From Alphaproteobacteria bacterium (lineage in GTDB: Bacteria > Pseudomonadota > Alphaproteobacteria > G965222575), in the NCBI GenBank assembly GCA_965222575.1, contig OZ244958.1:928001-992000 (forward strand): a stretch of DNA of 64,000 nt, given 5' to 3'. The translations under genes and the position numbers were made by a program. How positions within the stretch are numbered: the first letter of the stretch is position 1; the number at the start of each line of letters is the position of its first letter. This document shows, piece by piece, positions 1 through 64,000 of this stretch. A model generated the notes under the pieces. That model searched no databases and was not told the origin of the DNA. It saw nothing but the letters and a program-made list of their open reading frames with translations.

Positions 1-1
1 G

Positions 2-1075
2 TCTTTACCGTTAGCCTATGATAAGATTATGTCATGGGCAGATGAAGTACGGGTACTTGGGTTGCGTGCTAATGCTGATACGCCTCAGGATACGGAGCTT
101 GCGCTATCACTTGGTGCAGAAGGGATAGGATTGTGTCGAACGGAACATATGTTTTTTGCCTCTGATAGACTAAGGTTAATAAGGATGTGTATTTTTTCCT
201 CCTCTGAAGAGGTTCGTCAAAAAGCGCTAGATGCATTACTACCGCTTCAGAAGCAGGATTTCATAGAGATTTTTTCTTGTTTAGGAGGGTTACCAGCAAC
301 GATTCGTCTTTTAGACCCTCCGTTACACGAGTTTTTGCCTCAAAAGGAGGAGGATTTTGCTCTTTTAGCGCAGGAGTTAGAGTTATCATTAGGAGATGTT
401 CAGAATCGCTACAGGATTTTGAAAGAAACCAATCCCATGCTAGGTCACCGCGGTTGTCGTTTAGGGATAAGCTATCCATCAATTTATAGGATGCAAAGCG
501 AAGCAATTTTAGGAGCGGCAGCAGTGGTACAGAAGCAAGGGATAAAAGTGAATCCTGAGGTAATGATTCCTCTCGTGATAACAGCTGAAGAGCTTAGGAT
601 TTTAAGGGATATGATTATGGAGTGTGCAAAAAGGATAGAAAAGCAGGAAGGGATAAAGCTTTGTTTTGCTATTGGGACAATGATAGAAACGCCGCGTGCG
701 GCTTTGTTAGCCGATGAGATAGCGCAATATGCGGAATTTTTCAGTTTTGGCACGAACGACTTAACACAAACGACTTTAGGGTTATCTAGGGATGATGCGC
801 ATTTTTTAGCGGACTATACGCAACAAGAGATTTTGAAAGAGGACCCGTTTAGCACACTTGATACAGCTGGGGTAGGGCAGTTGATAAAAATTGCCATGAA
901 GAAAGGGTTGGAAGCCCGTAAAGGTCTTAAGATAGGGATATGCGGAGAACATGGGGGAGACCCTAGAAGCATCAGGTTTTTTCATTGTGAGAAGATGGAT
1001 TATATTTCCTGTTCTTCCTATCGTCTTCCTATTGCGCGCTTAGCAGCGGCGCAAGCTGTTCTTAAAGACTCATAA
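2..1075 (+). CDS. ppdK: Pyruvate phosphate dikinase, C-terminal part (5' end outside window)
   Basis: Motifs RANADTP, GAEGIGLCRTEHMFF, RLLDPPLHEFLP, NPMLGHRGCR, GTMIETPRA, FSFGTNDLTQ, GICGEHGGDP. Frame is open from base 2. Confidence 0.96.
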   Translation, partial: SLPLAYDKIMSWADEVRVLGLRANADTPQDTELALSLGAEGIGLCRTEHMFFASDRLRLIRMCIFSSSEEVRQKALDALLPLQKQDFIEIFSCLGGLPATIRLLDPPLHEFLPQKEEDFALLAQELELSLGDVQNRYRILKETNPMLGHRGCRLGISYPSIYRMQSEAILGAAAVVQKQGIKVNPEVMIPLVITAEELRILRDMIMECAKRIEKQEGIKLCFAIGTMIETPRAALLADEIAQYAEFFSFGTNDLTQTTLGLSRDDAHFLADYTQQEILKEDPFSTLDTAGVGQLIKIAMKKGLEARKGLKIGICGEHGGDPRSIRFFHCEKMDYISCSSYRLPIARLAAAQAVLKDS

Positions 1076-1441
1076 TGTGAGGCTCACTAGTGAGGGCTCA
1101 CAATACCAAAAGTTGAGTCAATAATAGAAAGATTGACGGCATAGCGGCCCTCTAAGTCAGGGCTCACAATATCAATCACTCCTCCAAATTGGATACCCCC
1201 CTCTAATGGCATAGCGGCCCTCTAAATGAGGGCTCACGATACTCATTCTCACGATAAGCATTAGCCGTTCTCAGGTATAGCGGCCCTCTATTTGAGGGCT
1301 CACGATACTCATCCATGCCTATTTAACACTTCACCCTCTGGTATAGCGGCCCTCTATTTGAGGGCTCACGATACTGACATGAAAACCTTTATGACAGAAG
1401 GTCGTGGTATAGCGGCCCTCTATTTGAGGGCTCACGATACT
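1072..1441. CRISPR. CRISPR sub-array A: 6 repeats (leftmost three degenerate), 5 spacers
   Basis: 36-nt repeat GGTATAGCGGCCCTCTATTTGAGGGCTCACGATACT at 1274, 1340 and 1406. Variants at 1208 and 1138, and a half-conserved copy at 1072-1107. Unique spacers of 30, 34, 30, 30 and 30 nt. Confidence 0.95.
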
Positions 1442-1519
1442 GAGTACCGTGTAACCCTTTGATACAAGACTACTAACCTGGACTTACTGTTAGCGAAAAT
1501 CGCTACTGCCAGCAATAAT
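1442..1519. promoter_or_regulatory. Leader of sub-array A with IHF consensus site
   Basis: Diverged copy of 1902-1981. Minus strand TATCAAAGGGTTA (1452-1464) matches WATCAANNNNTTR, 10 bp from the repeat. Confidence 0.7.
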
Positions 1520-1667
1520 CTACTCATTTTTTTCCATTACGTCAAGAGACTTCATCCAAACAGTAAACACTTTTTTTACAGGTAAGCGGCGATTGAGCCT
1601 TTTCCCCTTCCAATCCTCTAAAACCTTATGCTCCTTTTTACCTTTGAACCTTCTTTGCGGGAACTTT
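1520..1667 (-). pseudogene. 3' fragment (48 codons plus stop) of a diverged allele of the 409-aa HEPN-like gene
   Basis: Translates KFPQRRFKGKKEHKVLEDWKGKRLNRRLPVKKVFTVWMKSLDVMEKNE*, versus KFPKRRFKGKKGHKVLEDWKGKRFNRRKPVKKVFAVWMKSLDVMEKNE* in the intact gene (5 aa differences). Confidence 0.92.
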
Positions 1668-1901
1668 GGTATAGCGGCCCTCTATTTGAGGGCTCACGAT
1701 ACCGATGATAATCACCCTAAAGATATCCTCAGGGGTATAGCGGCCCTCTATTTGAGGACTCACGATACCAAAGTAATCACTACATGTAAACATCCCTACG
1801 GTATAGCGGCCCTCTATTTGAGGGCTCACGATACCAAGATATTCTTGACATTGCCGAGTTATTGTGGTATAGCGGCCCTCTATTTGAGGGCTCACGATAC
1901 C
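1668..1901. CRISPR. CRISPR sub-array B: 4 repeats, 3 spacers
   Basis: Repeat GGTATAGCGGCCCTCTATTTGAGGGCTCACGATACC at 1668, 1734 (1 mismatch), 1800 and 1866. Three unique 30-nt spacers. Confidence 0.96.
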
Positions 1902-1981
1902 AAGTACCGTGTAACCCTTTGATAATAAGACTACTATACATGGACTTACTGTTAGCGAAATCGCTAACAACCAGCAATAAT
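1902..1981. promoter_or_regulatory. Leader of sub-array B with IHF site and hairpin
   Basis: IHF consensus at 1912-1924. Inverted repeat TGTTAGCGA-AA-TCGCTAACA at 1950-1969, between the array and the gene stop. Confidence 0.7.
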
Positions 1982-3211
1982 CTACTCATTTTTTTCCATT
2001 ACGTCAAGAGACTTCATCCAAACAGCAAACACTTTTTTCACAGGCTTGCGACGATTGAACCTCTTCCCCTTCCAATCCTCTAAAACCTTATGCCCCTTTT
2101 TACCTTTGAACCTTCTTTTCGGGAATTTTGTGCCTCTTGCGCTCGTTTTATATGTAAAATCCTTAATGCATTTTCTCAGAGCCTTATATAAGGCTCTCTT
2201 ATCATCAGTGCTTAATTCTGCTGCTATGCACTGAAAAACCTCTTCTTTTTTAAGATACTCTCCTTTTTTATCCTCTATTTCAAAGAAAAGCCTGCCATGA
2301 CGAAAATTCTGCTCTATCTTGCCTAGCTTATCTTTCAGATACCCTTTTCTGTTCAGAAGTGCCTTATCCTCTTTTAGAGGCTTCAGAAAAACCTTGCATT
2401 GTTCAGACATCTTACGAGCACACCATATCACATTATAAATATACCTTTGACGCACAGTTTTATCTCTTTGCGTTTCTTCTTCTGGGTTTTCAAGTGTCTT
2501 AAATTCCTCAAGCCCCTTCTCAATATACTTATCTACAGAGTCTTCCATGTTTTGTAATTCAAACTTTTTGTGTTTTCTCACAGAGCCGTGTTGTCTTAAT
2601 TTATCTTTTGGTGTTTTGCTCTTTTTGAAGTTCTTCCAATTCTCAAGGCAACACGCATACCTATCAGGAAATTTTTGTTGTACAAACTCCAAGACTTTAG
2701 CAACTGTTTTCGCTTCTAAGAAAGCAAACAGGGCTTGTTCAACGGCCTCAGAAGAGAGTGCACACCGCTCAGGTTTTTCCCTTGAATCATCAGGATGGTG
2801 TAGAATATGACGAGCCGTTATCAATGTTTTCCAGTGTTCCATAAAGGACTCTGGAGTTAGGTATTGAAAGTCTGTACTGTGCCTTAAGTTATTGAGTATT
2901 CTTGTTTTTCTCTCCTTGTTTTCTAAAGTGCATTCCATCACCTTAAGATATTGCTCACTTCCTAAAGGGTCTTGTTGAGTAGAGTAGAGGACTTCCTCAA
3001 ATGTTTCAGTGTGGATGTTTTTTTTCTTGCAGAGGTTTTTATGCCCTTTCCAGCTTCTTTGTCCCGATGCTTCTGTTTGGCGAAAAACCATCTCCTGAAG
3101 AATAAAAAGGATAGACTTCCCTGCTTCTTTTAGGAAGTTCTTATAAGATAAGCGCTCTGTCTCTTGTAGTTTTGAGACTGCATCTAAAAACGTTGTCTTA
3201 TGGTCGCTCAT
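1982..3211 (-). CDS. CRISPR-associated HEPN-like protein, candidate miniature Cas13-like effector (409 aa)
   Basis: WKTLITA-RHILHH-P (R134-H139, RxxxxH). LGKI-EQNFRH-GRLFF (300-305) is a possible degenerate second HEPN motif. Lys/Arg-rich, stop codon 80 bp from the array. Confidence 0.7.
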   Translation of the reverse strand: MSDHKTTFLDAVSKLQETERLSYKNFLKEAGKSILFILQEMVFRQTEASGQRSWKGHKNLCKKKNIHTETFEEVLYSTQQDPLGSEQYLKVMECTLENKERKTRILNNLRHSTDFQYLTPESFMEHWKTLITARHILHHPDDSREKPERCALSSEAVEQALFAFLEAKTVAKVLEFVQQKFPDRYACCLENWKNFKKSKTPKDKLRQHGSVRKHKKFELQNMEDSVDKYIEKGLEEFKTLENPEEETQRDKTVRQRYIYNVIWCARKMSEQCKVFLKPLKEDKALLNRKGYLKDKLGKIEQNFRHGRLFFEIEDKKGEYLKKEEVFQCIAAELSTDDKRALYKALRKCIKDFTYKTSARGTKFPKRRFKGKKGHKVLEDWKGKRFNRRKPVKKVFAVWMKSLDVMEKNE

Positions 3212-3264
3212 TTTGTCTTTGATTCTGTTGAGTGACGAAGTGGCAGAGCCTCTCTGCTGTTTTT

Positions 3265-4296
3265 TTATTTTACCCCTTTCTCCTTCATAGCATTTTTCAG
3301 GTATTCTATCACTTTTTCCAGCCCTTTTCTACTATAAGCAGGTGGAAAATTTGGAGAATGTATTGCCAAGCTTCTTTCTGCCATATCAAGAGGTGTTTGT
3401 CCTCTTTTATCCTTGAGATAGATATCGGCACCCTCTTTGACGAGGAGTTCAACAACATCTATACTTCCTTGATAGGCGGCGTTATGAAGCAGTGTTCTCT
3501 TATCATTTTTGGAAATGACATGGATATTAGCTCCTAGGTGCATCAGATAGCTGAGTGTTTTGATACCACTATAGGCATACCACACAGGTGTATGATTGCC
3601 GTAATGGGTTTTGGCTTCAATATTTGCTCCTGCCTTTATTAGGAGCTCTGCGATATCTTTATAATCAAAGGAACTTGCGTAGTGGAGGGGAGTCTTGCCT
3701 TCTAGGTCTTGTATATCCACAGAGGCTCCAGCCTTTATCAGAATCTCCACTAAGTCTTTCTCTCCGATCCAAGCGGCATCATGGAGTGCTGAATTGCCGG
3801 GATTACTTGATGTCACATTAACATTCGCGCCTTTTTTGATGAGATACAGCACTATATCGAGCTGAGAATTTTTAGTGACTGCATACATGAGTGGGGTTTG
3901 GTTCTTGTGATCCTTGACATTGACGGGACAGCCTGCCTCTATAAGAGTTTTGACAATTTTGAAATGACCATTCAGAGTTGCCAGATGGAGCGGTGTTTGA
4001 TGCGTACGATTTTTACCTGCTATTTTTGCGCCCATTTTCAGTAGGTAGTTCACAATCTCTAAGTGACCATTAGAGGCTGCGAGGTGAAGTGGTGTAGGGC
4101 GCAAGGGACTATCCCTCAAAAAAGGCGGTAGAGGCCTCTTGCTTTCATCTGGGGCATTAACAGAGACACCTTGTTTTATGAGGTCTTTGACTTTCTGAAG
4201 ATTTCCCTCTTTTGCTGCATTGTGTATCGGGGCACAAGTCCCTTGATTAAGAGTGCATAGCACGAGCAAGGCAGACAAAAGAAGAAGTGTTCGCAT
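3265..4296 (-). CDS. Secreted ankyrin-repeat protein
   Basis: Signal peptide MRTLLLLSALLVLCTLNQGTCA followed by multiple TPLH/GA.VN repeats. Confidence 0.93.
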   Translation of the reverse strand: MRTLLLLSALLVLCTLNQGTCAPIHNAAKEGNLQKVKDLIKQGVSVNAPDESKRPLPPFLRDSPLRPTPLHLAASNGHLEIVNYLLKMGAKIAGKNRTHQTPLHLATLNGHFKIVKTLIEAGCPVNVKDHKNQTPLMYAVTKNSQLDIVLYLIKKGANVNVTSSNPGNSALHDAAWIGEKDLVEILIKAGASVDIQDLEGKTPLHYASSFDYKDIAELLIKAGANIEAKTHYGNHTPVWYAYSGIKTLSYLMHLGANIHVISKNDKRTLLHNAAYQGSIDVVELLVKEGADIYLKDKRGQTPLDMAERSLAIHSPNFPPAYSRKGLEKVIEYLKNAMKEKGVK

Positions 4297-4400
4297 GGGC
4301 TAATGAAAAGATATCACAGGGGATTTTTTGTGTCAATTTGTGTGTTAGGCGCTTGACTTGACAGGAGAGCAGAGAGAGTTATACCCTGAGGGCATGACAA
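3949..4400. repeat. ~450-bp direct repeat, copy 1 (copy 2 at 6037-6488)
   Basis: Near-identical at offset 2088. Covers the 5' third of the ankyrin gene and its upstream region. Confidence 0.93.
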
Positions 4401-4504
4401 CTTACGCTGTAAGTCTTTCCTGCTTTCTCTTGCTGAGTTAAAACTGTAATTTTCAAAATCCTATCCACATCATGGGTGCCTATACGTGGAGGGATAACAG
4501 GAAA

Positions 4505-5032
4505 CTAATGCGCTAATTTATCTTTATCATCAGGTATTTTTATCATTGTATTGAATGTGTAAACCACCACTACAAATGTACTAAATGTATAGGTAAATAG
4601 ACTCACCCAAAGTGATATGCACATATATGAAAAAACACCAAAAGATTGAAGTTGGAAAGGGAAGATTAGCCCTAGTAATGCTGGTATCAAAGTAGCAAAT
4701 CCAAGCTTGATAACTCTTATTAAATCAGATTGAAATTTTTTCATAGCAGGTGTGCCGGAAACAGCAACAATGAATTTATTGCTTTTACTATGGGTATAGA
4801 CAAAAACAGAAAACAAAAATCCTGTCTGAATGGCACACCAATCGAAACCAGCATTGAACAATCCTTCTAGAGAGATGCGTTCAGACTCTATAAACATCAG
4901 TATTTTCTCATGTTGCCAGAGGAATACTATCCACAGCAAAACACAAAATATAAACAACCAATGCTTTTTTAGGGACTCAAAGGACACTTGGCTAGCCTTA
5001 GTTTTTGATAAATTGATACAAGTTGTATTCAT
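4505..5032 (-). CDS. Membrane protein (~4 TM)
   Basis: Four hydrophobic stretches. Lies 27 bp downstream of the 273-aa gene on the same strand. Confidence 0.75.
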   Translation of the reverse strand: MNTTCINLSKTKASQVSFESLKKHWLFIFCVLLWIVFLWQHEKILMFIESERISLEGLFNAGFDWCAIQTGFLFSVFVYTHSKSNKFIVAVSGTPAMKKFQSDLIRVIKLGFATLIPALLGLIFPFQLQSFGVFSYMCISLWVSLFTYTFSTFVVVVYTFNTMIKIPDDKDKLAH

Positions 5033-5059
5033 TCGTTTTCAAACATCTCTTAATGAGTT

Positions 5060-5881
5060 TCACTTTTCGAGATATATTTTAAAATAGTCTTTATGGTTTT
5101 CCAACCTTTCCTTGATAAGCTTTACTCTAAGTGAATAACTTTCTTTTGGATCAGAAATTGATTTAAAATCAATTTTATCTTTAAGCATTTCATTTAAAAG
5201 ATCAATTTCATTAGGGTCATCTGCTACTTTTACTTTTACAGACTCTGCTGTTCCTTCTTTTAATAGCTTTAAAAGTGTTTTCAAGCTATCCTTAAGCACC
5301 TTTTTTGTGCGTCCCACACTAAGTTCAATAGTGATATATGGGGCGTTAGAGAGTTTTTGTATCTCTTCCATGCTCTTATTGAAGGGATGAGATTGAAAAT
5401 TCTTTATTTGTGCGGTTTTAACTTTAATTCTCGTCAGTTCCCCACTCTCAATTTTTGGCCATACCTCCTTACCACGAATAGGCCGGAAGCAAAAACCATT
5501 ACTCGAATTATGTTCCTTTAGGTATTGTCCTATTTTTGATAACCCTAAAATGTGATTATTATACTGAATTGCTAAAATGCTTAGAGGTACATTAAAAACA
5601 AATGCCATACTGTACCCAATTTTATCAGCTTCAAGTTTAACAAGGTGCTCTTTTTTTACCTGTGCAGGAAGGTTATCTGTCTGTATTCGAATCATATCCC
5701 CTGAGAAGATATCACCATCTTCTTCAAGATGCTGAAGACGCATATTTACTTCATTAATAAACTTTTCTCTTGCTTCTACAGATTCCTTCTTGAGATCTTT
5801 CAAAGCACTGGAGAATTCTCTATTCCCAGTATCTGATAGGACAACCTGAAAATACCGTACAGTGATCTTTACATCGCTCAA
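5060..5881 (-). CDS. DUF6731/DUF4747-like protein
   Basis: 273-aa ORF. The ITVRYFQV start, ILAIQYN and IDLLNEMLK segments resemble that family (recognised from memory). Confidence 0.55.
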   Translation of the reverse strand: MSDVKITVRYFQVVLSDTGNREFSSALKDLKKESVEAREKFINEVNMRLQHLEEDGDIFSGDMIRIQTDNLPAQVKKEHLVKLEADKIGYSMAFVFNVPLSILAIQYNNHILGLSKIGQYLKEHNSSNGFCFRPIRGKEVWPKIESGELTRIKVKTAQIKNFQSHPFNKSMEEIQKLSNAPYITIELSVGRTKKVLKDSLKTLLKLLKEGTAESVKVKVADDPNEIDLLNEMLKDKIDFKSISDPKESYSLRVKLIKERLENHKDYFKIYLEK

Positions 5882-5964
5882 GATAGCACTCCCTTTCTTA
5901 ACAACACAAGAGCATTGTACTTAGTTTCCTTGGAACAAGCAATCATAACTTTATGACCACTAAT

Positions 5965-6384
5965 CTACAGAAATGTGGTGTAACTCTTTCCTGTCTTTTC
6001 CAAAGTCGCATCTTTGCCCGTCATCTCCTGCCAACGTTTGACAATTTTGAAATGACCATTCAGAGTTGCCAGATGGAGCGGTGTTTGATGCGTACGATTT
6101 TTACCTGCTATTTTTGCGCCCATTTTCAGTAGGTAGTTCACAATCTCTAAGTGACCATTAGAGGCTGCGAGGTGAAGTGGTGTAGGGCGCAAGGGACTAT
6201 CCCTCAAAAAAGGCGGTAGAGGCCTCTTGCTTTCATCTGGGGCATTAACAGAGACACCTTGTTTTATGAGGTCTTTGACTTTCTGAAGATTTCCCTCTTT
6301 TGCTGCATTGTGTATCGGGGCACAAGTCCCTTGATTAAGAGTGCATAGCACGAGCAAGGCAGACAAAAGAAGAAGTGTTCGCAT
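5965..6384 (-). pseudogene. Truncated ankyrin duplicate fused to a phage DNA-methylase C-terminus
   Basis: Identical to 3265-4296 up to FKIVK, then RWQEMTGKDATLEKTGKSY, which resembles the IVKRWQ.FTGK.A.LE.TG tail of prophage N4/N6 methylases. Confidence 0.75.
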
Positions 6385-6488
6385 GGGCTAATGAAAAGAT
6401 ATCACAGGGGATTTTTTGTGTCAATTTGTGTGTTCGGCGCTTGACTTGACAGGAGAGCAGAGAGAGTCATACTCTAACAGGATGACAA
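6037..6488. repeat. ~450-bp direct repeat, copy 2
   Basis: Matches 3949-4400. Confidence 0.93.
6446..6473 (+). promoter_or_regulatory. Putative sigma70 promoter for the helicase gene
   Basis: TTGACA-16 nt-CATACT; the other repeat copy has TTGACA-16 nt-TATACC. Confidence 0.45.
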
Positions 6489-6578
6489 TGCGCTTTATTA
6501 TAGCAGTCTGTTCACGAAAGACAAAAAGGACGAGTACGGTAAGATTACAATAGTGGAAACCAAAAGAAGTGATATCTC

Positions 6579-9500
6579 ATGAATACTATTGCATTGGAAT
6601 TAGAAGAGTTGCGAAAGAAGGTCCTCAACCCGACTAAAAAAAATCCTATGATTGATACAAAGATCAATAGCAGGTCATTTATTAGAATTGTGGATGAAGT
6701 GCCTAGTCAGCTTCTTAAAATTCTTGAAGAGGAGGAGAAGAAAATGAAAATTATCCCTTTGCCTCCTTTAGAGGAGGAGCCAAAGGATGAAAAAACTCAG
6801 GAGTTTATGAGGGAATTGATAAACGCACAGCATACTGATGAGGAATATAAACGTCAGATGAAAGACCTAGAGGAAAGAAGTGACAATGGTGATAAAGATT
6901 TGGAAAAAGAGGAAAAAGAGGAATATCTAGAACGGGAACTGAAGGATAGGGTACGCGAAACGCTAGGGTTAGAACCCAGACAAAAAAAAGAATCCCCCGA
7001 CCTTAAAAAACATGCGCGCAATCATAATATATCCCCAAGTTATGATTTGCCTCTTGAACCCAAGCGTCATAGTGATGAACGTCATATTGATAAGAATATT
7101 CAAACTCTTTATTTGCCTGATAAACTTCATGCCCTCTTAGAGAATCTCTGTAAAAGAGATAAAACATCCCAAGAAGAAAAGGGCACTGGAATTTTATACA
7201 TAGCACTTGGCTTTCTTGAATGGGGGGAAAATGAAGATAAGGTAAATCGATCACCTTTGGTGTTAATTCCAGTTCAAATTGAAAGAAAAAGTTCGCCAAA
7301 GGGGCCGGAATTTTGGATGTGTAGTGATGGACAGGAAGCGCAAGGAAACAGCCTTCTTGCTCAAAAACTCAAGGAAGAGTTCAAAATAGAATTAGAAGAC
7401 TATTCCTCTAGCAATACCTTAGAAGAGTATTTCCAGAAAATAGAAGAACAAAAACCCCCTACTATGAAGATATGGAATTTTAGAAGGTGGGGTATAATAG
7501 GAGGATTTTCTTTTGTTGGTTTAACCATGTATAAAGACCTTGACCCTGAACAATGGGAGAGCAACCTTGAGGAAAACTCCCTGGTCTCAACTTTACTCAA
7601 ATCTTCGGGAGGGGCAAGTAGTACTGGAAGTGCTGGATTATTTTGCGATGACTATAATACAGATGAAGAGGAAACTGAACAAAAATTTCCCTATCCCATA
7701 TTTTCAGCTGATCCATCACAGTTTAGTACAATAGTAGATGTAGTAAATGGAAAGGATTTAGCCGTTGAAGGGCCACCGGGCACTGGTAAATCACAAACAA
7801 TTATGAATACTATTGCAGCCATGTTGGCTGACCGTAAGAAAGTTCTTTTTATAGCGCAAAAGCAAGTCGCTATTGAGGTAGTCAGGTCACGCCTGCAAGA
7901 AAAAATAGGAGATTATGTATTGTCTTTGCAACCTAAACAAAAAAAGGAATTTTATACTTCTCTTAAAAAGAGAGTGGAACACGCAAGACCTGGAAAAATT
8001 TATAACTATAACCAGATTGAAAAAGAGCATAACAATTTTGGAAATGCAAGAAAAAAGATACAGTCATATTTGGAATTTTTAGGCACTAAGCCTCCCAAAA
8101 CAAACCTTACTATTCATGAGATTCTTGGACGAGCTGTCAAACATGATGTCATGAATCTTCCTAAAGAGTTCAAAAAAATTGAAATTGATATACAGGAAGT
8201 AACTAAAGAGATGCTTCGCACATGTCAGTCTCATTGTACAGACCTCTACAAGGCATACAAAAATGCTTCAGAAGGGAAGAGTTGTTGGGAACATGTTACA
8301 GAAGACAACGTAAATCTCTTCAGCGCAGAGACAATACTTGAGAACACCGAAGAATCTTCAACAGTTTTTACTCGAGCCGATGAAGGGATTAAAGAACTGA
8401 ATAAGGAACAGAAACATCACTTCTGTAATATTCACGAAGTTAACGAATATGTTAAAGACTGCTTAGAAGAAATAGAAAAGAAAGATTGGTCTTTTCCTAA
8501 AGATTATCCTGTAATTGCAGAATCTTTCCAGACTCATGCTAATTGTGCTGATGCATACAGAGAAAGGCTGAAGAAGGTTAAAAAATACAAAGAACACGTT
8601 GATGGATGCGGAGATTACCCTTTGAAAGCTCTTTTGAAAGCTCTTTCACTTTTTGATTTTAGAGAGATGCTCAAGATGTACTCCAATCTCCCCGAAGAGG
8701 TCTTAGGGATATCCCCACAGATAAAGAAACGATTAGATGACTCAAAGAAAGAATTTCCTCGTTTCAGTAAGGATTTCAGTGAGTTCCAAAAGAATAAAAA
8801 GGCGCTAGAAACGATATTTGAAAAACGGGTCTTTGAGGAGAAGTTTTGGAATGAATATAAGAAATCTATTGATACTCACATCAAACAGTTTTCTAGTGCT
8901 GGGGTGTTTTTCTTCTTTTTTTCAAAAGAGTATAGAAAAAGTAGAAAGTTTTACAGGCGTATAAGTAAGAGTGGATTCTTTGTTAATGGAATTGAAGCTG
9001 AGAAAAAACTCCACGCCTTGGTTGACTGGAAAAATAAAAGACGCCGATTTGAGGATGAGAAGAAAGAGATATTAGGCCCTTATAAGAAAGAGTTAAACTT
9101 GGATTCAAATATAAAGTCTTTTGAAGAGTATGTTGATTTTGTTAAGGAGATTGAAAACACATTTGGAGGAGATGATAAAAAAGAATTCCGCCAGAGATTC
9201 AAGGAAATTGATTCTGAGAACCTGCCAAGGATTAATGATGAAGACCCTATCTTTAAAATAGAAGAGAATATAAAGCTAGCAGATTTGGAGTGCTGTATAG
9301 AAGCAGAAGAAAAAAAGTCTCGTAAATGTAAATCTGATGCTGAACTTGTAAAAATTCTTAGTGAAGGTTACCCCAAATATTTCAAAGGCCTTGATGGTTC
9401 TCTAAAAAATGTTCCTATAGATACTGAAGGTTGGTTGGAGGACAAATCCTATTCGGAAATTTCAGAAATGCTCAAAGAGGCATCTCAAGATAAGGAGGGT

Positions 9501-11192
9501 CTATTGGATTATAGTAACCTCCTTTCAAAGAAAAACCAGCTGTATCAGAAGTTCCCTCAGATTGAGAGTCTTGTAGAGAATCTTTTAGAACAAAGCAATG
9601 AGAATTTCCCTAAGATTATTGAAGCACGCATCATATATGAAATGCTAGAAGGTGTTTACAACAACTACAACAAATCTTTTTTTCAAGAACAAGACATTGA
9701 TTCCTTAAGAAAAAAATTTCAGGACGCACATTCCAACATTATAGAATACTCCCCTCAACATATACAGTCTATCATTCACTGCGACTTCACTGCTATTCCT
9801 GAAGGGGAGAAAGGAAAGTCTACGAAGGATTATACCGAAGGAGCGTTGATAAAGCATGAGTGCGCTAAGGAAAAAAGACACATATCAGTTAGGCGCTGTG
9901 TAAAACAGGCTACGGAATCCCTATTAGAGTTGAAGCCATGTTGGATGATGTCTCCCCTAACAGTGGCAGAATATCTCCCCCAGAAAGAGATATTTGATCT
10001 TGTCATCATTGATGAAGCTTCCCAAATGCCTCTGGGAGAAGCACTGGGTGCGTTGCTTCGTGCTAAGAACGCTATGATAGTTGGTGACCGCCATCAATTA
10101 CCTGCAACATCTGCTTTTAAATTCGTTTACAAGAGTGATGATGCAGGGATAGAGTCGGTTTTAGATAAAGCAAATAGCGTTTTTCCTAAACGCCGGTTGC
10201 AGTATCATTATCGCTCAAAACATGAAAGTCTTATCTCCTTTTCTAATAAACATATCTATAATGATAAACTTGAAGTTTCTTCATCTCCCATTAAAAATGA
10301 TGATCTAGGTGTTTATTATACTAAAGTGGAGGGAAAGTATTCCGGGGGTGGTGAAAATCTTAAGGAAGCAGAAGAGATGGCACTCAATATTTGTGAGTTT
10401 ATGGAAAAGAATCCGAAGAAATCATTGGGTGTGGTTGTAATGAATGCAACACAACAAGAGCTTCTTGACGAGCAAATGAAACTATTAAGAAGTGATGATA
10501 AAGATGTAGAAAAGTATATTAAAAGTTGGGAAAAACGTACAGAATCTTTCTTCATTAAAGCTTTAGAAAATGTACAAGGAGATGAACGGGATGTTATCTT
10601 TATAGGTACTGTTTACGGTCCCGATAAACAAGGACGAGTTTTTCAGAGATTTGGGGATATCAACAAAGATTACGGATACCGCCGTTTGAATGTTCTTTTT
10701 ACAAGGGCGAAGGAAAAAATAGTTACGTTTTCTTCTATGACTCCTGAAGATATCACAGCAAAGAATCGTGGAGCAGAGATGCTTAAGAAATGGCTATTAT
10801 ATTCTTATACAGGTCAATTAGAGGGTGGGGAAGATTCAGGCAGAGAACCAGACAGTACATTTGAAGAAGCTGTCATAGAGGTAATAGAGAGCTGGGATTA
10901 TAAAGCAGTTCCACAAGTCGGAGTTAAGAGGTATCGTATAGATATAGGGATAAAGCATCCAGCGTATCCTTATGGATATCTTATGGGGATAGAATGCGAT
11001 GGTGCACAGTATCACTCCTCATATGATGCACGTCAGCGAGACCACCTTAGAGAAGAGTTCTTAAAAACGCAGGGATGGAAATTGTATAGAATCTGGTCTA
11101 CTGACTGGTTTCATGACAAGCAAAAGGCAAGTGAAAAGCTGAAGGAAGAACTTGATAAAGCGTTAAGAGAAAAGACAAGTACTGTTGCTTGA
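6579..11192 (+). CDS. DUF4011 + SF1 (UPF1-like) helicase + C-terminal Vsr-like nuclease; Hhe-like anti-phage protein
   Basis: LYIALGFLEW and SPLVLIPV (DUF4011); EGPPGTGKSQT; DEASQ; VGDRHQL; HYRS; ENVQGDERD; RRLNVLFTRAK; IECDGAQYH...RIWSTDWF. Confidence 0.88.
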   Translation: MNTIALELEELRKKVLNPTKKNPMIDTKINSRSFIRIVDEVPSQLLKILEEEEKKMKIIPLPPLEEEPKDEKTQEFMRELINAQHTDEEYKRQMKDLEERSDNGDKDLEKEEKEEYLERELKDRVRETLGLEPRQKKESPDLKKHARNHNISPSYDLPLEPKRHSDERHIDKNIQTLYLPDKLHALLENLCKRDKTSQEEKGTGILYIALGFLEWGENEDKVNRSPLVLIPVQIERKSSPKGPEFWMCSDGQEAQGNSLLAQKLKEEFKIELEDYSSSNTLEEYFQKIEEQKPPTMKIWNFRRWGIIGGFSFVGLTMYKDLDPEQWESNLEENSLVSTLLKSSGGASSTGSAGLFCDDYNTDEEETEQKFPYPIFSADPSQFSTIVDVVNGKDLAVEGPPGTGKSQTIMNTIAAMLADRKKVLFIAQKQVAIEVVRSRLQEKIGDYVLSLQPKQKKEFYTSLKKRVEHARPGKIYNYNQIEKEHNNFGNARKKIQSYLEFLGTKPPKTNLTIHEILGRAVKHDVMNLPKEFKKIEIDIQEVTKEMLRTCQSHCTDLYKAYKNASEGKSCWEHVTEDNVNLFSAETILENTEESSTVFTRADEGIKELNKEQKHHFCNIHEVNEYVKDCLEEIEKKDWSFPKDYPVIAESFQTHANCADAYRERLKKVKKYKEHVDGCGDYPLKALLKALSLFDFREMLKMYSNLPEEVLGISPQIKKRLDDSKKEFPRFSKDFSEFQKNKKALETIFEKRVFEEKFWNEYKKSIDTHIKQFSSAGVFFFFFSKEYRKSRKFYRRISKSGFFVNGIEAEKKLHALVDWKNKRRRFEDEKKEILGPYKKELNLDSNIKSFEEYVDFVKEIENTFGGDDKKEFRQRFKEIDSENLPRINDEDPIFKIEENIKLADLECCIEAEEKKSRKCKSDAELVKILSEGYPKYFKGLDGSLKNVPIDTEGWLEDKSYSEISEMLKEASQDKEGLLDYSNLLSKKNQLYQKFPQIESLVENLLEQSNENFPKIIEARIIYEMLEGVYNNYNKSFFQEQDIDSLRKKFQDAHSNIIEYSPQHIQSIIHCDFTAIPEGEKGKSTKDYTEGALIKHECAKEKRHISVRRCVKQATESLLELKPCWMMSPLTVAEYLPQKEIFDLVIIDEASQMPLGEALGALLRAKNAMIVGDRHQLPATSAFKFVYKSDDAGIESVLDKANSVFPKRRLQYHYRSKHESLISFSNKHIYNDKLEVSSSPIKNDDLGVYYTKVEGKYSGGGENLKEAEEMALNICEFMEKNPKKSLGVVVMNATQQELLDEQMKLLRSDDKDVEKYIKSWEKRTESFFIKALENVQGDERDVIFIGTVYGPDKQGRVFQRFGDINKDYGYRRLNVLFTRAKEKIVTFSSMTPEDITAKNRGAEMLKKWLLYSYTGQLEGGEDSGREPDSTFEEAVIEVIESWDYKAVPQVGVKRYRIDIGIKHPAYPYGYLMGIECDGAQYHSSYDARQRDHLREEFLKTQGWKLYRIWSTDWFHDKQKASEKLKEELDKALREKTSTVA

Positions 11193-11196
11193 GGCA

Positions 11197-11241
11197 AAGG
11201 GGCTAGACCTCTGAGACATAGAGTCTCCCTTCTGCTTCTCT
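11197..11241 (-). pseudogene. Remnant of the 3' end of a phage lysozyme gene
   Basis: AAGGGGCTAGACCTCTGAGACATAGAGTCTCCCTTCTGCTTCTCT matches 26045-26089 with 3 mismatches. Confidence 0.75.
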
Positions 11242-11266
11242 TCCCCAAGCAAGGCGTTCCTCCTCC

Positions 11267-13525
11267 TCACACTCTTATATTCCGCATACCTGTAGGGTCT
11301 CTTAACTCAGGAAGAGGAACAGGAGGAGGAGGAACAGGACGAAGTTTCGGAACAGGAACAGGAGGAGGAGGAAGAACAGGAGGAGGAGGAAGAACAGGAG
11401 GAGGAACAGGACGAAATTTCGGAACAGGAAGAGGAGGAGGAGGACAAAGTTCCGGAACAGGAGGAGGAGGAGGAGGAACAGGAACAGGAGGAAGTTTCGG
11501 AACAGGAGGAATCCTGAAATTCCTTACATTCCAATAACAAGGAGCCGTACTAGGATCGGTAAGATCAAATCCCTTAGGATATGTAGTAGAATCGTTAACA
11601 TCAAACCCCAGAGGAAAAGTTGATGAATCATTCAAATCTACAGTAATCCTAACTTTCTTATAAAGAGAAGAAAACAAACCACCTACATTTACAGGATCAT
11701 CTCTACTTCCCATCAATTTACCTGCACGATATTCCAAAACCAGCCAATCATTCGCATCTGATGCTCTAACTGATCTAGGGAAAAAATGCCATATCAGATA
11801 AGAATGGGGATCAACCCCCGTAGGAATGGTGTGCTTAAACCATTCCATCAAAGGCACAAAAAACCTTTCTTCTTGAGTTAAAGGCCACCTCAAACGCAAT
11901 CCCTCCAAATACTCAGAAACCCTTTGAAGTGAAGGAAATAAATACCGATAAAGCTCCTCAAACCACGCACCAAACGGGGGTACACCCCACATTTCACTAA
12001 AACCCTCTTGAAATGGAGACAAAGCCCTAAGCTTTTTTTCATTAAAATCAATAATACGATTAAAAATACCATATCCCCAAGCCTGGGCCAGCCCAGCCTG
12101 GTCCAGCCAATTCCACCTTGATATCCCCTTAGGAGTAAAAAAATAATCAAGCTTATACTTTTGCTTTATTGCCAGAGGCAAGCTCCCATATCCTGACTGT
12201 TGTACCGTACGAATAATATCTATAAGGGCATGTGCATCTGCAGGAGGCTGAATGACAAACTTAGGACGATACCCCGGAGAATTATACTCATACATAAAAG
12301 AATCAGCATACGTACTCTCATCCCCATACCCATAAAAAGCCCCCCTTTGAGGATAAGGACTCCTCTCTGCCCTCCTCGGTATTGCCAGTGCCCTCGAAAG
12401 CCATCCTTTTTCATACTTCTTCTGTGTGGGGTCTTTTTTCACAATCGATAGGTAATACGCCTTCGACTGCCTGCACAGCTCGTATACTAAGTCCAAGTTT
12501 CTTACTAACTTCGGGTCAAGAACGGCGTTCAGCGCTCCTAGAGTCTTAGGCCCCATTATCCCATCCACTGCCATCCCATCCACTGCCAATGCCTCATCTC
12601 TAGCTTTATTTAAGGCCTTCTGTATCTTATTTAAGGTCAACTGCACCAACTGCACCGCTTGGGAGAGACTCAGACCCGCGGCCGTGTCACACAGCTTGGC
12701 TGCCAAAACTTCATCTTTTATCTCATCACACTTCAACATCTCCCACAAATACTTCAATATCTTCTTTGCTTTGTCCGTCGTCAAGTTCTGAATATCAGTG
12801 GCCGTGACGTTGGGATGGAAGCCCTGATAAGAATTAAGGCTTATGTTGTACTTCGTCTGGCCTCCCTTGTCAGTGGAACTATCCGAAACCCCTACCTCTT
12901 CCTTAAGGATAAACTTCAAAGTCGCACAAAATGGTATTGTTATATCCTCCGTTTTCTCCGTATTCTCCGTATTCTCTGGTCTTCTGTTTCCCCTCTTCAG
13001 CCATCCTGTATAATTCTCAAATGCGGAGTTCTTTTTCATAAGCAATAGGTAAAACCCTGTCGAATGAAAGCGCAGATATTCTATTAAGTCGTCGCTAAAA
13101 GTGGCGTTCAGCGCTTTTAGAGTCTTAGGCCCCATTTTCCCATCCAATGCCAATGCCTCATTTTTATAGTAAATATTTAAGGCCTCCTGTAGCAACTTTA
13201 TCGCTTGGGGCACGCCCATATTCACGGCCATGTCAAACAGCTTGATTGCCACACTTTCATCTTTTATCTCACCACCCAACACCTCCTCCCAAAAATGCTC
13301 CCTAAGTATCTCCTCCGCTTCCGACACCGTCAAGTTCTTCATTTGCTTGGCCGTGAAGGTGTCATCGATGGTTTGAAGAAATTGAAGGCTTATGCCGTAC
13401 TTCGTCGCACCTCCAGGGTCGTTGGGGTCATTCGAAAACACTCCCTCATTCTGCGCCACGTAATCGAGAGCAGACCGAAACCTCGTATTTCTATTCGTAT
13501 TTATATATATATCATATACTGTCAT
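11267..13525 (-). CDS. Tandem GH108 muramidase/PG-binding protein with unknown domain and Pro-rich C-terminus
   Basis: EGVFSNDPNDPGGATKYGI...FDMAVNMG...DGKMGPKTL...GWLKR, repeated as EEVG...DKGGQTKYNI...DGIMGPKTL...GWLSR. C-terminal PPVPPPPP repeats. Confidence 0.85.
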   Translation of the reverse strand: MTVYDIYINTNRNTRFRSALDYVAQNEGVFSNDPNDPGGATKYGISLQFLQTIDDTFTAKQMKNLTVSEAEEILREHFWEEVLGGEIKDESVAIKLFDMAVNMGVPQAIKLLQEALNIYYKNEALALDGKMGPKTLKALNATFSDDLIEYLRFHSTGFYLLLMKKNSAFENYTGWLKRGNRRPENTENTEKTEDITIPFCATLKFILKEEVGVSDSSTDKGGQTKYNISLNSYQGFHPNVTATDIQNLTTDKAKKILKYLWEMLKCDEIKDEVLAAKLCDTAAGLSLSQAVQLVQLTLNKIQKALNKARDEALAVDGMAVDGIMGPKTLGALNAVLDPKLVRNLDLVYELCRQSKAYYLSIVKKDPTQKKYEKGWLSRALAIPRRAERSPYPQRGAFYGYGDESTYADSFMYEYNSPGYRPKFVIQPPADAHALIDIIRTVQQSGYGSLPLAIKQKYKLDYFFTPKGISRWNWLDQAGLAQAWGYGIFNRIIDFNEKKLRALSPFQEGFSEMWGVPPFGAWFEELYRYLFPSLQRVSEYLEGLRLRWPLTQEERFFVPLMEWFKHTIPTGVDPHSYLIWHFFPRSVRASDANDWLVLEYRAGKLMGSRDDPVNVGGLFSSLYKKVRITVDLNDSSTFPLGFDVNDSTTYPKGFDLTDPSTAPCYWNVRNFRIPPVPKLPPVPVPPPPPPVPELCPPPPLPVPKFRPVPPPVLPPPPVLPPPPVPVPKLRPVPPPPVPLPELRDPTGMRNIRV

Positions 13526-13702
13526 ATTTCTTCTTCAACCTCACTGTTTTGTTATAACTCAATTCCAATAAGCGGGACGCTAATACCTCATTTTCATTAT
13601 GCGGACCTGCTTTCCTCTTTGTTAGAGTCTAAGACATATTTTTTTTCCAACCCCCCTGTAGTAGCTAAATGCCAGAGCGAAAAGCGGCTAGAGGGGCAAG
13701 AC

Positions 13703-13731
13703 TTTACTTCTTAGAGGCTGTATGCTATCCT
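13703..13731 (+). promoter_or_regulatory. Putative sigma70 promoter of the ankyrin cassette (repeated before each cassette)
   Basis: TTTACT-17 nt-TATCCT with extended -10 TGn. Identical upstream of all four secreted ankyrin genes on the plus strand. Confidence 0.55.
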
Positions 13732-13762
13732 AAACAAGGTTCGTAAAGAAGAGGTACTTAAT

Positions 13763-15505
13763 ATGAAAAGACTATGGTGTCTCTTCAGTGTCCTTGTACT
13801 GGTGGGGTCTCTTGCCCGAGCCTTTCCCCTTCACAATGCTGCCCAAAGGGGTGATCTTGATACCATCAAGGGGCTCATAGCTAAGGGGGCGGATGTGAAT
13901 GCACATGACTTTATACTCGAAGGCAATACACCGCTCCATGAGGCAGCTTGGGACGGACACAAAGAGGTAGTGGAATTTCTGCTGCAAGCAGGGGCGGATG
14001 TGAATGCACAGAACAAGCACAACTGGACACCGCTCCATATGGCAGCCTATTGGGGGCACAAGGAAGTAGCAGAGGTTCTTGTGAAAGCAGGAGCTAACCT
14101 AGAGGCAAAAGAAGCCTTGTTTTACAAGACACCGCTCCATACGGCAGAGCGGGCATTAAAAGCAACAATAGACGAAGAAAAAAAGCAGCGCCTCTCTGAG
14201 GTGATAGAGTATCTGAAAAGCAAGGAAGCGGATGACGGCTGGACACCACTCCATAGGGCAGCCTCTGAGGGGCACAAGGAGGTAGTGGAAGTTCTTTTGG
14301 AGAAGGGGGCGGAGGTGAATGCAAAGGACAAGTACGGCGTGACACCGCTCCATAGGGCAGTCTATAAGGGACACAAAGAAGTGGTGACATTCCTAGTGGC
14401 GCAGGGGGCTTCTGTGAAGGCACAGGACAAGTACGGCGGGACACCGCTCCATGGGGCAGCTTGGAACGGACACAAAGAGGTGGTGGAGGTTCTGCTACAA
14501 GCAGGGGCGGATGTGAATGCACTAAGCGATATCCATGGGACACCGCTCCATAGGGCAGTCTATAAGGGACACAAAGAAGTGGTGACATTCCTAGTGGCGC
14601 AGGGGGCTTCTGTGAAGGCACAGGACAATTACGGTGGGACACCGCTCCATAAGGCAGCCGAGGGTGGACACAAGGAGGTAGTGGAGGTTCTTTTGGAGAA
14701 GGGGGCTTCTGTGAATGCAAAGAGCAAGAAAGGCGTGACACCGCTCCATTGGGCAGCCGAAAAGGGACACGAAGAAGTGGTGACATTCCTAGTGGCGCAG
14801 GGGGCGGATGTGAATGCACAGGACAAGGAAGGCGAGACACCATTCCATAGGGCAGCCGAAAAGGGACACAAAGAGGTGGTGACATTCCTAGTGGCGCAGG
14901 GGGCGGATATCCACGCAAAGGACGATTACGGCTATACACCGCTCCATGAGGCAGCCGATAATGGACACAAGGAAGTGGTGACATTCCTAGTGGCGCAGGG
15001 GGCGGATGTGAATGCAAAGCACAAGTACGGCGAGACACCGCTCTATATGGCAGTTTATAAGGGACACAAAGAAGTGGTGACATTCCTAGTGGCCCAGGGG
15101 GCGGATGTGAAGGCACGAAACGATACCGGCAGGACACCGCTCCATTTGGCAGCTTGGAACGGGTACACGGAGGAAGTGGTGTTCTTTGTAGAGAAGGGGG
15201 CGGAGGTGAATGTACAGGACAAGTACGGCAATACACCGCTCCATTGGGCAGCCAAAAAGGGACACAAAGAGGTGGTGACATTCCTAGTGGAGAAGGGGGC
15301 AGATGTGAATGCACAGGACAAGGACGGCAGGACACCGCTCCATTGGGCAGTCTTATATGGACACAAGGAGGTGGTGACATTCCTAGTGGAAGCAGGGGCG
15401 GATGTGCATGCACAGGACAAGGACGGCGTGACACCGCTCCGTTGGGCAGACAGTGGGGGGCACAAGGAGGTAGTGGCGTATCTGAAAAGCAAGGGGGCTA
15501 AGTAG
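13763..15505 (+). CDS. Secreted ankyrin-repeat protein (580 aa)
   Basis: Signal peptide MKRLWCLFSVLVLVGSLARA; canonical 33-aa repeats. Confidence 0.95.
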   Translation: MKRLWCLFSVLVLVGSLARAFPLHNAAQRGDLDTIKGLIAKGADVNAHDFILEGNTPLHEAAWDGHKEVVEFLLQAGADVNAQNKHNWTPLHMAAYWGHKEVAEVLVKAGANLEAKEALFYKTPLHTAERALKATIDEEKKQRLSEVIEYLKSKEADDGWTPLHRAASEGHKEVVEVLLEKGAEVNAKDKYGVTPLHRAVYKGHKEVVTFLVAQGASVKAQDKYGGTPLHGAAWNGHKEVVEVLLQAGADVNALSDIHGTPLHRAVYKGHKEVVTFLVAQGASVKAQDNYGGTPLHKAAEGGHKEVVEVLLEKGASVNAKSKKGVTPLHWAAEKGHEEVVTFLVAQGADVNAQDKEGETPFHRAAEKGHKEVVTFLVAQGADIHAKDDYGYTPLHEAADNGHKEVVTFLVAQGADVNAKHKYGETPLYMAVYKGHKEVVTFLVAQGADVKARNDTGRTPLHLAAWNGYTEEVVFFVEKGAEVNVQDKYGNTPLHWAAKKGHKEVVTFLVEKGADVNAQDKDGRTPLHWAVLYGHKEVVTFLVEAGADVHAQDKDGVTPLRWADSGGHKEVVAYLKSKGAK

Positions 15506-15656
15506 TCACCTCCGCACACGAGGTTTGGTACATCCTAGCGATATGCCCCTCAGTGGTATTAGCTCCCTAAGCGAAAAGCGGCTAGAGGGGCAAGACTTTA
15601 CTTCTTAGAGGCTGTATGCTATCCTAAACAAGGTTCGTAAAGAAGAGGTACTTAAT
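15506..15656. repeat. Conserved 151-bp inter-cassette element (also 18462-18612, 23615-23765; partial ~13676-13762)
   Basis: Near-identical copies. Contains a TGCCCCTC...GAGGGGCA inverted repeat, the promoter and the RBS. Confidence 0.92.
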
Positions 15657-18461
15657 ATGAAAAGACTATGGTGTCTCTTCAGTGTCCTTGTACTGGTGGG
15701 GTCTCTTGCCCGAGCCTTTCCCCTTCACGATGCCGCCCAAAGGGGTGATCTTGATACCATCAAGGGGCTCATAGCTAAGGGGGCGGATGTGAATGCACAT
15801 GACTTTATACTCGAAGGCAATACACCGCTCCATGAGGCAGCCTCTGAGGGGCACAAGGAGGTAGTGGAATTTCTGCTGCAAGCAGGGGCGTATGTGAATG
15901 CACAGGACAAGCACAGAAATACACCGCTCCATGGGGCAGCTTGGAACGGGCACAAGGAAGTAGCAGAGGTTCTTGTGAAAGCAGGAGCTAACCTAGAGTC
16001 AACAAAAGAAGCCTTTTTTGACGAGACACCGCTCCATAAGGCAGAGCGGGGATTAAAAGCAACAATAGACGAAGAAAAAAAGCAGCGCCTCTCTGAGGTG
16101 ATAGAGTATCTGAAAAGCAAGGAAGCGGATGACGGCTGGACACCACTCCATAGGGCAGCCTCTGAGGGGCACAAGGAGGTAGTGGAAGTTCTTTTGGAGA
16201 AGGGGGCGGAGGTGAATGCAAAGGACAAGTACGGCGTGACACCGCTCCATAGGGCAGTCTATAAGGGACACAAAGAAGTGGTGACATTCCTAGTGGCCCA
16301 GGGGGCTTCTGTGAAGGCACAGGACAAGTACGGCGGGACACCGCTCCATGGGGCAGCTTGGAACGGACACAAAGAGGTGGTGGAGGTTCTGCTACAAGCA
16401 GGGGCGGATGTGAATGCACTAAGCGATATCCATGGGACACCGCTCCATAGGGCAGTCTATAAGGGACACAAAGAAGTGGTGACATTCCTAGTGGCGCAGG
16501 GGGCTTCTGTGAAGGCACAGGACAAGTATGGCGGGACACCGCTCCATAAGGCAGCCGAGGGTGGACACAAGGAGGTAGTGGAGGTTCTTTTGGAGAAGGG
16601 GGCGGAGGTGAATGCAAAGAGCAAGAAAGGCGTGACACCGCTCCATTGGGCAGCCGAAAAGGGACACGAAGAAGTGGTGACATTCCTAGTGGCGCAGGGG
16701 GCGGATATCCATGCAAAGGACAAGTACGGCAATACACCATTCCATAGGGCAGCCGAAAAGGGACACAAGGAGGTGGTGACATTCCTAGTGGCGCAGGGGG
16801 CGGATATCCACGCAAAGGACGATTACGGCTATACACCGCTCCATGAGGCAGCCGATAATGGACACAAGGAAGTGGTGACATTCCTAGTGGCGCAGGGGGC
16901 GGATGTGAATGCAAAGCACAAGTACGGCGATACACCGCTCTATAGGGCAGTTTATAAGGGACACAAAGAAGTGGTGACATTCCTAGTGGCGCAGGGGGCG
17001 GATGTGAAGGCACGAAACGATACCGGCAGGACACCGCTCCATTTGGCAGCTTGGAACGGGTACAAGGAGGAAGTGGTGTTCTTTGTAGAGAAGGGGGCGG
17101 AGGTGAATGTACAGGACAAGTACGGCAATACACCGCTCCATTGGGCAACGGAAAAGGGACACAAAGAGGTGGTGACATTCCTAGTGGAGAAGGGGGCAGA
17201 TGTGAATGCACAGGACGAGGACGGCAGGACACCGCTCCATTGGGCAGTCTTATATGGACACAAGGAGGTGGTGACATTCCTAGTGGAAGCAGGGGCGGAT
17301 GTGCATGCACAGGACAAGGACGGCGTGACACCGCTCCGTTGGGCAGACAGTGGGGGGCACAAGGAGGTAGTGGCGTATCTGAAAAGCAAGGGGACTAATC
17401 CCCTTCACGATGCCGCCCAAAGGGGTGATCTTGATACCATCAAGGGGCTCATAGCTAAGGGGGCTTCTGTGAATGTACGAGGCAAGTACGGCAGGACACC
17501 GCTCCATAGTGCATCCGGAGGGGGACACAAAGAAGTGGTGACATTCCTAGTGGCCCAGGGGGCGGATGTGCATGCACAAACCGTGTACGGCAATACACCG
17601 CTCCATCGGGCAGCCGAGGGTGGACACAAGGAGGTAGTGGAGGTTCTTGTGGCCCAGGGGGCGGATGTGAATGCCCAAAACAAGGACGGCAAGACACCGC
17701 TCCATTTGGCAGCCTCATCTGGAAGCAAGGAGGTAGCGGAGTTTCTAGTGGCCCAGGGGGCGGATGTGAATGCCCAAAACAAGGACGGCAAGACACCGCT
17801 CCATTTGGCAGCCTCATCTGGAAGCAAGGAGGTAGCGGAGTTTCTAGTGGAGAAGGGGGCTAATGTGAATGCCCAAAACAAGGACGGCAAGACACCGCTC
17901 CATTTGGCAGCCTCATCTGGAAGCAAGGAGGTAGCGGAGTTTCTAGTGGAGAAGGGGGCTAATGTGAATGTAGCGACCAGCAACGGTTATACACCGCTCC
18001 ATCGGGCAGCCGAAATGGGAAGCAAAGCAGCAGCAGAGGTTCTTGTGGCCCAGGGGGCGGATGTGAATGCCCAAAACAATTACGGCGAGACACCGCTCTA
18101 TAGGGCAGTCTATAAGGGACACAAAGAAGTGGTGACATTCCTTTTGGCGCAGGGGGCGGAGGTGAATGTACAGGACAAGTACGGCAATACACCGCTCCTT
18201 AGGGCAGCCTATAGAGGACACAAGGCAGTAGTGGCGTTCCTAGTGGAAGCAGGGGCGGATGTGAATGTACAGGACAAGCAGGGCTGGACACCGCTCCATG
18301 TGGCAGCCTATAGAGGACACAAGGCAGTAGTGGCATTCCTAGTGGCCCAGGGGGCGGATGTGAATGCAAAGAACTCGAACGGCAGTACACCGCTCCATTT
18401 GGCAGTCTTATATGGACACAAGGAGATAGTGGCGTATCTGAAAAGCAAGGGGGCTAAGTAG
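15657..18461 (+). CDS. Secreted ankyrin-repeat protein (934 aa), fusion of two cassettes
   Basis: First ~580 aa nearly identical to 13763-15505, then YLKSKGTN-PLHDAAQRGDLDTIK restarts the mature N-terminus. Confidence 0.95.
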   Translation: MKRLWCLFSVLVLVGSLARAFPLHDAAQRGDLDTIKGLIAKGADVNAHDFILEGNTPLHEAASEGHKEVVEFLLQAGAYVNAQDKHRNTPLHGAAWNGHKEVAEVLVKAGANLESTKEAFFDETPLHKAERGLKATIDEEKKQRLSEVIEYLKSKEADDGWTPLHRAASEGHKEVVEVLLEKGAEVNAKDKYGVTPLHRAVYKGHKEVVTFLVAQGASVKAQDKYGGTPLHGAAWNGHKEVVEVLLQAGADVNALSDIHGTPLHRAVYKGHKEVVTFLVAQGASVKAQDKYGGTPLHKAAEGGHKEVVEVLLEKGAEVNAKSKKGVTPLHWAAEKGHEEVVTFLVAQGADIHAKDKYGNTPFHRAAEKGHKEVVTFLVAQGADIHAKDDYGYTPLHEAADNGHKEVVTFLVAQGADVNAKHKYGDTPLYRAVYKGHKEVVTFLVAQGADVKARNDTGRTPLHLAAWNGYKEEVVFFVEKGAEVNVQDKYGNTPLHWATEKGHKEVVTFLVEKGADVNAQDEDGRTPLHWAVLYGHKEVVTFLVEAGADVHAQDKDGVTPLRWADSGGHKEVVAYLKSKGTNPLHDAAQRGDLDTIKGLIAKGASVNVRGKYGRTPLHSASGGGHKEVVTFLVAQGADVHAQTVYGNTPLHRAAEGGHKEVVEVLVAQGADVNAQNKDGKTPLHLAASSGSKEVAEFLVAQGADVNAQNKDGKTPLHLAASSGSKEVAEFLVEKGANVNAQNKDGKTPLHLAASSGSKEVAEFLVEKGANVNVATSNGYTPLHRAAEMGSKAAAEVLVAQGADVNAQNNYGETPLYRAVYKGHKEVVTFLLAQGAEVNVQDKYGNTPLLRAAYRGHKAVVAFLVEAGADVNVQDKQGWTPLHVAAYRGHKAVVAFLVAQGADVNAKNSNGSTPLHLAVLYGHKEIVAYLKSKGAK

Positions 18462-18612
18462 TCACCTCCGCACACGAGGTTTGGTACATCCTAGCGATAT
18501 GCCCCTCAGTGTTATTAGCTCCCTAAGCGAAAAGCGGCTAGAGGGGCAAGACTTTACTTCTTAGAGGCTGTATGCTATCCTAAACAAGGTTTGTAAAGAA
18601 GAGGTACTTAAT

Positions 18613-20256
18613 ATGAGAAGACTATGGTGTCTCTTGAGTGTTCTTGTACTGGTGGGGTCTCTTGCCCGAGCCTTTCCCCTTCACGATGCCGCCCAAAGGG
18701 GTGATCTTGATACCATCAAGGGGCTCATAGCTAAGGGGGCTTCTGTGAATGCGAAAGACAGAGAGGGCTGGACACCGCTCCGTGGGGCAGTTTTTCGGGG
18801 ACAGGTGGAGGTGGTGAAGGTTCTGCTTCAAGCAGGAGCGGATGTGCATGCACGAAACGATACCGACTGGACACTGCTTCATAGGGCAGCCTATATGGGT
18901 CAGGTGGAGTTGGTGGAGGTTCTGCTTCAAGCAGGGGTTGATGTGAATGCCCAAAACAAGGACGGCAAGACACCGCTCAGTGCTGTAGCCTATATGGGTC
19001 AGGTGGAGTTGCTGGAGGTTCTGCTACAAGCAGGGGTTGATGTGAATGCCCAAAACAAGTACGGCAATACACCGCTCCATGAGGCAGCTTGGGACGGACA
19101 CAAAGAGGTAGTGGAATTTCTGCTGCAAGCAGGGGCGGATGTGAATGCACAGGACAGGGGCGGCAATACACCGCTCCATTGGGCAGCCGGAGGGGGACAC
19201 AAGGAAGTGGTGGAGGTTCTAGTGGAGAAGGGGGCGGATGTGAATGCCCAGGACAAGTACGGCTGGACACCGCTCCATAAGGCAGCCGATGAGGGGTACA
19301 AGGAAGTGGTGGAGGTTCTGCTACAAGCAGGGGCGGATGTGAATGTGAAGGCGAAAGGCGAGGACAGCAGGACACCGCTCCATGAGGCAGCCTCTGAGGG
19401 GCACAAGGAAGTAGTGGAGGTTCTCCTCCACGCAGGGGCGGATGTGAATGCAAAAAACAAGTACGGCTGGACACCGCTCGATTGGGCAGCCGGTGGGGGG
19501 CACAAGGAAGTGGTGGAGGTTCTGCTACAAGCAGGGGCGGATGTGCATGCACGAGACGATTTCGGCGGTACACTGCTCCATAGTGCAGCCTCATCTAGAA
19601 GCAAGGAGGTAGTGGAGTTTCTAGTGGAGAAGGGGGCGGATATCCACGCAAAGGACGATGACGGCAGGACACCGCTCTTTAGTGCAGCCTCATCTGGAAG
19701 CAAGGAAGTGGTGGCGTTCCTAGTGGCGCAGGGGGCGGATGTGAAGGCACGAAACACAATCGGTGGGACACCGCTCCATAGGGCAGCCTCATCTGGGAGC
19801 AAGGAAGTGGTGGAGGTTCTGCTTCAAGCAGGGGCGGATGTGCATGCACGAAACGATACCGGCGATACACCGCTCCATTGGGCAGCCGAAATGGGAAGCA
19901 AAGCAGCAGCAGAGGTTCTTGTGGCCCAGGGGGCGGATGTGGAGGCAAAGAACAATTACGACTGGACGCCGCTCCATAGTGCAACCGGCTGGACGAGGGA
20001 CCATTGGGTAGTCGAAGAGGAACGCAAAGAAGTGGTGACATTCCTAGTGGAGAAGGGGGCTAATGTGAATGCAGCGACCAGCAACGGCGATACACCGCTC
20101 CATTTGGCAGCCTCATGGGCAGACAAGGAGGTAGTGGCATTCCTAGTGGAGAAGGGGGCGGATGTGAATGCAAAGGACAAGAAAGGCAGGACACCGCTCC
20201 ATTTTGCAGGACTCACGAAGGTGATAGCGTATCTGAAAAGCAAGGGTGGGCGATAA
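18613..20256 (+). CDS. Secreted ankyrin-repeat protein (547 aa)
   Basis: Closely related signal peptide and N-cap; ankyrin repeats. Confidence 0.95.
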   Translation: MRRLWCLLSVLVLVGSLARAFPLHDAAQRGDLDTIKGLIAKGASVNAKDREGWTPLRGAVFRGQVEVVKVLLQAGADVHARNDTDWTLLHRAAYMGQVELVEVLLQAGVDVNAQNKDGKTPLSAVAYMGQVELLEVLLQAGVDVNAQNKYGNTPLHEAAWDGHKEVVEFLLQAGADVNAQDRGGNTPLHWAAGGGHKEVVEVLVEKGADVNAQDKYGWTPLHKAADEGYKEVVEVLLQAGADVNVKAKGEDSRTPLHEAASEGHKEVVEVLLHAGADVNAKNKYGWTPLDWAAGGGHKEVVEVLLQAGADVHARDDFGGTLLHSAASSRSKEVVEFLVEKGADIHAKDDDGRTPLFSAASSGSKEVVAFLVAQGADVKARNTIGGTPLHRAASSGSKEVVEVLLQAGADVHARNDTGDTPLHWAAEMGSKAAAEVLVAQGADVEAKNNYDWTPLHSATGWTRDHWVVEEERKEVVTFLVEKGANVNAATSNGDTPLHLAASWADKEVVAFLVEKGADVNAKDKKGRTPLHFAGLTKVIAYLKSKGGR

Positions 20257-20380
20257 TTTTGTTCTATGGGGTATACTAGTATATACTAGTAACTTGTTGA
20301 CAACCCTTATGGTTGGATTGCTGATTTCCTCTTCTGGAGATTGTTCACCTCTCAACCCCCTATATTTCCTAGAAAAAACT

Positions 20381-20426
20381 TGGTTGGGGTGACAGAATTC
20401 GAACCTGCGACCCCCGCATTACGAAT
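20381..20426 (-). mobile_element. att site: 3' half of a tRNA (anticodon CGT, Thr-like)
   Basis: Minus strand ATTCGTAATGCGGGGGTCGCAGGTTCGAATTCTGTCACCCCAACCA gives anticodon loop, T-arm and CCA with no 5' half. Lies 200 bp from the integrase. Confidence 0.85.
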
Positions 20427-20625
20427 TCCTTACTATACTACTTTCTTCTATATCCTTCAAGTTCACTAAAAGTCTCTAATATCAACGAATTTACTGAGAT
20501 TCCTTGTTATCTCGTTTCCTTCTTCTTCCTTTTTAATCTTGCTAATTCCTTCTTTATGCGGTACATATACGGTACACGCTTTTTGTCATAAACGCGCACT
20601 TTCCGACTTTCCAACAAAAGATATA

Positions 20626-22023
20626 ATGCTTAGATTAACCAAAACGGCTGTAGAAAATCTTAGTACGAAAAGTAAACCATACTTTGTGTTTGACTTGATA
20701 TTAACGGGGTTCTGTGTACGCATATCAATGAAAGGGAAGCGGAACTACTATCTTCAGTATGAAAAAATGGGCAGGAAAAAACGGATTAATCTTGGCTTGC
20801 ATGGGACTATAACAACAGAACAAGCCCGGAGAAAAGCGACCATATTATTAGGAGATATTACAAAAGGAATTGATCCTCACGAGCAAAAAGTGAAAGAGGG
20901 TAATGTGTTGACTATTGTAGACCTAGCACACCGTTTTCTACAAGAGCATGTGATGATGCATTGTAAGCCTAGCACACAGAGGGATTATCAAAGCCGCTTA
21001 AGGGCTTATATCGTTCCCTTTTTTAGAGAGATGAAAGTCCCCAATGTTACGCGAGCCGATGTCTCTGCTTTTCATCACTCCTTATCTCACAGCCCTTTTG
21101 TGGCGAATACCTGTTTACGCATCCTCTCAAAGATGTTCAATTTAGCAGAAACATGGGGATTACGAGGAGACAACACTAATCCCTGCCGTCATGTCAAGAA
21201 GTACCCAGAGAAAAAGCGAGAGCGCTATCTCAGTGAGGAGGAGTTGAAACGCTTGAGTGCTGTGTTAGAGGAGGCTAAGACCTATCTTGATGAGAACTTA
21301 TCGGCTGTTTATTGTATTCAGTTGCTCTTGCTAACAGGGTGCCGACTAGGGGAGATACGAACCCTGAAATGGAAGTATAGTGATGCTAAGCAGAAGATAC
21401 TAAGGCTTCCGGACTCTAAAACAGGGGCAAAAGTGGTCTATGTAGGGGAGACTGTTCTCTCTTTGCTTGAGGAAATCCGCTCTCACCCCTCTCGTCCTAA
21501 GGAGAACCCCTATGTCATATGGGGGAGGAAGCCTGATACCTATTTGATGAATGTGCGTAAGCCTTGGTGTCGCTTCTGTAAGATGGCGGGGTTAGAAGAT
21601 ATTCGTATCCATGACTTGCGCCATTCTTTTGCCTCCTTTGCGGTGAGTAAGGGGATGAGTTTGCCTATGCTAGGGAAGTTGCTAGGGCATACGCAACCCC
21701 AAACCACAGCACGGTATGCGCATTTGATGGCGAAACCTATGACGGAGGCGGCAACACAAGTAACGGATGTCATAGGAGATTTGATGGGGATAAAGAAGAA
21801 GCCTTTTTCAAAAGAGGGGGAAAAGGAGGTTAAGAACCCTATTGTTGGGACGAATATAGAGCGTCCCACTTGGTTATCTCCAGAGCAAGCGGCTCATTAT
21901 CTAGGGGTGAAAAAACGAGTGCTATACGATTGGCGTTATAACAAAGGAGGTCCTAAGCATACCAAAATAGCGGGTAGAATACGCTATGACCTAGAGGATA
22001 TCAAAGCCTTTGTGCAGAGGTAA
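20626..22023 (+). CDS. Tyrosine integrase (arm-binding domain) with C-terminal excisionase-like HTH
   Basis: MLRLTKTAV start (ORF track opens at 20539); TGCRLGE, RIHDLRH, LLGH...TTARY; tail WLSPEQAAHYLGV...GPKHTKIAGRIRY. Confidence 0.92.
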   Translation: MLRLTKTAVENLSTKSKPYFVFDLILTGFCVRISMKGKRNYYLQYEKMGRKKRINLGLHGTITTEQARRKATILLGDITKGIDPHEQKVKEGNVLTIVDLAHRFLQEHVMMHCKPSTQRDYQSRLRAYIVPFFREMKVPNVTRADVSAFHHSLSHSPFVANTCLRILSKMFNLAETWGLRGDNTNPCRHVKKYPEKKRERYLSEEELKRLSAVLEEAKTYLDENLSAVYCIQLLLLTGCRLGEIRTLKWKYSDAKQKILRLPDSKTGAKVVYVGETVLSLLEEIRSHPSRPKENPYVIWGRKPDTYLMNVRKPWCRFCKMAGLEDIRIHDLRHSFASFAVSKGMSLPMLGKLLGHTQPQTTARYAHLMAKPMTEAATQVTDVIGDLMGIKKKPFSKEGEKEVKNPIVGTNIERPTWLSPEQAAHYLGVKKRVLYDWRYNKGGPKHTKIAGRIRYDLEDIKAFVQR

Positions 22024-22028
22024 AGATG

Positions 22029-22168
22029 TGTTAGTGAAAGGGATTGAACTAACAAAAACATGCATTTATGTTAGTTTCTGTCTTGCAACTTTCATTTTTG
22101 TTAGTTAAAATGATTGAACTAACAAAAACATGCATTTATGTTAGTTAAAATGATTGAACTAACAAAAC
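22029..22168. repeat. Repeated palindromic operator-like sites
   Basis: TGTTAGT(T/G)-N10-AACTAACA at 22029, 22099 and 22139, plus a half-site at 22069; 40-bp unit. Confidence 0.8.
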
Positions 22169-22189
22169 AAGTAGATTCCGTTACTTATA

Positions 22190-23614
22190 GTGGATAAAAG
22201 AAGAAAAAGCCTCAAAAAGAGTCCAACAGGAAGGTATGTAAGAAGTACAGTGACTGGGGAAGTGTGTCAAGCCTATATTCCTCATCCCTTGCCACCAGAC
22301 GTGCCTATGGAAGATTTTGCTACTTTGCTAGATAAAGCTAATGTAAGCCTTGGACGGCTTGATGGAATTGGACGGCTTGATGGAATGAGAACTACCCTGC
22401 CAGATTCTTCTCAATTTATTGAGATGTATGCGTGTCAGGAAGCTGTGCAGTCCTCTAAAATTGAAGGGACGCAATCATCAATGTCTGATCTTCTTCTATT
22501 TGAGAAGAGTGGCAAGCCTTCTGTAGGTGATGAAGCTGAGGTATCCCGGTATGTTTCTGCTATGAAATATGCCCTTAAGGAAGTTAAGAAGCCAAAGGGA
22601 CTACCACTATCTCTTGGTCTTATTAAAGGGATTCATGGCGTACTCATGGAGGGAGCTGGACGTGGAGGGAATACAGGAGTGGGAGAATTTCGCACTTCCC
22701 AAAACTGGATTGGGGGGACACGCCCGGGAAATGCTCTTTTTATCCCACCACCTCCTGAAGAGCTTATGCCGTGCTTGGAGTGCTTAGAAAAATTCTTGCA
22801 TAGTAAAGAGCTTCCTGTGCTTATCAAAGTAGCACTTGCCCATGTTCAGTTTGAGACTATCCATCCATTCTTGGATGGCAACGGCCGTGTTGGTCGGTTG
22901 TTGATTACACTTATTCTGTGTGTTGATGGAATACTCACAGAGCCTTTGCTGTATCTCAGTTTATATTTTAAGGAGAATCAAGACAAGTATTATAGCTGTC
23001 TGCAAGCTGTGCAGGAGAAGGGGGCTTGGGAAGACTGGATACAATTTTTCCTAGAAGGAGTTATTGAGGTATCAGAACAGGCTATAGAAACGGCAAAGTG
23101 TATTGGTCTGTTGTTCAAGTGTGATTTTGACAAGATTAAGGAGGCTAGAAAAGACACCAAAGGGGTTTTATGGACCTACGATTATCTCAAAAGAAATCCT
23201 ATTATAAAACCTTCTAAGATTAAGGAACGTTCTAAGCCTTCGTTGCCTACAGTCATGCGCAGTCTAAGAACACTGGAGTCTCTGGGGTTAATTAAGGAGA
23301 AGGAAAAAAATAAGTACCGCCACAAAATTTTTGAGTATGAGTCATACCTCCAACTGCTAGATACAGGAGTTAAATCAGAACGTTTAAGACTAAGTCTTTT
23401 AGGAGAGGCAGATGTGCATGCAAAGGACAAGGACGGCACAACACTGCTCCATAGGGCAGCCGATGGGGGATACAAAGAAGAGGTGGAGGCTCTAGTAAAC
23501 AAAGGGGCTTCTGTGAATGCAAAGGACAAGTACGGTGTGACACCGCTCTATTTGGCAGACTTATGGGGTCACAAGGAGGTAGTGGCGTATTTGAAAAGCA
23601 AGGGGGCTAAGTAG
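22190..23614 (+). CDS. Fic-family protein fused to C-terminal ankyrin repeats
   Basis: SSKIEGT; HPFLDGNGRVGR; ends ADVHAKDKDGTTLLH...VAYLKSKGAK like the ankyrin cassettes. Confidence 0.9.
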   Translation: MDKRRKSLKKSPTGRYVRSTVTGEVCQAYIPHPLPPDVPMEDFATLLDKANVSLGRLDGIGRLDGMRTTLPDSSQFIEMYACQEAVQSSKIEGTQSSMSDLLLFEKSGKPSVGDEAEVSRYVSAMKYALKEVKKPKGLPLSLGLIKGIHGVLMEGAGRGGNTGVGEFRTSQNWIGGTRPGNALFIPPPPEELMPCLECLEKFLHSKELPVLIKVALAHVQFETIHPFLDGNGRVGRLLITLILCVDGILTEPLLYLSLYFKENQDKYYSCLQAVQEKGAWEDWIQFFLEGVIEVSEQAIETAKCIGLLFKCDFDKIKEARKDTKGVLWTYDYLKRNPIIKPSKIKERSKPSLPTVMRSLRTLESLGLIKEKEKNKYRHKIFEYESYLQLLDTGVKSERLRLSLLGEADVHAKDKDGTTLLHRAADGGYKEEVEALVNKGASVNAKDKYGVTPLYLADLWGHKEVVAYLKSKGAK

Positions 23615-23765
23615 TTACCTCCGCACACGAGGTTTGGTACACCCTAGCGATATGCCCCTCAGTGTTATTAGCTCCCTAAGCGAAAAGCGGCTAGAGGGGC
23701 AAGACTTTACTTCTTAGAGGCTGTATGCTATCCTAAACAAGGTTTGTAAAGAAGAGGGACTTAAT

Positions 23766-33500: not shown

Positions 33501-35126
33501 TCTTGGTATAAGGAGCTCATAATTAGAGTCATCAATAGCATAATAAAATTGCATCTGACTTAGTCCATCAGTGCCTACTGTTCCAGCAAGACCTCTTAAT
33601 CCTGGTAGACCTACGCCATCTCTTCCTGCTGTTCCGTCTTTGCCTATTGTTCCATCATCACCCTTATCGCCTTTATCACCTACTTTATAAACTCCAGTCC
33701 AAAATACAGCAGTGCTAGGCTTACCACGCCCTATAAGCACCCATTGGGTTTTATTAGCGACAGGATTAGGTAATGTAGATTTCCAATCAGAGGTTGGTGG
33801 TAAGAGAGAACCATCAGAGCCTATTGTCTCTCTATTAGGTTTGCTTGGTGTAGGAGAGTCATCAAAAATACCATAGAAGCGAAATTGCGATAGACCATCT
33901 TGTCCATCATTACCATCCGTTCCATCTTGTCCATCTCTTCCATTAGTACCATCCGTTCCATCTTGTCCATCTCTTCCATTAGTACCATTCCGTCCTGCTG
34001 GTCCTGTAGGTCCTTTTGGTCCTTGTGGTCCTACATCGCCTTTAGCTACAGCACTACCAGGAAGACCTGTAGCTCCTTTCTCACCTTTCTGTCCTCTTGT
34101 AGGGAAAATACTTATCCATCTCACTTTAGACCTTGCCTTACCACTCCCAAACAAAAACCATAATACATAGTTGTTTGGTACAGTAAATCCTACAGTACTA
34201 ACACTTAATTCCCCAGCTAGTACTACTGCTGCCTCCTCTGGGGTTTCTTTCCAGCCTGTCGGAACATCCAAAACACCCTTAGCGTTAATGGGTTCTTGAA
34301 GGGGCTTTGTACAAGGTTGCCCTTCCTCGCAATACTTAAAGTAGACATAGTATCCATTACCATCACCCCAATCCCCTTTTTCTCCCTTTAATCCTGCCTG
34401 AAAAACACTGACCCAATTTACTGCTTTTCCTGCTGTGCCGTACCCCACAAGTGCCCATAGCTTAGTATTCGCTGCAGGACTAGGTATAGTATCACTCCAA
34501 TCCGTTACAGTTGGTAACACACCATCAGCACCAATTGTAGGTGTAGCCGCAGCAGTGTGGTCTGGCGTTGTACCATCAGCAACATTAGCATAGAGAACAT
34601 ATTGCCCTAAACCATCTGCTCCTGGTGTTCCTACTCCTGTTACTCCTCTTTCACCTTGCTTACCCGTCTCCCCCTTATCTCCCTTCTGAATTGGATAAGC
34701 TCCTGACCAATCTACCGCTTCTCCCGGTTTACCATGCCCTATAGCTACCCATAATGTCCTATTCGCTTCCGGGGTAGGGATAGTATCAATCCACTCCTTT
34801 ACTGCCCCTAATGCGCCATCATCGTCTATTGTAGGAGTCGCTATATTATCAGAATTCGGTGTCGTCCCGTCATTCTCAAGCTTGTAACGAATATACTGCC
34901 CTAAGCCATCTTGTCCTACACCATCCTTCCCATCAGTTCCTTTAGGACCCGGTATTAATGTTGCAGATTTTTTAATGTCCGATATTGTCTTTGCTACAGA
35001 GTCTACATTCCCACCCTCTGTTGTTACCTCTGTTGTTTTATCGCCATGCACAACTTGGTGAAATTTTTGTGCATCTGCCTCTGCAGTGGTTACAACTGTG
35101 TTAAGACGATTAGTTATACTACTCAT
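30573..35126 (-). CDS. Tail fibre 1: collagen repeats, 14-aa NTASG repeats, peptidase S74 chaperone
   Basis: GXY runs; (NTASG..AL..NTTG)n; SDERLK plus C-terminal coiled coil. Confidence 0.88.
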   Translation of the reverse strand: MSSITNRLNTVVTTAEADAQKFHQVVHGDKTTEVTTEGGNVDSVAKTISDIKKSATLIPGPKGTDGKDGVGQDGLGQYIRYKLENDGTTPNSDNIATPTIDDDGALGAVKEWIDTIPTPEANRTLWVAIGHGKPGEAVDWSGAYPIQKGDKGETGKQGERGVTGVGTPGADGLGQYVLYANVADGTTPDHTAAATPTIGADGVLPTVTDWSDTIPSPAANTKLWALVGYGTAGKAVNWVSVFQAGLKGEKGDWGDGNGYYVYFKYCEEGQPCTKPLQEPINAKGVLDVPTGWKETPEEAAVVLAGELSVSTVGFTVPNNYVLWFLFGSGKARSKVRWISIFPTRGQKGEKGATGLPGSAVAKGDVGPQGPKGPTGPAGRNGTNGRDGQDGTDGTNGRDGQDGTDGNDGQDGLSQFRFYGIFDDSPTPSKPNRETIGSDGSLLPPTSDWKSTLPNPVANKTQWVLIGRGKPSTAVFWTGVYKVGDKGDKGDDGTIGKDGTAGRDGVGLPGLRGLAGTVGTDGLSQMQFYYAIDDSNYELLIPRTREQINANGVLSQPPLVRVKTLADDSVSDLSDSWSTSVPDKAAGRILYTLVGYGKPNVAIDWAGVYKAEGKDGAKGDVGETGKTGAKGLDGVGASLTDGSVTTDKLADDAVTTDKIDYDAVTTHKIAFKAVTNDKIGYQAVASDEILDHTITNQDLDRNGVSMLEPYKDPLQHPNIILQESGNVVYHLRFYGRVDFDFDNSSTIGEVLPANLNPRGNVKDNLSSFFPSSPAQGQQGQRAKRQSRFTDIPNNQAKMPHNKDYVLINNERIFTFDESLNKVVSDSSPSKEGWGRKPLLRPDQSGHIVVLEGVARKGDYITWTRTYLYNKRDIHRKDIIPSELQEVIHQKEITVPVKFIPPKSSIHFTNEPRYVRRFNKLGCVEYKLFFYGIVNVDFNDDNTVEAVEKKVLDANRLPRENHEGNTDLKRNLEKYDFSLRTAPAKGQQGTGKRRDKRRDTVSDEGTRQAQMPNDFDYVLLEDYQLWTMETGVDPITVTSPEEEGWGTSPKAWDSNPRDSVHHTPIVMVLEGVARMGDYVKWLRVYPYKDRFDYQGLVSKHLLPNSVVAYDNLDIDLKTRIRGSSRGGNYGLLEGEVITSKIADLAVTKSKLASDVLTVARADTYEEHAYGKEDYNNTFLSAENGKANTTGYSNTASGAGALVANTTGDFNTASGAGALVANTTGDFNTASGAGALVANTTGDFNTASGASALSYNTTGFSNTASGRSALFYNTTGSYNTASGRSALLSNTTGSENTASGTSALFYNTIGSYNTASGRSALFYNTTGSSNTASGYRALAANSTGDSNIGIGSGVGTPSYATSNYINIGNVLRGNLRTGNLTLTGTLTQNSDERLKENIADVQDGLDCVKKLRPVKYTRKEIPDPVFEKDKDGHDIIPDPAPQGGQRGSSEVEHGLIAQEVEKVCPDLVGTSEYSEGYKSVDYSRLSVVLLKAVQEQQEQIETLKGENQTLKKRIVALEAQ

Positions 35127-35308
35127 GTCGTTTCCTTTAATGTTTGTTGTTCAAATGTGTGAAATGCCCTAAAGGCATTCCCTAAATCCTCATCTGTTAA
35201 AAGTTTTCCCTTTTCTTCACTTGAAGGTTGTGTATTGCCCCTCCGAGAGCCTCCACCCTACACAAAAAAGAGTAGGGGCTATGAAGGGAAATGAGAAAAT
35301 CTCCAAAA

Positions 35309-38300
35309 TTAATTTTCTAAAGCCACAATCCGCTTTTTCAATGTCTCTATCTGCTCTTGCTGCGTTTTTGTCTGCTCTTGCTGTGTTTTTATCTGATCTT
35401 GCTGTTGCTGTATAGCCTTTAAAAGAACAACTGATAGCCTGCTGTAGTCCACACTCTTATACCCCTCTGAATACTCAGAAGTGCCTACTAGGTCAGGACA
35501 AACCTTTTCTACTTCCTGCGCTATCAAACCATGTTCTACCTCACTAGACCCCCTTTGTCCTCCTTGTGGCGCTGGGTCTGGTATAATGTCATTCCCATCC
35601 TTATCTTTTTCAAATACAGGGTCAGGGATTTCCTTACGAGTAAATGTTATAGGACGAAGCTTTTTAACACAATCAAGACCATCCTGTACATCAGCTATAT
35701 TCTCCTTTAAGCGTTCATCACTGTTTTGCGTTAGTGTGCCTGTTAGAGTTAAGTTACCAGTAGTAAGGTCTCCTGTTAAGACCCTTCCTATGTTAATGTA
35801 ATCATCGGTTCCAGAACTTGGGGTTACTGCACCATCACCTATGCCTATGTTCCTATCCCCTGTGGTGTTGCTCAGTAAGGCACCAGTACCAATTGCCGTG
35901 TTATAATCCCCTGTGGTGTTGTTGAATAAGGCATTGATACCACTTGCGGTGTTAGAATGACCTGTGGTGTTGTTTCCTAGAGCAGCAACCCCAATTGCGA
36001 TGTTATTAGCCCCTGTGGTGTTGTAAAATAAGGCAAAAGTACCACTTGCGGTGTTAGAATACCCTGTGGTGTTGTTTTCTAAGGCAAAAGTACCACTTGC
36101 GGTGTTAGAACTCCCTGTGGTGTTGGCTGCTAAGGCACTAGTACCACTTGCGGTGTTACTATCCCCTGTGGTGTTGGAATATAAGGCACCACGACCACTT
36201 GCGGTGTTAGAATACCCTGTGGTGTTGGCTGCTAAGGCACGAGTACCACTTGCGGTGTTAGAATACCCTGTGGTGTTGGCTGCTAAGGCACTAGTACCAC
36301 TTGCGGTGTTAGAATTCCCTGTGGTGTTGGCTGCTAAGGCACGAGTACCACTTGCGGTGTTATAATACCCTGTGGTGTTGGCTGCTAAGGCACTAGTACC
36401 ACTTGCGGTGTTAGAACTCCCTGTGGTGTTGGCTGCTAAGGCACGAGTACCACTTGCGGTGTTAGAACTCCCTGTGGTGTTGCTTTGTAAGGCACCAGAA
36501 CCACTTGCGGTGTTATAATTCCCTGTGGTGTTGGCTTGTCCGTTCTCTGCCGAAAGAAAAGTATTATTGTAATCTGTTTTTCCATATGCATATTCTTCAA
36601 AGGTATCTGCCCTAGCAACTGTATATACATCAGTCCCTAGTTTTGCCTTTGTAACCGCTCCATCTGCTATCTTGCTAGTCCTTACAGCACTATCCCCTAA
36701 AGCCCCTACAGCAGGGTCACCTCTTTCTCCTTTCTGTCCTGCCTTGTAAACACCAGACCAAGTTATTGTCTCTCCCGCTTTACCACGCCCTAAAAGCACC
36801 CATAAGCTCTCTCCTACAGAAGGACGACCAGGAATATACTTAGTCCACCCGCTTACAGTTGCTAATACGCCATTAGAGCCTATTGACACTGCAGATGGCT
36901 CAGTAGGGGTTTGACCATCAGTTACAAACTTATACCTGAAGTATTGCCCCATACCATGTTGCCCATCTTCCCCAGCCGCACCAGTAAGCCTTACTTGTCC
37001 TCCGCCCCCGCCCCCGCCAAGTTGAACAATAGCATTAGGGTCAAGTTTGGAATATGTTATTGCCCCATCTGCTATTGTATGCTCAGTTGCTTTTCCTTCA
37101 TAATCTTCCCGTTCAAGATATGGATAAGTTCGTGTCCATGTAACATAATCCCCCATTTTTGCTATACCTTCCAAAACCATAATTATAGGAAGGGGAATGA
37201 ACTTATTAGAGGAGGCGGGTGCAATATCAACTGTCCTAAATGGATCTCTACTCCATCCTTCCTCCTGAGGAGAAGATACCATTCTTATGTCATGAGGAAA
37301 ATCCTGAGGAAACCTAGTATCAACAGTCCATAAATTAGAATTCTCTAATAGAACATAATCTTTATTATTAGGCATTTGTGCCTGGATAGGTACTAGTGAA
37401 ATCCTTCTCTTCCTTCTTTTTCCCTGTTGTGCTTGTGCTGGAATAGTGACATCCTTCCATAAATTCAATGCATCCTTTATATCCTCATTATTATTATGAT
37501 TAGTAGTTTTCCTAGGGGAGTAATTAGGCTCTAAAACTTTTTTTTGTGCTTCTGTTATAGTACCTGTAGTATCAAAATCAAAATTTACAATTCCGTAGAA
37601 AATTAACTTATGGTATTCGTTACCAGTTTTATCAAAAGTGATATAAGATGGAACTTCATTATCATAATAGTTGGTTATTCCATTTTCCCAAGGTTCAGCA
37701 TACTTCAAAGGGTTACCAATGTTTTCGTTAATAAAATAATCTAAAAACTCCCCTTTTTTTATGTTTTCCTGGTATAAGAAACCATCATTATAAGAATAAG
37801 TCTTTGTCCATACAATATAATCTCCTTTGTTTGCTACACCCTCTAGGACAACAATGTTTCCTGGTTGGTCATTTCTTAAAAGGGGCTTTCTACCCCAGCC
37901 CTCTTTGGTAGGAGCATCAAAATGTTCTAATTGACCTGTAGTCTCATGAACAGTTGCTATCTTTTCATTATTTATCAAGACATAATCCGCATTATTAGGT
38001 ATTCTTGCCTGATTATCAGGTATGTCAGTGAAGGAGGCTCTAGGCTGTCGACCAAATTCTCCTTGTCTTTTTCCTCTTTGTCCCTGTTGACTTTGTGCTG
38101 GGGAAGACTTAGTACTAGTTAATTCATTTTTCACATCCCCTCTAGGACTATAATGAGCAATCAACACTCTTTTTTCATTACTCTCAATTACACCATCATC
38201 ATCAAAATCAGCATTTATCCTCCCATAAAACCTTAAATGATAAACAACATTACCTCCTTCCTGAAAAGTAGTATTAAGGTTAGCTACTGAGTCTTTATAT

Positions 38301-41300
38301 GGCTCAAGCATAGAAACTTCATTACGATTCAAATCTGTATTAGTAATAGTTCCATCAGTAATTTTGGCACTTGTTATTGCTCCATTAACAATCTTAGCAC
38401 CTGTAACCGCACCATCAGCAAGTTTATCAGTCGTTATAGAACCATCTGTTATAGTAGCAGGGTCTCCCTTTGCTCCATCTTGCCCATCTCTTCCTGGTGC
38501 CCCTGGCGCTCCTTTTGCTCCTGGAGTTCCTGGATTGCCTTGTTGTCCCGTTGGTCCTTGTTGTCCAGCTTGTCCCGGTCTTCCTGGTGTCCCTGGAGTT
38601 CCTGGATTGCCTTGTGGTCCCGTTGGTCCTTGTTGTCCATCTTGTCCCGGGCTTCCTGGTGTTCCTGGATTGCCTTGTTGTCCCGTTGGTCCTTGTTGTC
38701 CAGCTTGTCCAGCTGCCCCTGTAGCCCCTGATGCTCCTATTGCTCCTGTAGCGCCTGTATCGCCTTTTTCTCCTACTTTATAAACCCCAGCCCAAGTTAC
38801 TGTACCAGAAGGTCTACCACGACCCACAAGTATCCATAACCTTTTATTTGCTCCAGAAACAGAAGCCTTAGCTTTCCAACCAGTTGGAGGTGATAAGGTA
38901 CCAGTAGGACTTATTGCATCTTTTGTAGTAGGTACAGGTGGCGTTGTCCCATTATCAACATTAGCATAATAACGAAATTGTCCTAGACCATCTTGTCCAG
39001 CTGCCCCTGTAGCCCCTGATGCTCCTATTGCTCCTGTATCGCCTTTCTCTCCTTTTTCTCCTACTTTATAAACCCCAGCCCAAGTTACTGTACCAGAAGG
39101 TCTACCACGACCCACAAGTATCCATAACCTTTTATTTGCTCCAGAAACAGAAGCCTTAGCTTTCCAACCAGTTGGAGGTGATAAGGTACCAGTAGGACTT
39201 ATTGCATCTTTTGTAGTAGGTACAGGTGGCGTTGTCCCATTATCAACATTAGCATAATAACGAAATTGTCCTAGACCATCCTGTCCCGCTACCCCTTGAG
39301 CCCCTGTATTACCCTGTATTCCTTGTTGTCCATCTGCTCCATCATCACCGTCTCTACCAGCTGCCCCTTTAGCCCCTGGATTACCCTGTACTCCAGTAGT
39401 GCCAGTAGCACCAGTTTCTCCTTTCTCTCCCTTAGTGCCATCACTACCGTCCTGTCCTGGATCGCCTTTAGCTCCTGGATTACCTTGTTGTCCATCTGCT
39501 CCATCATCACCGTCTCTACCAGCTGCCCCTTTAGCCCCTGGATTACCCTGTACTCCAGTAGTGCCAGTAGCACCAGTTTCTCCTTTCTCTCCCTTAGTGC
39601 CATCACTACCGTCCTGTCCTGGATCGCCTTTAGCTCCTGGATTACCTTGTTGTCCCGGCGCTCCATCAGTGCCATCTTGTCCTGTTAGTCCTGTATTACC
39701 CCGTATGCCCTGTATGCCCTGTGCTCCAGTAGTGCCAGTAGCACCAGTTTCTCCTTTCTCTCCCTTAGTGCCATCACTACCGTCCTGTCCTGGATCGCCT
39801 TTAGCTCCTGGATCACCTTGTTGTCCCGGCGCTCCATCAGTGCCATCTTGTCCTGTTAGTCCTGTATTACCCCGTATGCCCTGTATGCCCTGTGCTCCAG
39901 TAGTGCCAGTAGCACCAGTTTCTCCTTTCTCTCCCTTAGTGCCATCACTACCGTCCTGTCCTGGATCGCCTTTAGCTCCTGGATTACCTTGTTGTCCCGG
40001 CGCTCCATCAGTGCCATCTTGTCCTGTTAGTCCTGTATTACCCCGTATGCCCTGTATGCCCTGTGCTCCAGTAGTGCCAGTAGCACCAGTTTCTCCTTTC
40101 TCTCCCTTAGTGCCATCACTACCGTCTCTACCAGCTGCCCCTTTAGCCCCTGGATTACCCTGTATTCCTTGTTGTCCAACTGGACCTTGTTGTCCATCTG
40201 CTCCATCATTACCATCACCACCGTCCTGTCCTGGATCGCCTTTAGCACCTGCCGCCCCATCGTTGCCATCTTGCCCAGATAGTCCTCTTTCTCCCTGAGC
40301 TCCCTGTATACCTTGCGCTCCATCCACTCCGTCTTGTCCATCATTGCCATCTGCTCCACTAAGTCTAGTAATAGCATTAGAATCCAGCTTGTTATATGTT
40401 ATTGTCCCATTAGCAATTTGTCTCGCTGTTATAGACCCGTTAGAGAGATGCCCCCCTGATAGGGTAAAGGGGGTAACTTTAACCCCTGTTACAGCCTTAT
40501 CAGCAATTTTATCAGTAGTTACAGACCCATCTGTTAAAGCTCCTGCCTCCCCCTTATCTCCTTTATCGCCTTTAGCTCCTGGATTACCTTGTTGTCCCGG
40601 CGCTCCAGTCTCTCCTTTAGGTCCTACTGCTCCCTCTAGTCCTTGTAGCCCTTTATCTCCTCCTGCTTTGTAAACCCCAGTCCAAGTCACAGTACCGCCA
40701 ATATACGCCGCACCAGACAAAACCCATAACACCTTGCCAGTTTTTGGGGATGGAATTGTCTTACTCCATCCAGTAGGTAAAACTGGCGGGTGATCCATGC
40801 TGCTAAGGTCACCACTGTTATCTCTATCTATAAAAAGGTTCCTATACCACCATAAGGTATACTTATGATCATTAGGCACAGTAGGCGTTGACCCTTCATC
40901 AAATAGTCCATAATAAAAAATTGCAGAGCCTCCTGCCTCCCCCTTCGTTCTATAGACACCAGCCCAAGATACTGGACTAGACGGCTTGCCATCCCCTACA
41001 AGTACCCATAACGTTTCGCCTCTTTCAGAAGTAAGTACAGTAGAACTCCAATCAGTCGGAGCAGATAACGTACCATCAGAGTCTATTGTAGGTTTTTCAC
41101 TAGGGACAGGTGGCTTTGTTCCATCATCAAAATTCGCATAAAAACGATACTGTCCTAGACCATCCTGTCCCGCTGCTCCATCATTACCATCACCACCGTC
41201 CTGTCCTGGAGCGCCTTTATCCCCTGGATTACCCTGTATTCCTTGTAGTCCTCTATCTCCTTTATCTCCTTTTACTCCTGTTAGGTAAACCCCAGACCAA

Positions 41301-41509
41301 GACACTGCATGAGACGGCTTACCATACCCTACAAGTACCCATAATGTCTTATCTGTTTCAGAAGGAGGTACAGTAACACCCCAATCCCAATCAGTCGGAG
41401 GTATTAACACGCCATCAGCGCCTATCATAGGCGTTGCCGTAGGCACAGGTGGTGTTCTCCCATCATCAAAATTCGCATAAAAACGATACTGTTTATTAAT
41501 TGTACTCAT
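35309..41509 (-). CDS. Tail fibre 2 (long collagen region, S74 chaperone)
   Basis: Probable start MSTINKQ at 41509 with AGGAGA RBS. The in-frame extension to 41641 is a remnant of the upstream tail gene. Internal 300-, 180- and 126-bp duplications. Confidence 0.85.
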   Translation of the reverse strand: MSTINKQYRFYANFDDGRTPPVPTATPMIGADGVLIPPTDWDWGVTVPPSETDKTLWVLVGYGKPSHAVSWSGVYLTGVKGDKGDRGLQGIQGNPGDKGAPGQDGGDGNDGAAGQDGLGQYRFYANFDDGTKPPVPSEKPTIDSDGTLSAPTDWSSTVLTSERGETLWVLVGDGKPSSPVSWAGVYRTKGEAGGSAIFYYGLFDEGSTPTVPNDHKYTLWWYRNLFIDRDNSGDLSSMDHPPVLPTGWSKTIPSPKTGKVLWVLSGAAYIGGTVTWTGVYKAGGDKGLQGLEGAVGPKGETGAPGQQGNPGAKGDKGDKGEAGALTDGSVTTDKIADKAVTGVKVTPFTLSGGHLSNGSITARQIANGTITYNKLDSNAITRLSGADGNDGQDGVDGAQGIQGAQGERGLSGQDGNDGAAGAKGDPGQDGGDGNDGADGQQGPVGQQGIQGNPGAKGAAGRDGSDGTKGEKGETGATGTTGAQGIQGIRGNTGLTGQDGTDGAPGQQGNPGAKGDPGQDGSDGTKGEKGETGATGTTGAQGIQGIRGNTGLTGQDGTDGAPGQQGDPGAKGDPGQDGSDGTKGEKGETGATGTTGAQGIQGIRGNTGLTGQDGTDGAPGQQGNPGAKGDPGQDGSDGTKGEKGETGATGTTGVQGNPGAKGAAGRDGDDGADGQQGNPGAKGDPGQDGSDGTKGEKGETGATGTTGVQGNPGAKGAAGRDGDDGADGQQGIQGNTGAQGVAGQDGLGQFRYYANVDNGTTPPVPTTKDAISPTGTLSPPTGWKAKASVSGANKRLWILVGRGRPSGTVTWAGVYKVGEKGEKGDTGAIGASGATGAAGQDGLGQFRYYANVDNGTTPPVPTTKDAISPTGTLSPPTGWKAKASVSGANKRLWILVGRGRPSGTVTWAGVYKVGEKGDTGATGAIGASGATGAAGQAGQQGPTGQQGNPGTPGSPGQDGQQGPTGPQGNPGTPGTPGRPGQAGQQGPTGQQGNPGTPGAKGAPGAPGRDGQDGAKGDPATITDGSITTDKLADGAVTGAKIVNGAITSAKITDGTITNTDLNRNEVSMLEPYKDSVANLNTTFQEGGNVVYHLRFYGRINADFDDDGVIESNEKRVLIAHYSPRGDVKNELTSTKSSPAQSQQGQRGKRQGEFGRQPRASFTDIPDNQARIPNNADYVLINNEKIATVHETTGQLEHFDAPTKEGWGRKPLLRNDQPGNIVVLEGVANKGDYIVWTKTYSYNDGFLYQENIKKGEFLDYFINENIGNPLKYAEPWENGITNYYDNEVPSYITFDKTGNEYHKLIFYGIVNFDFDTTGTITEAQKKVLEPNYSPRKTTNHNNNEDIKDALNLWKDVTIPAQAQQGKRRKRRISLVPIQAQMPNNKDYVLLENSNLWTVDTRFPQDFPHDIRMVSSPQEEGWSRDPFRTVDIAPASSNKFIPLPIIMVLEGIAKMGDYVTWTRTYPYLEREDYEGKATEHTIADGAITYSKLDPNAIVQLGGGGGGGQVRLTGAAGEDGQHGMGQYFRYKFVTDGQTPTEPSAVSIGSNGVLATVSGWTKYIPGRPSVGESLWVLLGRGKAGETITWSGVYKAGQKGERGDPAVGALGDSAVRTSKIADGAVTKAKLGTDVYTVARADTFEEYAYGKTDYNNTFLSAENGQANTTGNYNTASGSGALQSNTTGSSNTASGTRALAANTTGSSNTASGTSALAANTTGYYNTASGTRALAANTTGNSNTASGTSALAANTTGYSNTASGTRALAANTTGYSNTASGRGALYSNTTGDSNTASGTSALAANTTGSSNTASGTFALENNTTGYSNTASGTFALFYNTTGANNIAIGVAALGNNTTGHSNTASGINALFNNTTGDYNTAIGTGALLSNTTGDRNIGIGDGAVTPSSGTDDYINIGRVLTGDLTTGNLTLTGTLTQNSDERLKENIADVQDGLDCVKKLRPITFTRKEIPDPVFEKDKDGNDIIPDPAPQGGQRGSSEVEHGLIAQEVEKVCPDLVGTSEYSEGYKSVDYSRLSVVLLKAIQQQQDQIKTQQEQTKTQQEQIETLKKRIVALEN

Positions 41510-41833
41510 AATCATCTCCTTTAATGTTTGTTGTTCAAATGTGTGAAATGCCCTAAAGGCATTCCCTAAATCCTCAAAATTCTCATCTGTTAAAAGTTTT
41601 CCCTTTTCTTTCTCCAGAATAGGCCAGTGTAAGACCTTCAACGCTCCAAATAACGCCCATCCCAGCTTTCTGGTGCCTATAATGCTGTAGTTCTAACCCT
41701 CAAAAGGGTGATAGAGAAAGATTCTGCCCCGACCCCTTGATATCACTGCTTGTTGTGTATTGCCCCTCCGAGAGCCTCCACTCCACACAAAAAAGAGTAG
41801 GGGCTATGAAGGGAAATGAGAAAATCTCCAAAA

Positions 41834-44332
41834 TTATGCTTCTAAAGCCACAATGCGTTTTTGTAATGCTTCTATGGTTTCCTGTTGCTCCTGTACAGCC
41901 TTTAAGAGAACAACTGATAGCCTGCTGTAGTCCACACTCTTATACCCCTCTGAATACTCAGAAGTGCCTACTAGGTCAGGACAAACCTTTTCTACTTCCT
42001 GTGCTATCAAACCATGTTCTACCTCACTAGACCCCCTTTGTCCTCCTTGTGGCGCTGGGTCTGGTATAATGTCATTCCCATCCTTATCTTTCGGAAATAC
42101 AGGGTCAGGGATTTCCTTGCGAGTGTATTTAACAGGACGAAGCTTTTTAACACAATCAAGACCATCCTGTACATCAGCTATATTCTCCTTTAAGCGTTCA
42201 TCACTGTATTGCGTTAGTATGCCTGTTAGAGTTAAGTTACCAGTACTAAGGTTTCCTGTTAAGACCCTTCCTATGTTAAGGTAACCATTGCTTGTAGCGC
42301 TTGGGGTTCTAACATTACCTATGCCTATGTTACTATCCCCTGTGGTGTTGGTTAGTAAGGCACCAGTACCACTTGCGGTGTTATAATCCCCTGTGGTGTT
42401 CAAAACTAAGGCACTATCACCACTTGCGGTGTTATTATGCCCTGTGGTGTTGTTGTATAAGGCACCATAACCACTTGCGGTGTTAGAATGCCCTGTGGTG
42501 TTGTTGTATAAGGCACCATAACCACTTGCGGTGTTAGAATGCCCTGTGGTGTTGTTGTATAAGGCCCTAGTACCACTTGCGGTGTTAGAATACCCTGTGG
42601 TGTTGGCTTGTCCGTTTTCTGCTGAAAGAAAAGTATTATTGTAATCTACTTTTCCCTTTACATATTCTTCATATGCATCTGCCCGCGCAACTGTAACGAC
42701 ATCCACCCCTAGTTTTGGCTTTGTAACCGCTCCGTCCGCTATCTTACTAGTCCTTACAGCACTATCCCCTAAAGCCCCTACAGCAGGGTCGCCTCTTTCT
42801 CCTTTTTGTCCTCTTGTAGGGAAGATACTTACCCACCTGACTTTGTCGCTTACCTTACCAGCTCCAAGCAAAAACCATAATACATAATTGTCTGGTACAA
42901 CATAACCATCAACAACTTGTCCTAATGATGTAGCTAAAACCCCTGCCGCTTCTTCCGGGGTTTTTTCCCAATCTGAATAAATTGTCAAAACACCTTTAGC
43001 GTTAATCCTTCCTTCATCGGGTTTTCTACAAGGACTTCCTTCCTCGCAATACTTAAAGTAGACATAATATCCAATACCATCACCCTTATCCCCTTTTTCT
43101 CCCTTTAATCTTGCTTGAAAAACACTGACCCAAGTTACTGCGTTTCCTGCTATACCATATCCTACAAGCCCCCATAAACTTTTATTTGCTGCAGGATTAG
43201 GTATTGTTCCTCTCCAATCCGTTACATATGGTAATATACCATCAGCACCAATTGTAGGTGTAGCCGCAACAGTGTGGTCTGGCGTTGTACCATCATCAAC
43301 ATTAGCATAGAGAATATATTGCCCTAATCCACTATTGCCTATATTACCTTGTTTACCTTTGTCTCCTTTTCTAATTGGGTAAAATCCCGACCATACTACT
43401 ATTTCACCTATCCTTCCTCGCCCTATAAGCATCCATAAAACTTTATTCGCTGACATAGACAGAACGGATTTACTCCAACCTGTTATGGCCGGTAATTCCC
43501 CGTTCGCAGTGATAGTATAATCATCTGTAATTTCGGCTGGCGTATTCCCCTTATCTTCAAGCCTATAAAGAATATACTGATTTAACCCACTTTTCCCGTT
43601 CGTTCCATCAAGACCATTCGTGCCATCGTCTCCTGTCTCGCCTTTTTCTCCCTTTAATCCTGCCTGAAAAACACTGACCCAAGTTACTGCGTTTCCTGCT
43701 GTACCATATCCTACAAGCCCCCATAGCTTAGTATCTGCTACAGGACTAGGTATTGTTACAGTCCAATCCGTTATAACTGGTAACACGCCATCAGCACCAA
43801 TTGTAGGTGTATCCGCAGCAGTGTGGTCTGGCGTTGTACCATCAGAAACATTAGCATAGAGAATATATTGCCCTAAACCATCTAGTCCTGGTGTTCCTAC
43901 TCCTGTTAGTCCTCTTTCACCTTGCTTACCCGTCTCCCCCTTCTGAATTGGATAAGCTCCTGACCAGACTACCGCTTCTGATGCTCTACCATGCCCTATA
44001 GCTACCCATAATGTCCTATTCGCTGCCGGGGCAAGGAGTGTATCACTCCACCCTGTTACAGTCCCTAATACGCCATCTGAGCCTATTGGAGGAGTTGGTA
44101 TGGAAGAACGAGTTGGCGTTGTGCCGTCATTCTCAAGCTTATACCGAATATATTGCCCTAGTCCATCCTGACCAGCCGGAATTTCTGACAGTCTCTTTGC
44201 TACAGAGTCTACATTCCCGCCATCTGTTGTCACCACTTTTGTTTTATCGCCATGCACAACATCGTGAAATATATCCGCATCTGTCTCCGCTTTGGATACA
44301 ACTGTATTAAGACGATTAGTTATATTACTCAT
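41834..44332 (-). CDS. Tail fibre 3 (S74 chaperone)
   Basis: N-terminus paralogous to fibre 1 (MSNITNRLNTVV); near-identical S74 C-terminus. Confidence 0.88.
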   Translation of the reverse strand: MSNITNRLNTVVSKAETDADIFHDVVHGDKTKVVTTDGGNVDSVAKRLSEIPAGQDGLGQYIRYKLENDGTTPTRSSIPTPPIGSDGVLGTVTGWSDTLLAPAANRTLWVAIGHGRASEAVVWSGAYPIQKGETGKQGERGLTGVGTPGLDGLGQYILYANVSDGTTPDHTAADTPTIGADGVLPVITDWTVTIPSPVADTKLWGLVGYGTAGNAVTWVSVFQAGLKGEKGETGDDGTNGLDGTNGKSGLNQYILYRLEDKGNTPAEITDDYTITANGELPAITGWSKSVLSMSANKVLWMLIGRGRIGEIVVWSGFYPIRKGDKGKQGNIGNSGLGQYILYANVDDGTTPDHTVAATPTIGADGILPYVTDWRGTIPNPAANKSLWGLVGYGIAGNAVTWVSVFQARLKGEKGDKGDGIGYYVYFKYCEEGSPCRKPDEGRINAKGVLTIYSDWEKTPEEAAGVLATSLGQVVDGYVVPDNYVLWFLLGAGKVSDKVRWVSIFPTRGQKGERGDPAVGALGDSAVRTSKIADGAVTKPKLGVDVVTVARADAYEEYVKGKVDYNNTFLSAENGQANTTGYSNTASGTRALYNNTTGHSNTASGYGALYNNTTGHSNTASGYGALYNNTTGHNNTASGDSALVLNTTGDYNTASGTGALLTNTTGDSNIGIGNVRTPSATSNGYLNIGRVLTGNLSTGNLTLTGILTQYSDERLKENIADVQDGLDCVKKLRPVKYTRKEIPDPVFPKDKDGNDIIPDPAPQGGQRGSSEVEHGLIAQEVEKVCPDLVGTSEYSEGYKSVDYSRLSVVLLKAVQEQQETIEALQKRIVALEA

Positions 44333-44772
44333 AACCTCTCCTTTAATGTTTGATTTATAAATGTGTGAAATCCCCCAAAGGCATTTAAGAGCGGAATTGC
44401 ATCTTCTCCCAACAAAGGCCAGTGTAAAACCTCCAAAGAGGCAGACACATCAAAAGCATTGCCTCGCCTCTTTGCTTTTGGCTGCTCTGTAAACCGAGCC
44501 CCGCATGGCTGTAAACCCAACCCGCCTAGAAGGGTGATAGTAAAAGACTCTGCTCCCATTTGTATTATTGTCTTATACCACTCCTTGAAGGCTGTATATT
44601 GTGCCTCTGATAATCTCCATTGCGCAGACACAAGAGTAGGGGCTTTTGTAAAGACTTGCCTGTGCGAAGACAGACCAGTATCCCTCTCTGTCCGTCTGAA
44701 AACTTGCCCTGCTGTAATCCTATATCCCTTGCGGGTAGGGAGGGGTAGGGTTGATGGCCATTCCTTTGTCAT
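44329..44772 (-). CDS. Distal-tail (Dit-like) protein
   Basis: WPSTLPLP...GY motif; tail-module position; start coupled to the upstream gene. Confidence 0.65.
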   Translation of the reverse strand: MTKEWPSTLPLPTRKGYRITAGQVFRRTERDTGLSSHRQVFTKAPTLVSAQWRLSEAQYTAFKEWYKTIIQMGAESFTITLLGGLGLQPCGARFTEQPKAKRRGNAFDVSASLEVLHWPLLGEDAIPLLNAFGGFHTFINQTLKERL

Positions 44773-45098
44773 GATTTTACCTCCAAAACACCATTTACAG
44801 ACCACAGACTAGTAGCTACAGGTATGGAAGATATGGCCTGAATAAAGCGAACCTCCCCAATGTCTTGCAGCATAAACCAGTCCATCCCAGAATGAACTGA
44901 CCACCACTCTTCAAAGACCAGAAACTGATCTTCTGTCATTAACCAGTGTGCTGTAATCTTTTCAGGAGGACTTGCAAAGCGTAAGCGGTGCTGTCTTAGT
45001 CCAGCTTCACCTTGCGTGCGTAAAACCTCCTCTTGGTACTCTGTTCCGTAACCTTTCCTCTGCGGAAGGGGCAACGTCTTTGGCCAAATCTCACTCAT
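44769..45098 (-). CDS. Distal-tail (Dit-like) protein paralog
   Basis: WPKTLPLP...GY motif. Confidence 0.6.
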   Translation of the reverse strand: MSEIWPKTLPLPQRKGYGTEYQEEVLRTQGEAGLRQHRLRFASPPEKITAHWLMTEDQFLVFEEWWSVHSGMDWFMLQDIGEVRFIQAISSIPVATSLWSVNGVLEVKS

Positions 45099-45366
45099 TG
45101 CTTACTAAAGCCTCCTTATTAAAATTTTCTGTGTATTCTGCAATATTTCCCATGACATCTCCTTGGGTATCTCCATTTTCCTTTGAAATCTCCTGTACAT
45201 CAACTCCTCCGCCCGGTGTAAAGACTGCCTTGCGAGCAAGGATGGGTATCTCTTCTCCTACAACCCCTCCAGAAACAAACATATCCTGTGTTTTCGTCTT
45301 TGATAATACATACTTGCGCCGCAACTCCTCTGCTAGCCGTATGGATAATGTCTTCTTACTTGTCAT
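45091..45366 (-). CDS. Hypothetical protein
   Basis: 91-aa ORF overlapping the start of the next gene. Confidence 0.45.
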   Translation of the reverse strand: MTSKKTLSIRLAEELRRKYVLSKTKTQDMFVSGGVVGEEIPILARKAVFTPGGGVDVQEISKENGDTQGDVMGNIAEYTENFNKEALVSNE

Positions 45367-45390
45367 ACTTCTTATGAATGTCTTGTATTG

Positions 45391-45565
45391 CTAAAAATAT
45401 TCCCTCTGATACCCGCCACTAGCAACTCCGCCAGTACCTCTTGGTTATAACCAAGGCTAGCCGCAAGGTGTCTCAAGAGGAAATCGTTTGGTAATCTATA
45501 ATGGACAAGCGACAGGTGATATCCCACGCCTGCCAGCCTTCCTCTGTCGCTTCATACCATTCTCT
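45391..45565 (-). pseudogene. Frameshifted remnant of a tail assembly chaperone-like gene
   Basis: Minus-strand fragments TEEGWQAWDITCRL and HLAASLGYNQEVLAELL in different frames. Confidence 0.45.
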
Positions 45566-45643
45566 AGGGAAGGGGCTTGTTTTAACTCCTTCAGAGAGGC
45601 TTCCCTTCGTGGTAAGCCTCTTTTTTTAATAGAGAGAGGATAT

Positions 45644-45811
45644 ATGAAAACTATTGTCTATATTGATGCACTGAACTTGTACTATGGATGCCTGAAAGGA
45701 ACCCCTTACAAATGGCTTGATTTACAAGCTTTGTTCTCAGTACTAGCAGAAAATTACAAAAGATTAAGAAAACGCCTAAATAAGCCTTCCTGTTCTTTTG
45801 TAGAGAGATAA
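45644..45811 (+). pseudogene. Truncated NYN/LabA-like nuclease
   Basis: MKTIVYIDALNLYYGCLKGTPYKWLDL, then a stop after 55 aa. Confidence 0.7.
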
Positions 45812-45825
45812 GAAGCTTCTAACTT

Positions 45826-46029
45826 CTATTCCACATTTTTGAGGTAATTAACTTTTGTATTCCATGGCTTTACACCCGGCGGACGAGAGGAATATGGAAA
45901 GTCAATTCCAGTATCCTGTATACCACCTACGCCATGATACTTGCCAATCTTAATAGAGTCTCCTTGATTTCCAAGTTGCTTTTTAATGCTTTCTAACTCT
46001 TTTTGAAAAGGATTTTTAGTGTCTTTCAT
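45826..46029 (-). CDS. Small hypothetical protein
   Basis: 67 aa, 3 bp downstream of the protease gene. Confidence 0.45.
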   Translation of the reverse strand: MKDTKNPFQKELESIKKQLGNQGDSIKIGKYHGVGGIQDTGIDFPYSSRPPGVKPWNTKVNYLKNVE

Positions 46030-46032
46030 TTC

Positions 46033-46920
46033 TTACCTCCTGAGAAGTGGCAGTAAACCATATTTTGTATGAATTGAGTACACAATACCAATCTTTTGAC
46101 AATAATCTGTAAAAAGACCATAGTATTGTTGAATAGTATCATTTAACTCTTTATCCTTACCAAAATCAATTATTTTAAGCTTAATTTCATCTGATGTAAG
46201 AGTCTTCATTGGTATCCCACGGCTGTGGGATTTCCATATTTTGGGATCACCAAGTTTTTTTGCAATTTCTTTTGCTCTGTTTTCTTTGTATTCTTTGGTA
46301 ACCTCCTTCTTACCAGTTTCATGGGTTTCCCAATCCTTAAATTTGTATGCGCATAACCACTTTCCTATAAGCTCTATGGATCTTTCTTTTTCTCGTTTTA
46401 ACTGAAAGAGCTCGGCAGGATCAAATTTATTAAGTAGGATTTGCATTTCAGCAGTTGAAAGGGGTTCTTTTTTACTTTTATCTATGAGGTCTTGATACTC
46501 CTCCAAATAACCAAGACCTGGTAAAAGACGATTTCCCTTTTGGGTTTGGGGGTCAATCGGGCTAAGAATCGAGTAATAATCCATGTATATCTCATCTCCA
46601 GATAGGGCTAAAACAGTTCCAGCTGAAAATGCATGACTTGGTATTATAAAGTCAACATACTGAAAATGATGTCGAAAAACATCGCTGATTCGCTCTACAA
46701 CGTCAATAGAGCCCCCATCAGTTTCAAGAATAACAATTAATTTGTCTTTACACTTTTTCTGTGATTTGAGATATTCAATTACCATTTTAGCTTTAGCGTC
46801 AAGTCCTGACGTAATAGGGAAACAAAGAATAAAAACTTCCCCTTTAAGTTTCTCCTCAAGTTTTTCTGCGAAGTCCCTAAGAACATTACTTATAATGTCG
46901 TCAGATTCTATGGGTATCAT
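46033..46920 (-). CDS. SDH-family ClpP-fold serine protease
   Basis: ILETDGG, HAFSAGTVLALSGDEIYM, LSPIDPQ, SHSRGI. Confidence 0.85.
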   Translation of the reverse strand: MIPIESDDIISNVLRDFAEKLEEKLKGEVFILCFPITSGLDAKAKMVIEYLKSQKKCKDKLIVILETDGGSIDVVERISDVFRHHFQYVDFIIPSHAFSAGTVLALSGDEIYMDYYSILSPIDPQTQKGNRLLPGLGYLEEYQDLIDKSKKEPLSTAEMQILLNKFDPAELFQLKREKERSIELIGKWLCAYKFKDWETHETGKKEVTKEYKENRAKEIAKKLGDPKIWKSHSRGIPMKTLTSDEIKLKIIDFGKDKELNDTIQQYYGLFTDYCQKIGIVYSIHTKYGLLPLLRR

Positions 46921-47036
46921 TCTTTGTAAATATAGCCTTAGTGCATCACTTTAGCAGTGTACTTAAAGTATACTGGAAACTTAGAGCCACTTCAATCATA
47001 ATCCATAATCTGAAAAAAACCCAAGCGTAGGCGTAG

Positions 47037-47969
47037 CTAATAACTACCGATTGTGTTCTTCAGGGTTGCTGTGAGCATATGTCCTACTGTGGTATCCTTT
47101 GCCCCTTGAAAGTCATAGGAAACCTCTATCCCACTAGGGCTGTCTATACGACTCTTCGGCTTCTGTAAATACACCTCATGTGCCGTAATCTCCAGCAAGT
47201 TATCTGCATCTATTGTATAGGCAAGTGTCAATGCCACCCTTGTGCCACCACTGGCTACAGCGGTCTCATGGGCATACCGCACAGTAATTGAACCCGTCAA
47301 AGACGCCCTTCCTAAATCCACTTCAATCTTTCCATCACTCCGTATTGTCTCTATACGCTCTAAATTGTTGCTATAGGTTAACGACCCATCGGTTACATTC
47401 GCAAGCAAATCACTACCTTTCTTAATGCTCCCTTGAAGCTGAGAAAATCTTTGATAGGCATGAGGAGCCGTTGGATTGCTATGCTTAGTAGAGCCACCAG
47501 TCGTTGCCCCTTGACCTATAACGTTGATAGTTGCTTGTGCCTCCCCTGAACTTTGGAAATTAAACGCTATGTTATTCGCCCGTACCCCTGAGAACAGAAA
47601 AAACTTGCTCACATCTGGATAGCCTACCTCCAGCGTCATACTCGGCACTGTCGTCTTCCCAGAAACAAACGTGTGCGTTTTCTTTGTGGTGTTCGAAGTT
47701 GTTGTTGGGTCTCCAAACAAAGCCTTTAGCCAATATCCGATATTGTTCAAGTCCACTGGGACCACAATATCTCTATCCACCCTAGTCACATCCTGAAATA
47801 TTATAGGGTCTCTGTCTTGTCCCAAAACTTGAGACTCTATCAATCCCTGTTCAGAGTTCAGACTGGACGAGACAAAGGGGACGATTTGATACGAGTCCGC
47901 ACTTGACGGCGCTGTCCCGTAAGTATCTGGTGCCTCCCACGCTATTAAAAGTTTTCTATATCCATTCAT
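47037..47969 (-). CDS. Phage tail tube protein
   Basis: SEQGLIESQVLG..RDP, IGYWLKALFG, YSNNLERIETIRSDG. Confidence 0.85.
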   Translation of the reverse strand: MNGYRKLLIAWEAPDTYGTAPSSADSYQIVPFVSSSLNSEQGLIESQVLGQDRDPIIFQDVTRVDRDIVVPVDLNNIGYWLKALFGDPTTTSNTTKKTHTFVSGKTTVPSMTLEVGYPDVSKFFLFSGVRANNIAFNFQSSGEAQATINVIGQGATTGGSTKHSNPTAPHAYQRFSQLQGSIKKGSDLLANVTDGSLTYSNNLERIETIRSDGKIEVDLGRASLTGSITVRYAHETAVASGGTRVALTLAYTIDADNLLEITAHEVYLQKPKSRIDSPSGIEVSYDFQGAKDTTVGHMLTATLKNTIGSY

Positions 47970-48374
47970 ATGCTCTTGCCATTAACCTTCTTAGTAGTTA
48001 TTAAACTTTGTAAACGCCATTTCAGATGACTGCTTCCCCTGCTTTTATCCCTCCAAGCCTATCCGTCCCAGACAACGCTTGTTGTACATCGGAAGCTCCA
48101 CCCTGTGCTGGGTAATATTGTGTGGAGGCGAGAGCAACACTTGTGGTGCTCCTTGATTGCCGTCGGCTTCAGGCGTAATCTGTTTTATCGCTTTTAGGAC
48201 GGCTACATGAGAAACATTTGCGTCTAGGGGCGTACTCTCGGAGTGATATCTCCATTTCCTAACGCGTAAGGCCTCCCCATTCTAATCAAAAATTAATACC
48301 ATTTTGTACCAAATGTACACAAGAAAAATGTACTGTTTTGTACCATTTTGTACCAAGTCCTTTAATAGCAAGGG

Positions 48375-48824
48375 TTAGGGACATTGTTTTTCATTTAATT
48401 TTATAGCAATTTTGTGTAATCCGCTTTTCCATTTTCGTACAGCAGTTGTGCGTCCACATCCTATCTTCCAGCAAATGACTTTCCAAGGCTTTCTGCACGC
48501 ACGCATCCAAATAATATCACCTTCTTCTTTTTCTATTCCTTCAAACCTAAGCCACTTACAGGTTTCCCAGCATTGAGTGATCTGTTTGGGGGTAGGACGT
48601 AAGACCATAGGAACAGGTTCTAATTGTTGTAGAATTTCCTCTGGAGAACAAATAAAATCTGGCCATGAATTTTTATATTTTTTTGGCAAAACGGAAGGCA
48701 ATGTACTCAGAACCCATACTGCTTGATAAAAGCGCTCAACAACAGTTTCCTTGGTCCACTTTCCCATAGCACACTCCTGCATGAGAGGTTTTGTTTTGAA
48801 AAAAAGGGAATTTCTAGTTGTCAA
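48375..48824 (-). CDS. DUF6362-like late-transcription regulator
   Basis: NSWPDF, RPTP..I, IIWMRA...PWKVICW...GRTTAVRKW. Confidence 0.65.
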   Translation of the reverse strand: MTTRNSLFFKTKPLMQECAMGKWTKETVVERFYQAVWVLSTLPSVLPKKYKNSWPDFICSPEEILQQLEPVPMVLRPTPKQITQCWETCKWLRFEGIEKEEGDIIWMRACRKPWKVICWKIGCGRTTAVRKWKSGLHKIAIKLNEKQCP

Positions 48825-49090
48825 TAGCTTTTTCCCCCCGGCGCATGATGCTTTGGACAGCGCCTGTTAGCATATCTACATTTCAGTCCTGTTTGTGTGA
48901 TAAATCGCTCGAAACACTCAGGACAATAGGTCTTCCAACAGAGAAGATACCGTTGTTCTCCTCGCTTCCCTTGATACTCTTCAAAACCAACATACTCGTA
49001 TCGTTGCCCTTGTTTCATGAAAACGCTTCTGAGAGGCGGGGGTGTGTGAAAGGCAATTTTCTTAACAAATACAGGGCTACTTAAGGACAT
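48821..49090 (-). CDS. Small Zn-ribbon phage protein
   Basis: GQRYE...WKTYCPEC...NRRCPKH. Confidence 0.6.
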   Translation of the reverse strand: MSLSSPVFVKKIAFHTPPPLRSVFMKQGQRYEYVGFEEYQGKRGEQRYLLCWKTYCPECFERFITQTGLKCRYANRRCPKHHAPGGKSY

Positions 49091-49326
49091 GAAGGTTTTC
49101 TCTCCAAGATGCTCTTCTGAAACTTTCCCCTTGCCATATGAGAAAGAAGTGTAATCAAAAAGTCGCTTTTCCCCACTTTAGGAGTCCTCCAAACCCCAAT
49201 AGCTCTTTCTGATGTTGCCATTTTTTCTCACCTGTATTTGAGTAATAAAAAATCCTTATCTTTGCTGTTCCTCACCTTGGGCTCAGAATCACAAGCAAAT
49301 TGAAGCAAGAACATCCAGCTTCATTG

Positions 49327-49713
49327 TCATTTTTGGGGTACGCATTCTCCATTGTTGTCATAATAGGCTCCATTATTGGCGTTTTCAGTTCCTGTTGCGT
49401 GGTTTTTAATTGTCCCTATAGGAACTCCCTGATACGGAATAGTGTGGTGTTCGTACCAAGAAGTGCAGGATAAAAACCTGCCGTAAATGTGAGCGGCATC
49501 GGTTCCCCAATAGCTTCGCACCTCCTCAAAGACGACCTTTGTGATATGACCTACAGTTTTTCGCATTTCCTCCAACCACTTGTAAAAACGCCTTCTCCCT
49601 CCTTCAAAGCGACTAGTGCGAAAAGATTGACTACCACTGGTCATGTTCTCAGGCTGCATACAGACAGCCCCTCCAGTAGTCGTGCCAAGATTAAGCGCTA
49701 AAATCGTTTTCAT
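49327..49713 (-). pseudogene. Degraded RuvC-like resolvase
   Basis: MKTILALNLGTTTG (catalytic D to N), VFEEVR, DAAHIYG, GVPIGTIKNHATG, then an aberrant short C-terminus. Confidence 0.7.
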
Positions 49714-49890
49714 GAAAAAATTCTCACCCGAAAAAAATGTTGTGTCAACCCCCTTGAATTTCTCAAAATTCCCTATTTTTGCCCTTTTTTGAATATCTTT
49801 TAACATCACTGTAGTTCCTTTTCCCAAAAAGTTGGTCACTTTTTGCCTCCATTGACCTTCAGAGGTGAGAGCGTTTTGCACAAAAATGAC

Positions 49891-51353
49891 TTGGTGATTC
49901 GAAACACTATTTCTTCACAAAAATCAGTGTTTTACAGAAATCTATCTGACAGTGGGCAAGGCAAATTTTTTCCTATTACCCCCGTTCAATCACCAAACCC
50001 GCCCCCCAGAAGTCCTATTTTTGCCATTGCCCCACATCAAGCATCATGTCTTCTGGTGAGGCGTATATCTCTTGTGCTTTTCACTTCACCGAAGCATCGG
50101 GTTTCTGCTACGGGTCTGCTGAAAGAGGGATATTTAATTGCGCGCTGTAATGGAAGTCTTATTTTTTGCCATTGCCCCCACATCAAGCACCATTTTCTTC
50201 TGGTGAGGAGGCGCATATCTTTTGTGCTTTTCACTCACCGAAGCATCGGGTTTCTGTTGCGGGTCTGCTGAAAGAGGGATATTTAATTGCGCGCTGTAAT
50301 GGAAGTCTTATTTTTTGCCATTGCCCCCACATCAAGCATCATGTCTTCTGGTGAGGCGTATATCTCTTGTGCTTTTCACTTCACCGAAGCATCGGGTTTC
50401 TGCTACGGGTCTGCTGAAAGAGGGATATTTAATTGCGTGCTGTAATGGAAGTCTTATTTTTTGCCATTGCCCCCACATCAAGCACCATTTTCTTCTGGTG
50501 AGGAGGCGCATATCTTTTGTGCTTTTCACTCACCGAAGTATCGGATTTCTGCTACGGGTCTGCTACAAGAGGGATATTTAATTGCGCGCTGTAATGGAAG
50601 TCTTATTTTTTGCCATTGCTCCCACATCAAGTATCATTTTCTTCTGGTGAGGCGTATATCTCTTGTGCTTTTCACTCACCGAAGCATTGGGTTTCTGTTG
50701 CGGGTCTGCTGAAAGAGGGATATTTAATTGCGCGCTGTAATGGAAGTCTTATTTTTTGCCATTGCTCCCACATCAAGTATCATTTTCTTCTAGTGAGACG
50801 CATATCCTTTGTGTTTTTCACTCACCGAAGCATGGGGTTTCTGTTGCGGGTCTGCTGAAAAAGGGATATTGAATTGCGCGCTGTAATGGAAGTCTTATTT
50901 TTTGCCATTGCCCCACATCAAGTATCATTTTCTTCTGGTGAGGCGCATATCTCTTGTGCTTTTCACTCACCGAGCCATGGGGTTTTTGCTGCGGGTCTGC
51001 TGAAAAAGGGATATTGAATTGCGCGCTGTAATGGAAGTCTTATTTTTTGCCATTGCCCCACATCAAGTGTCATTTTCTTCTAATGACTCGGTGATATGAA
51101 ACACTATTTCTTCACAAAAATCAGTGTTTTATAGAAATCTATCTGACGGTGGGTAAGGCAAATTTTTTCCTATTACCCCCGTTCAATCACCAAACCCGCC
51201 CCCCAGAAGTCCTATTTTTGCCATTGCCCCACATCAAGCATCATGTCTTCTGGTGAGGAGGCGCATATCTCTTGTACTTTTCACTCACCGAGCCATCGGG
51301 TTTTTGCTGCGGGTCTGCTGAAAAAGGGATATTGAATTGCGCGCTGTAATGGA
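49891..51353. repeat. Tandem array of ~146-149-bp units with flanking higher-order duplication
   Basis: Unit TTTTTGCCATTG...GGTGAGG...TCACCGAAGCATCGG...GCGCGCTGTAATGGAAGTCTTA occurs 7 times from ~50017, with a partial copy at ~51043 and one more at ~51216. The ~125-bp leader at 49891 is duplicated at ~51088. Confidence 0.93.
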
Positions 51354-51488
51354 GGAAAGAGTCGGCTGTTGCTTGGTGATTATTGCAAGGGAAAGGCGGG
51401 TTGGAATTTTATGGCGAGCCTCTGCAATTCACTGGGTTTTACAGGCTACGGTGCAAAAAATGCCAAATTCTGAATCCCTAACCCTTTC

Positions 51489-51536
51489 CACCCACGGAGA
51501 CCCTACCCTATACAGGGTAGGGTCTCCTAGTGGGTG
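51489..51536. other. Long perfect hairpin
   Basis: GGAGACCCTACCCT-ATAC-AGGGTAGGGTCTCC (14-bp stem), extended by CACCCAC/GTGGGTG. Confidence 0.85.
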
Positions 51537-52632
51537 AGGGGTAGAGGGATTGTTCTTTACTGCTATCCATTGTGCTGAAGTCCTTGTAAATAGGGGGTTT
51601 TAGAAAACAAAAAAAATCCCACCAAGTCAAGAATGTTGATATATAAGAATAGATACTTATTCTAAATCATTGATTTACATGGTTTTGGCAGAGAGAGATG
51701 AGAAATTTGGAAAAATGCAGAAAATTCTGCCAAAATCATATGAATCAATGACTTACATCAATGCCAATCACAAGAGATCAAAAAATAGGGGTCAAAATCA
51801 GGATTTTTTTCCTCACATGGAGAAAATCTTTCCCCAACATGGAAGAATAGTAAGGAGTTTTAACTTACTAGAAATTGTGGAAGTAATGTTAATGGGCAAA
51901 GCTAACATGGAAAAAAGTTTTCCCTAACAAGGGGTAAAACAAGGCAAAAATAATTGAGTGCTTTTTAGAATCACTCTAACTTGAGGAGATATTGCTCTAT
52001 TCCATTGATTTTTGTTGTAAGTAGTGATACCCACTTTTTCTTTCTACCCCTAAACATTGAGTGCACACCGCCCGCCTGCATAGGAAATTTTTTGAGACAA
52101 TACTTCAATTCTCACTATTATCAATAGTTTAACAATAGATATCTAGCATTTAATACTAGATTTATGCGAAAACCCTAAGAAGAAGACCCTCCTAAACCAA
52201 CTTGGTTGCTACCATAAGCAGAGTTGGCTCTTCTTGGGAGGCGCAACGCATTTGACAGCGCTTGACAGCTACTTGAGGAAGACCCTCCTACACCAACTTG
52301 ATTGCTACTATAAACAGAGTTGGCTCTGGGGTCTGTACAATAACGGACTCCACCCGACTTACCAACATACTTGACCAAGTAATCTTCTCAAGACCCTTCA
52401 GCCGTGCAAACAAACAGGAGGCACCCACCATCCTTTGCCAACATTGATACCATGAGTCACGAGTCACACATAAGACTTGGTCGGGGACTTTGGCGACTAG
52501 GTCATTCTGAACATGCGAAAATTAGTGGTTTTTTCTGTTGACATGGTAGAGGTTCTCTTCTATAGGTAATATGCCTATGTCTATAAGAATCTTCTATAGT
52601 CAAGTATAATTATGTAATAAGGACTATAGATT

Positions 52633-53355
52633 ATGAAAAAGATGAAAATTTTGAAAACAGGAGTAGCATTAATAGTCTGTTCCTTTTTCCTGTCTCTTCA
52701 TGCTGAAGAGGCGCAATCCACTGAAAAGAAAAACTTTTTAGGGCCTATAGATTTTGGTATTAGCTTTTTTCCTTACACAAAGTTCTTTAAAAACAAGGTG
52801 AATGTTGGGGATGCCGGGACTGTTTGGGAGGATAAAAAAGCTATTACATATCCTCTAGGGTTTGAACTTAGTTTTGGATGGGAAAAAGGTAAGATGCGTG
52901 GTGAATCGACACTACGTCTTCAGCGTTCACCATCAGGAACACACACTCTTGTACCTAATGAAGGAGAAGAGTTTGATGGCGTTTGGCCTAAATCAAAAAT
53001 GTTTAGTTCAATATCTCTCAACTATCTTTATTCCCTGTTGGAAAAAGATGCATGGCGTTTTTACTTAGGGGCTGGTATTGGTTATAATATAAGTGTAGGG
53101 GATTTTGCTGCACCGAAAGGTTTTACCATTACCGACCAATTTATTCCTCGGTGGCACATGAAGTTAATAGGAGATGTAGTACATAAATCTCATGAAAAGT
53201 CCTCAATATTCTTCCGTTTTGAATTTGCAAGATTCATAAAGAAACTTAGTACGACATACTCCTATGATACTACTTTGGCAAAAGGGGTTAGTACAAAAGT
53301 CGAACAGGCTTCTGTAGGGCGGAAGGTTTCAATAGGATTCGGCTTACGATTTTAA
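52633..53355 (+). CDS. Outer-membrane beta-barrel protein
   Basis: Signal peptide, FYLGAGIGY, C-terminal SIGFGLRF. Confidence 0.8.
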   Translation: MKKMKILKTGVALIVCSFFLSLHAEEAQSTEKKNFLGPIDFGISFFPYTKFFKNKVNVGDAGTVWEDKKAITYPLGFELSFGWEKGKMRGESTLRLQRSPSGTHTLVPNEGEEFDGVWPKSKMFSSISLNYLYSLLEKDAWRFYLGAGIGYNISVGDFAAPKGFTITDQFIPRWHMKLIGDVVHKSHEKSSIFFRFEFARFIKKLSTTYSYDTTLAKGVSTKVEQASVGRKVSIGFGLRF

Positions 53356-54146
53356 TTAGGATATAGCAAGAGAGAAATTGTGGAATTTTGAATAAAAAAA
53401 GTCATTTCCCAACACTCTTCATGCATTGACCATACGCCTTTTGGGTGATAGGATTTTTTCCAGTTGCAATCATTAAAATCTAGCCAATCTATTCCTCCTG
53501 CTGCTAGAGACAGGGGTGGAAGGCAAACTTTCTTTCCGAAGTCCCCCCTAATTTTCCCAGAAAGAGCTCTATAGTATTTTCTTGACTGCCAAAGTCTGTT
53601 GCTAGCAGAAGTCCACTCAATGAGTCCATCTTTACCCACCACTATCATGGCTCGTTTATCGCAAACTTTTATCCACCGCAAGCATACTGCTGTAAAAGAA
53701 ACTTCATAATACTCTGCGATTTCTTGGAAGATTTCTGGACCAAGTTTTTGTCCCTCAATTTTATGCTGAAAGTGGGTTTTTGGCATCAGGAAACAGGAAG
53801 CGAATTCGTTGGCTTGATTTTCTATGATTTTTGTATTTCTAAAACAGGGATCGCAATACAGGCTTTTGTGGAGCATATAATGTCCAAATTCGTGAGCTAT
53901 GGTGAAGTTTTTGCGCTCTCTTGACACCAAAGAGTTTTTGTAAAGAATAGCCCAGTGGCCTTCTTGGTAAGGATTCTTAACAAGCAATCCATCAGGCTCT
54001 ATGTCCAAACCTTCTATGTGCGTAATAGGGTCTTTAGGATGGACAATGCTTGAAAAGCTTAAGGCTACTTGAAGAGGGTCAACAGGAAAAGATTGGATGT
54101 CACAAGTTTTATGGATTTTCTGACAAATAAGATCAATATTTGTCAT
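53352..54146 (-). CDS. ImmA/IrrE-family Zn metallopeptidase
   Basis: RKNFTIAHEFGH...ENQANEFASCFLMP. Confidence 0.9.
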   Translation of the reverse strand: MTNIDLICQKIHKTCDIQSFPVDPLQVALSFSSIVHPKDPITHIEGLDIEPDGLLVKNPYQEGHWAILYKNSLVSRERKNFTIAHEFGHYMLHKSLYCDPCFRNTKIIENQANEFASCFLMPKTHFQHKIEGQKLGPEIFQEIAEYYEVSFTAVCLRWIKVCDKRAMIVVGKDGLIEWTSASNRLWQSRKYYRALSGKIRGDFGKKVCLPPLSLAAGGIDWLDFNDCNWKKSYHPKGVWSMHEECWEMTFFIQNSTISLLLYPN

Positions 54147-54478
54147 AGGTTTTCCCCCCAATCTTCTATGATTTTTCTAATTTTCTTGCGGTCAGTCGAG
54201 GAGAGTTTCTGAAAGTTTCTAAACATTGCTTCATCTATGATTTTATCGATAGGGTCTTTAGCATTGTCATCAAGCAGGAAATCAGTCGTGACATTTAGGG
54301 CTTCAGCAATCAGAGAAAGTTTTTTGCCAGTAGGATTGATTTGTTTTCCATCTGGCAATCCATTTTCCAGTGAATAAAGGTAACTTCTATTGGACCTAGT
54401 TAATTTTCCTAGGGCGCTTAAAGAGAGCCCTTTTTTTTCTCTCAGTTTTTTAATTTTTGCGCCAAGTAATGAGGTCAT
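54143..54478 (-). CDS. XRE-family HTH repressor
   Basis: KIKKLREKKGLS...SYLYSLENG...IAEALNVTTDFLL; 4-bp overlap with the ImmA gene. Confidence 0.9.
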   Translation of the reverse strand: MTSLLGAKIKKLREKKGLSLSALGKLTRSNRSYLYSLENGLPDGKQINPTGKKLSLIAEALNVTTDFLLDDNAKDPIDKIIDEAMFRNFQKLSSTDRKKIRKIIEDWGENL

Positions 54479-54602
54479 GCTCCGAGAAAATCCTTTGAAA
54501 TTAAACGTTTATTGTAGCATACAATTTTGTTCTTGACAAAGGACAATTTATGTTCTATAGATAAAACAAAAATGATATTTTTGAAAATCATATGGTGAGG
54601 CG

Positions 54603-54806
54603 ATGGATAAAAAAGAGCCCTTAGAATGTAAGCTATTTAGTCAAGAGGATGTTTGCAAAAGATATGATATTACCAGTCAGACTTTGCTGTATTGGCATCG
54701 GAAAAAAACTGCGCCTCAGCGTCTTAAAATTGGACAAAAAGTTTTTTATCGCTTAGAGGATTTGGTTGCATTTGAAGCCACTAAAATTATGGAGGAAAAA
54801 TCATGA
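54603..54806 (+). CDS. AlpA/excisionase-like HTH (Cro position)
   Basis: TLLYW...PQRLKIGQKVFYRLEDL; divergent from the repressor. Confidence 0.8.
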   Translation: MDKKEPLECKLFSQEDVCKRYDITSQTLLYWHRKKTAPQRLKIGQKVFYRLEDLVAFEATKIMEEKS

Positions 54807-54844
54807 AGGTGTTGACAACCCAGAAAGCATTGCTTAAGGTAGGG

Positions 54845-54901
54845 GCAAGGTCTCAAAACCTTGTACAAGCGGTCACCGCCCCCGTCGTGCGGTTTTTTTA
54901 T
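54845..54901 (+). ncRNA. c4-a1b1-like two-hairpin element
   Basis: CAAGGTCTCAAAACCTTG hairpin, then AGCGGTCACCGCCCCCGTCGTGCGGTTTTTTTA. TTGACA lies upstream at 54812. Resemblance to phage C4-related motifs is from memory. Confidence 0.45.
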
Positions 54902-55025
54902 GACGACATTATGCCTTGGGGGTTAGTACCCATAAGTCAACGTAGCCTATCTTGTACAGGGTTTTATTACCCCCAGGGTATTTTATGCTGTGCCCGCTTG
55001 AGAATAACAAGTGCGGGGTAAGGTC

Positions 55026-55562
55026 ATGCCGTTTTTCCAGAGATGTAAAGTATGTGGTCGGGCAGATCACACGAATTTTCATGTGCCGGATGATGTTTGG
55101 TATAGGGTTGTCCCTCAAGAATATAAAGACTCGGTTGTGTGCCTCTGTTGCTTTGACCATTTTGCTACTGCTAAAGGCGAGGATTATATCCATGAGTTGG
55201 AGGAAGAGTTTGTCTTTGCTGGGAACAAGGTCTTTTGTTCCGCTAATATCTTTAAGCGGTGGAGTACTATAGACTTTGAGCAAGGGAGAATGGAAACAGA
55301 TGTCTGCACAAAGACCTGCAAAGTGTGCCTAAGACAAGACTATTTAAGACATGAGGTCATAGATAGAAAATTATGGAAGCAGATTGTTCCAGTGGAGTTT
55401 CATTCAAAAAATGTTTGTCTTGCGTGTCTGGATGACTTTGCTTCTGGTAGAAACAAAAATTACAGCAAAGCCTTAGGGAAAGACATTGAGTTTTGGGGCA
55501 AAAGCGGTGGGTTTCAAGCCCGCATCCACGATATTACCATAGCAACCCCGGTGGGGTCATGA
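55026..55562 (+). CDS. Hypothetical protein with two tandem Cys4 repeats
   Basis: CKVC...W..VVP.....VCL.C.D.FA occurs twice. Confidence 0.7.
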   Translation: MPFFQRCKVCGRADHTNFHVPDDVWYRVVPQEYKDSVVCLCCFDHFATAKGEDYIHELEEEFVFAGNKVFCSANIFKRWSTIDFEQGRMETDVCTKTCKVCLRQDYLRHEVIDRKLWKQIVPVEFHSKNVCLACLDDFASGRNKNYSKALGKDIEFWGKSGGFQARIHDITIATPVGS

Positions 55563-55936
55563 AAAAACAACAATATCACACATACTGGGAAGACTTAGTG
55601 GCCTACTTTAAGGGTAAGGCAAAAGCTCTATTTTGCATGCCGACATACTTTCCTCCCCAAACGAACCCTACAAGAAGGGTTCCCCCTCAGCTACAAACGA
55701 AAGAGTATTTGACTACGGATGAGCTTGCCCTTAAATGGAATTTAAGTGCTTCAACTCTATCGAATTGGCGTTGGGAAGGGAAAGGGCCTACTTTTGTCAA
55801 AGTTGGCAAGAGTGTCCGCTATAAAAAACACACCATTGAAGAATACGAAAAGACGTATTTTTTTGAACGCAATAATACTATTAAAATAGGAAATGACAAT
55901 GAACTTACCGATTATTTCAGCGGAAGAAAGGCTTAA
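55559..55936 (+). CDS. HTH_17 DNA-binding protein
   Basis: LTTDELALKW...TLSNWR..GKGPTFVKVGKSVRY. Confidence 0.8.
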   Translation: MKKQQYHTYWEDLVAYFKGKAKALFCMPTYFPPQTNPTRRVPPQLQTKEYLTTDELALKWNLSASTLSNWRWEGKGPTFVKVGKSVRYKKHTIEEYEKTYFFERNNTIKIGNDNELTDYFSGRKA

Positions 55937-56756
55937 AGAGCACCACAGTATAAAGGGGTGCATTTTTGGCAAAAGCGGTATTGGCAAGACCTCATTACTT
56001 TGGACATTAAATCCAGCGGAAACGCTATTTATAGACTTAGAAGCGGGAGATTTGGCGGTTAAAGAATGGCCGGGGGATACCTTGCGTCCAAAAACATGGT
56101 CAGAATGTCGTGATTTAGCAGTGTTCATTGGCGGCCCGAATTTATCCTTGAAGAAGGAGGAAGCCTACAGTCAAGACCACTATCGTGCGGTGTGTGAAAG
56201 TTTTGGCGATAGAAAATCACTAGAAAAATACAAAACCATCTTTATTGACTCCATCACAGTTGCTGGAAGACTCTGCTTTCGTTGGTGCAAAAATCAACCA
56301 CAATGCTTTAGTGAGAGAACAAAAACACTTAATATGCTAGAAGTATATGGGCTTCATGGGCAAGAAATGATGGGGTGGTTGACGCTCTTCCAACACATTC
56401 GGCGGAAAAACATTTGGTTTGTAGGGATTTTGGACGAAAAAATGGATGAATTCAATGGCAAAGTGTACGTACCGCAAATTGAGGGGGCAAAAACAGGACT
56501 GGAGCTACCGGGCATTGTAGACGAAGTACTTGTAATGAGTGAAATCCCTGTTTCTGACGGCAAAACAGATAGGGGCTTTGTCTGCCAGACGCTTAATGAT
56601 TGGGGGTATCCAGCCAAAGACAGATCGGGAAAATTGGCGGTGGTAGAAAAAGCCCACCTTGGACAATTGATGGCAAAAATTTCTGCTCGAAAAGAGCAAA
56701 AAAAAATCAAGAATCCTATTAAAAACTCATTGGAAATGATAACAACAAGTAAGTAA
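55893..56756 (+). CDS. AAA_24 (Sak4-like) ATPase
   Basis: GKSGIGKT, FIDLEAG, IFIDSIT, PAKDRSG. Confidence 0.88.
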   Translation: MTMNLPIISAEERLKEHHSIKGCIFGKSGIGKTSLLWTLNPAETLFIDLEAGDLAVKEWPGDTLRPKTWSECRDLAVFIGGPNLSLKKEEAYSQDHYRAVCESFGDRKSLEKYKTIFIDSITVAGRLCFRWCKNQPQCFSERTKTLNMLEVYGLHGQEMMGWLTLFQHIRRKNIWFVGILDEKMDEFNGKVYVPQIEGAKTGLELPGIVDEVLVMSEIPVSDGKTDRGFVCQTLNDWGYPAKDRSGKLAVVEKAHLGQLMAKISARKEQKKIKNPIKNSLEMITTSK

Positions 56757-56762
56757 GGAGAA

Positions 56763-57383
56763 GTGAAGATGACTAATATGAAGCAATCTCATAACACTCA
56801 GTGGTATAATTTTAACACTGCTACAGATCAAACCTCTTTTGATATGATCCCAAAGGGAACTTTAGCAAAAGTCCGCCTGACAATTAAGCCGGGGGGATTT
56901 AATGACTTAGAGCAAGGCTGGACAGGGGGGTATGCTACTCAAAATCCTACTACGGGGTCGGTGTACTTGAATTGTGAATTTGTGCTATTGGAGGGAGAAT
57001 ATGCCCGGCGCAGGATATGGAGTCTCATCGGTCTTTACAGTCCAAAAGTTACTAAGGAGGGGAGAAAAAATCAATGGGGAGACATAGGACGATCCTTTAT
57101 AAAAGGTATTCTAAACTCAGCTTACGGTCTCCATCCGGAGGATATGTCTGAGACAGCCATAAAGCGGCGGTGTATTCCTGGTGTTAAGGTTTTAGATGGG
57201 ATGGACTTTGTAGCCAAAATTGATGTCGGCAAAGATCAGCATGGCGAGGATAAAAATGAGATTAGTGTTGCTATTACTCCTGAGAACCCTGAATACGGAG
57301 AAATAATGGGGACAATAGCAACGGTTTCTTCACCGCCACTGCCTGCACCACCGCCCTCTGATGTGCCGCCGTGGGCTACCTGA
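56763..57383 (+). CDS. Putative phage single-stranded DNA-binding protein
   Basis: IPKGT...YLNCEFV...RRIW with a Pro-rich PPW tail; sits between the ATPase and the helicase. Confidence 0.7.
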   Translation: MKMTNMKQSHNTQWYNFNTATDQTSFDMIPKGTLAKVRLTIKPGGFNDLEQGWTGGYATQNPTTGSVYLNCEFVLLEGEYARRRIWSLIGLYSPKVTKEGRKNQWGDIGRSFIKGILNSAYGLHPEDMSETAIKRRCIPGVKVLDGMDFVAKIDVGKDQHGEDKNEISVAITPENPEYGEIMGTIATVSSPPLPAPPPSDVPPWAT

Positions 57384-57389
57384 TGAAAG

Positions 57390-59060
57390 ATGCTTTTGCG
57401 ATCCCGTCAGAAAACTTTTGTGCAAAGGTGTCTACAAGCTCTACATAAACATGGCAATACCCTAGGCATAGCCCCTACTGGGTTTGGGAAAACAATTGCT
57501 CTGTCGGGAGTCGTAGGAGAGTTGCTGAAGAAAGGAGGGAAAGCCTGTATTTTAGCGCATCGTGATGAACTCACGCAGCAGAATATGGGAAAATTTCGTG
57601 TTCTCTATCCTCATCGTTCAACATCCATTTTTGACAGAAAGAATAAGGATTTTTCAGGACAAGTTACAGGGGCAATGGTACAGACGCTTCACCGCAATTT
57701 ATGGAGTATGCCTGTACTGAGTTTGTTAGTCATTGATGAAACGCATCATGTCCCTGCTAAGAGTTACGCAAGAATCATTAAGCGTGCCTATGAGCTGAAT
57801 CCTCACTTATTGCTATTTGGTGTTACTGCCACCCCCTCTCGTGGCGATAAAAAACGATTGCGCGCCTTTTTTTCCAATATAGGCGACCAAGTTTCTGTCA
57901 GAGAACTCATAGAATCTGGCCATCTTGTTCCGCCTAAAACCTTTGTGATGAATGTTGGGACGCAAGAAGCTTTGAAGAATGTTGCTAAAATCGCCAATGA
58001 TTACGATATGAAGCAGGTAGACGCTATTATGAACAAACGCCCTGTCTCAGAGGCTGTTGTAAAGCACTGGAAAGAAAAAGCGCACAACAGGCAAACCATT
58101 ATCTTTTGTTCTACAATTGAGCATGCGAAAAACGTTTATGAATCATTCCTAGAAGAAGGGATTCCCTCTGGTTGTCTACATGGTCAACTTAGTATCGAAC
58201 AAAGAGACAAAGTATTAAAAGACTACTCAAGTTTCAAAACGCGTGTGCTGGTAAATGTAGCGCTACTTACTGAAGGATGGGATAGTCCATCAACATCATG
58301 TGTTGTTTTATTACGCCCCTCTTCTTACAAATCCACAATGATTCAAATGATTGGTAGGGGATTAAGGCCTTTGAACAATCAAGAGTATATCAATACAGTC
58401 AAAACTGATTGTGTTGTTTTAGATTTTGGAATATCAACACTGCTACATGGGTCAATAGAGCAGTCTTTTAGCTTAAATGTGCCAGACTCAACAACACAAT
58501 CACCGAAGATATCGCCTCAAAAGGAATGTCCGGAATGCCAAGTTTTTGTCCCTATTTTTACAACAGAATGCCCAATATGTCATTACAGTTGGAAGGTCAA
58601 AGAAGAGGATAAACGGACTCTGCTCAAAGAGTTTTCAATGTTAGAGATTGATTTATTAAACAAGTCCTCGTTTGTATGGGTTGATATTTTCAAGGATGGA
58701 CAATCTTTTTTAGCTACTGGATTTACAGCATGGGGTGGCATTTTTTGCTTTCAAAAGCAGTGGTTTGCTGTAGGAGGAGGAAAAACTAAAGTCGCCCGCT
58801 TGCTCACTATAGGAGAACGAACAGTGTGCTTAGCAAAAGCCAACGATTGGCTCAATACCCATGAAACAGATGAAAGTGCCCATAAGTCTAAAAAGTGGAT
58901 TCATCAGCTTCCTACGCGCAAGCAAACGACTCTGCTGCCTTCCTGTAAAAAAATGGATTTTAATCTCACACGCTATGAAGCATCAGCTTTTCTTACATAT
59001 AAATTCCACAAGTCTGCCATTAAAAATCTTGTGATGAAGACTAGTCAAAAGGTGGCATAA
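57390..59060 (+). CDS. SF2 DEAD/DEAH-box helicase with Zn ribbon
   Basis: APTGFGKT, DETHH, TAT, LTEGWD, QMIGRGLR, CPEC..CPIC. Confidence 0.92.
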   Translation: MLLRSRQKTFVQRCLQALHKHGNTLGIAPTGFGKTIALSGVVGELLKKGGKACILAHRDELTQQNMGKFRVLYPHRSTSIFDRKNKDFSGQVTGAMVQTLHRNLWSMPVLSLLVIDETHHVPAKSYARIIKRAYELNPHLLLFGVTATPSRGDKKRLRAFFSNIGDQVSVRELIESGHLVPPKTFVMNVGTQEALKNVAKIANDYDMKQVDAIMNKRPVSEAVVKHWKEKAHNRQTIIFCSTIEHAKNVYESFLEEGIPSGCLHGQLSIEQRDKVLKDYSSFKTRVLVNVALLTEGWDSPSTSCVVLLRPSSYKSTMIQMIGRGLRPLNNQEYINTVKTDCVVLDFGISTLLHGSIEQSFSLNVPDSTTQSPKISPQKECPECQVFVPIFTTECPICHYSWKVKEEDKRTLLKEFSMLEIDLLNKSSFVWVDIFKDGQSFLATGFTAWGGIFCFQKQWFAVGGGKTKVARLLTIGERTVCLAKANDWLNTHETDESAHKSKKWIHQLPTRKQTTLLPSCKKMDFNLTRYEASAFLTYKFHKSAIKNLVMKTSQKVA

Positions 59061-59806
59061 TGTTAGAGTACAATGACAAATACCCAGCGTTTTCAAACAA
59101 ACTTGTTCACCTTATTGACAAAGCCCTAGAGGTCTCAAATGAAAAAAGGCTTTGTAAAAGTCTAGGGGCTAGCCGGTTAGGAGGCTCCTGTACTAGGGCT
59201 ATTCAGTATGAGTTTTTGAACACGCCTAAAGAAAAGGATTTTACAGGAAAAGTCTTACGTATTTTCTCTATAGGACACAGCCTAGAATCCCTAGCTGTTC
59301 AATGGTTGAAACAGGGCGGCATAAAAATCCAAACACGAAAAGACGATGGAACACCCTTTGGATTTAGTGTAGCTGGCGGAAAGATACGTGGATATGTGGA
59401 TGGCATTATTACAGTAGCACCCCCATCCTTAGAGTGGTCTTACCCGATGCTGTGGGAATGTAAATCCCTGAACGCTAAGAATTGGAGGAATCTCGTGAAG
59501 TATGGGGTATTTAAGGCTAATCTTGTGTATGCTACGCAAATTGCTTTGTACCAAGCTTATATGGAAGAAAGCTTTTCTGGCATATGGAAAAATCCCGCTT
59601 TATTCACTGCAATCAACAAAGATACGGCAGAATTATATTTTGAGCTAGTGCCTTTTGATAAAGCTTTAGCGCAAAAAATGAGTGACCGTGCGGTTCACAT
59701 CTTAAAGGCGTGTACGGCGGAAGAAACGTTGCCCCGCATCACTGACAATCCTGATTTTTTTGAGTGTAAGTGGTGTCCCTATCGTGAGCGGTGTTGGAGT
59801 GCTTAA
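59060..59806 (+). CDS. PD-(D/E)XK (Cas4-like) phage exonuclease
   Basis: LGASRLG..C, GYVDG, WECKS, YATQIALYQ, CKWCPYRERC. Confidence 0.85.
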   Translation: MLEYNDKYPAFSNKLVHLIDKALEVSNEKRLCKSLGASRLGGSCTRAIQYEFLNTPKEKDFTGKVLRIFSIGHSLESLAVQWLKQGGIKIQTRKDDGTPFGFSVAGGKIRGYVDGIITVAPPSLEWSYPMLWECKSLNAKNWRNLVKYGVFKANLVYATQIALYQAYMEESFSGIWKNPALFTAINKDTAELYFELVPFDKALAQKMSDRAVHILKACTAEETLPRITDNPDFFECKWCPYRERCWSA

Positions 59807-59807
59807 A

Positions 59808-62138
59808 ATGAAGGAGTATTGGATTACAGCAAGTGAGATTGTAAAGAGGCAATTGCCGGGGCTACCGACAAGTCGACGGGGTGTGGAGTATAAAGCAAAA
59901 GCAGAAAACTGGTCTTTTCGCTCTAAGCAAGGGAAAGGCGGTGGTAAAGAATATGCTTTATCGGCGTTACCTAAAGAAGCACAAGGAGCCTATGAAGCCT
60001 TTTCACCTCCCCCTCCCTTATCAGGTGAAAAATGGCATGATTTCAACGTAGCTGCTGACCAAAAGGTTGAAAAGCAGGTCTCTGTTGATGAGATAAAACA
60101 AGCATTACTGATGAGACTTGAAGAAGTTTTATCTCATCTACTACCAAACGGAAGAATGTGTGGAGAAGTCTTTCAAGTGGGAGATGTCCGTAACGGGCAA
60201 GGAAAAAGTCTAAAAGTAGAACTCAATAGTGGCAAGGCTGGTTTATGGCATGATTTTGCCACAGGTGAAGGAGGAGATATTTTACATTTGTGGGCGATTT
60301 GCAAAGGACTAGATGTTAGCACACAGTTTTCTCAAGTGCTGGAGTCGGCTAAGGAATGGCTAGGGTATTCTGTGTATAACAGGAAGGTAGAGACTAAGAG
60401 AAAAAGATGGGCGTATTGTGATACAGAGGGGCAGGTATTAGCAACTGTGTATCGGCAGGAGACAAAGGAAGGCAAGCGTTTCTTTGTGCAAGATGCGAGG
60501 ACACTAGAATACAAAGCTCCCACTCCCCGTCCTTTGTACAACCAGCAAGGGATAAAGGCTAGCAAGCAGGTTGTTTTGGTAGAAGGAGAGAAGTGTGCGG
60601 ATGCGTTAATAGGACAAGGGATATGCGCAACCACGGCTATGGGAGGGTCTGGTGCGTCAATGGAAAAAACAGACTGGTCTCCGTTACAGGATAAGGATGT
60701 TGTGATATGGCCTGACAACGACGTCTGTGGGCGTGGGTTTGCTAAGAAGGTGAGTGAGTACTTAAAAGGGAAAGAGGTTGCGTCTGTGGTGATTTTAAGC
60801 GTCCCTGTAGGCAAAGCTGAAAAATGGGATGCTGCCGATGCAGTAGAGGAGGGATTTGATATCAAAACTTTCTTAGAGTCTGCACAGATAGCGAGGGATG
60901 TGCCTGCTATACCTTACTATTTCAGAGAAGATTACCTTACTGATAGATCTGCTATGCCTGCGGACTTGATAGCGCCCCGTGTGTTAACGCCGGAAGGGTT
61001 GCTAGTGTTTGGGGGGGCTCCTAAAGTGGGAAAAAGCGATTTTCTGATAGCATTACTATCGCATATGGCGGCTGGGATATCGTTTTTGAATATGAAGCCT
61101 ATGCGTCCGTTGCGTGTCTTTTATCTTCAGATGGAGATTGGCTATCACTATCTCAGAGAGCGCTTGCAGTCGAAGGTGTATGACACGGACGCACTACTGC
61201 CCGCAAACAAGAATCTTGTCATTACACCGCAAGCAACAATGCTTCTTAATGAGGAGGGGGTTAAAATGGTGACAGCCACCATAAGGCAGTGTTTTCCTAA
61301 AGAACCTGTGGATATTATTGCTATAGACCCTTTGCGGTGTGTGTTTGATGGAGGTTCACAGGAGTCTTCTGAGAATGACAACACGGCCATGATGTTTTTT
61401 CTTCAAAACAGGCTTGGGGACTTGAGGAGGGGTGTCAATGCTAAAGCCGGGATTATTTTAACGCACCACACCCGCAAGATGGTGAAGAAGCAGTTTGAGG
61501 AAGAGCCTTTTCAGGCCTTTAGCGGAGCCAGTGCTTTGCGCGCATTTTACACTACAGGGATGGTATTATTTCGTCCTGATGAAGAGAGGGCGGAGCGCGT
61601 TTTGTCCTTTGAATTGCGTAATGGTGAAGCAATTGATACGAAGTTTGTGCATAAACAAAGCGGAAAATGGTTTGAGTTAGACAAAAGAGAGGTTCGTTTT
61701 AGTGGTCAAAAGCAGGGGGAGAAGCAGGATACTGAGCGTGTGCGCAAACATGATGTGATTGTGCATATTTTGTTGGAAGAGGCAAGAAAAGGGCGGATTT
61801 ACACACTGAATCAATTTGGAGAAGTATTTGAAGGAGGCAATGGGTTAGGAAGCAAGGATTCTATTAGAAGGCGCCTAGATGTTTTATGTACTAATGGAGA
61901 GGTGAAATTTATAAGAGAAGCAATTAGTGGTTTGAAAACGCCTAGGAGGTCTTCCAGTGGATTTTTATGTGTGAAGAATATGAGACTAGGACTTATGGAA
62001 TCTGTGTATCATCCGAAGACAGGGGAAAAGATTGGTCTTTATCAATCACTTTATCCTACACATTTTAAGTGTTCTAGTACAGGGGCTTTGTTACCTGTTG
62101 AAGACCGCAAGCAATGGGTTGAGAGGAAGAAAAATTGA
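59808..62138 (+). CDS. Primase-helicase (TOPRIM + AAA_25) with N-terminal Mu-type HTH
   Basis: WITASEI...LPGLP...GKGGGKEYALSALP; WHDFATGEGGD; VEGEKCAD; WPDND; GAPKVGKS; HHTRK. Confidence 0.88.
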   Translation: MKEYWITASEIVKRQLPGLPTSRRGVEYKAKAENWSFRSKQGKGGGKEYALSALPKEAQGAYEAFSPPPPLSGEKWHDFNVAADQKVEKQVSVDEIKQALLMRLEEVLSHLLPNGRMCGEVFQVGDVRNGQGKSLKVELNSGKAGLWHDFATGEGGDILHLWAICKGLDVSTQFSQVLESAKEWLGYSVYNRKVETKRKRWAYCDTEGQVLATVYRQETKEGKRFFVQDARTLEYKAPTPRPLYNQQGIKASKQVVLVEGEKCADALIGQGICATTAMGGSGASMEKTDWSPLQDKDVVIWPDNDVCGRGFAKKVSEYLKGKEVASVVILSVPVGKAEKWDAADAVEEGFDIKTFLESAQIARDVPAIPYYFREDYLTDRSAMPADLIAPRVLTPEGLLVFGGAPKVGKSDFLIALLSHMAAGISFLNMKPMRPLRVFYLQMEIGYHYLRERLQSKVYDTDALLPANKNLVITPQATMLLNEEGVKMVTATIRQCFPKEPVDIIAIDPLRCVFDGGSQESSENDNTAMMFFLQNRLGDLRRGVNAKAGIILTHHTRKMVKKQFEEEPFQAFSGASALRAFYTTGMVLFRPDEERAERVLSFELRNGEAIDTKFVHKQSGKWFELDKREVRFSGQKQGEKQDTERVRKHDVIVHILLEEARKGRIYTLNQFGEVFEGGNGLGSKDSIRRRLDVLCTNGEVKFIREAISGLKTPRRSSSGFLCVKNMRLGLMESVYHPKTGEKIGLYQSLYPTHFKCSSTGALLPVEDRKQWVERKKN

Positions 62139-62200
62139 CATGGCGGGCTTCCTACTAGTGGGTCCCCCGCTAGCGGGTTTCTCACTAGTGAGTTTCCCAC
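62136..62200. repeat. 15-bp-period palindromic iteron-like array
   Basis: CCTACTAGTGGG (62151), CCCGCTAGCGGG (62166), CTCACTAGTGAG (62181), with partial flanking copies. Confidence 0.65.
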
Positions 62201-62205
62201 AGAGA

Positions 62206-62241
62206 AAAAGCCCTAAAGGGTCACATTCCGTTTAGGGTTTA
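62206..62241. terminator. Possible bidirectional terminator
   Basis: AAAAGCCCTAAA...TTTAGGGTTT between convergent genes. Confidence 0.4.
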
Positions 62242-63006
62242 TTCAACTATTTTATAACGATTTGATTTAATTAGGGTAATACTATTATAGTTATCAGTAT
62301 CTTTGAAGCCGTATTGCCAGAGACAATACAGCTCTTCCCTCTTCTCAAAAAAAACTAAAGAAACAGGCTTGCTTGTTTGTTGTTGCCACTGACGGAATGG
62401 ATAATATATCTGTCGAATTATTATATTGTTTGTATTAGAATTCTTTGCTTCGACTAAAAGAACATTGTTTTTGCCCTCATATCCAGCATCAATCTCTGTT
62501 TGAACACTTTTCACACAGAGACGTTGTTGATATTTGCCAGCAAGAAATGAAAACTTAGGTGTAAATTTTCGCCCTCTTATTGTGAGAATCAGAGTAGAAT
62601 CTCCCATAAATCTACGAATTAAACTCGTTGCGTAAGCATAGTCTAAATGTTGCATCTCAGAATTTCCAACTTGAGAAGTATCTGGAGAAAATGAAAGTTG
62701 CGACTTATACCGCAGTATTTCAGTATCAATGTCAGGAATATCTATATATCCTTCGCCTTTAATAATGGCATATATTCCATTTTTTATCGGAAGAATAAAA
62801 AGGTCATTTTCTTGAAAGATTTGAGGGCGATCATGACGAGAATCCTGCTTACATAAGAGACGAACTTCTTTATCTCCTGTATCAGTAAAATTTTGACAAG
62901 CTTTCTTTATTGCTTTGTTATCAATAGTAAAAGGCTCACGAGAAAAATCATGATCGATAACTTTATGATCATCAAAAATTTTTGCCCATGATTCATCCGC
63001 AGCCAT
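62239..63006 (-). CDS. Putative type II restriction endonuclease
   Basis: QTEIDAGYEG...VEAK PD-(D/E)XK core, IIRQIYYPFR; directly downstream of the MTase. Confidence 0.75.
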   Translation of the reverse strand: MAADESWAKIFDDHKVIDHDFSREPFTIDNKAIKKACQNFTDTGDKEVRLLCKQDSRHDRPQIFQENDLFILPIKNGIYAIIKGEGYIDIPDIDTEILRYKSQLSFSPDTSQVGNSEMQHLDYAYATSLIRRFMGDSTLILTIRGRKFTPKFSFLAGKYQQRLCVKSVQTEIDAGYEGKNNVLLVEAKNSNTNNIIIRQIYYPFRQWQQQTSKPVSLVFFEKREELYCLWQYGFKDTDNYNSITLIKSNRYKIVE

Positions 63007-63022
63007 TTACTTTTATCCCTTA

Positions 63023-63949
63023 TTATGGATAATTCCTAATGATCAGCTCAGTTACCTTGCCTCTTTGGTCTCCTTTACAAGAAACAGACCTAGAAGCACT
63101 GACAACATCCATATGGTACGCATGGTATAGAGACCTGACAAATCGGGTAGCGCTGTTGGAAAGAAGAAAATGTGATCCTTGAGAATTGATCTTATCACAG
63201 AATGTTGCAAGATTTTCATGGTCTTTATGGCCAAATCCTGCTCCATTATATTGGTCGTATGTTTGATGATAGGGAGGATCAAGGTAGTACAATGCATTTT
63301 TGCATGGGGTCAATTTCATAAAATCGTGCTGGTATATTTCTGTTCCTTGTAGGGCTTTTGAGCAATTTCTTAAATTGCTTTCGTCTAGTATTGATGGATT
63401 TGTGTATGAGCCAATGGGAACATTAAACTCTCCCTTTTTGTTCACTCTGTATAGTCCATTAAAACAGGTCTTATTCAAGTATATAAATGCCCCTGCTATT
63501 TTAACAGGACTTGCTTCATTGTTCAGTTCTGATCTGACTTTTTGATAGTATGCCTGACTATGTTTCTCTTTGTGCTGTTTTATCTGTTGGAGTATATCCT
63601 CTAAATGATCTCTTACAACTTGATACGTCACCATGAGATGAAAATTTATATCGGATAGATAGGCTTTTTTGGGCTTTATCTCAAAAAACACTGCGCCACC
63701 ACCAACAAACGGTTCAAAGTAATTATCTTTGAACTTACTCATATTTATATATTTTTTCATTTCTTCAAGTATAGAACGTTTGCCTCCTACCCATTTCACA
63801 AATGGTTTAGTGGGAGATATGATTTTTTCCCTGTTTTGATAAGCAACCGCACTTAAAATCTCATTGAAGGTTGCTTGTATTAGCTCATGATTTTTTCTTT
63901 GGCTAGTCATATTGATTTCTAAAAAAGTTTTCCTTACCGAAGACTTCAT
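63023..63949 (-). CDS. Dam-family (D12 class) N6-adenine DNA methyltransferase
   Basis: KPFVKWVGGK, YFEPFVGGGAV, FNGLYRVN, YLDPPY, LSNS. Confidence 0.93.
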   Translation of the reverse strand: MKSSVRKTFLEINMTSQRKNHELIQATFNEILSAVAYQNREKIISPTKPFVKWVGGKRSILEEMKKYINMSKFKDNYFEPFVGGGAVFFEIKPKKAYLSDINFHLMVTYQVVRDHLEDILQQIKQHKEKHSQAYYQKVRSELNNEASPVKIAGAFIYLNKTCFNGLYRVNKKGEFNVPIGSYTNPSILDESNLRNCSKALQGTEIYQHDFMKLTPCKNALYYLDPPYHQTYDQYNGAGFGHKDHENLATFCDKINSQGSHFLLSNSATRFVRSLYHAYHMDVVSASRSVSCKGDQRGKVTELIIRNYP

Positions 63950-64000
63950 CCATAATGAGACGGATACGGGTATTCAATCAATCGCAGTGGACATAGATAC

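Follow-up and report, generated by a model that had tools for sequence, protein, structure and literature searches.

A stand-alone CRISPR array of hairpin repeats beside a 409-aa gene in a small alphaproteobacterial genome: a plausible, very divergent Cas13an-like locus

Cas13an proteins, the 'ancestral' type VI effectors reported in Science in 2024, are 429-577 aa long and are encoded at loci that have a 36-nt repeat and a 30-nt spacer and carry no cas genes (PMC12165695). Every described member has two R-phi-xxx-H motifs, the HEPN1 site of Cas13an2 being R127/H132, and in four of ten host genomes a type II cas1-cas2 pair is found elsewhere (PMC12165695). The class further displays a rearranged 2-3-4-1 HEPN topology, a crRNA in which the spacer lies 5' of the repeat and which is processed by the HEPN site, and RNA-guided cleavage of RNA. 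A locus built to the same plan is present in a small, complete alphaproteobacterial genome, within a window of 64,000 nt, the whole stretch of DNA analysed here. One small protein is encoded there beside a stand-alone array whose repeats measure 36 nt and whose spacers measure 30 nt, values that are also those of Cas13b (PMC12165695); cas1, cas2 and other cas genes are absent from the locus, a type II cas1-cas2 set, in this case II-C, lies elsewhere in the genome, and an Rx4H motif is found near residue 130 (R134/H139). This likeness to Cas13an is drawn from the published description of the family, and differences stand against it. The protein is 409 aa long, 20 below the published minimum of a range that is descriptive and not a strict criterion; it has a single canonical R-phi-xxx-H motif, not two; and its sequence has no detectable similarity to anything. 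The first-pass annotation, which put Cas13an at slightly larger than this protein, had the sizes about right. We consider it plausible that the array is a stand-alone one of type VI-B/Cas13an design and that the adjacent gene encodes its very divergent Cas13an-like HEPN RNase effector, with adaptation supplied in trans by the II-C system. Almost equal in probability is the view that the array is an orphan and the gene next to it unrelated, and much of what follows bears on the choice between these two readings.

In the array a 36-nt hairpin repeat recurs ten times with a period of 66 nt and encloses eight unique spacers, seven of them 30 nt long and one 34 nt; the number and length of the repeats, and spacers mostly of 30 nt, had been noted in the first-pass annotation. 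Its two blocks are entered without a strand. Block 1 (1072-1441), the older, leader-distal part, holds six repeats starting at 1072, 1138, 1208, 1274, 1340 and 1406, separated by five spacers of 30, 34, 30, 30 and 30 nt. Block 2 (1668-1901) holds four repeats starting at 1668, 1734, 1800 and 1866, one of them with a single mismatch, and three spacers of 30 nt. Seven of the ten copies are identical or 1 nt apart, the three leftmost, all in block 1, are degenerate, and the very first (1072) shares bases with the stop codon of a pyruvate phosphate dikinase gene that lies upstream. The last base of the repeat is C in all copies of block 2 and T in the intact copies of block 1 (1208-1406). The repeat is confined to this locus: allowing up to 3 mismatches, it is matched eight times on the forward strand of the 1.216-Mb genome and never on the reverse strand, a control pattern giving no match at all. 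An exact scan with its 24-nt core returned nothing from genome_contigs or viral_contigs. A degenerate two-hairpin pattern was matched by 119 stretches in genome_contigs and 118 in metagenome_contigs; all of the matches listed are type I-C arrays, with at best 15/36 identity to our repeat, and they were set aside. Two other periodic repeats of the genome, at about 121 kb and about 54 kb, are plain tandem repeats and not arrays. Rfam gave no match at gathering score over the whole window, and at E <= 10 on positions 1000-2100 it gave four chance matches, none to a CRISPR-DR family. The eight spacers were compared with their own genome, with 50,697 records of phages and with 72,556 of plasmids, and none of them found a match; in IMG/VR there is no exact match to the cores of the three newest.

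As had been proposed, the repeat forms an end-to-end fold, and it does so on both strands: the energy is -17.6 kcal/mol (z -4.3) for the + strand and -20.4 kcal/mol (z -6.0) for the - strand, and not one of 200 shuffles is as stable. On the + strand, a terminal stem of 5 bp is followed by an internal loop of 3+4 nt and an inner stem, which is closed by a loop of 5 nt at positions 16-20. This succession, with the 5-nt loop at the same positions, is that given for Cas13bt3/Cas13X.1 in PMC7613696, where the spacers are likewise of 30 nt; C8, A17, U19 and U20, which the Cas13bt3 protein recognizes according to the same text, are all present in our repeat. The two folds differ in detail, with a terminal stem of 4 bp and an internal loop of 5+5 nt in Cas13bt3 (PMC7613696). 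The first-pass annotation gave a + strand match to the Cas13X.1 repeat at about 23/36 positions; measured on the 25 nucleotides named in the text of PMC7613696, identity by hand count is 14/25 on the + strand (binomial p about 0.001 under a uniform model) and 9/25 on the - strand. The effector of Cas13bt3 has roughly double the length of the 409-aa protein, His744 being the fourth of its catalytic residues, and it includes Lid and Helical domains (PMC7613696); nothing comparable is detectable here. More generally, type VI-B effectors reach a length of about 775 aa or more and combine a pair of HEPN domains with Lid and Helical domains, a description that does not fit the 409-aa protein. The idea of a miniature type VI system holds at the level of the array, with its repeat layout, its 30-nt spacers and the lack of local cas genes, and stays putative at the level of the protein, with its one motif, its low-confidence models and no fold match. 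The signals for the strand are themselves in conflict: the + strand is nearer to the Cas13bt3 repeat, while leader, degenerate end and II-C repeat all speak for the minus strand.

What separates the two blocks, and had escaped the first-pass annotation, is a duplicate at 1442-1667 (- strand). Repeat-family comparison (family D3, 193 nt at 90%) identifies it as a decayed copy of the leader and of the 3' end of the 409-aa gene, 226 nt long and about 90% identical to 1902-2130. It covers the last 55 codons of the gene (355-409), with 82% amino acid identity and one TAG stop, and it includes a second version, at 1545-1517, of a promoter-like site of the leader. Leader, last 55 codons and a repeat were copied together in one duplication, and the copies have since diverged by about 10%. 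Block 2 then appears to have grown after this event, judging from its three further unique spacers and from the final C that its repeats share. The joint duplication, the subsequent divergence and the later unique spacers with a variant base would mean that gene and array, which are physically linked today, were already neighbours while the array kept growing. The leader proper (1902-1981, - strand) is the 80 nt from the stop codon of the gene to the first repeat. It contains a strong hairpin (1950-1967) and, at 1904-1917, the end of the repeat in imperfect, inverted form; in the fold of the minus strand, this segment pairs with the repeat next to it. A sigma-70-like site, TTGACG-17-TAGATT (1979-2007, - strand), points into the array with a 9/12 match to the consensus; it is a consensus match only, in a region where six such sites were found and 4.5 are expected.

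This history bears directly on the second reading, that of an orphan array. The array would be what is left of a type VI or type II system since lost, or would be kept only by spacer addition through the II-C Cas1-Cas2; no protein would use its crRNAs, and the 409-aa gene would be an unrelated, fast-evolving neighbour. The decaying left end of the array and the small size of the genome (1.2 Mb) agree with such an account, and most arrays found away from cas genes in a survey reportedly yielded no new effector. However, seven repeats remain identical or within 1 nt of each other and block 2 apparently grew after its duplicate had diverged by some 10%, which together argue for long maintenance beside the 409-aa gene. 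Furthermore, the hairpin repeat is unlike the II-C and I-C repeats, and this is hard to explain if it has no reading protein of its own. All things considered, we hold the orphan array to be a serious contender.

The gene itself (1982-3211, - strand) is intact and codes for a basic, predicted all-helical protein that has no known relatives. Lysine and arginine account for 89 residues and aspartate and glutamate for 61, a net charge of +28, and the C-terminal tail is rich in Lys and Arg. Its GC content, 38.5% as the mean of the three codon positions against 45.7% for the genome, is that of a low-GC stretch (34-41%) which also carries an Hhe/PDC-S37 helicase-nuclease defence gene. A motif scan finds a single R-[NHQ]-xxx-H motif of HEPN type, R134-HILH-H139, encoded at 2795-2812 (- strand), and in this respect too, as for the basic charge, the first-pass annotation was accurate. 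The HEPN superfamily is characterized by an Rx4-6H motif together with a fold of four helices. On a rough estimate, a few per cent of proteins as long as this one contain an R[NH]xxxH pattern by chance, so that the motif alone is weak evidence. Candidates for a second site are less convincing: RSWKGH at 52, 82 residues away, and two Rx6H patterns at 104 and 367, the latter in the Lys-rich tail. The two halves of the protein have no mutual sequence similarity (206 of 500 shuffles score as well), and among the 358 ORFs of at least 350 aa in the genome, only that of threonyl-tRNA synthetase carries two R[NHQ]xxxH motifs.

Searches for relatives, proposed by the first-pass annotation as a test of co-occurrence with this repeat, led to no family of homologues. 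Among 1.84 billion representative proteins, phmmer retrieved a 99% identical copy and no other match, and nothing beyond that copy was returned, with E up to 10, by a word-seeded search run on 5.8 billion proteins. Pfam and NCBIfam (E <= 1), PADLOC, PHROGs and PDB sequences gave no match, no related locus was found in viral_contigs, and tblastn returned none from phages and one chance match from plasmids (E 0.2, in an esterase gene). In 60 genomes of the same class, one match was obtained (E 6e-4), to a 497-aa ORF, and it was rejected because by eye it resembles a restriction-modification specificity subunit, with no array alongside. For the HEPN fold that was also anticipated, the AlphaFold models, with a pLDDT of 41 over the full length and of 58 over residues 1-210, are too uncertain to be a guide; when they were compared with the PDB by Foldseek there was nothing at E <= 0.001, the best E being 0.67, with no HEPN protein among the matches listed. 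The orphan-array account gains from the absence of relatives and of family matches, and from the lack of both a second canonical HEPN motif and a fold match.

There is a weak hint of HEPN RNases in the N-terminal half. The named language-model clusters nearest to residues 1-210, at 0.83-0.87, belong mostly to HEPN RNase families (RnlA/LsoA DBD, HEPN_RnaseLS, Csm6_HEPN and RiboL-PSP). As these values fall below the line of the tool (0.9), they serve as a lead only. With the non-CRISPR HEPN defence RNases of the AbiD/F, RnlA/LsoA and Csm6 groups the protein shares its R-[NH]-xxx-H motif, its basic and helical character and a location in a defence-rich island, and with the RnlA/LsoA, RNase LS, Csm6 and RiboL-PSP clusters this weak proximity; it differs from the first three in that they have no linkage to CRISPR arrays, and in its lack of a Pfam or NCBIfam match and the 0.5% probability given by hhalign against seven AbiD/F proteins. 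A bolder proposal goes further. In it, no CRISPR effector seen so far is as small as the 409-aa protein, which would be a homodimeric, RNA-guided RNase with one working HEPN site, intermediate between AbiD/F-like HEPN toxins and the double-HEPN Cas13an, and its array would be loaded by the II-C Cas1-Cas2 in trans. We regard this as rather unlikely. A narrow literature search found no description of a single-HEPN effector linked to an array. The protein might also work with the array without being a HEPN RNase, as an RNA-binding regulator, a processing factor or an effector with another active site. Its tight and old linkage to the array and its strongly basic character with that C-terminal tail would suit such a role, and none of the HEPN tests beyond the motif came out positive. 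Yet the sole conserved-looking motif is of HEPN type, its weak neighbours in feature space are HEPN RNases and no other catalytic motif was recognized in the protein, all of which make this alternative improbable.

The Cas13an-like reading also calls for a source of new spacers, and here the surroundings of the locus have to be considered. None of the five nearest ORFs matches a cas family in Pfam, nor in NCBIfam or PADLOC for those that were scanned there. Two other unannotated neighbours that were tested have no family match either. Genes without relatives are common here, and adjacency to the array is by itself weak evidence, a point that again favours the orphan-array account. The Cas1 family is represented at only two loci of the genome, both distant, within complete II-C and I-C systems, so that the 'no cas1/cas2' of the first-pass annotation holds for the locus and fails for the genome. 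The II-C system (genome positions about 1,126,425-1,132,175) has a cas9 of 988 aa, cas1_NMENI and cas2, and its array has 36-nt repeats with a 66-nt period, implying 30-nt spacers, as in the orphan array. The two repeats have common end motifs and, with the orphan repeat taken on its minus strand, 19/36 identical bases, a value reached by 6 of 100,000 shuffles. A promoter-like site lies in the upstream leader of both arrays, at 11/12 for the II-C array and 9/12 for the orphan one. The two are related in geometry and in sequence. The genome contains no other matching effector or tracrRNA.

One might then ask whether the array is simply a satellite of a resident system, its crRNAs being used by the II-C Cas9 or the I-C Cascade. 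The shared geometry, end motifs and identity just described speak in favour of this view, as does the right-hand flank, weakly similar to the cas2-side flank of the II-C array, although 60 of 5000 random 25-mers score equally. Against it, the duplex of the II-C tracrRNA anti-repeat with the cognate repeat has an energy of -23.9 kcal/mol, and that with the orphan repeat -10.1 and -7.5 kcal/mol, no better than with shuffled repeats (-8.4 +/- 2.4). A second anti-repeat was found nowhere in the genome, where no complement to the orphan repeat exceeds 15 nt, the 15-mer in question lying within a TonB-receptor gene. The I-C repeat has 32 nt, with spacers of 33-37 nt and a different sequence. Finally, a strong internal hairpin is unusual in type II repeats, and the orphan repeat has one; it also differs from the II-C array in having no adjoining cas genes. 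We think it very unlikely that a resident effector reads this array. A type V reading, with a + strand tracrRNA at 1902-1991 and a Cas12-like protein, was also considered and rejected, as the protein is predicted to be all-helical, without the beta-sheet of RuvC, and no TnpB/Cas12f-type domain is present in the genome.

To return to the Cas13an-like system, its operation may be pictured as follows. The array would have been acquiring spacers until recently, through the II-C Cas1-Cas2 of the genome acting in trans. Its transcription would proceed from the leader, immediately past the stop codon of the gene, and more probably along the minus strand. The basic, helical 409-aa protein may then bind the 36-nt hairpin repeat, and each crRNA, carrying one spacer of about 30 nt, would guide the cleavage of complementary phage RNA at the R134/H139 site of a putative HEPN RNase. 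What completes this active site might be another HEPN half, degenerate and situated in the C-terminal part, or else a further copy of the protein.

Should gene and array have nothing to do with each other, this is an ordinary orphan array. If the gene encodes the effector, the miniature Cas13an class would extend to 409 aa, to a protein with no sequence link to known members and perhaps one HEPN site. This would bear directly on the origin of Cas13 from HEPN toxins, and it would offer an attractive, very compact tool for targeting RNA. Type VI-like arrays have been proposed to borrow type II adaptation, and for this proposal the locus supplies a clean natural case, with one complete small genome, two 36/30 arrays with related repeat ends and a single type II cas1-cas2 set.

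The repeats at 1072-1901 form a true CRISPR array, because ten copies of a 36-nt repeat recur with a 66-nt period, the eight spacers (30, 34, 30, 30 and 30 nt in a first block, 1072-1441, then 30, 30 and 30 nt in a second, 1668-1901) are all different, the repeat is confined to the locus and it pairs end to end. A scan of the whole genome allowing at most three mismatches gave eight forward matches, all at the locus, none on the reverse strand, and none for a control pattern. Its fold energy is -17.6 kcal/mol for the + strand and -20.4 kcal/mol for the - strand; none of 200 shuffled repeats folds as well, which bears out the array and the hairpin repeat reported by the first-pass annotation. 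Seven of the ten copies are identical or one nucleotide apart; the degenerate ones are the three leftmost (1072, 1138 and 1208), and the repeat at 1072 overlaps the upstream gene, for pyruvate phosphate dikinase, at its stop codon.

A feature absent from that annotation is that the blocks are separated by a segment (1442-1667) about 90% identical to 1902-2130, of which it is a duplicate. The duplicated source comprises the 80-nt stretch past the last repeat (the leader, 1902-1981) and the last 55 codons of the adjoining 409-aa gene (1982-3211, minus strand); a TAG stop now interrupts the gene end within the duplicate. The last repeat base is T in the intact copies of the first block (1208-1406) and C in all copies of the second. 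In the simplest history, one repeat would have been duplicated along with the leader and the gene end, the two copies of the duplicate would have diverged by about 10%, and the gene-proximal repeat would then have gained three new spacers. It would follow that the acquisition end adjoins the 409-aa gene while the decaying end adjoins the dikinase gene, and that gene and array stayed neighbours during a period of spacer uptake. The array is confirmed as real and recently active.

The genome, a single contig of 1.216 Mb, has matches to the Cas1 family at two loci, both far from this orphan array. A complete type I-C system, its array made of 32-nt repeats, occupies one of them; the second holds a type II-C system, also complete, with a Cas9 of 988 aa, a Cas1 of the NMENI type, Cas2, a tracrRNA-like anti-repeat upstream of cas9 and an array of 36-nt repeats, the 66-nt period of which implies 30-nt spacers. 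The earlier statement that there is no cas1 or cas2 thus holds at the orphan locus and fails for the genome. The 36/30 geometry is common to the orphan and II-C arrays, and the minus strand of the orphan repeat is identical to the II-C repeat at 19 of 36 bases, mostly near the ends, a level reached by 6 of 100,000 shuffles. Both features would fit a shared Cas1-Cas2 integrase, and the II-C adaptation genes most likely supply the orphan array with spacers. The orphan repeat belongs to neither the II-C nor the I-C system. Duplex energies for the II-C anti-repeat are -23.9 kcal/mol with its cognate repeat, -10.1 and -7.5 kcal/mol with the orphan repeat and -8.4 +/- 2.4 kcal/mol with shuffles, which leaves the orphan repeat no better than a shuffled one. 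A second anti-repeat, complementary to the orphan repeat, was not found in the genome, where the best match is a 15-mer within a TonB-receptor gene. Set beside these figures and the shared geometry, use of the orphan crRNAs by the resident Cas9 or Cascade is highly improbable. No further effector candidate emerged: among 358 ORFs of at least 350 aa, threonyl-tRNA synthetase is the only one with a double R[NHQ]xxxH motif, and no TnpB/Cas12f-type domain was found in the genome.

Outside the window, the II-C array has one additional exact repeat on its upstream side, about 260 nt from the first repeat, directly followed by a sigma-70-like promoter (11/12; genome 1,126,425-1,126,720, or 10425-10720 of locus L251), and this succession of repeat, leader and array resembles the split of the orphan array. 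Another region, likewise outside the window at genome positions about 121,140-121,900, was flagged as array-like by a simple k-mer screen; it consists of about eight head-to-tail units of about 98 nt, with no spacers, and is rejected as an array in favour of a plain tandem repeat.

In design, the orphan array is of the Cas13an and type VI-B kind, and the locus matches both well because of its repeat and spacer lengths, its context and its repeat layout, when compared with published descriptions. Thirteen Cas13an effectors are described, of 429-577 aa, and ten adjoin arrays with 36-nt repeats, 30-nt spacers and crRNAs in which the spacer lies 5' to the repeat; these loci have no further cas genes, and type II cas1-cas2 are present in trans in four of the ten genomes (PMC12165695). 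In the 36-nt Cas13bt3 repeat, stems of 4 and 6 bp flank a 5+5 internal loop, and a loop occupies positions 16-20 (PMC7613696); the + strand of the orphan repeat also has a loop at 16-20, with stems of 5 and 7 bp around a 3+4 internal loop. Counted by hand against the 25 bases named in the text of PMC7613696, the + strand matches 14, including C8, A17, U19 and U20, and the minus strand 9, with binomial tails under a uniform model of about 0.001 and 0.15, respectively.

The + strand hence agrees better with the Cas13bt3 repeat register, yet we lean slightly towards transcription of the array from the minus strand. Array and 409-aa gene then run in one direction, and the degenerate repeats lie at the distal end. 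A promoter-like TTGACG-17-TAGATT, a consensus match only, overlaps the last codons of the gene, with a second copy in the duplicate; the II-C array likewise has a promoter-like site (11/12) within the leader upstream of it, and it is in the minus-strand orientation that the identity with the II-C repeat holds. In the minus-strand fold, the adjacent repeat has its first half paired with the leader end (1904-1917).

The 409-aa protein is basic (K+R 89, D+E 61) and carries an RxxxxH motif, R134-HILH-H139, as first described; a motif scan makes this its sole R[NHQ]xxxH, further candidates being RSWKGH at 52 and Rx6H at 104 and 367. Cas13an proteins have two Rx4H motifs (R127/H132 and R363/H368 in Cas13an2) and no HMM-detectable similarity to other Cas13s (PMC12165695), and a preprint of 2025 adds two members, below 50% identity to known ones, each with two R-phi-xxx-H sites (10.1101/2025.09.30.679098). 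The N- and C-terminal halves of the 409-aa protein show no similarity to each other, their score being equalled by 206 of 500 shuffles. The bold reading of the protein as a single-HEPN intermediate is unlikely. The three codon positions have 46, 31 and 39% GC, for a genome at 45.7%. Searches with phmmer against 1.84 billion representatives returned one protein, a 99% identical copy, as did a word-seeded search of 5.8 billion proteins at E <= 0.01 and E <= 10; Pfam, NCBIfam, PADLOC, PHROGs and PDB sequences gave no match, and tblastn one chance match in plasmids and none in phages. By these searches, the protein has no detectable relative beyond that copy.

AlphaFold, run without an alignment, predicts an all-helical protein in both of its low-confidence models (pLDDT 40.9 for the whole; pLDDT 58.2 and pTM 0.50 for residues 1-210). 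Foldseek with the latter found no PDB match at E <= 0.001, which says little either way with a query of such low confidence; the best match reached E 0.67 with a TM of about 0.2, and HEPN proteins were absent among the matches listed for this low-confidence model. Aligned by hhalign to seven AbiD/F proteins, drawn from 5 of 201 genomes of the class (G000 included), the protein scored a probability of 0.5%. Language-model features place the whole protein nearest to clusters at 0.85, including DUF4145 and RnlA/LsoA, and residues 1-210 near named neighbours that are mostly HEPN RNase families (0.83-0.87); scores below 0.9 are leads only, ten concordant matches being obtained also for a third of shuffled proteins. 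This sub-threshold lead is the sole positive hint of HEPN at the protein level. Weighing it with the design of the locus, we tentatively regard the gene as a Cas13an-like effector of the array, a reading that falls somewhat short of probable. That the array simply adjoins an unrelated gene has a substantial chance, in view of the searches and fold comparisons, and set against their apparent persistence as neighbours; a non-HEPN partner of the array, compatible with both, is quite improbable.

The locus is present in three sequencing runs, none of them RNA. In run X2, a minority haplotype and the reference differ within two patches of the gene, at 2263-2331 (11 bases) and 2654-2723 (7 bases), each about 70 nt long and with identical flanks. 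Since these 18 changes, in 16 codons (6 synonymous, 10 nonsynonymous), create no stop, the gene is held open while evolving fast in patches. Such patchy change suits a defence gene, without being proof, and the patches could reflect local diversifying selection or stem from recombination, as a tract acquired from a more distant allele.

Further along, a minus-strand ankyrin gene (3265-4296) has its first ~115 residues repeated exactly in a shortened minus-strand ORF (5965-6384). Between these copies, 4363-6066 holds two genes without family match, a membrane-like one of 175 aa and one of 273 aa; contig depth there is clearly below that of the flanks in two runs (9.4 vs 19.8; about 7 vs 45.5), and the segment looks like an insertion carried by part of the population only. 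In the 1537-aa product of 6579-11192 (+), DUF4011 and superfamily-1 helicase domains are joined to an MTES_1575 nuclease domain at the C-terminus; two PADLOC models, PDC-S37 (E 7e-275) and Hhe (E 1e-184), match it, which places a defence gene near the orphan array, 3.4 kb away in a common low-GC stretch (34-41% GC). Several very long genes, each built of a 99-nt ankyrin-type repeat in up to about 31 copies, and others of 51-nt and collagen-like short repeats, occupy 13763-25958 and 30573-44332, and a 146-nt tandem repeat lies at 50009-51081 (7.3 copies, 91% matches).

The concept was already published in 2024, and the locus is at best a new, unusually small and very divergent variant.

Follow-up and report, generated by a model that had tools for sequence, protein, structure and literature searches.

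The window, which is the whole stretch of DNA analysed (64,000 nt), carries on its minus strand a gene for a putative, very divergent miniature Cas13an/Cas13e-like protein (hereafter the effector), together with two CRISPR arrays, a leader and a diverged copy of the end of the gene (Table 1). The reading frame is open over all of its 409 codons, and the G+C content of the gene is 38.5%, compared with 45.7% genome-wide; the gene is located in a low-G+C stretch, beside a Hhe/PDC-S37-like helicase-nuclease. The genes neighbouring the effector and its arrays are a ppdK-like (housekeeping) gene and an ankyrin gene, with no adjacent cas gene.

Table 1. Positions within the window of the effector gene, its motifs and the associated CRISPR features.
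Feature	Position	Strand	Remarks
Promoter-like site, upstream of effector gene	3303..3331	minus	consensus match alone
Effector gene, 409 aa, ATG start	1982..3211	minus	ORF and translation; putative very divergent miniature Cas13an/Cas13e-like protein
NLRH, N108-H111	2879..2890	minus	H111 on His invariant in N-terminal half of Cas13an6 clade
HEPN1 motif RHILHH, R134...H139	2795..2812	minus	canonical R-x4-H; script-placed
HEPN2 motif EQNFRH, E300...H305	2297..2314	minus	Glu at catalytic Arg position; script-placed
Array 1 leader	1902..2007	minus	promoter-like TTGACG, 17 nt, TAGATT (2007 to 1979); overlaps effector's last codons
CRISPR array 1	1668..1901	minus	4 repeats of 36 nt, 3 spacers of 30 nt
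Diverged copy of effector's last 55 codons, with leader copy	1444..1687	minus	sits between the arrays
CRISPR array 2	1072..1441	minus	6 repeats, 5 spacers (four of 30 nt, one of 34 nt)

Array 1 begins ~80 nt past the effector stop codon, and the two arrays, adjacent to the gene, together hold 10 repeats of 36 nt that recur every 66 nt. The repeat has a predicted hairpin of −17.6 or −20.4 kcal/mol, depending on the strand, and is absent elsewhere in the 1.216-Mb single-contig genome. In array 2 the low-coordinate (distal) repeats are degenerate, and the last of them reaches into the ppdK-like gene at its 3′ end. The gene-end copy between the arrays retains 82% amino-acid identity and contains one TAG stop (nucleotides 1476-1638 versus 1938-2100, 89% alike), while the leader copy that follows it, ahead of array 2, carries an identical promoter-like site (1545 to 1517, minus strand). 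The minus strand is favoured as that of the crRNA by these promoter-like sites in the leaders, by the degeneration of the distal repeats and by synteny with the Cas13an6 locus; the plus-strand form of the repeat is slightly closer to the published repeats and carries a U-rich loop. With as many as 6 substitutions allowed, none of the eight spacers found a match in the genome of the bacterium itself, spacer cores of 24-25 nt (from four of the eight) found no match in viral contigs, and the whole array region found none in phage records. A search of the effector/array locus against Rfam gave nothing above chance.

Two further CRISPR-Cas loci are located elsewhere in the genome: a type I-C locus encoding Cas3, Cas5d, Csd1, Cas7, Cas4, Cas1 and Cas2, and a type II-C locus encoding a 988-aa Cas9, Cas1 and Cas2. 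The type II array consists of 36-nt repeats and 11 spacers, 10 of which are 30 nt and one 29 nt long.

Probable kinship with the miniature Cas13an family

The effector protein gave no match in Pfam, NCBIfam, PADLOC or the PDB sequences, even at an E value of 10. Scanning 1.84 billion representatives and word-searching 5.8 billion proteins found one homologue alone, P0002, which comes from another contig, is identical at 406 of 409 residues and has both motifs unchanged. A match obtained with the effector as query among 60 genomes of the same class was rejected as false, being an HsdS specificity subunit, and nothing else was found in that set. Similarity to the large Cas13a, Cas13b and Cas13d was undetectable by sequence. 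The curated VI_Cas13e model (NF049956.1; cut-off 175 bits) gave no match to the effector at E values up to 10, with two positive controls, Cas13an6 and a second true Cas13an member, scoring 543.5 and 457.2 bits, respectively.

Cas13an, also named Cas13e, has been proposed as the ancestor from which all Cas13 enzymes derive; it is, to our knowledge, the smallest RNA-guided RNase, with only about fifteen published sequences. Its members are 421-577 aa long (Table S3) and occur with 36-nt repeats, 30-nt spacers and no adjacent cas genes, type II cas1-cas2 being present in trans in 4 of 10 genomes (PMC12165695). The name Cas13e, with the rank of subtype VI-E, is that given in the 2025 classification (PMC12669027). 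The crRNA of the family has its spacer 5′ of the repeat. At 409 aa the effector is compact, shorter than the Cas13an proteins of Table S3, and lacks a REC lobe.

For comparison, the Cas13an6 locus was recovered via its repeat pattern and seven relatives were then gathered. The profile used in hhalign was built from six Cas13an sequences, and the HMM and the MAFFT alignment from eight, all of them from the Cas13an6 clade. A word-index search with the Cas13an profile returned the same six proteins again, a metagenome scan yielded two close relatives of Cas13an6, and a viral scan with the profile yielded no relatives; among 400 genomes of one class, the centre genome itself was the sole match. 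Sequence and profile searches of the PDB found no Cas13an structure.

The alignments to this family converge on the C-terminal part of the effector. In BLASTP against Cas13an6 the best segment was the HEPN2 stretch (residues 288-329 on 336-376; E 0.02, for a single comparison), and hhalign placed residues 287-404 on 335-472 of the Cas13an profile over 112 columns, reaching the C-terminus (E 6.5e-5; probability 64%, or 59% in another run). In hmmsearch the eight-sequence HMM scored the effector at 9.2 bits, which was equalled by one of 2,000 shuffles of the effector. No alignment to the Cas13an HEPN1 profile was obtained for the N-terminal half. In the full-length MAFFT alignment, 28 of 107 invariant columns were matched, versus a mean of 25.7 for shuffles, 90 of 300 of which equalled the effector; colinearity is thus not significant, and the conserved-column count was discarded as evidence of kinship after this shuffle control. 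The likeness of the repeats was also discarded, after a control with the II-C repeat of the genome: the array repeat agrees with Cas13an repeats at 15-21 of 36 positions and with that unrelated repeat at 16-19 of 36.

Structure prediction was of low confidence with AF2 on a mixed alignment (pLDDT 58.4, pTM 0.40) and unusable from the single sequence (pLDDT 40.9). Foldseek found nothing at an E value of 0.001 or better, and the ESM Atlas returned weak leads to DUF4145 and RnlA-like clusters (0.84-0.85, under the 0.9 line).

The effector is probably akin to Cas13an. The results with NF049956, the shuffles, HEPN1, the repeats, the model and Foldseek speak against kinship, and the effector is accordingly taken as a distant relative that would work like Cas13an and is not a member by the curated test. 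An unrelated helical protein standing beside an orphan array by chance would explain why curated families give no match, why the global alignment equals shuffles and why every fold match lies under the caution level of its tool; yet four methods agree on a local alignment that extends over the C-terminal 112 columns, and the locus fits Cas13an in its gene-array anatomy, in the lengths of its repeats and spacers and in having a type II adaptation module in trans. Moreover, the effector is the sole gene beside the arrays besides the housekeeping ppdK-like gene, and we consider such a chance arrangement improbable. The preliminary description had read the protein as a Cas13. Its Cas13-like character stands, but the relevant family is the miniature Cas13an (Cas13e, VI-E) rather than the large Cas13, and the loss of guide maturation that a defective site would entail had been overlooked (PMC12165695).

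The two HEPN motifs

Both motifs were recovered where the preliminary description had placed them: RHILHH, intact, occupies residues 134-139 as a canonical R-x4-H, and EQNFRH, flanked by LGKI and GRLFF, occupies residues 300-305, with script and translation in agreement. In the first, R134 is aligned by MAFFT to the invariant HEPN1 Arg in all eight Cas13an sequences, H135 provides the polar residue after it, and the motif fits the HEPN superfamily pattern Rx4-6H and is similar to the R-H-x-L-E-H of Cas13an1, 2, 5, 8 and 10 (Table S3). Four R-x(4-6)-H strings are present in the effector, starting at R52, R104 (x6), R134 (x4) and R367 (x6), and a script run over the whole protein found none near residue 300 in the second half. 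Two R-x4-H motifs were therefore not found in the one chain, the second site being E300-x4-H305, or D300 in the variant described below.

BLASTP, hhalign, hmmsearch and MAFFT share a common register, in which residues 299-305 lie on the Cas13an HEPN2 motif. In the MAFFT alignment, E300, Q301, R304, H305 and F309 fall, respectively, on an Arg, Asn, Ala, His and Phe that are each invariant in eight of eight Cas13an sequences. The Glu that had been noticed in place of Arg is thus confirmed to stand on the catalytic Arg of the relatives, and the earlier reading, which depended on a conserved His at 305, finds that residue on the invariant Cas13an His. Among the 13 sequences of Table S3, read by eye, R-N-x-x-[A/K]-H is found in all 11 with a visible motif, the other two entries being truncated ahead of it, and the HEPN1 His is absent in five of the 13. 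Judged from these alignments, the resemblance of residues 299-310 to a HEPN motif exceeds chance.

A second string of the same N-hydrophobic-R-H form as residues 302-305 is found at residues 108-111. The N-terminal half of the effector fits the Cas13an HEPN2 profile best, with residues 88-145 aligned weakly in hhalign (E 0.026 and 0.016) and 105-111 on the motif, and comparison of the two halves of the effector with each other gave 99-115 on 293-309 as the best match (E 0.41, not significant). A site made of I-L-N-N-L-R-H (105-111) and I-E-Q-N-F-R-H (299-305), non-canonically symmetric and leaving RHILHH as an extra, would account for these matches and for the position of H111 on the invariant His of the Cas13an6 clade. 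We consider it very unlikely, as the alignments behind it are not significant and RHILHH is like the HEPN1 motif R127-x4-H132 of Cas13an2, which was tested experimentally as the R127A/H132A mutant (PMC12165695).

The low-confidence AF2 model has R304 as the last residue of helix 292-304 and H305 as the first of the following loop. According to PMC3710099, a HEPN motif lies at the end of a helix with its His at the start of the next loop, a position that the predicted helix and loop of HEPN2 fit, though the Arg is absent.

The existence of a single complete motif in HEPN1 raises the arrangement in which the HEPN1 domains of two protomers (R134/H139 twice) would form a canonical site, with HEPN2 serving as a structural or RNA-binding part. 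Most HEPN proteins are indeed homodimers, but all Cas13 proteins, Cas13an included, use an intramolecular HEPN pair (PMC12165695), and His305 and its flanks are conserved although a non-catalytic HEPN2 would not need them. A homodimer prediction scored 0.00, which is evidence neither for nor against a dimer. Such rescue by dimerization thus appears scarcely probable.

Variants and integrity of the locus

Contigs covering the locus were obtained from two public sequencing runs of one study (X1 and X2), one of them possibly made from the source sample of the assembly. The sequencing runs listed for the organism included none made from RNA. The HEPN2 region is identical in contigs of both runs, P0002 keeps the motif and a variant has Asp at the position; E300 is therefore not an assembly slip. 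This variant is represented by minor contigs of X2, with 11 differences in 2233-2361 and 7 in 2624-2753. Once translated, it carries E300D, Q301K and five further changes within 294-317 (seven in total), whereas N302-D313 is unchanged and NFRHGR is kept. Both forms thus have an acidic residue at position 300 and preserve the R-H core. The variant patches hold 12 non-synonymous versus 6 synonymous differences, counts that are too few and too clustered to show selection, and the sole indel in the reads is an in-frame loss of 3 nt.

At the repeat borders, contigs of both X1 and X2 end in flanking sequences that are absent from the 64,000-nt window, and array 2 is partly uncovered in X2. These foreign contig ends and gaps suggest that array content differs between strains and that spacers turn over.

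These observations bear on whether the system is a relic in the course of loss from a reduced genome, in which E300 would be inactivating and frameshifts would be yet to follow. The arrays are short (3 plus 5 spacers) with degenerate distal repeats, and between them lies a broken copy of the gene's 3′ end; however, that copy (82%, with a stop) shows what local decay looks like here, and the effector gene is unlike it, with a 409-codon frame that is open and a promoter-like site. The ratio of substitutions in the variant is compatible with relaxed selection, yet NFRHGR is untouched amid seven changes, the only indel preserves the frame, and P0002, from another contig, differs at three residues alone. 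Databases hold no close relatives, and no spacer matches were found (own genome, 8 of 8 spacers; viral contigs, cores of 4 of 8; phage records, array region); the unfamiliar sequences flanking repeats in X1 and X2, on the other hand, suggest arrays that still exchange spacers. Decay of this kind is therefore a rather unlikely explanation of the locus.

A candidate active site and its counterparts in known systems

The best reading is that the effector is an intact, very divergent VI-E-like protein, in which the HEPN2 Arg was lost or moved to R304. The two fused HEPN domains would form one crRNA-guided RNase serving both adjacent arrays, for which new spacers would probably be supplied in trans by the type II-C Cas1-Cas2 of the genome. 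Provided that the two motifs face each other, R134, H139 and H305 could keep the composite site functional, while R304 may compensate for the missing Arg by supplying the second guanidinium, possibly held by E300. The outcome would be a weaker or altered RNase that carries out guide processing and target cleavage.

Substitutions of this kind have precedents: PMC3710099 describes HEPN families whose motif retains only one of the two residues, His without Arg or Arg without His, and in which a basic residue or a His from another part of the protein is put forward as the substitute. R304 follows position 300 by four residues, which would put it one helical turn further along the same face. Pairing of a Glu at position i with an Arg at i+4 is possible. 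Of the ideas in the preliminary description, rescue by R304 is the most attractive, since R304 occupies the place of an Ala that is invariant throughout the eight Cas13an sequences. A composite site of R134, H139, R304 and H305 that still works in altered form is, in our estimate, slightly less than an even prospect. Retention of RNase activity, as far as the sequence allows it to be predicted, may likewise be put close to, but below, an even chance.

The loss of Arg could also be more drastic. Single Arg mutants of the large Cas13a are reported to be dead. Cas13an2 lost both cleavage and processing when Arg and His were replaced jointly in one HEPN motif, whichever of the two it was (PMC12165695). 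From these two sets of mutants, loss of the Arg could simply kill the site. In Cas13an, however, a single HEPN site both matures the crRNA and cleaves the target (PMC12165695), so a dead HEPN site would stop guide maturation too, and a reading in which the protein only binds RNA is for this reason less simple than it would be for a large Cas13.

Such a nuclease-impaired effector, with HEPN2 dead, would act as a crRNA-guided RNA binder that blocks the translation or stability of its target without collateral cleavage, and would owe its guides to host RNases or read-through transcripts. A pure binder, left otherwise with unprocessed guides, would have no need for His305, Arg304, Asn302 and the whole of HEPN1, all of which are kept, and no naturally inactive Cas13 appeared among the matches listed in full-text literature searches. 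Nevertheless, the catalytic Arg is swapped for the opposite charge, and the change stays acidic in the variant (E300D), so that it looks settled and not like a chance event of recent date; the reading frame is unbroken in the effector, P0002 and those parts of the variant that the contigs cover; and collateral RNA cleavage could burden a bacterium with a 1.2-Mb genome. We regard this alternative as unlikely, though worth serious consideration, and retain the VI-E-like protein with a lost or relocated Arg as the preferred reading.

A bolder form of the preferred reading is possible but doubtful: the effector may found a type VI lineage that has so far gone unrecognised, and at 409 aa it may be the smallest Cas13-like effector known to date. 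The Arg of HEPN2 would have been either moved by one turn (E300 with R304, a rewired site) or given up (a natural RNA-guided binder without collateral activity). The ankyrin-rich bacterium, with its 1.2-Mb genome and its type I-C and type II-C systems, would retain the protein together with arrays whose spacers turn over. In any case, a smaller Cas13an relative that is missed by the curated model and by database searches would widen the family and amount to a natural test of the HEPN active site. Should R304 restore catalysis, the composite site is rewirable and the 409-residue protein could serve as a scaffold in RNA tools; should the site prove dead, the effector would have no natural predecessor as a binding-only type VI protein among the matches listed in the literature searches.

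Among known systems, Cas13an shares with the effector a single small protein without a REC lobe and an HEPN1 of the R-H-x-L-x-H type. The loci are also alike: an array of 36-nt hairpin repeats and 30-nt spacers comes after the gene and runs in its direction, cas genes are missing from the neighbourhood, and type II cas1-cas2 are encoded at another place in the genome. Alignment extends to the flanks of HEPN2 (I-x-x-x-x-x-H-G-x-L-F-F) and to the C-terminal landmarks F-P...W...R...W. In contrast, the effector is only ~20% identical to Cas13an and unmatched by the curated model, it is without the conserved W-P-R-Y-N-F-H insertion, its HEPN2 has Glu-Gln for Arg-Asn and Arg for the invariant Ala before the His, and its host is a small-genome, ankyrin-rich bacterium, probably belonging to the class of Robiginitomaculum.

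The large Cas13a, Cas13b and Cas13d differ in being two to three times bigger, with a separate crRNA-processing site and two complete R-x4-H motifs (PMC12165695). Displaced catalytic residues are known from PaREP1-type HEPN-T, AbiV and AF0298, in which another residue is proposed to stand in for the motif Arg or His (PMC3710099); these proteins are free-standing, homodimeric and not RNA-guided, and the comparison with them is by analogy. A counterpart is found in the Cas13an6 clade, where the gene and array of Cas13an6 itself have the same order and direction as here and the motif pair is incomplete too: HEPN1 reads R-[NH]-x-L-x-x, with the His at +5 absent in eight of eight sequences, and an invariant His ~20 residues upstream of HEPN1 is aligned to H111 of the effector. 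The missing half of the pair differs, however, being the HEPN1 His in that clade and the HEPN2 Arg in the effector.

Sequence motifs in the effector and the Cas13an6 clade

In the 409-aa Cas13an-like effector, a short string recurs once per protein half and with similar flanks, as N-L-R-H (residues 108-111; window 2879-2890) and as N-F-R-H (residues 302-305; 2297-2308). These two strings are paired in the top match of a half-versus-half hhalign comparison, which is not significant (E 0.41). In the Cas13an6 clade, the His of the HEPN1 R-x4-H motif is missing from every one of the eight collected proteins (L011; alignments A1 and A2), and in all eight an invariant His, part of T-E-H-A-[IV]-P, precedes this motif by about 20 residues. 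As judged from these alignments, the published Cas13an family includes members with a non-canonical HEPN1, namely this clade.

Partial gene copy and sequence variation at the effector-array locus

The copy between the two arrays comprises the last 55 codons of the effector (82% amino-acid identity; one TAG stop) plus the leader, promoter-like site included, and its junction point is exactly the end of a repeat. It could be the leftover of a second gene-array module or a segmental duplication.

Sequence variants were found in both public sequencing runs, X1 and X2. The minor-variant contigs of X2 carry 11 differences in 2233-2361 and seven in 2624-2753, both being tight patches flanked by sequence free of differences; this looks like a second allele, a paralogue or gene conversion. 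In X1, an in-frame 3-nt loss is present at 2253 in one low-depth contig. Across the arrays (window 1072-1901), contigs of both runs break off at repeat borders and carry sequences absent from the window. Coverage by X2 is missing at 1572-1655 and low at 1236-1319. The content of the arrays seems to be strain-dependent.

Neighbouring genes

The 1537-aa helicase-nuclease, with PADLOC matches to PDC-S37 at E 7e-275 and to Hhe at E 1e-184, is a defence gene near the CRISPR locus. For the 175-aa and 273-aa ORFs, no family was found in Pfam or PADLOC; as they are flanked by the effector's neighbour gene and the helicase-nuclease, they are possibly defence genes of an unrecognised type.

The 139-aa ORF contains a near-exact copy of the 343-aa ankyrin protein's first ~115 residues, signal-like N-terminus included, an arrangement which suggests that the stretch separating the two arose by insertion or duplication. 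Elsewhere, three tandem ankyrin-repeat genes of high mutual similarity (580, 934 and 547 aa) share near-identical signal-like N-termini, and a 752-aa protein combines two GH108 lysozyme plus peptidoglycan-binding units with a proline-rich tail.

Features of the locus and its genome (window coordinates unless G000, the source genome, is named)
Feature	Coordinates	Strand	Remark
Diverged copy of effector 3′ end and leader	1444-1687		between two CRISPR arrays
343-aa ankyrin protein	3265-4296	-	
175-aa and 273-aa ORFs	4505-5881	-	lowest-G+C stretch (33-36%)
139-aa ORF	5965-6384	-	
1537-aa protein	6579-11192	+	DUF4011, SF1 helicase (AAA_11/AAA_12), MTES_1575 nuclease domain
752-aa protein	11267-13525	-	
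Ankyrin-repeat trio	13763-20256	+	
Type I-C locus (L008)	G000 about 20-37 kb		
Type II locus (L009)	G000 about 1.126-1.132 Mb		

CRISPR-Cas systems of the source genome

Three CRISPR-Cas systems are kept in this genome of 1.2 Mb: one of type I-C, one of type II whose Cas9 has 988 aa, and that of the Cas13an-like locus. A single copy of the type II repeat, located at L009 8425 and 260 nt away from the type II array, may represent a tracrRNA anti-repeat. The type II array and the effector-side arrays have in common a 36-nt repeat, a 30-nt spacer and the repeat terminus TATAGC.
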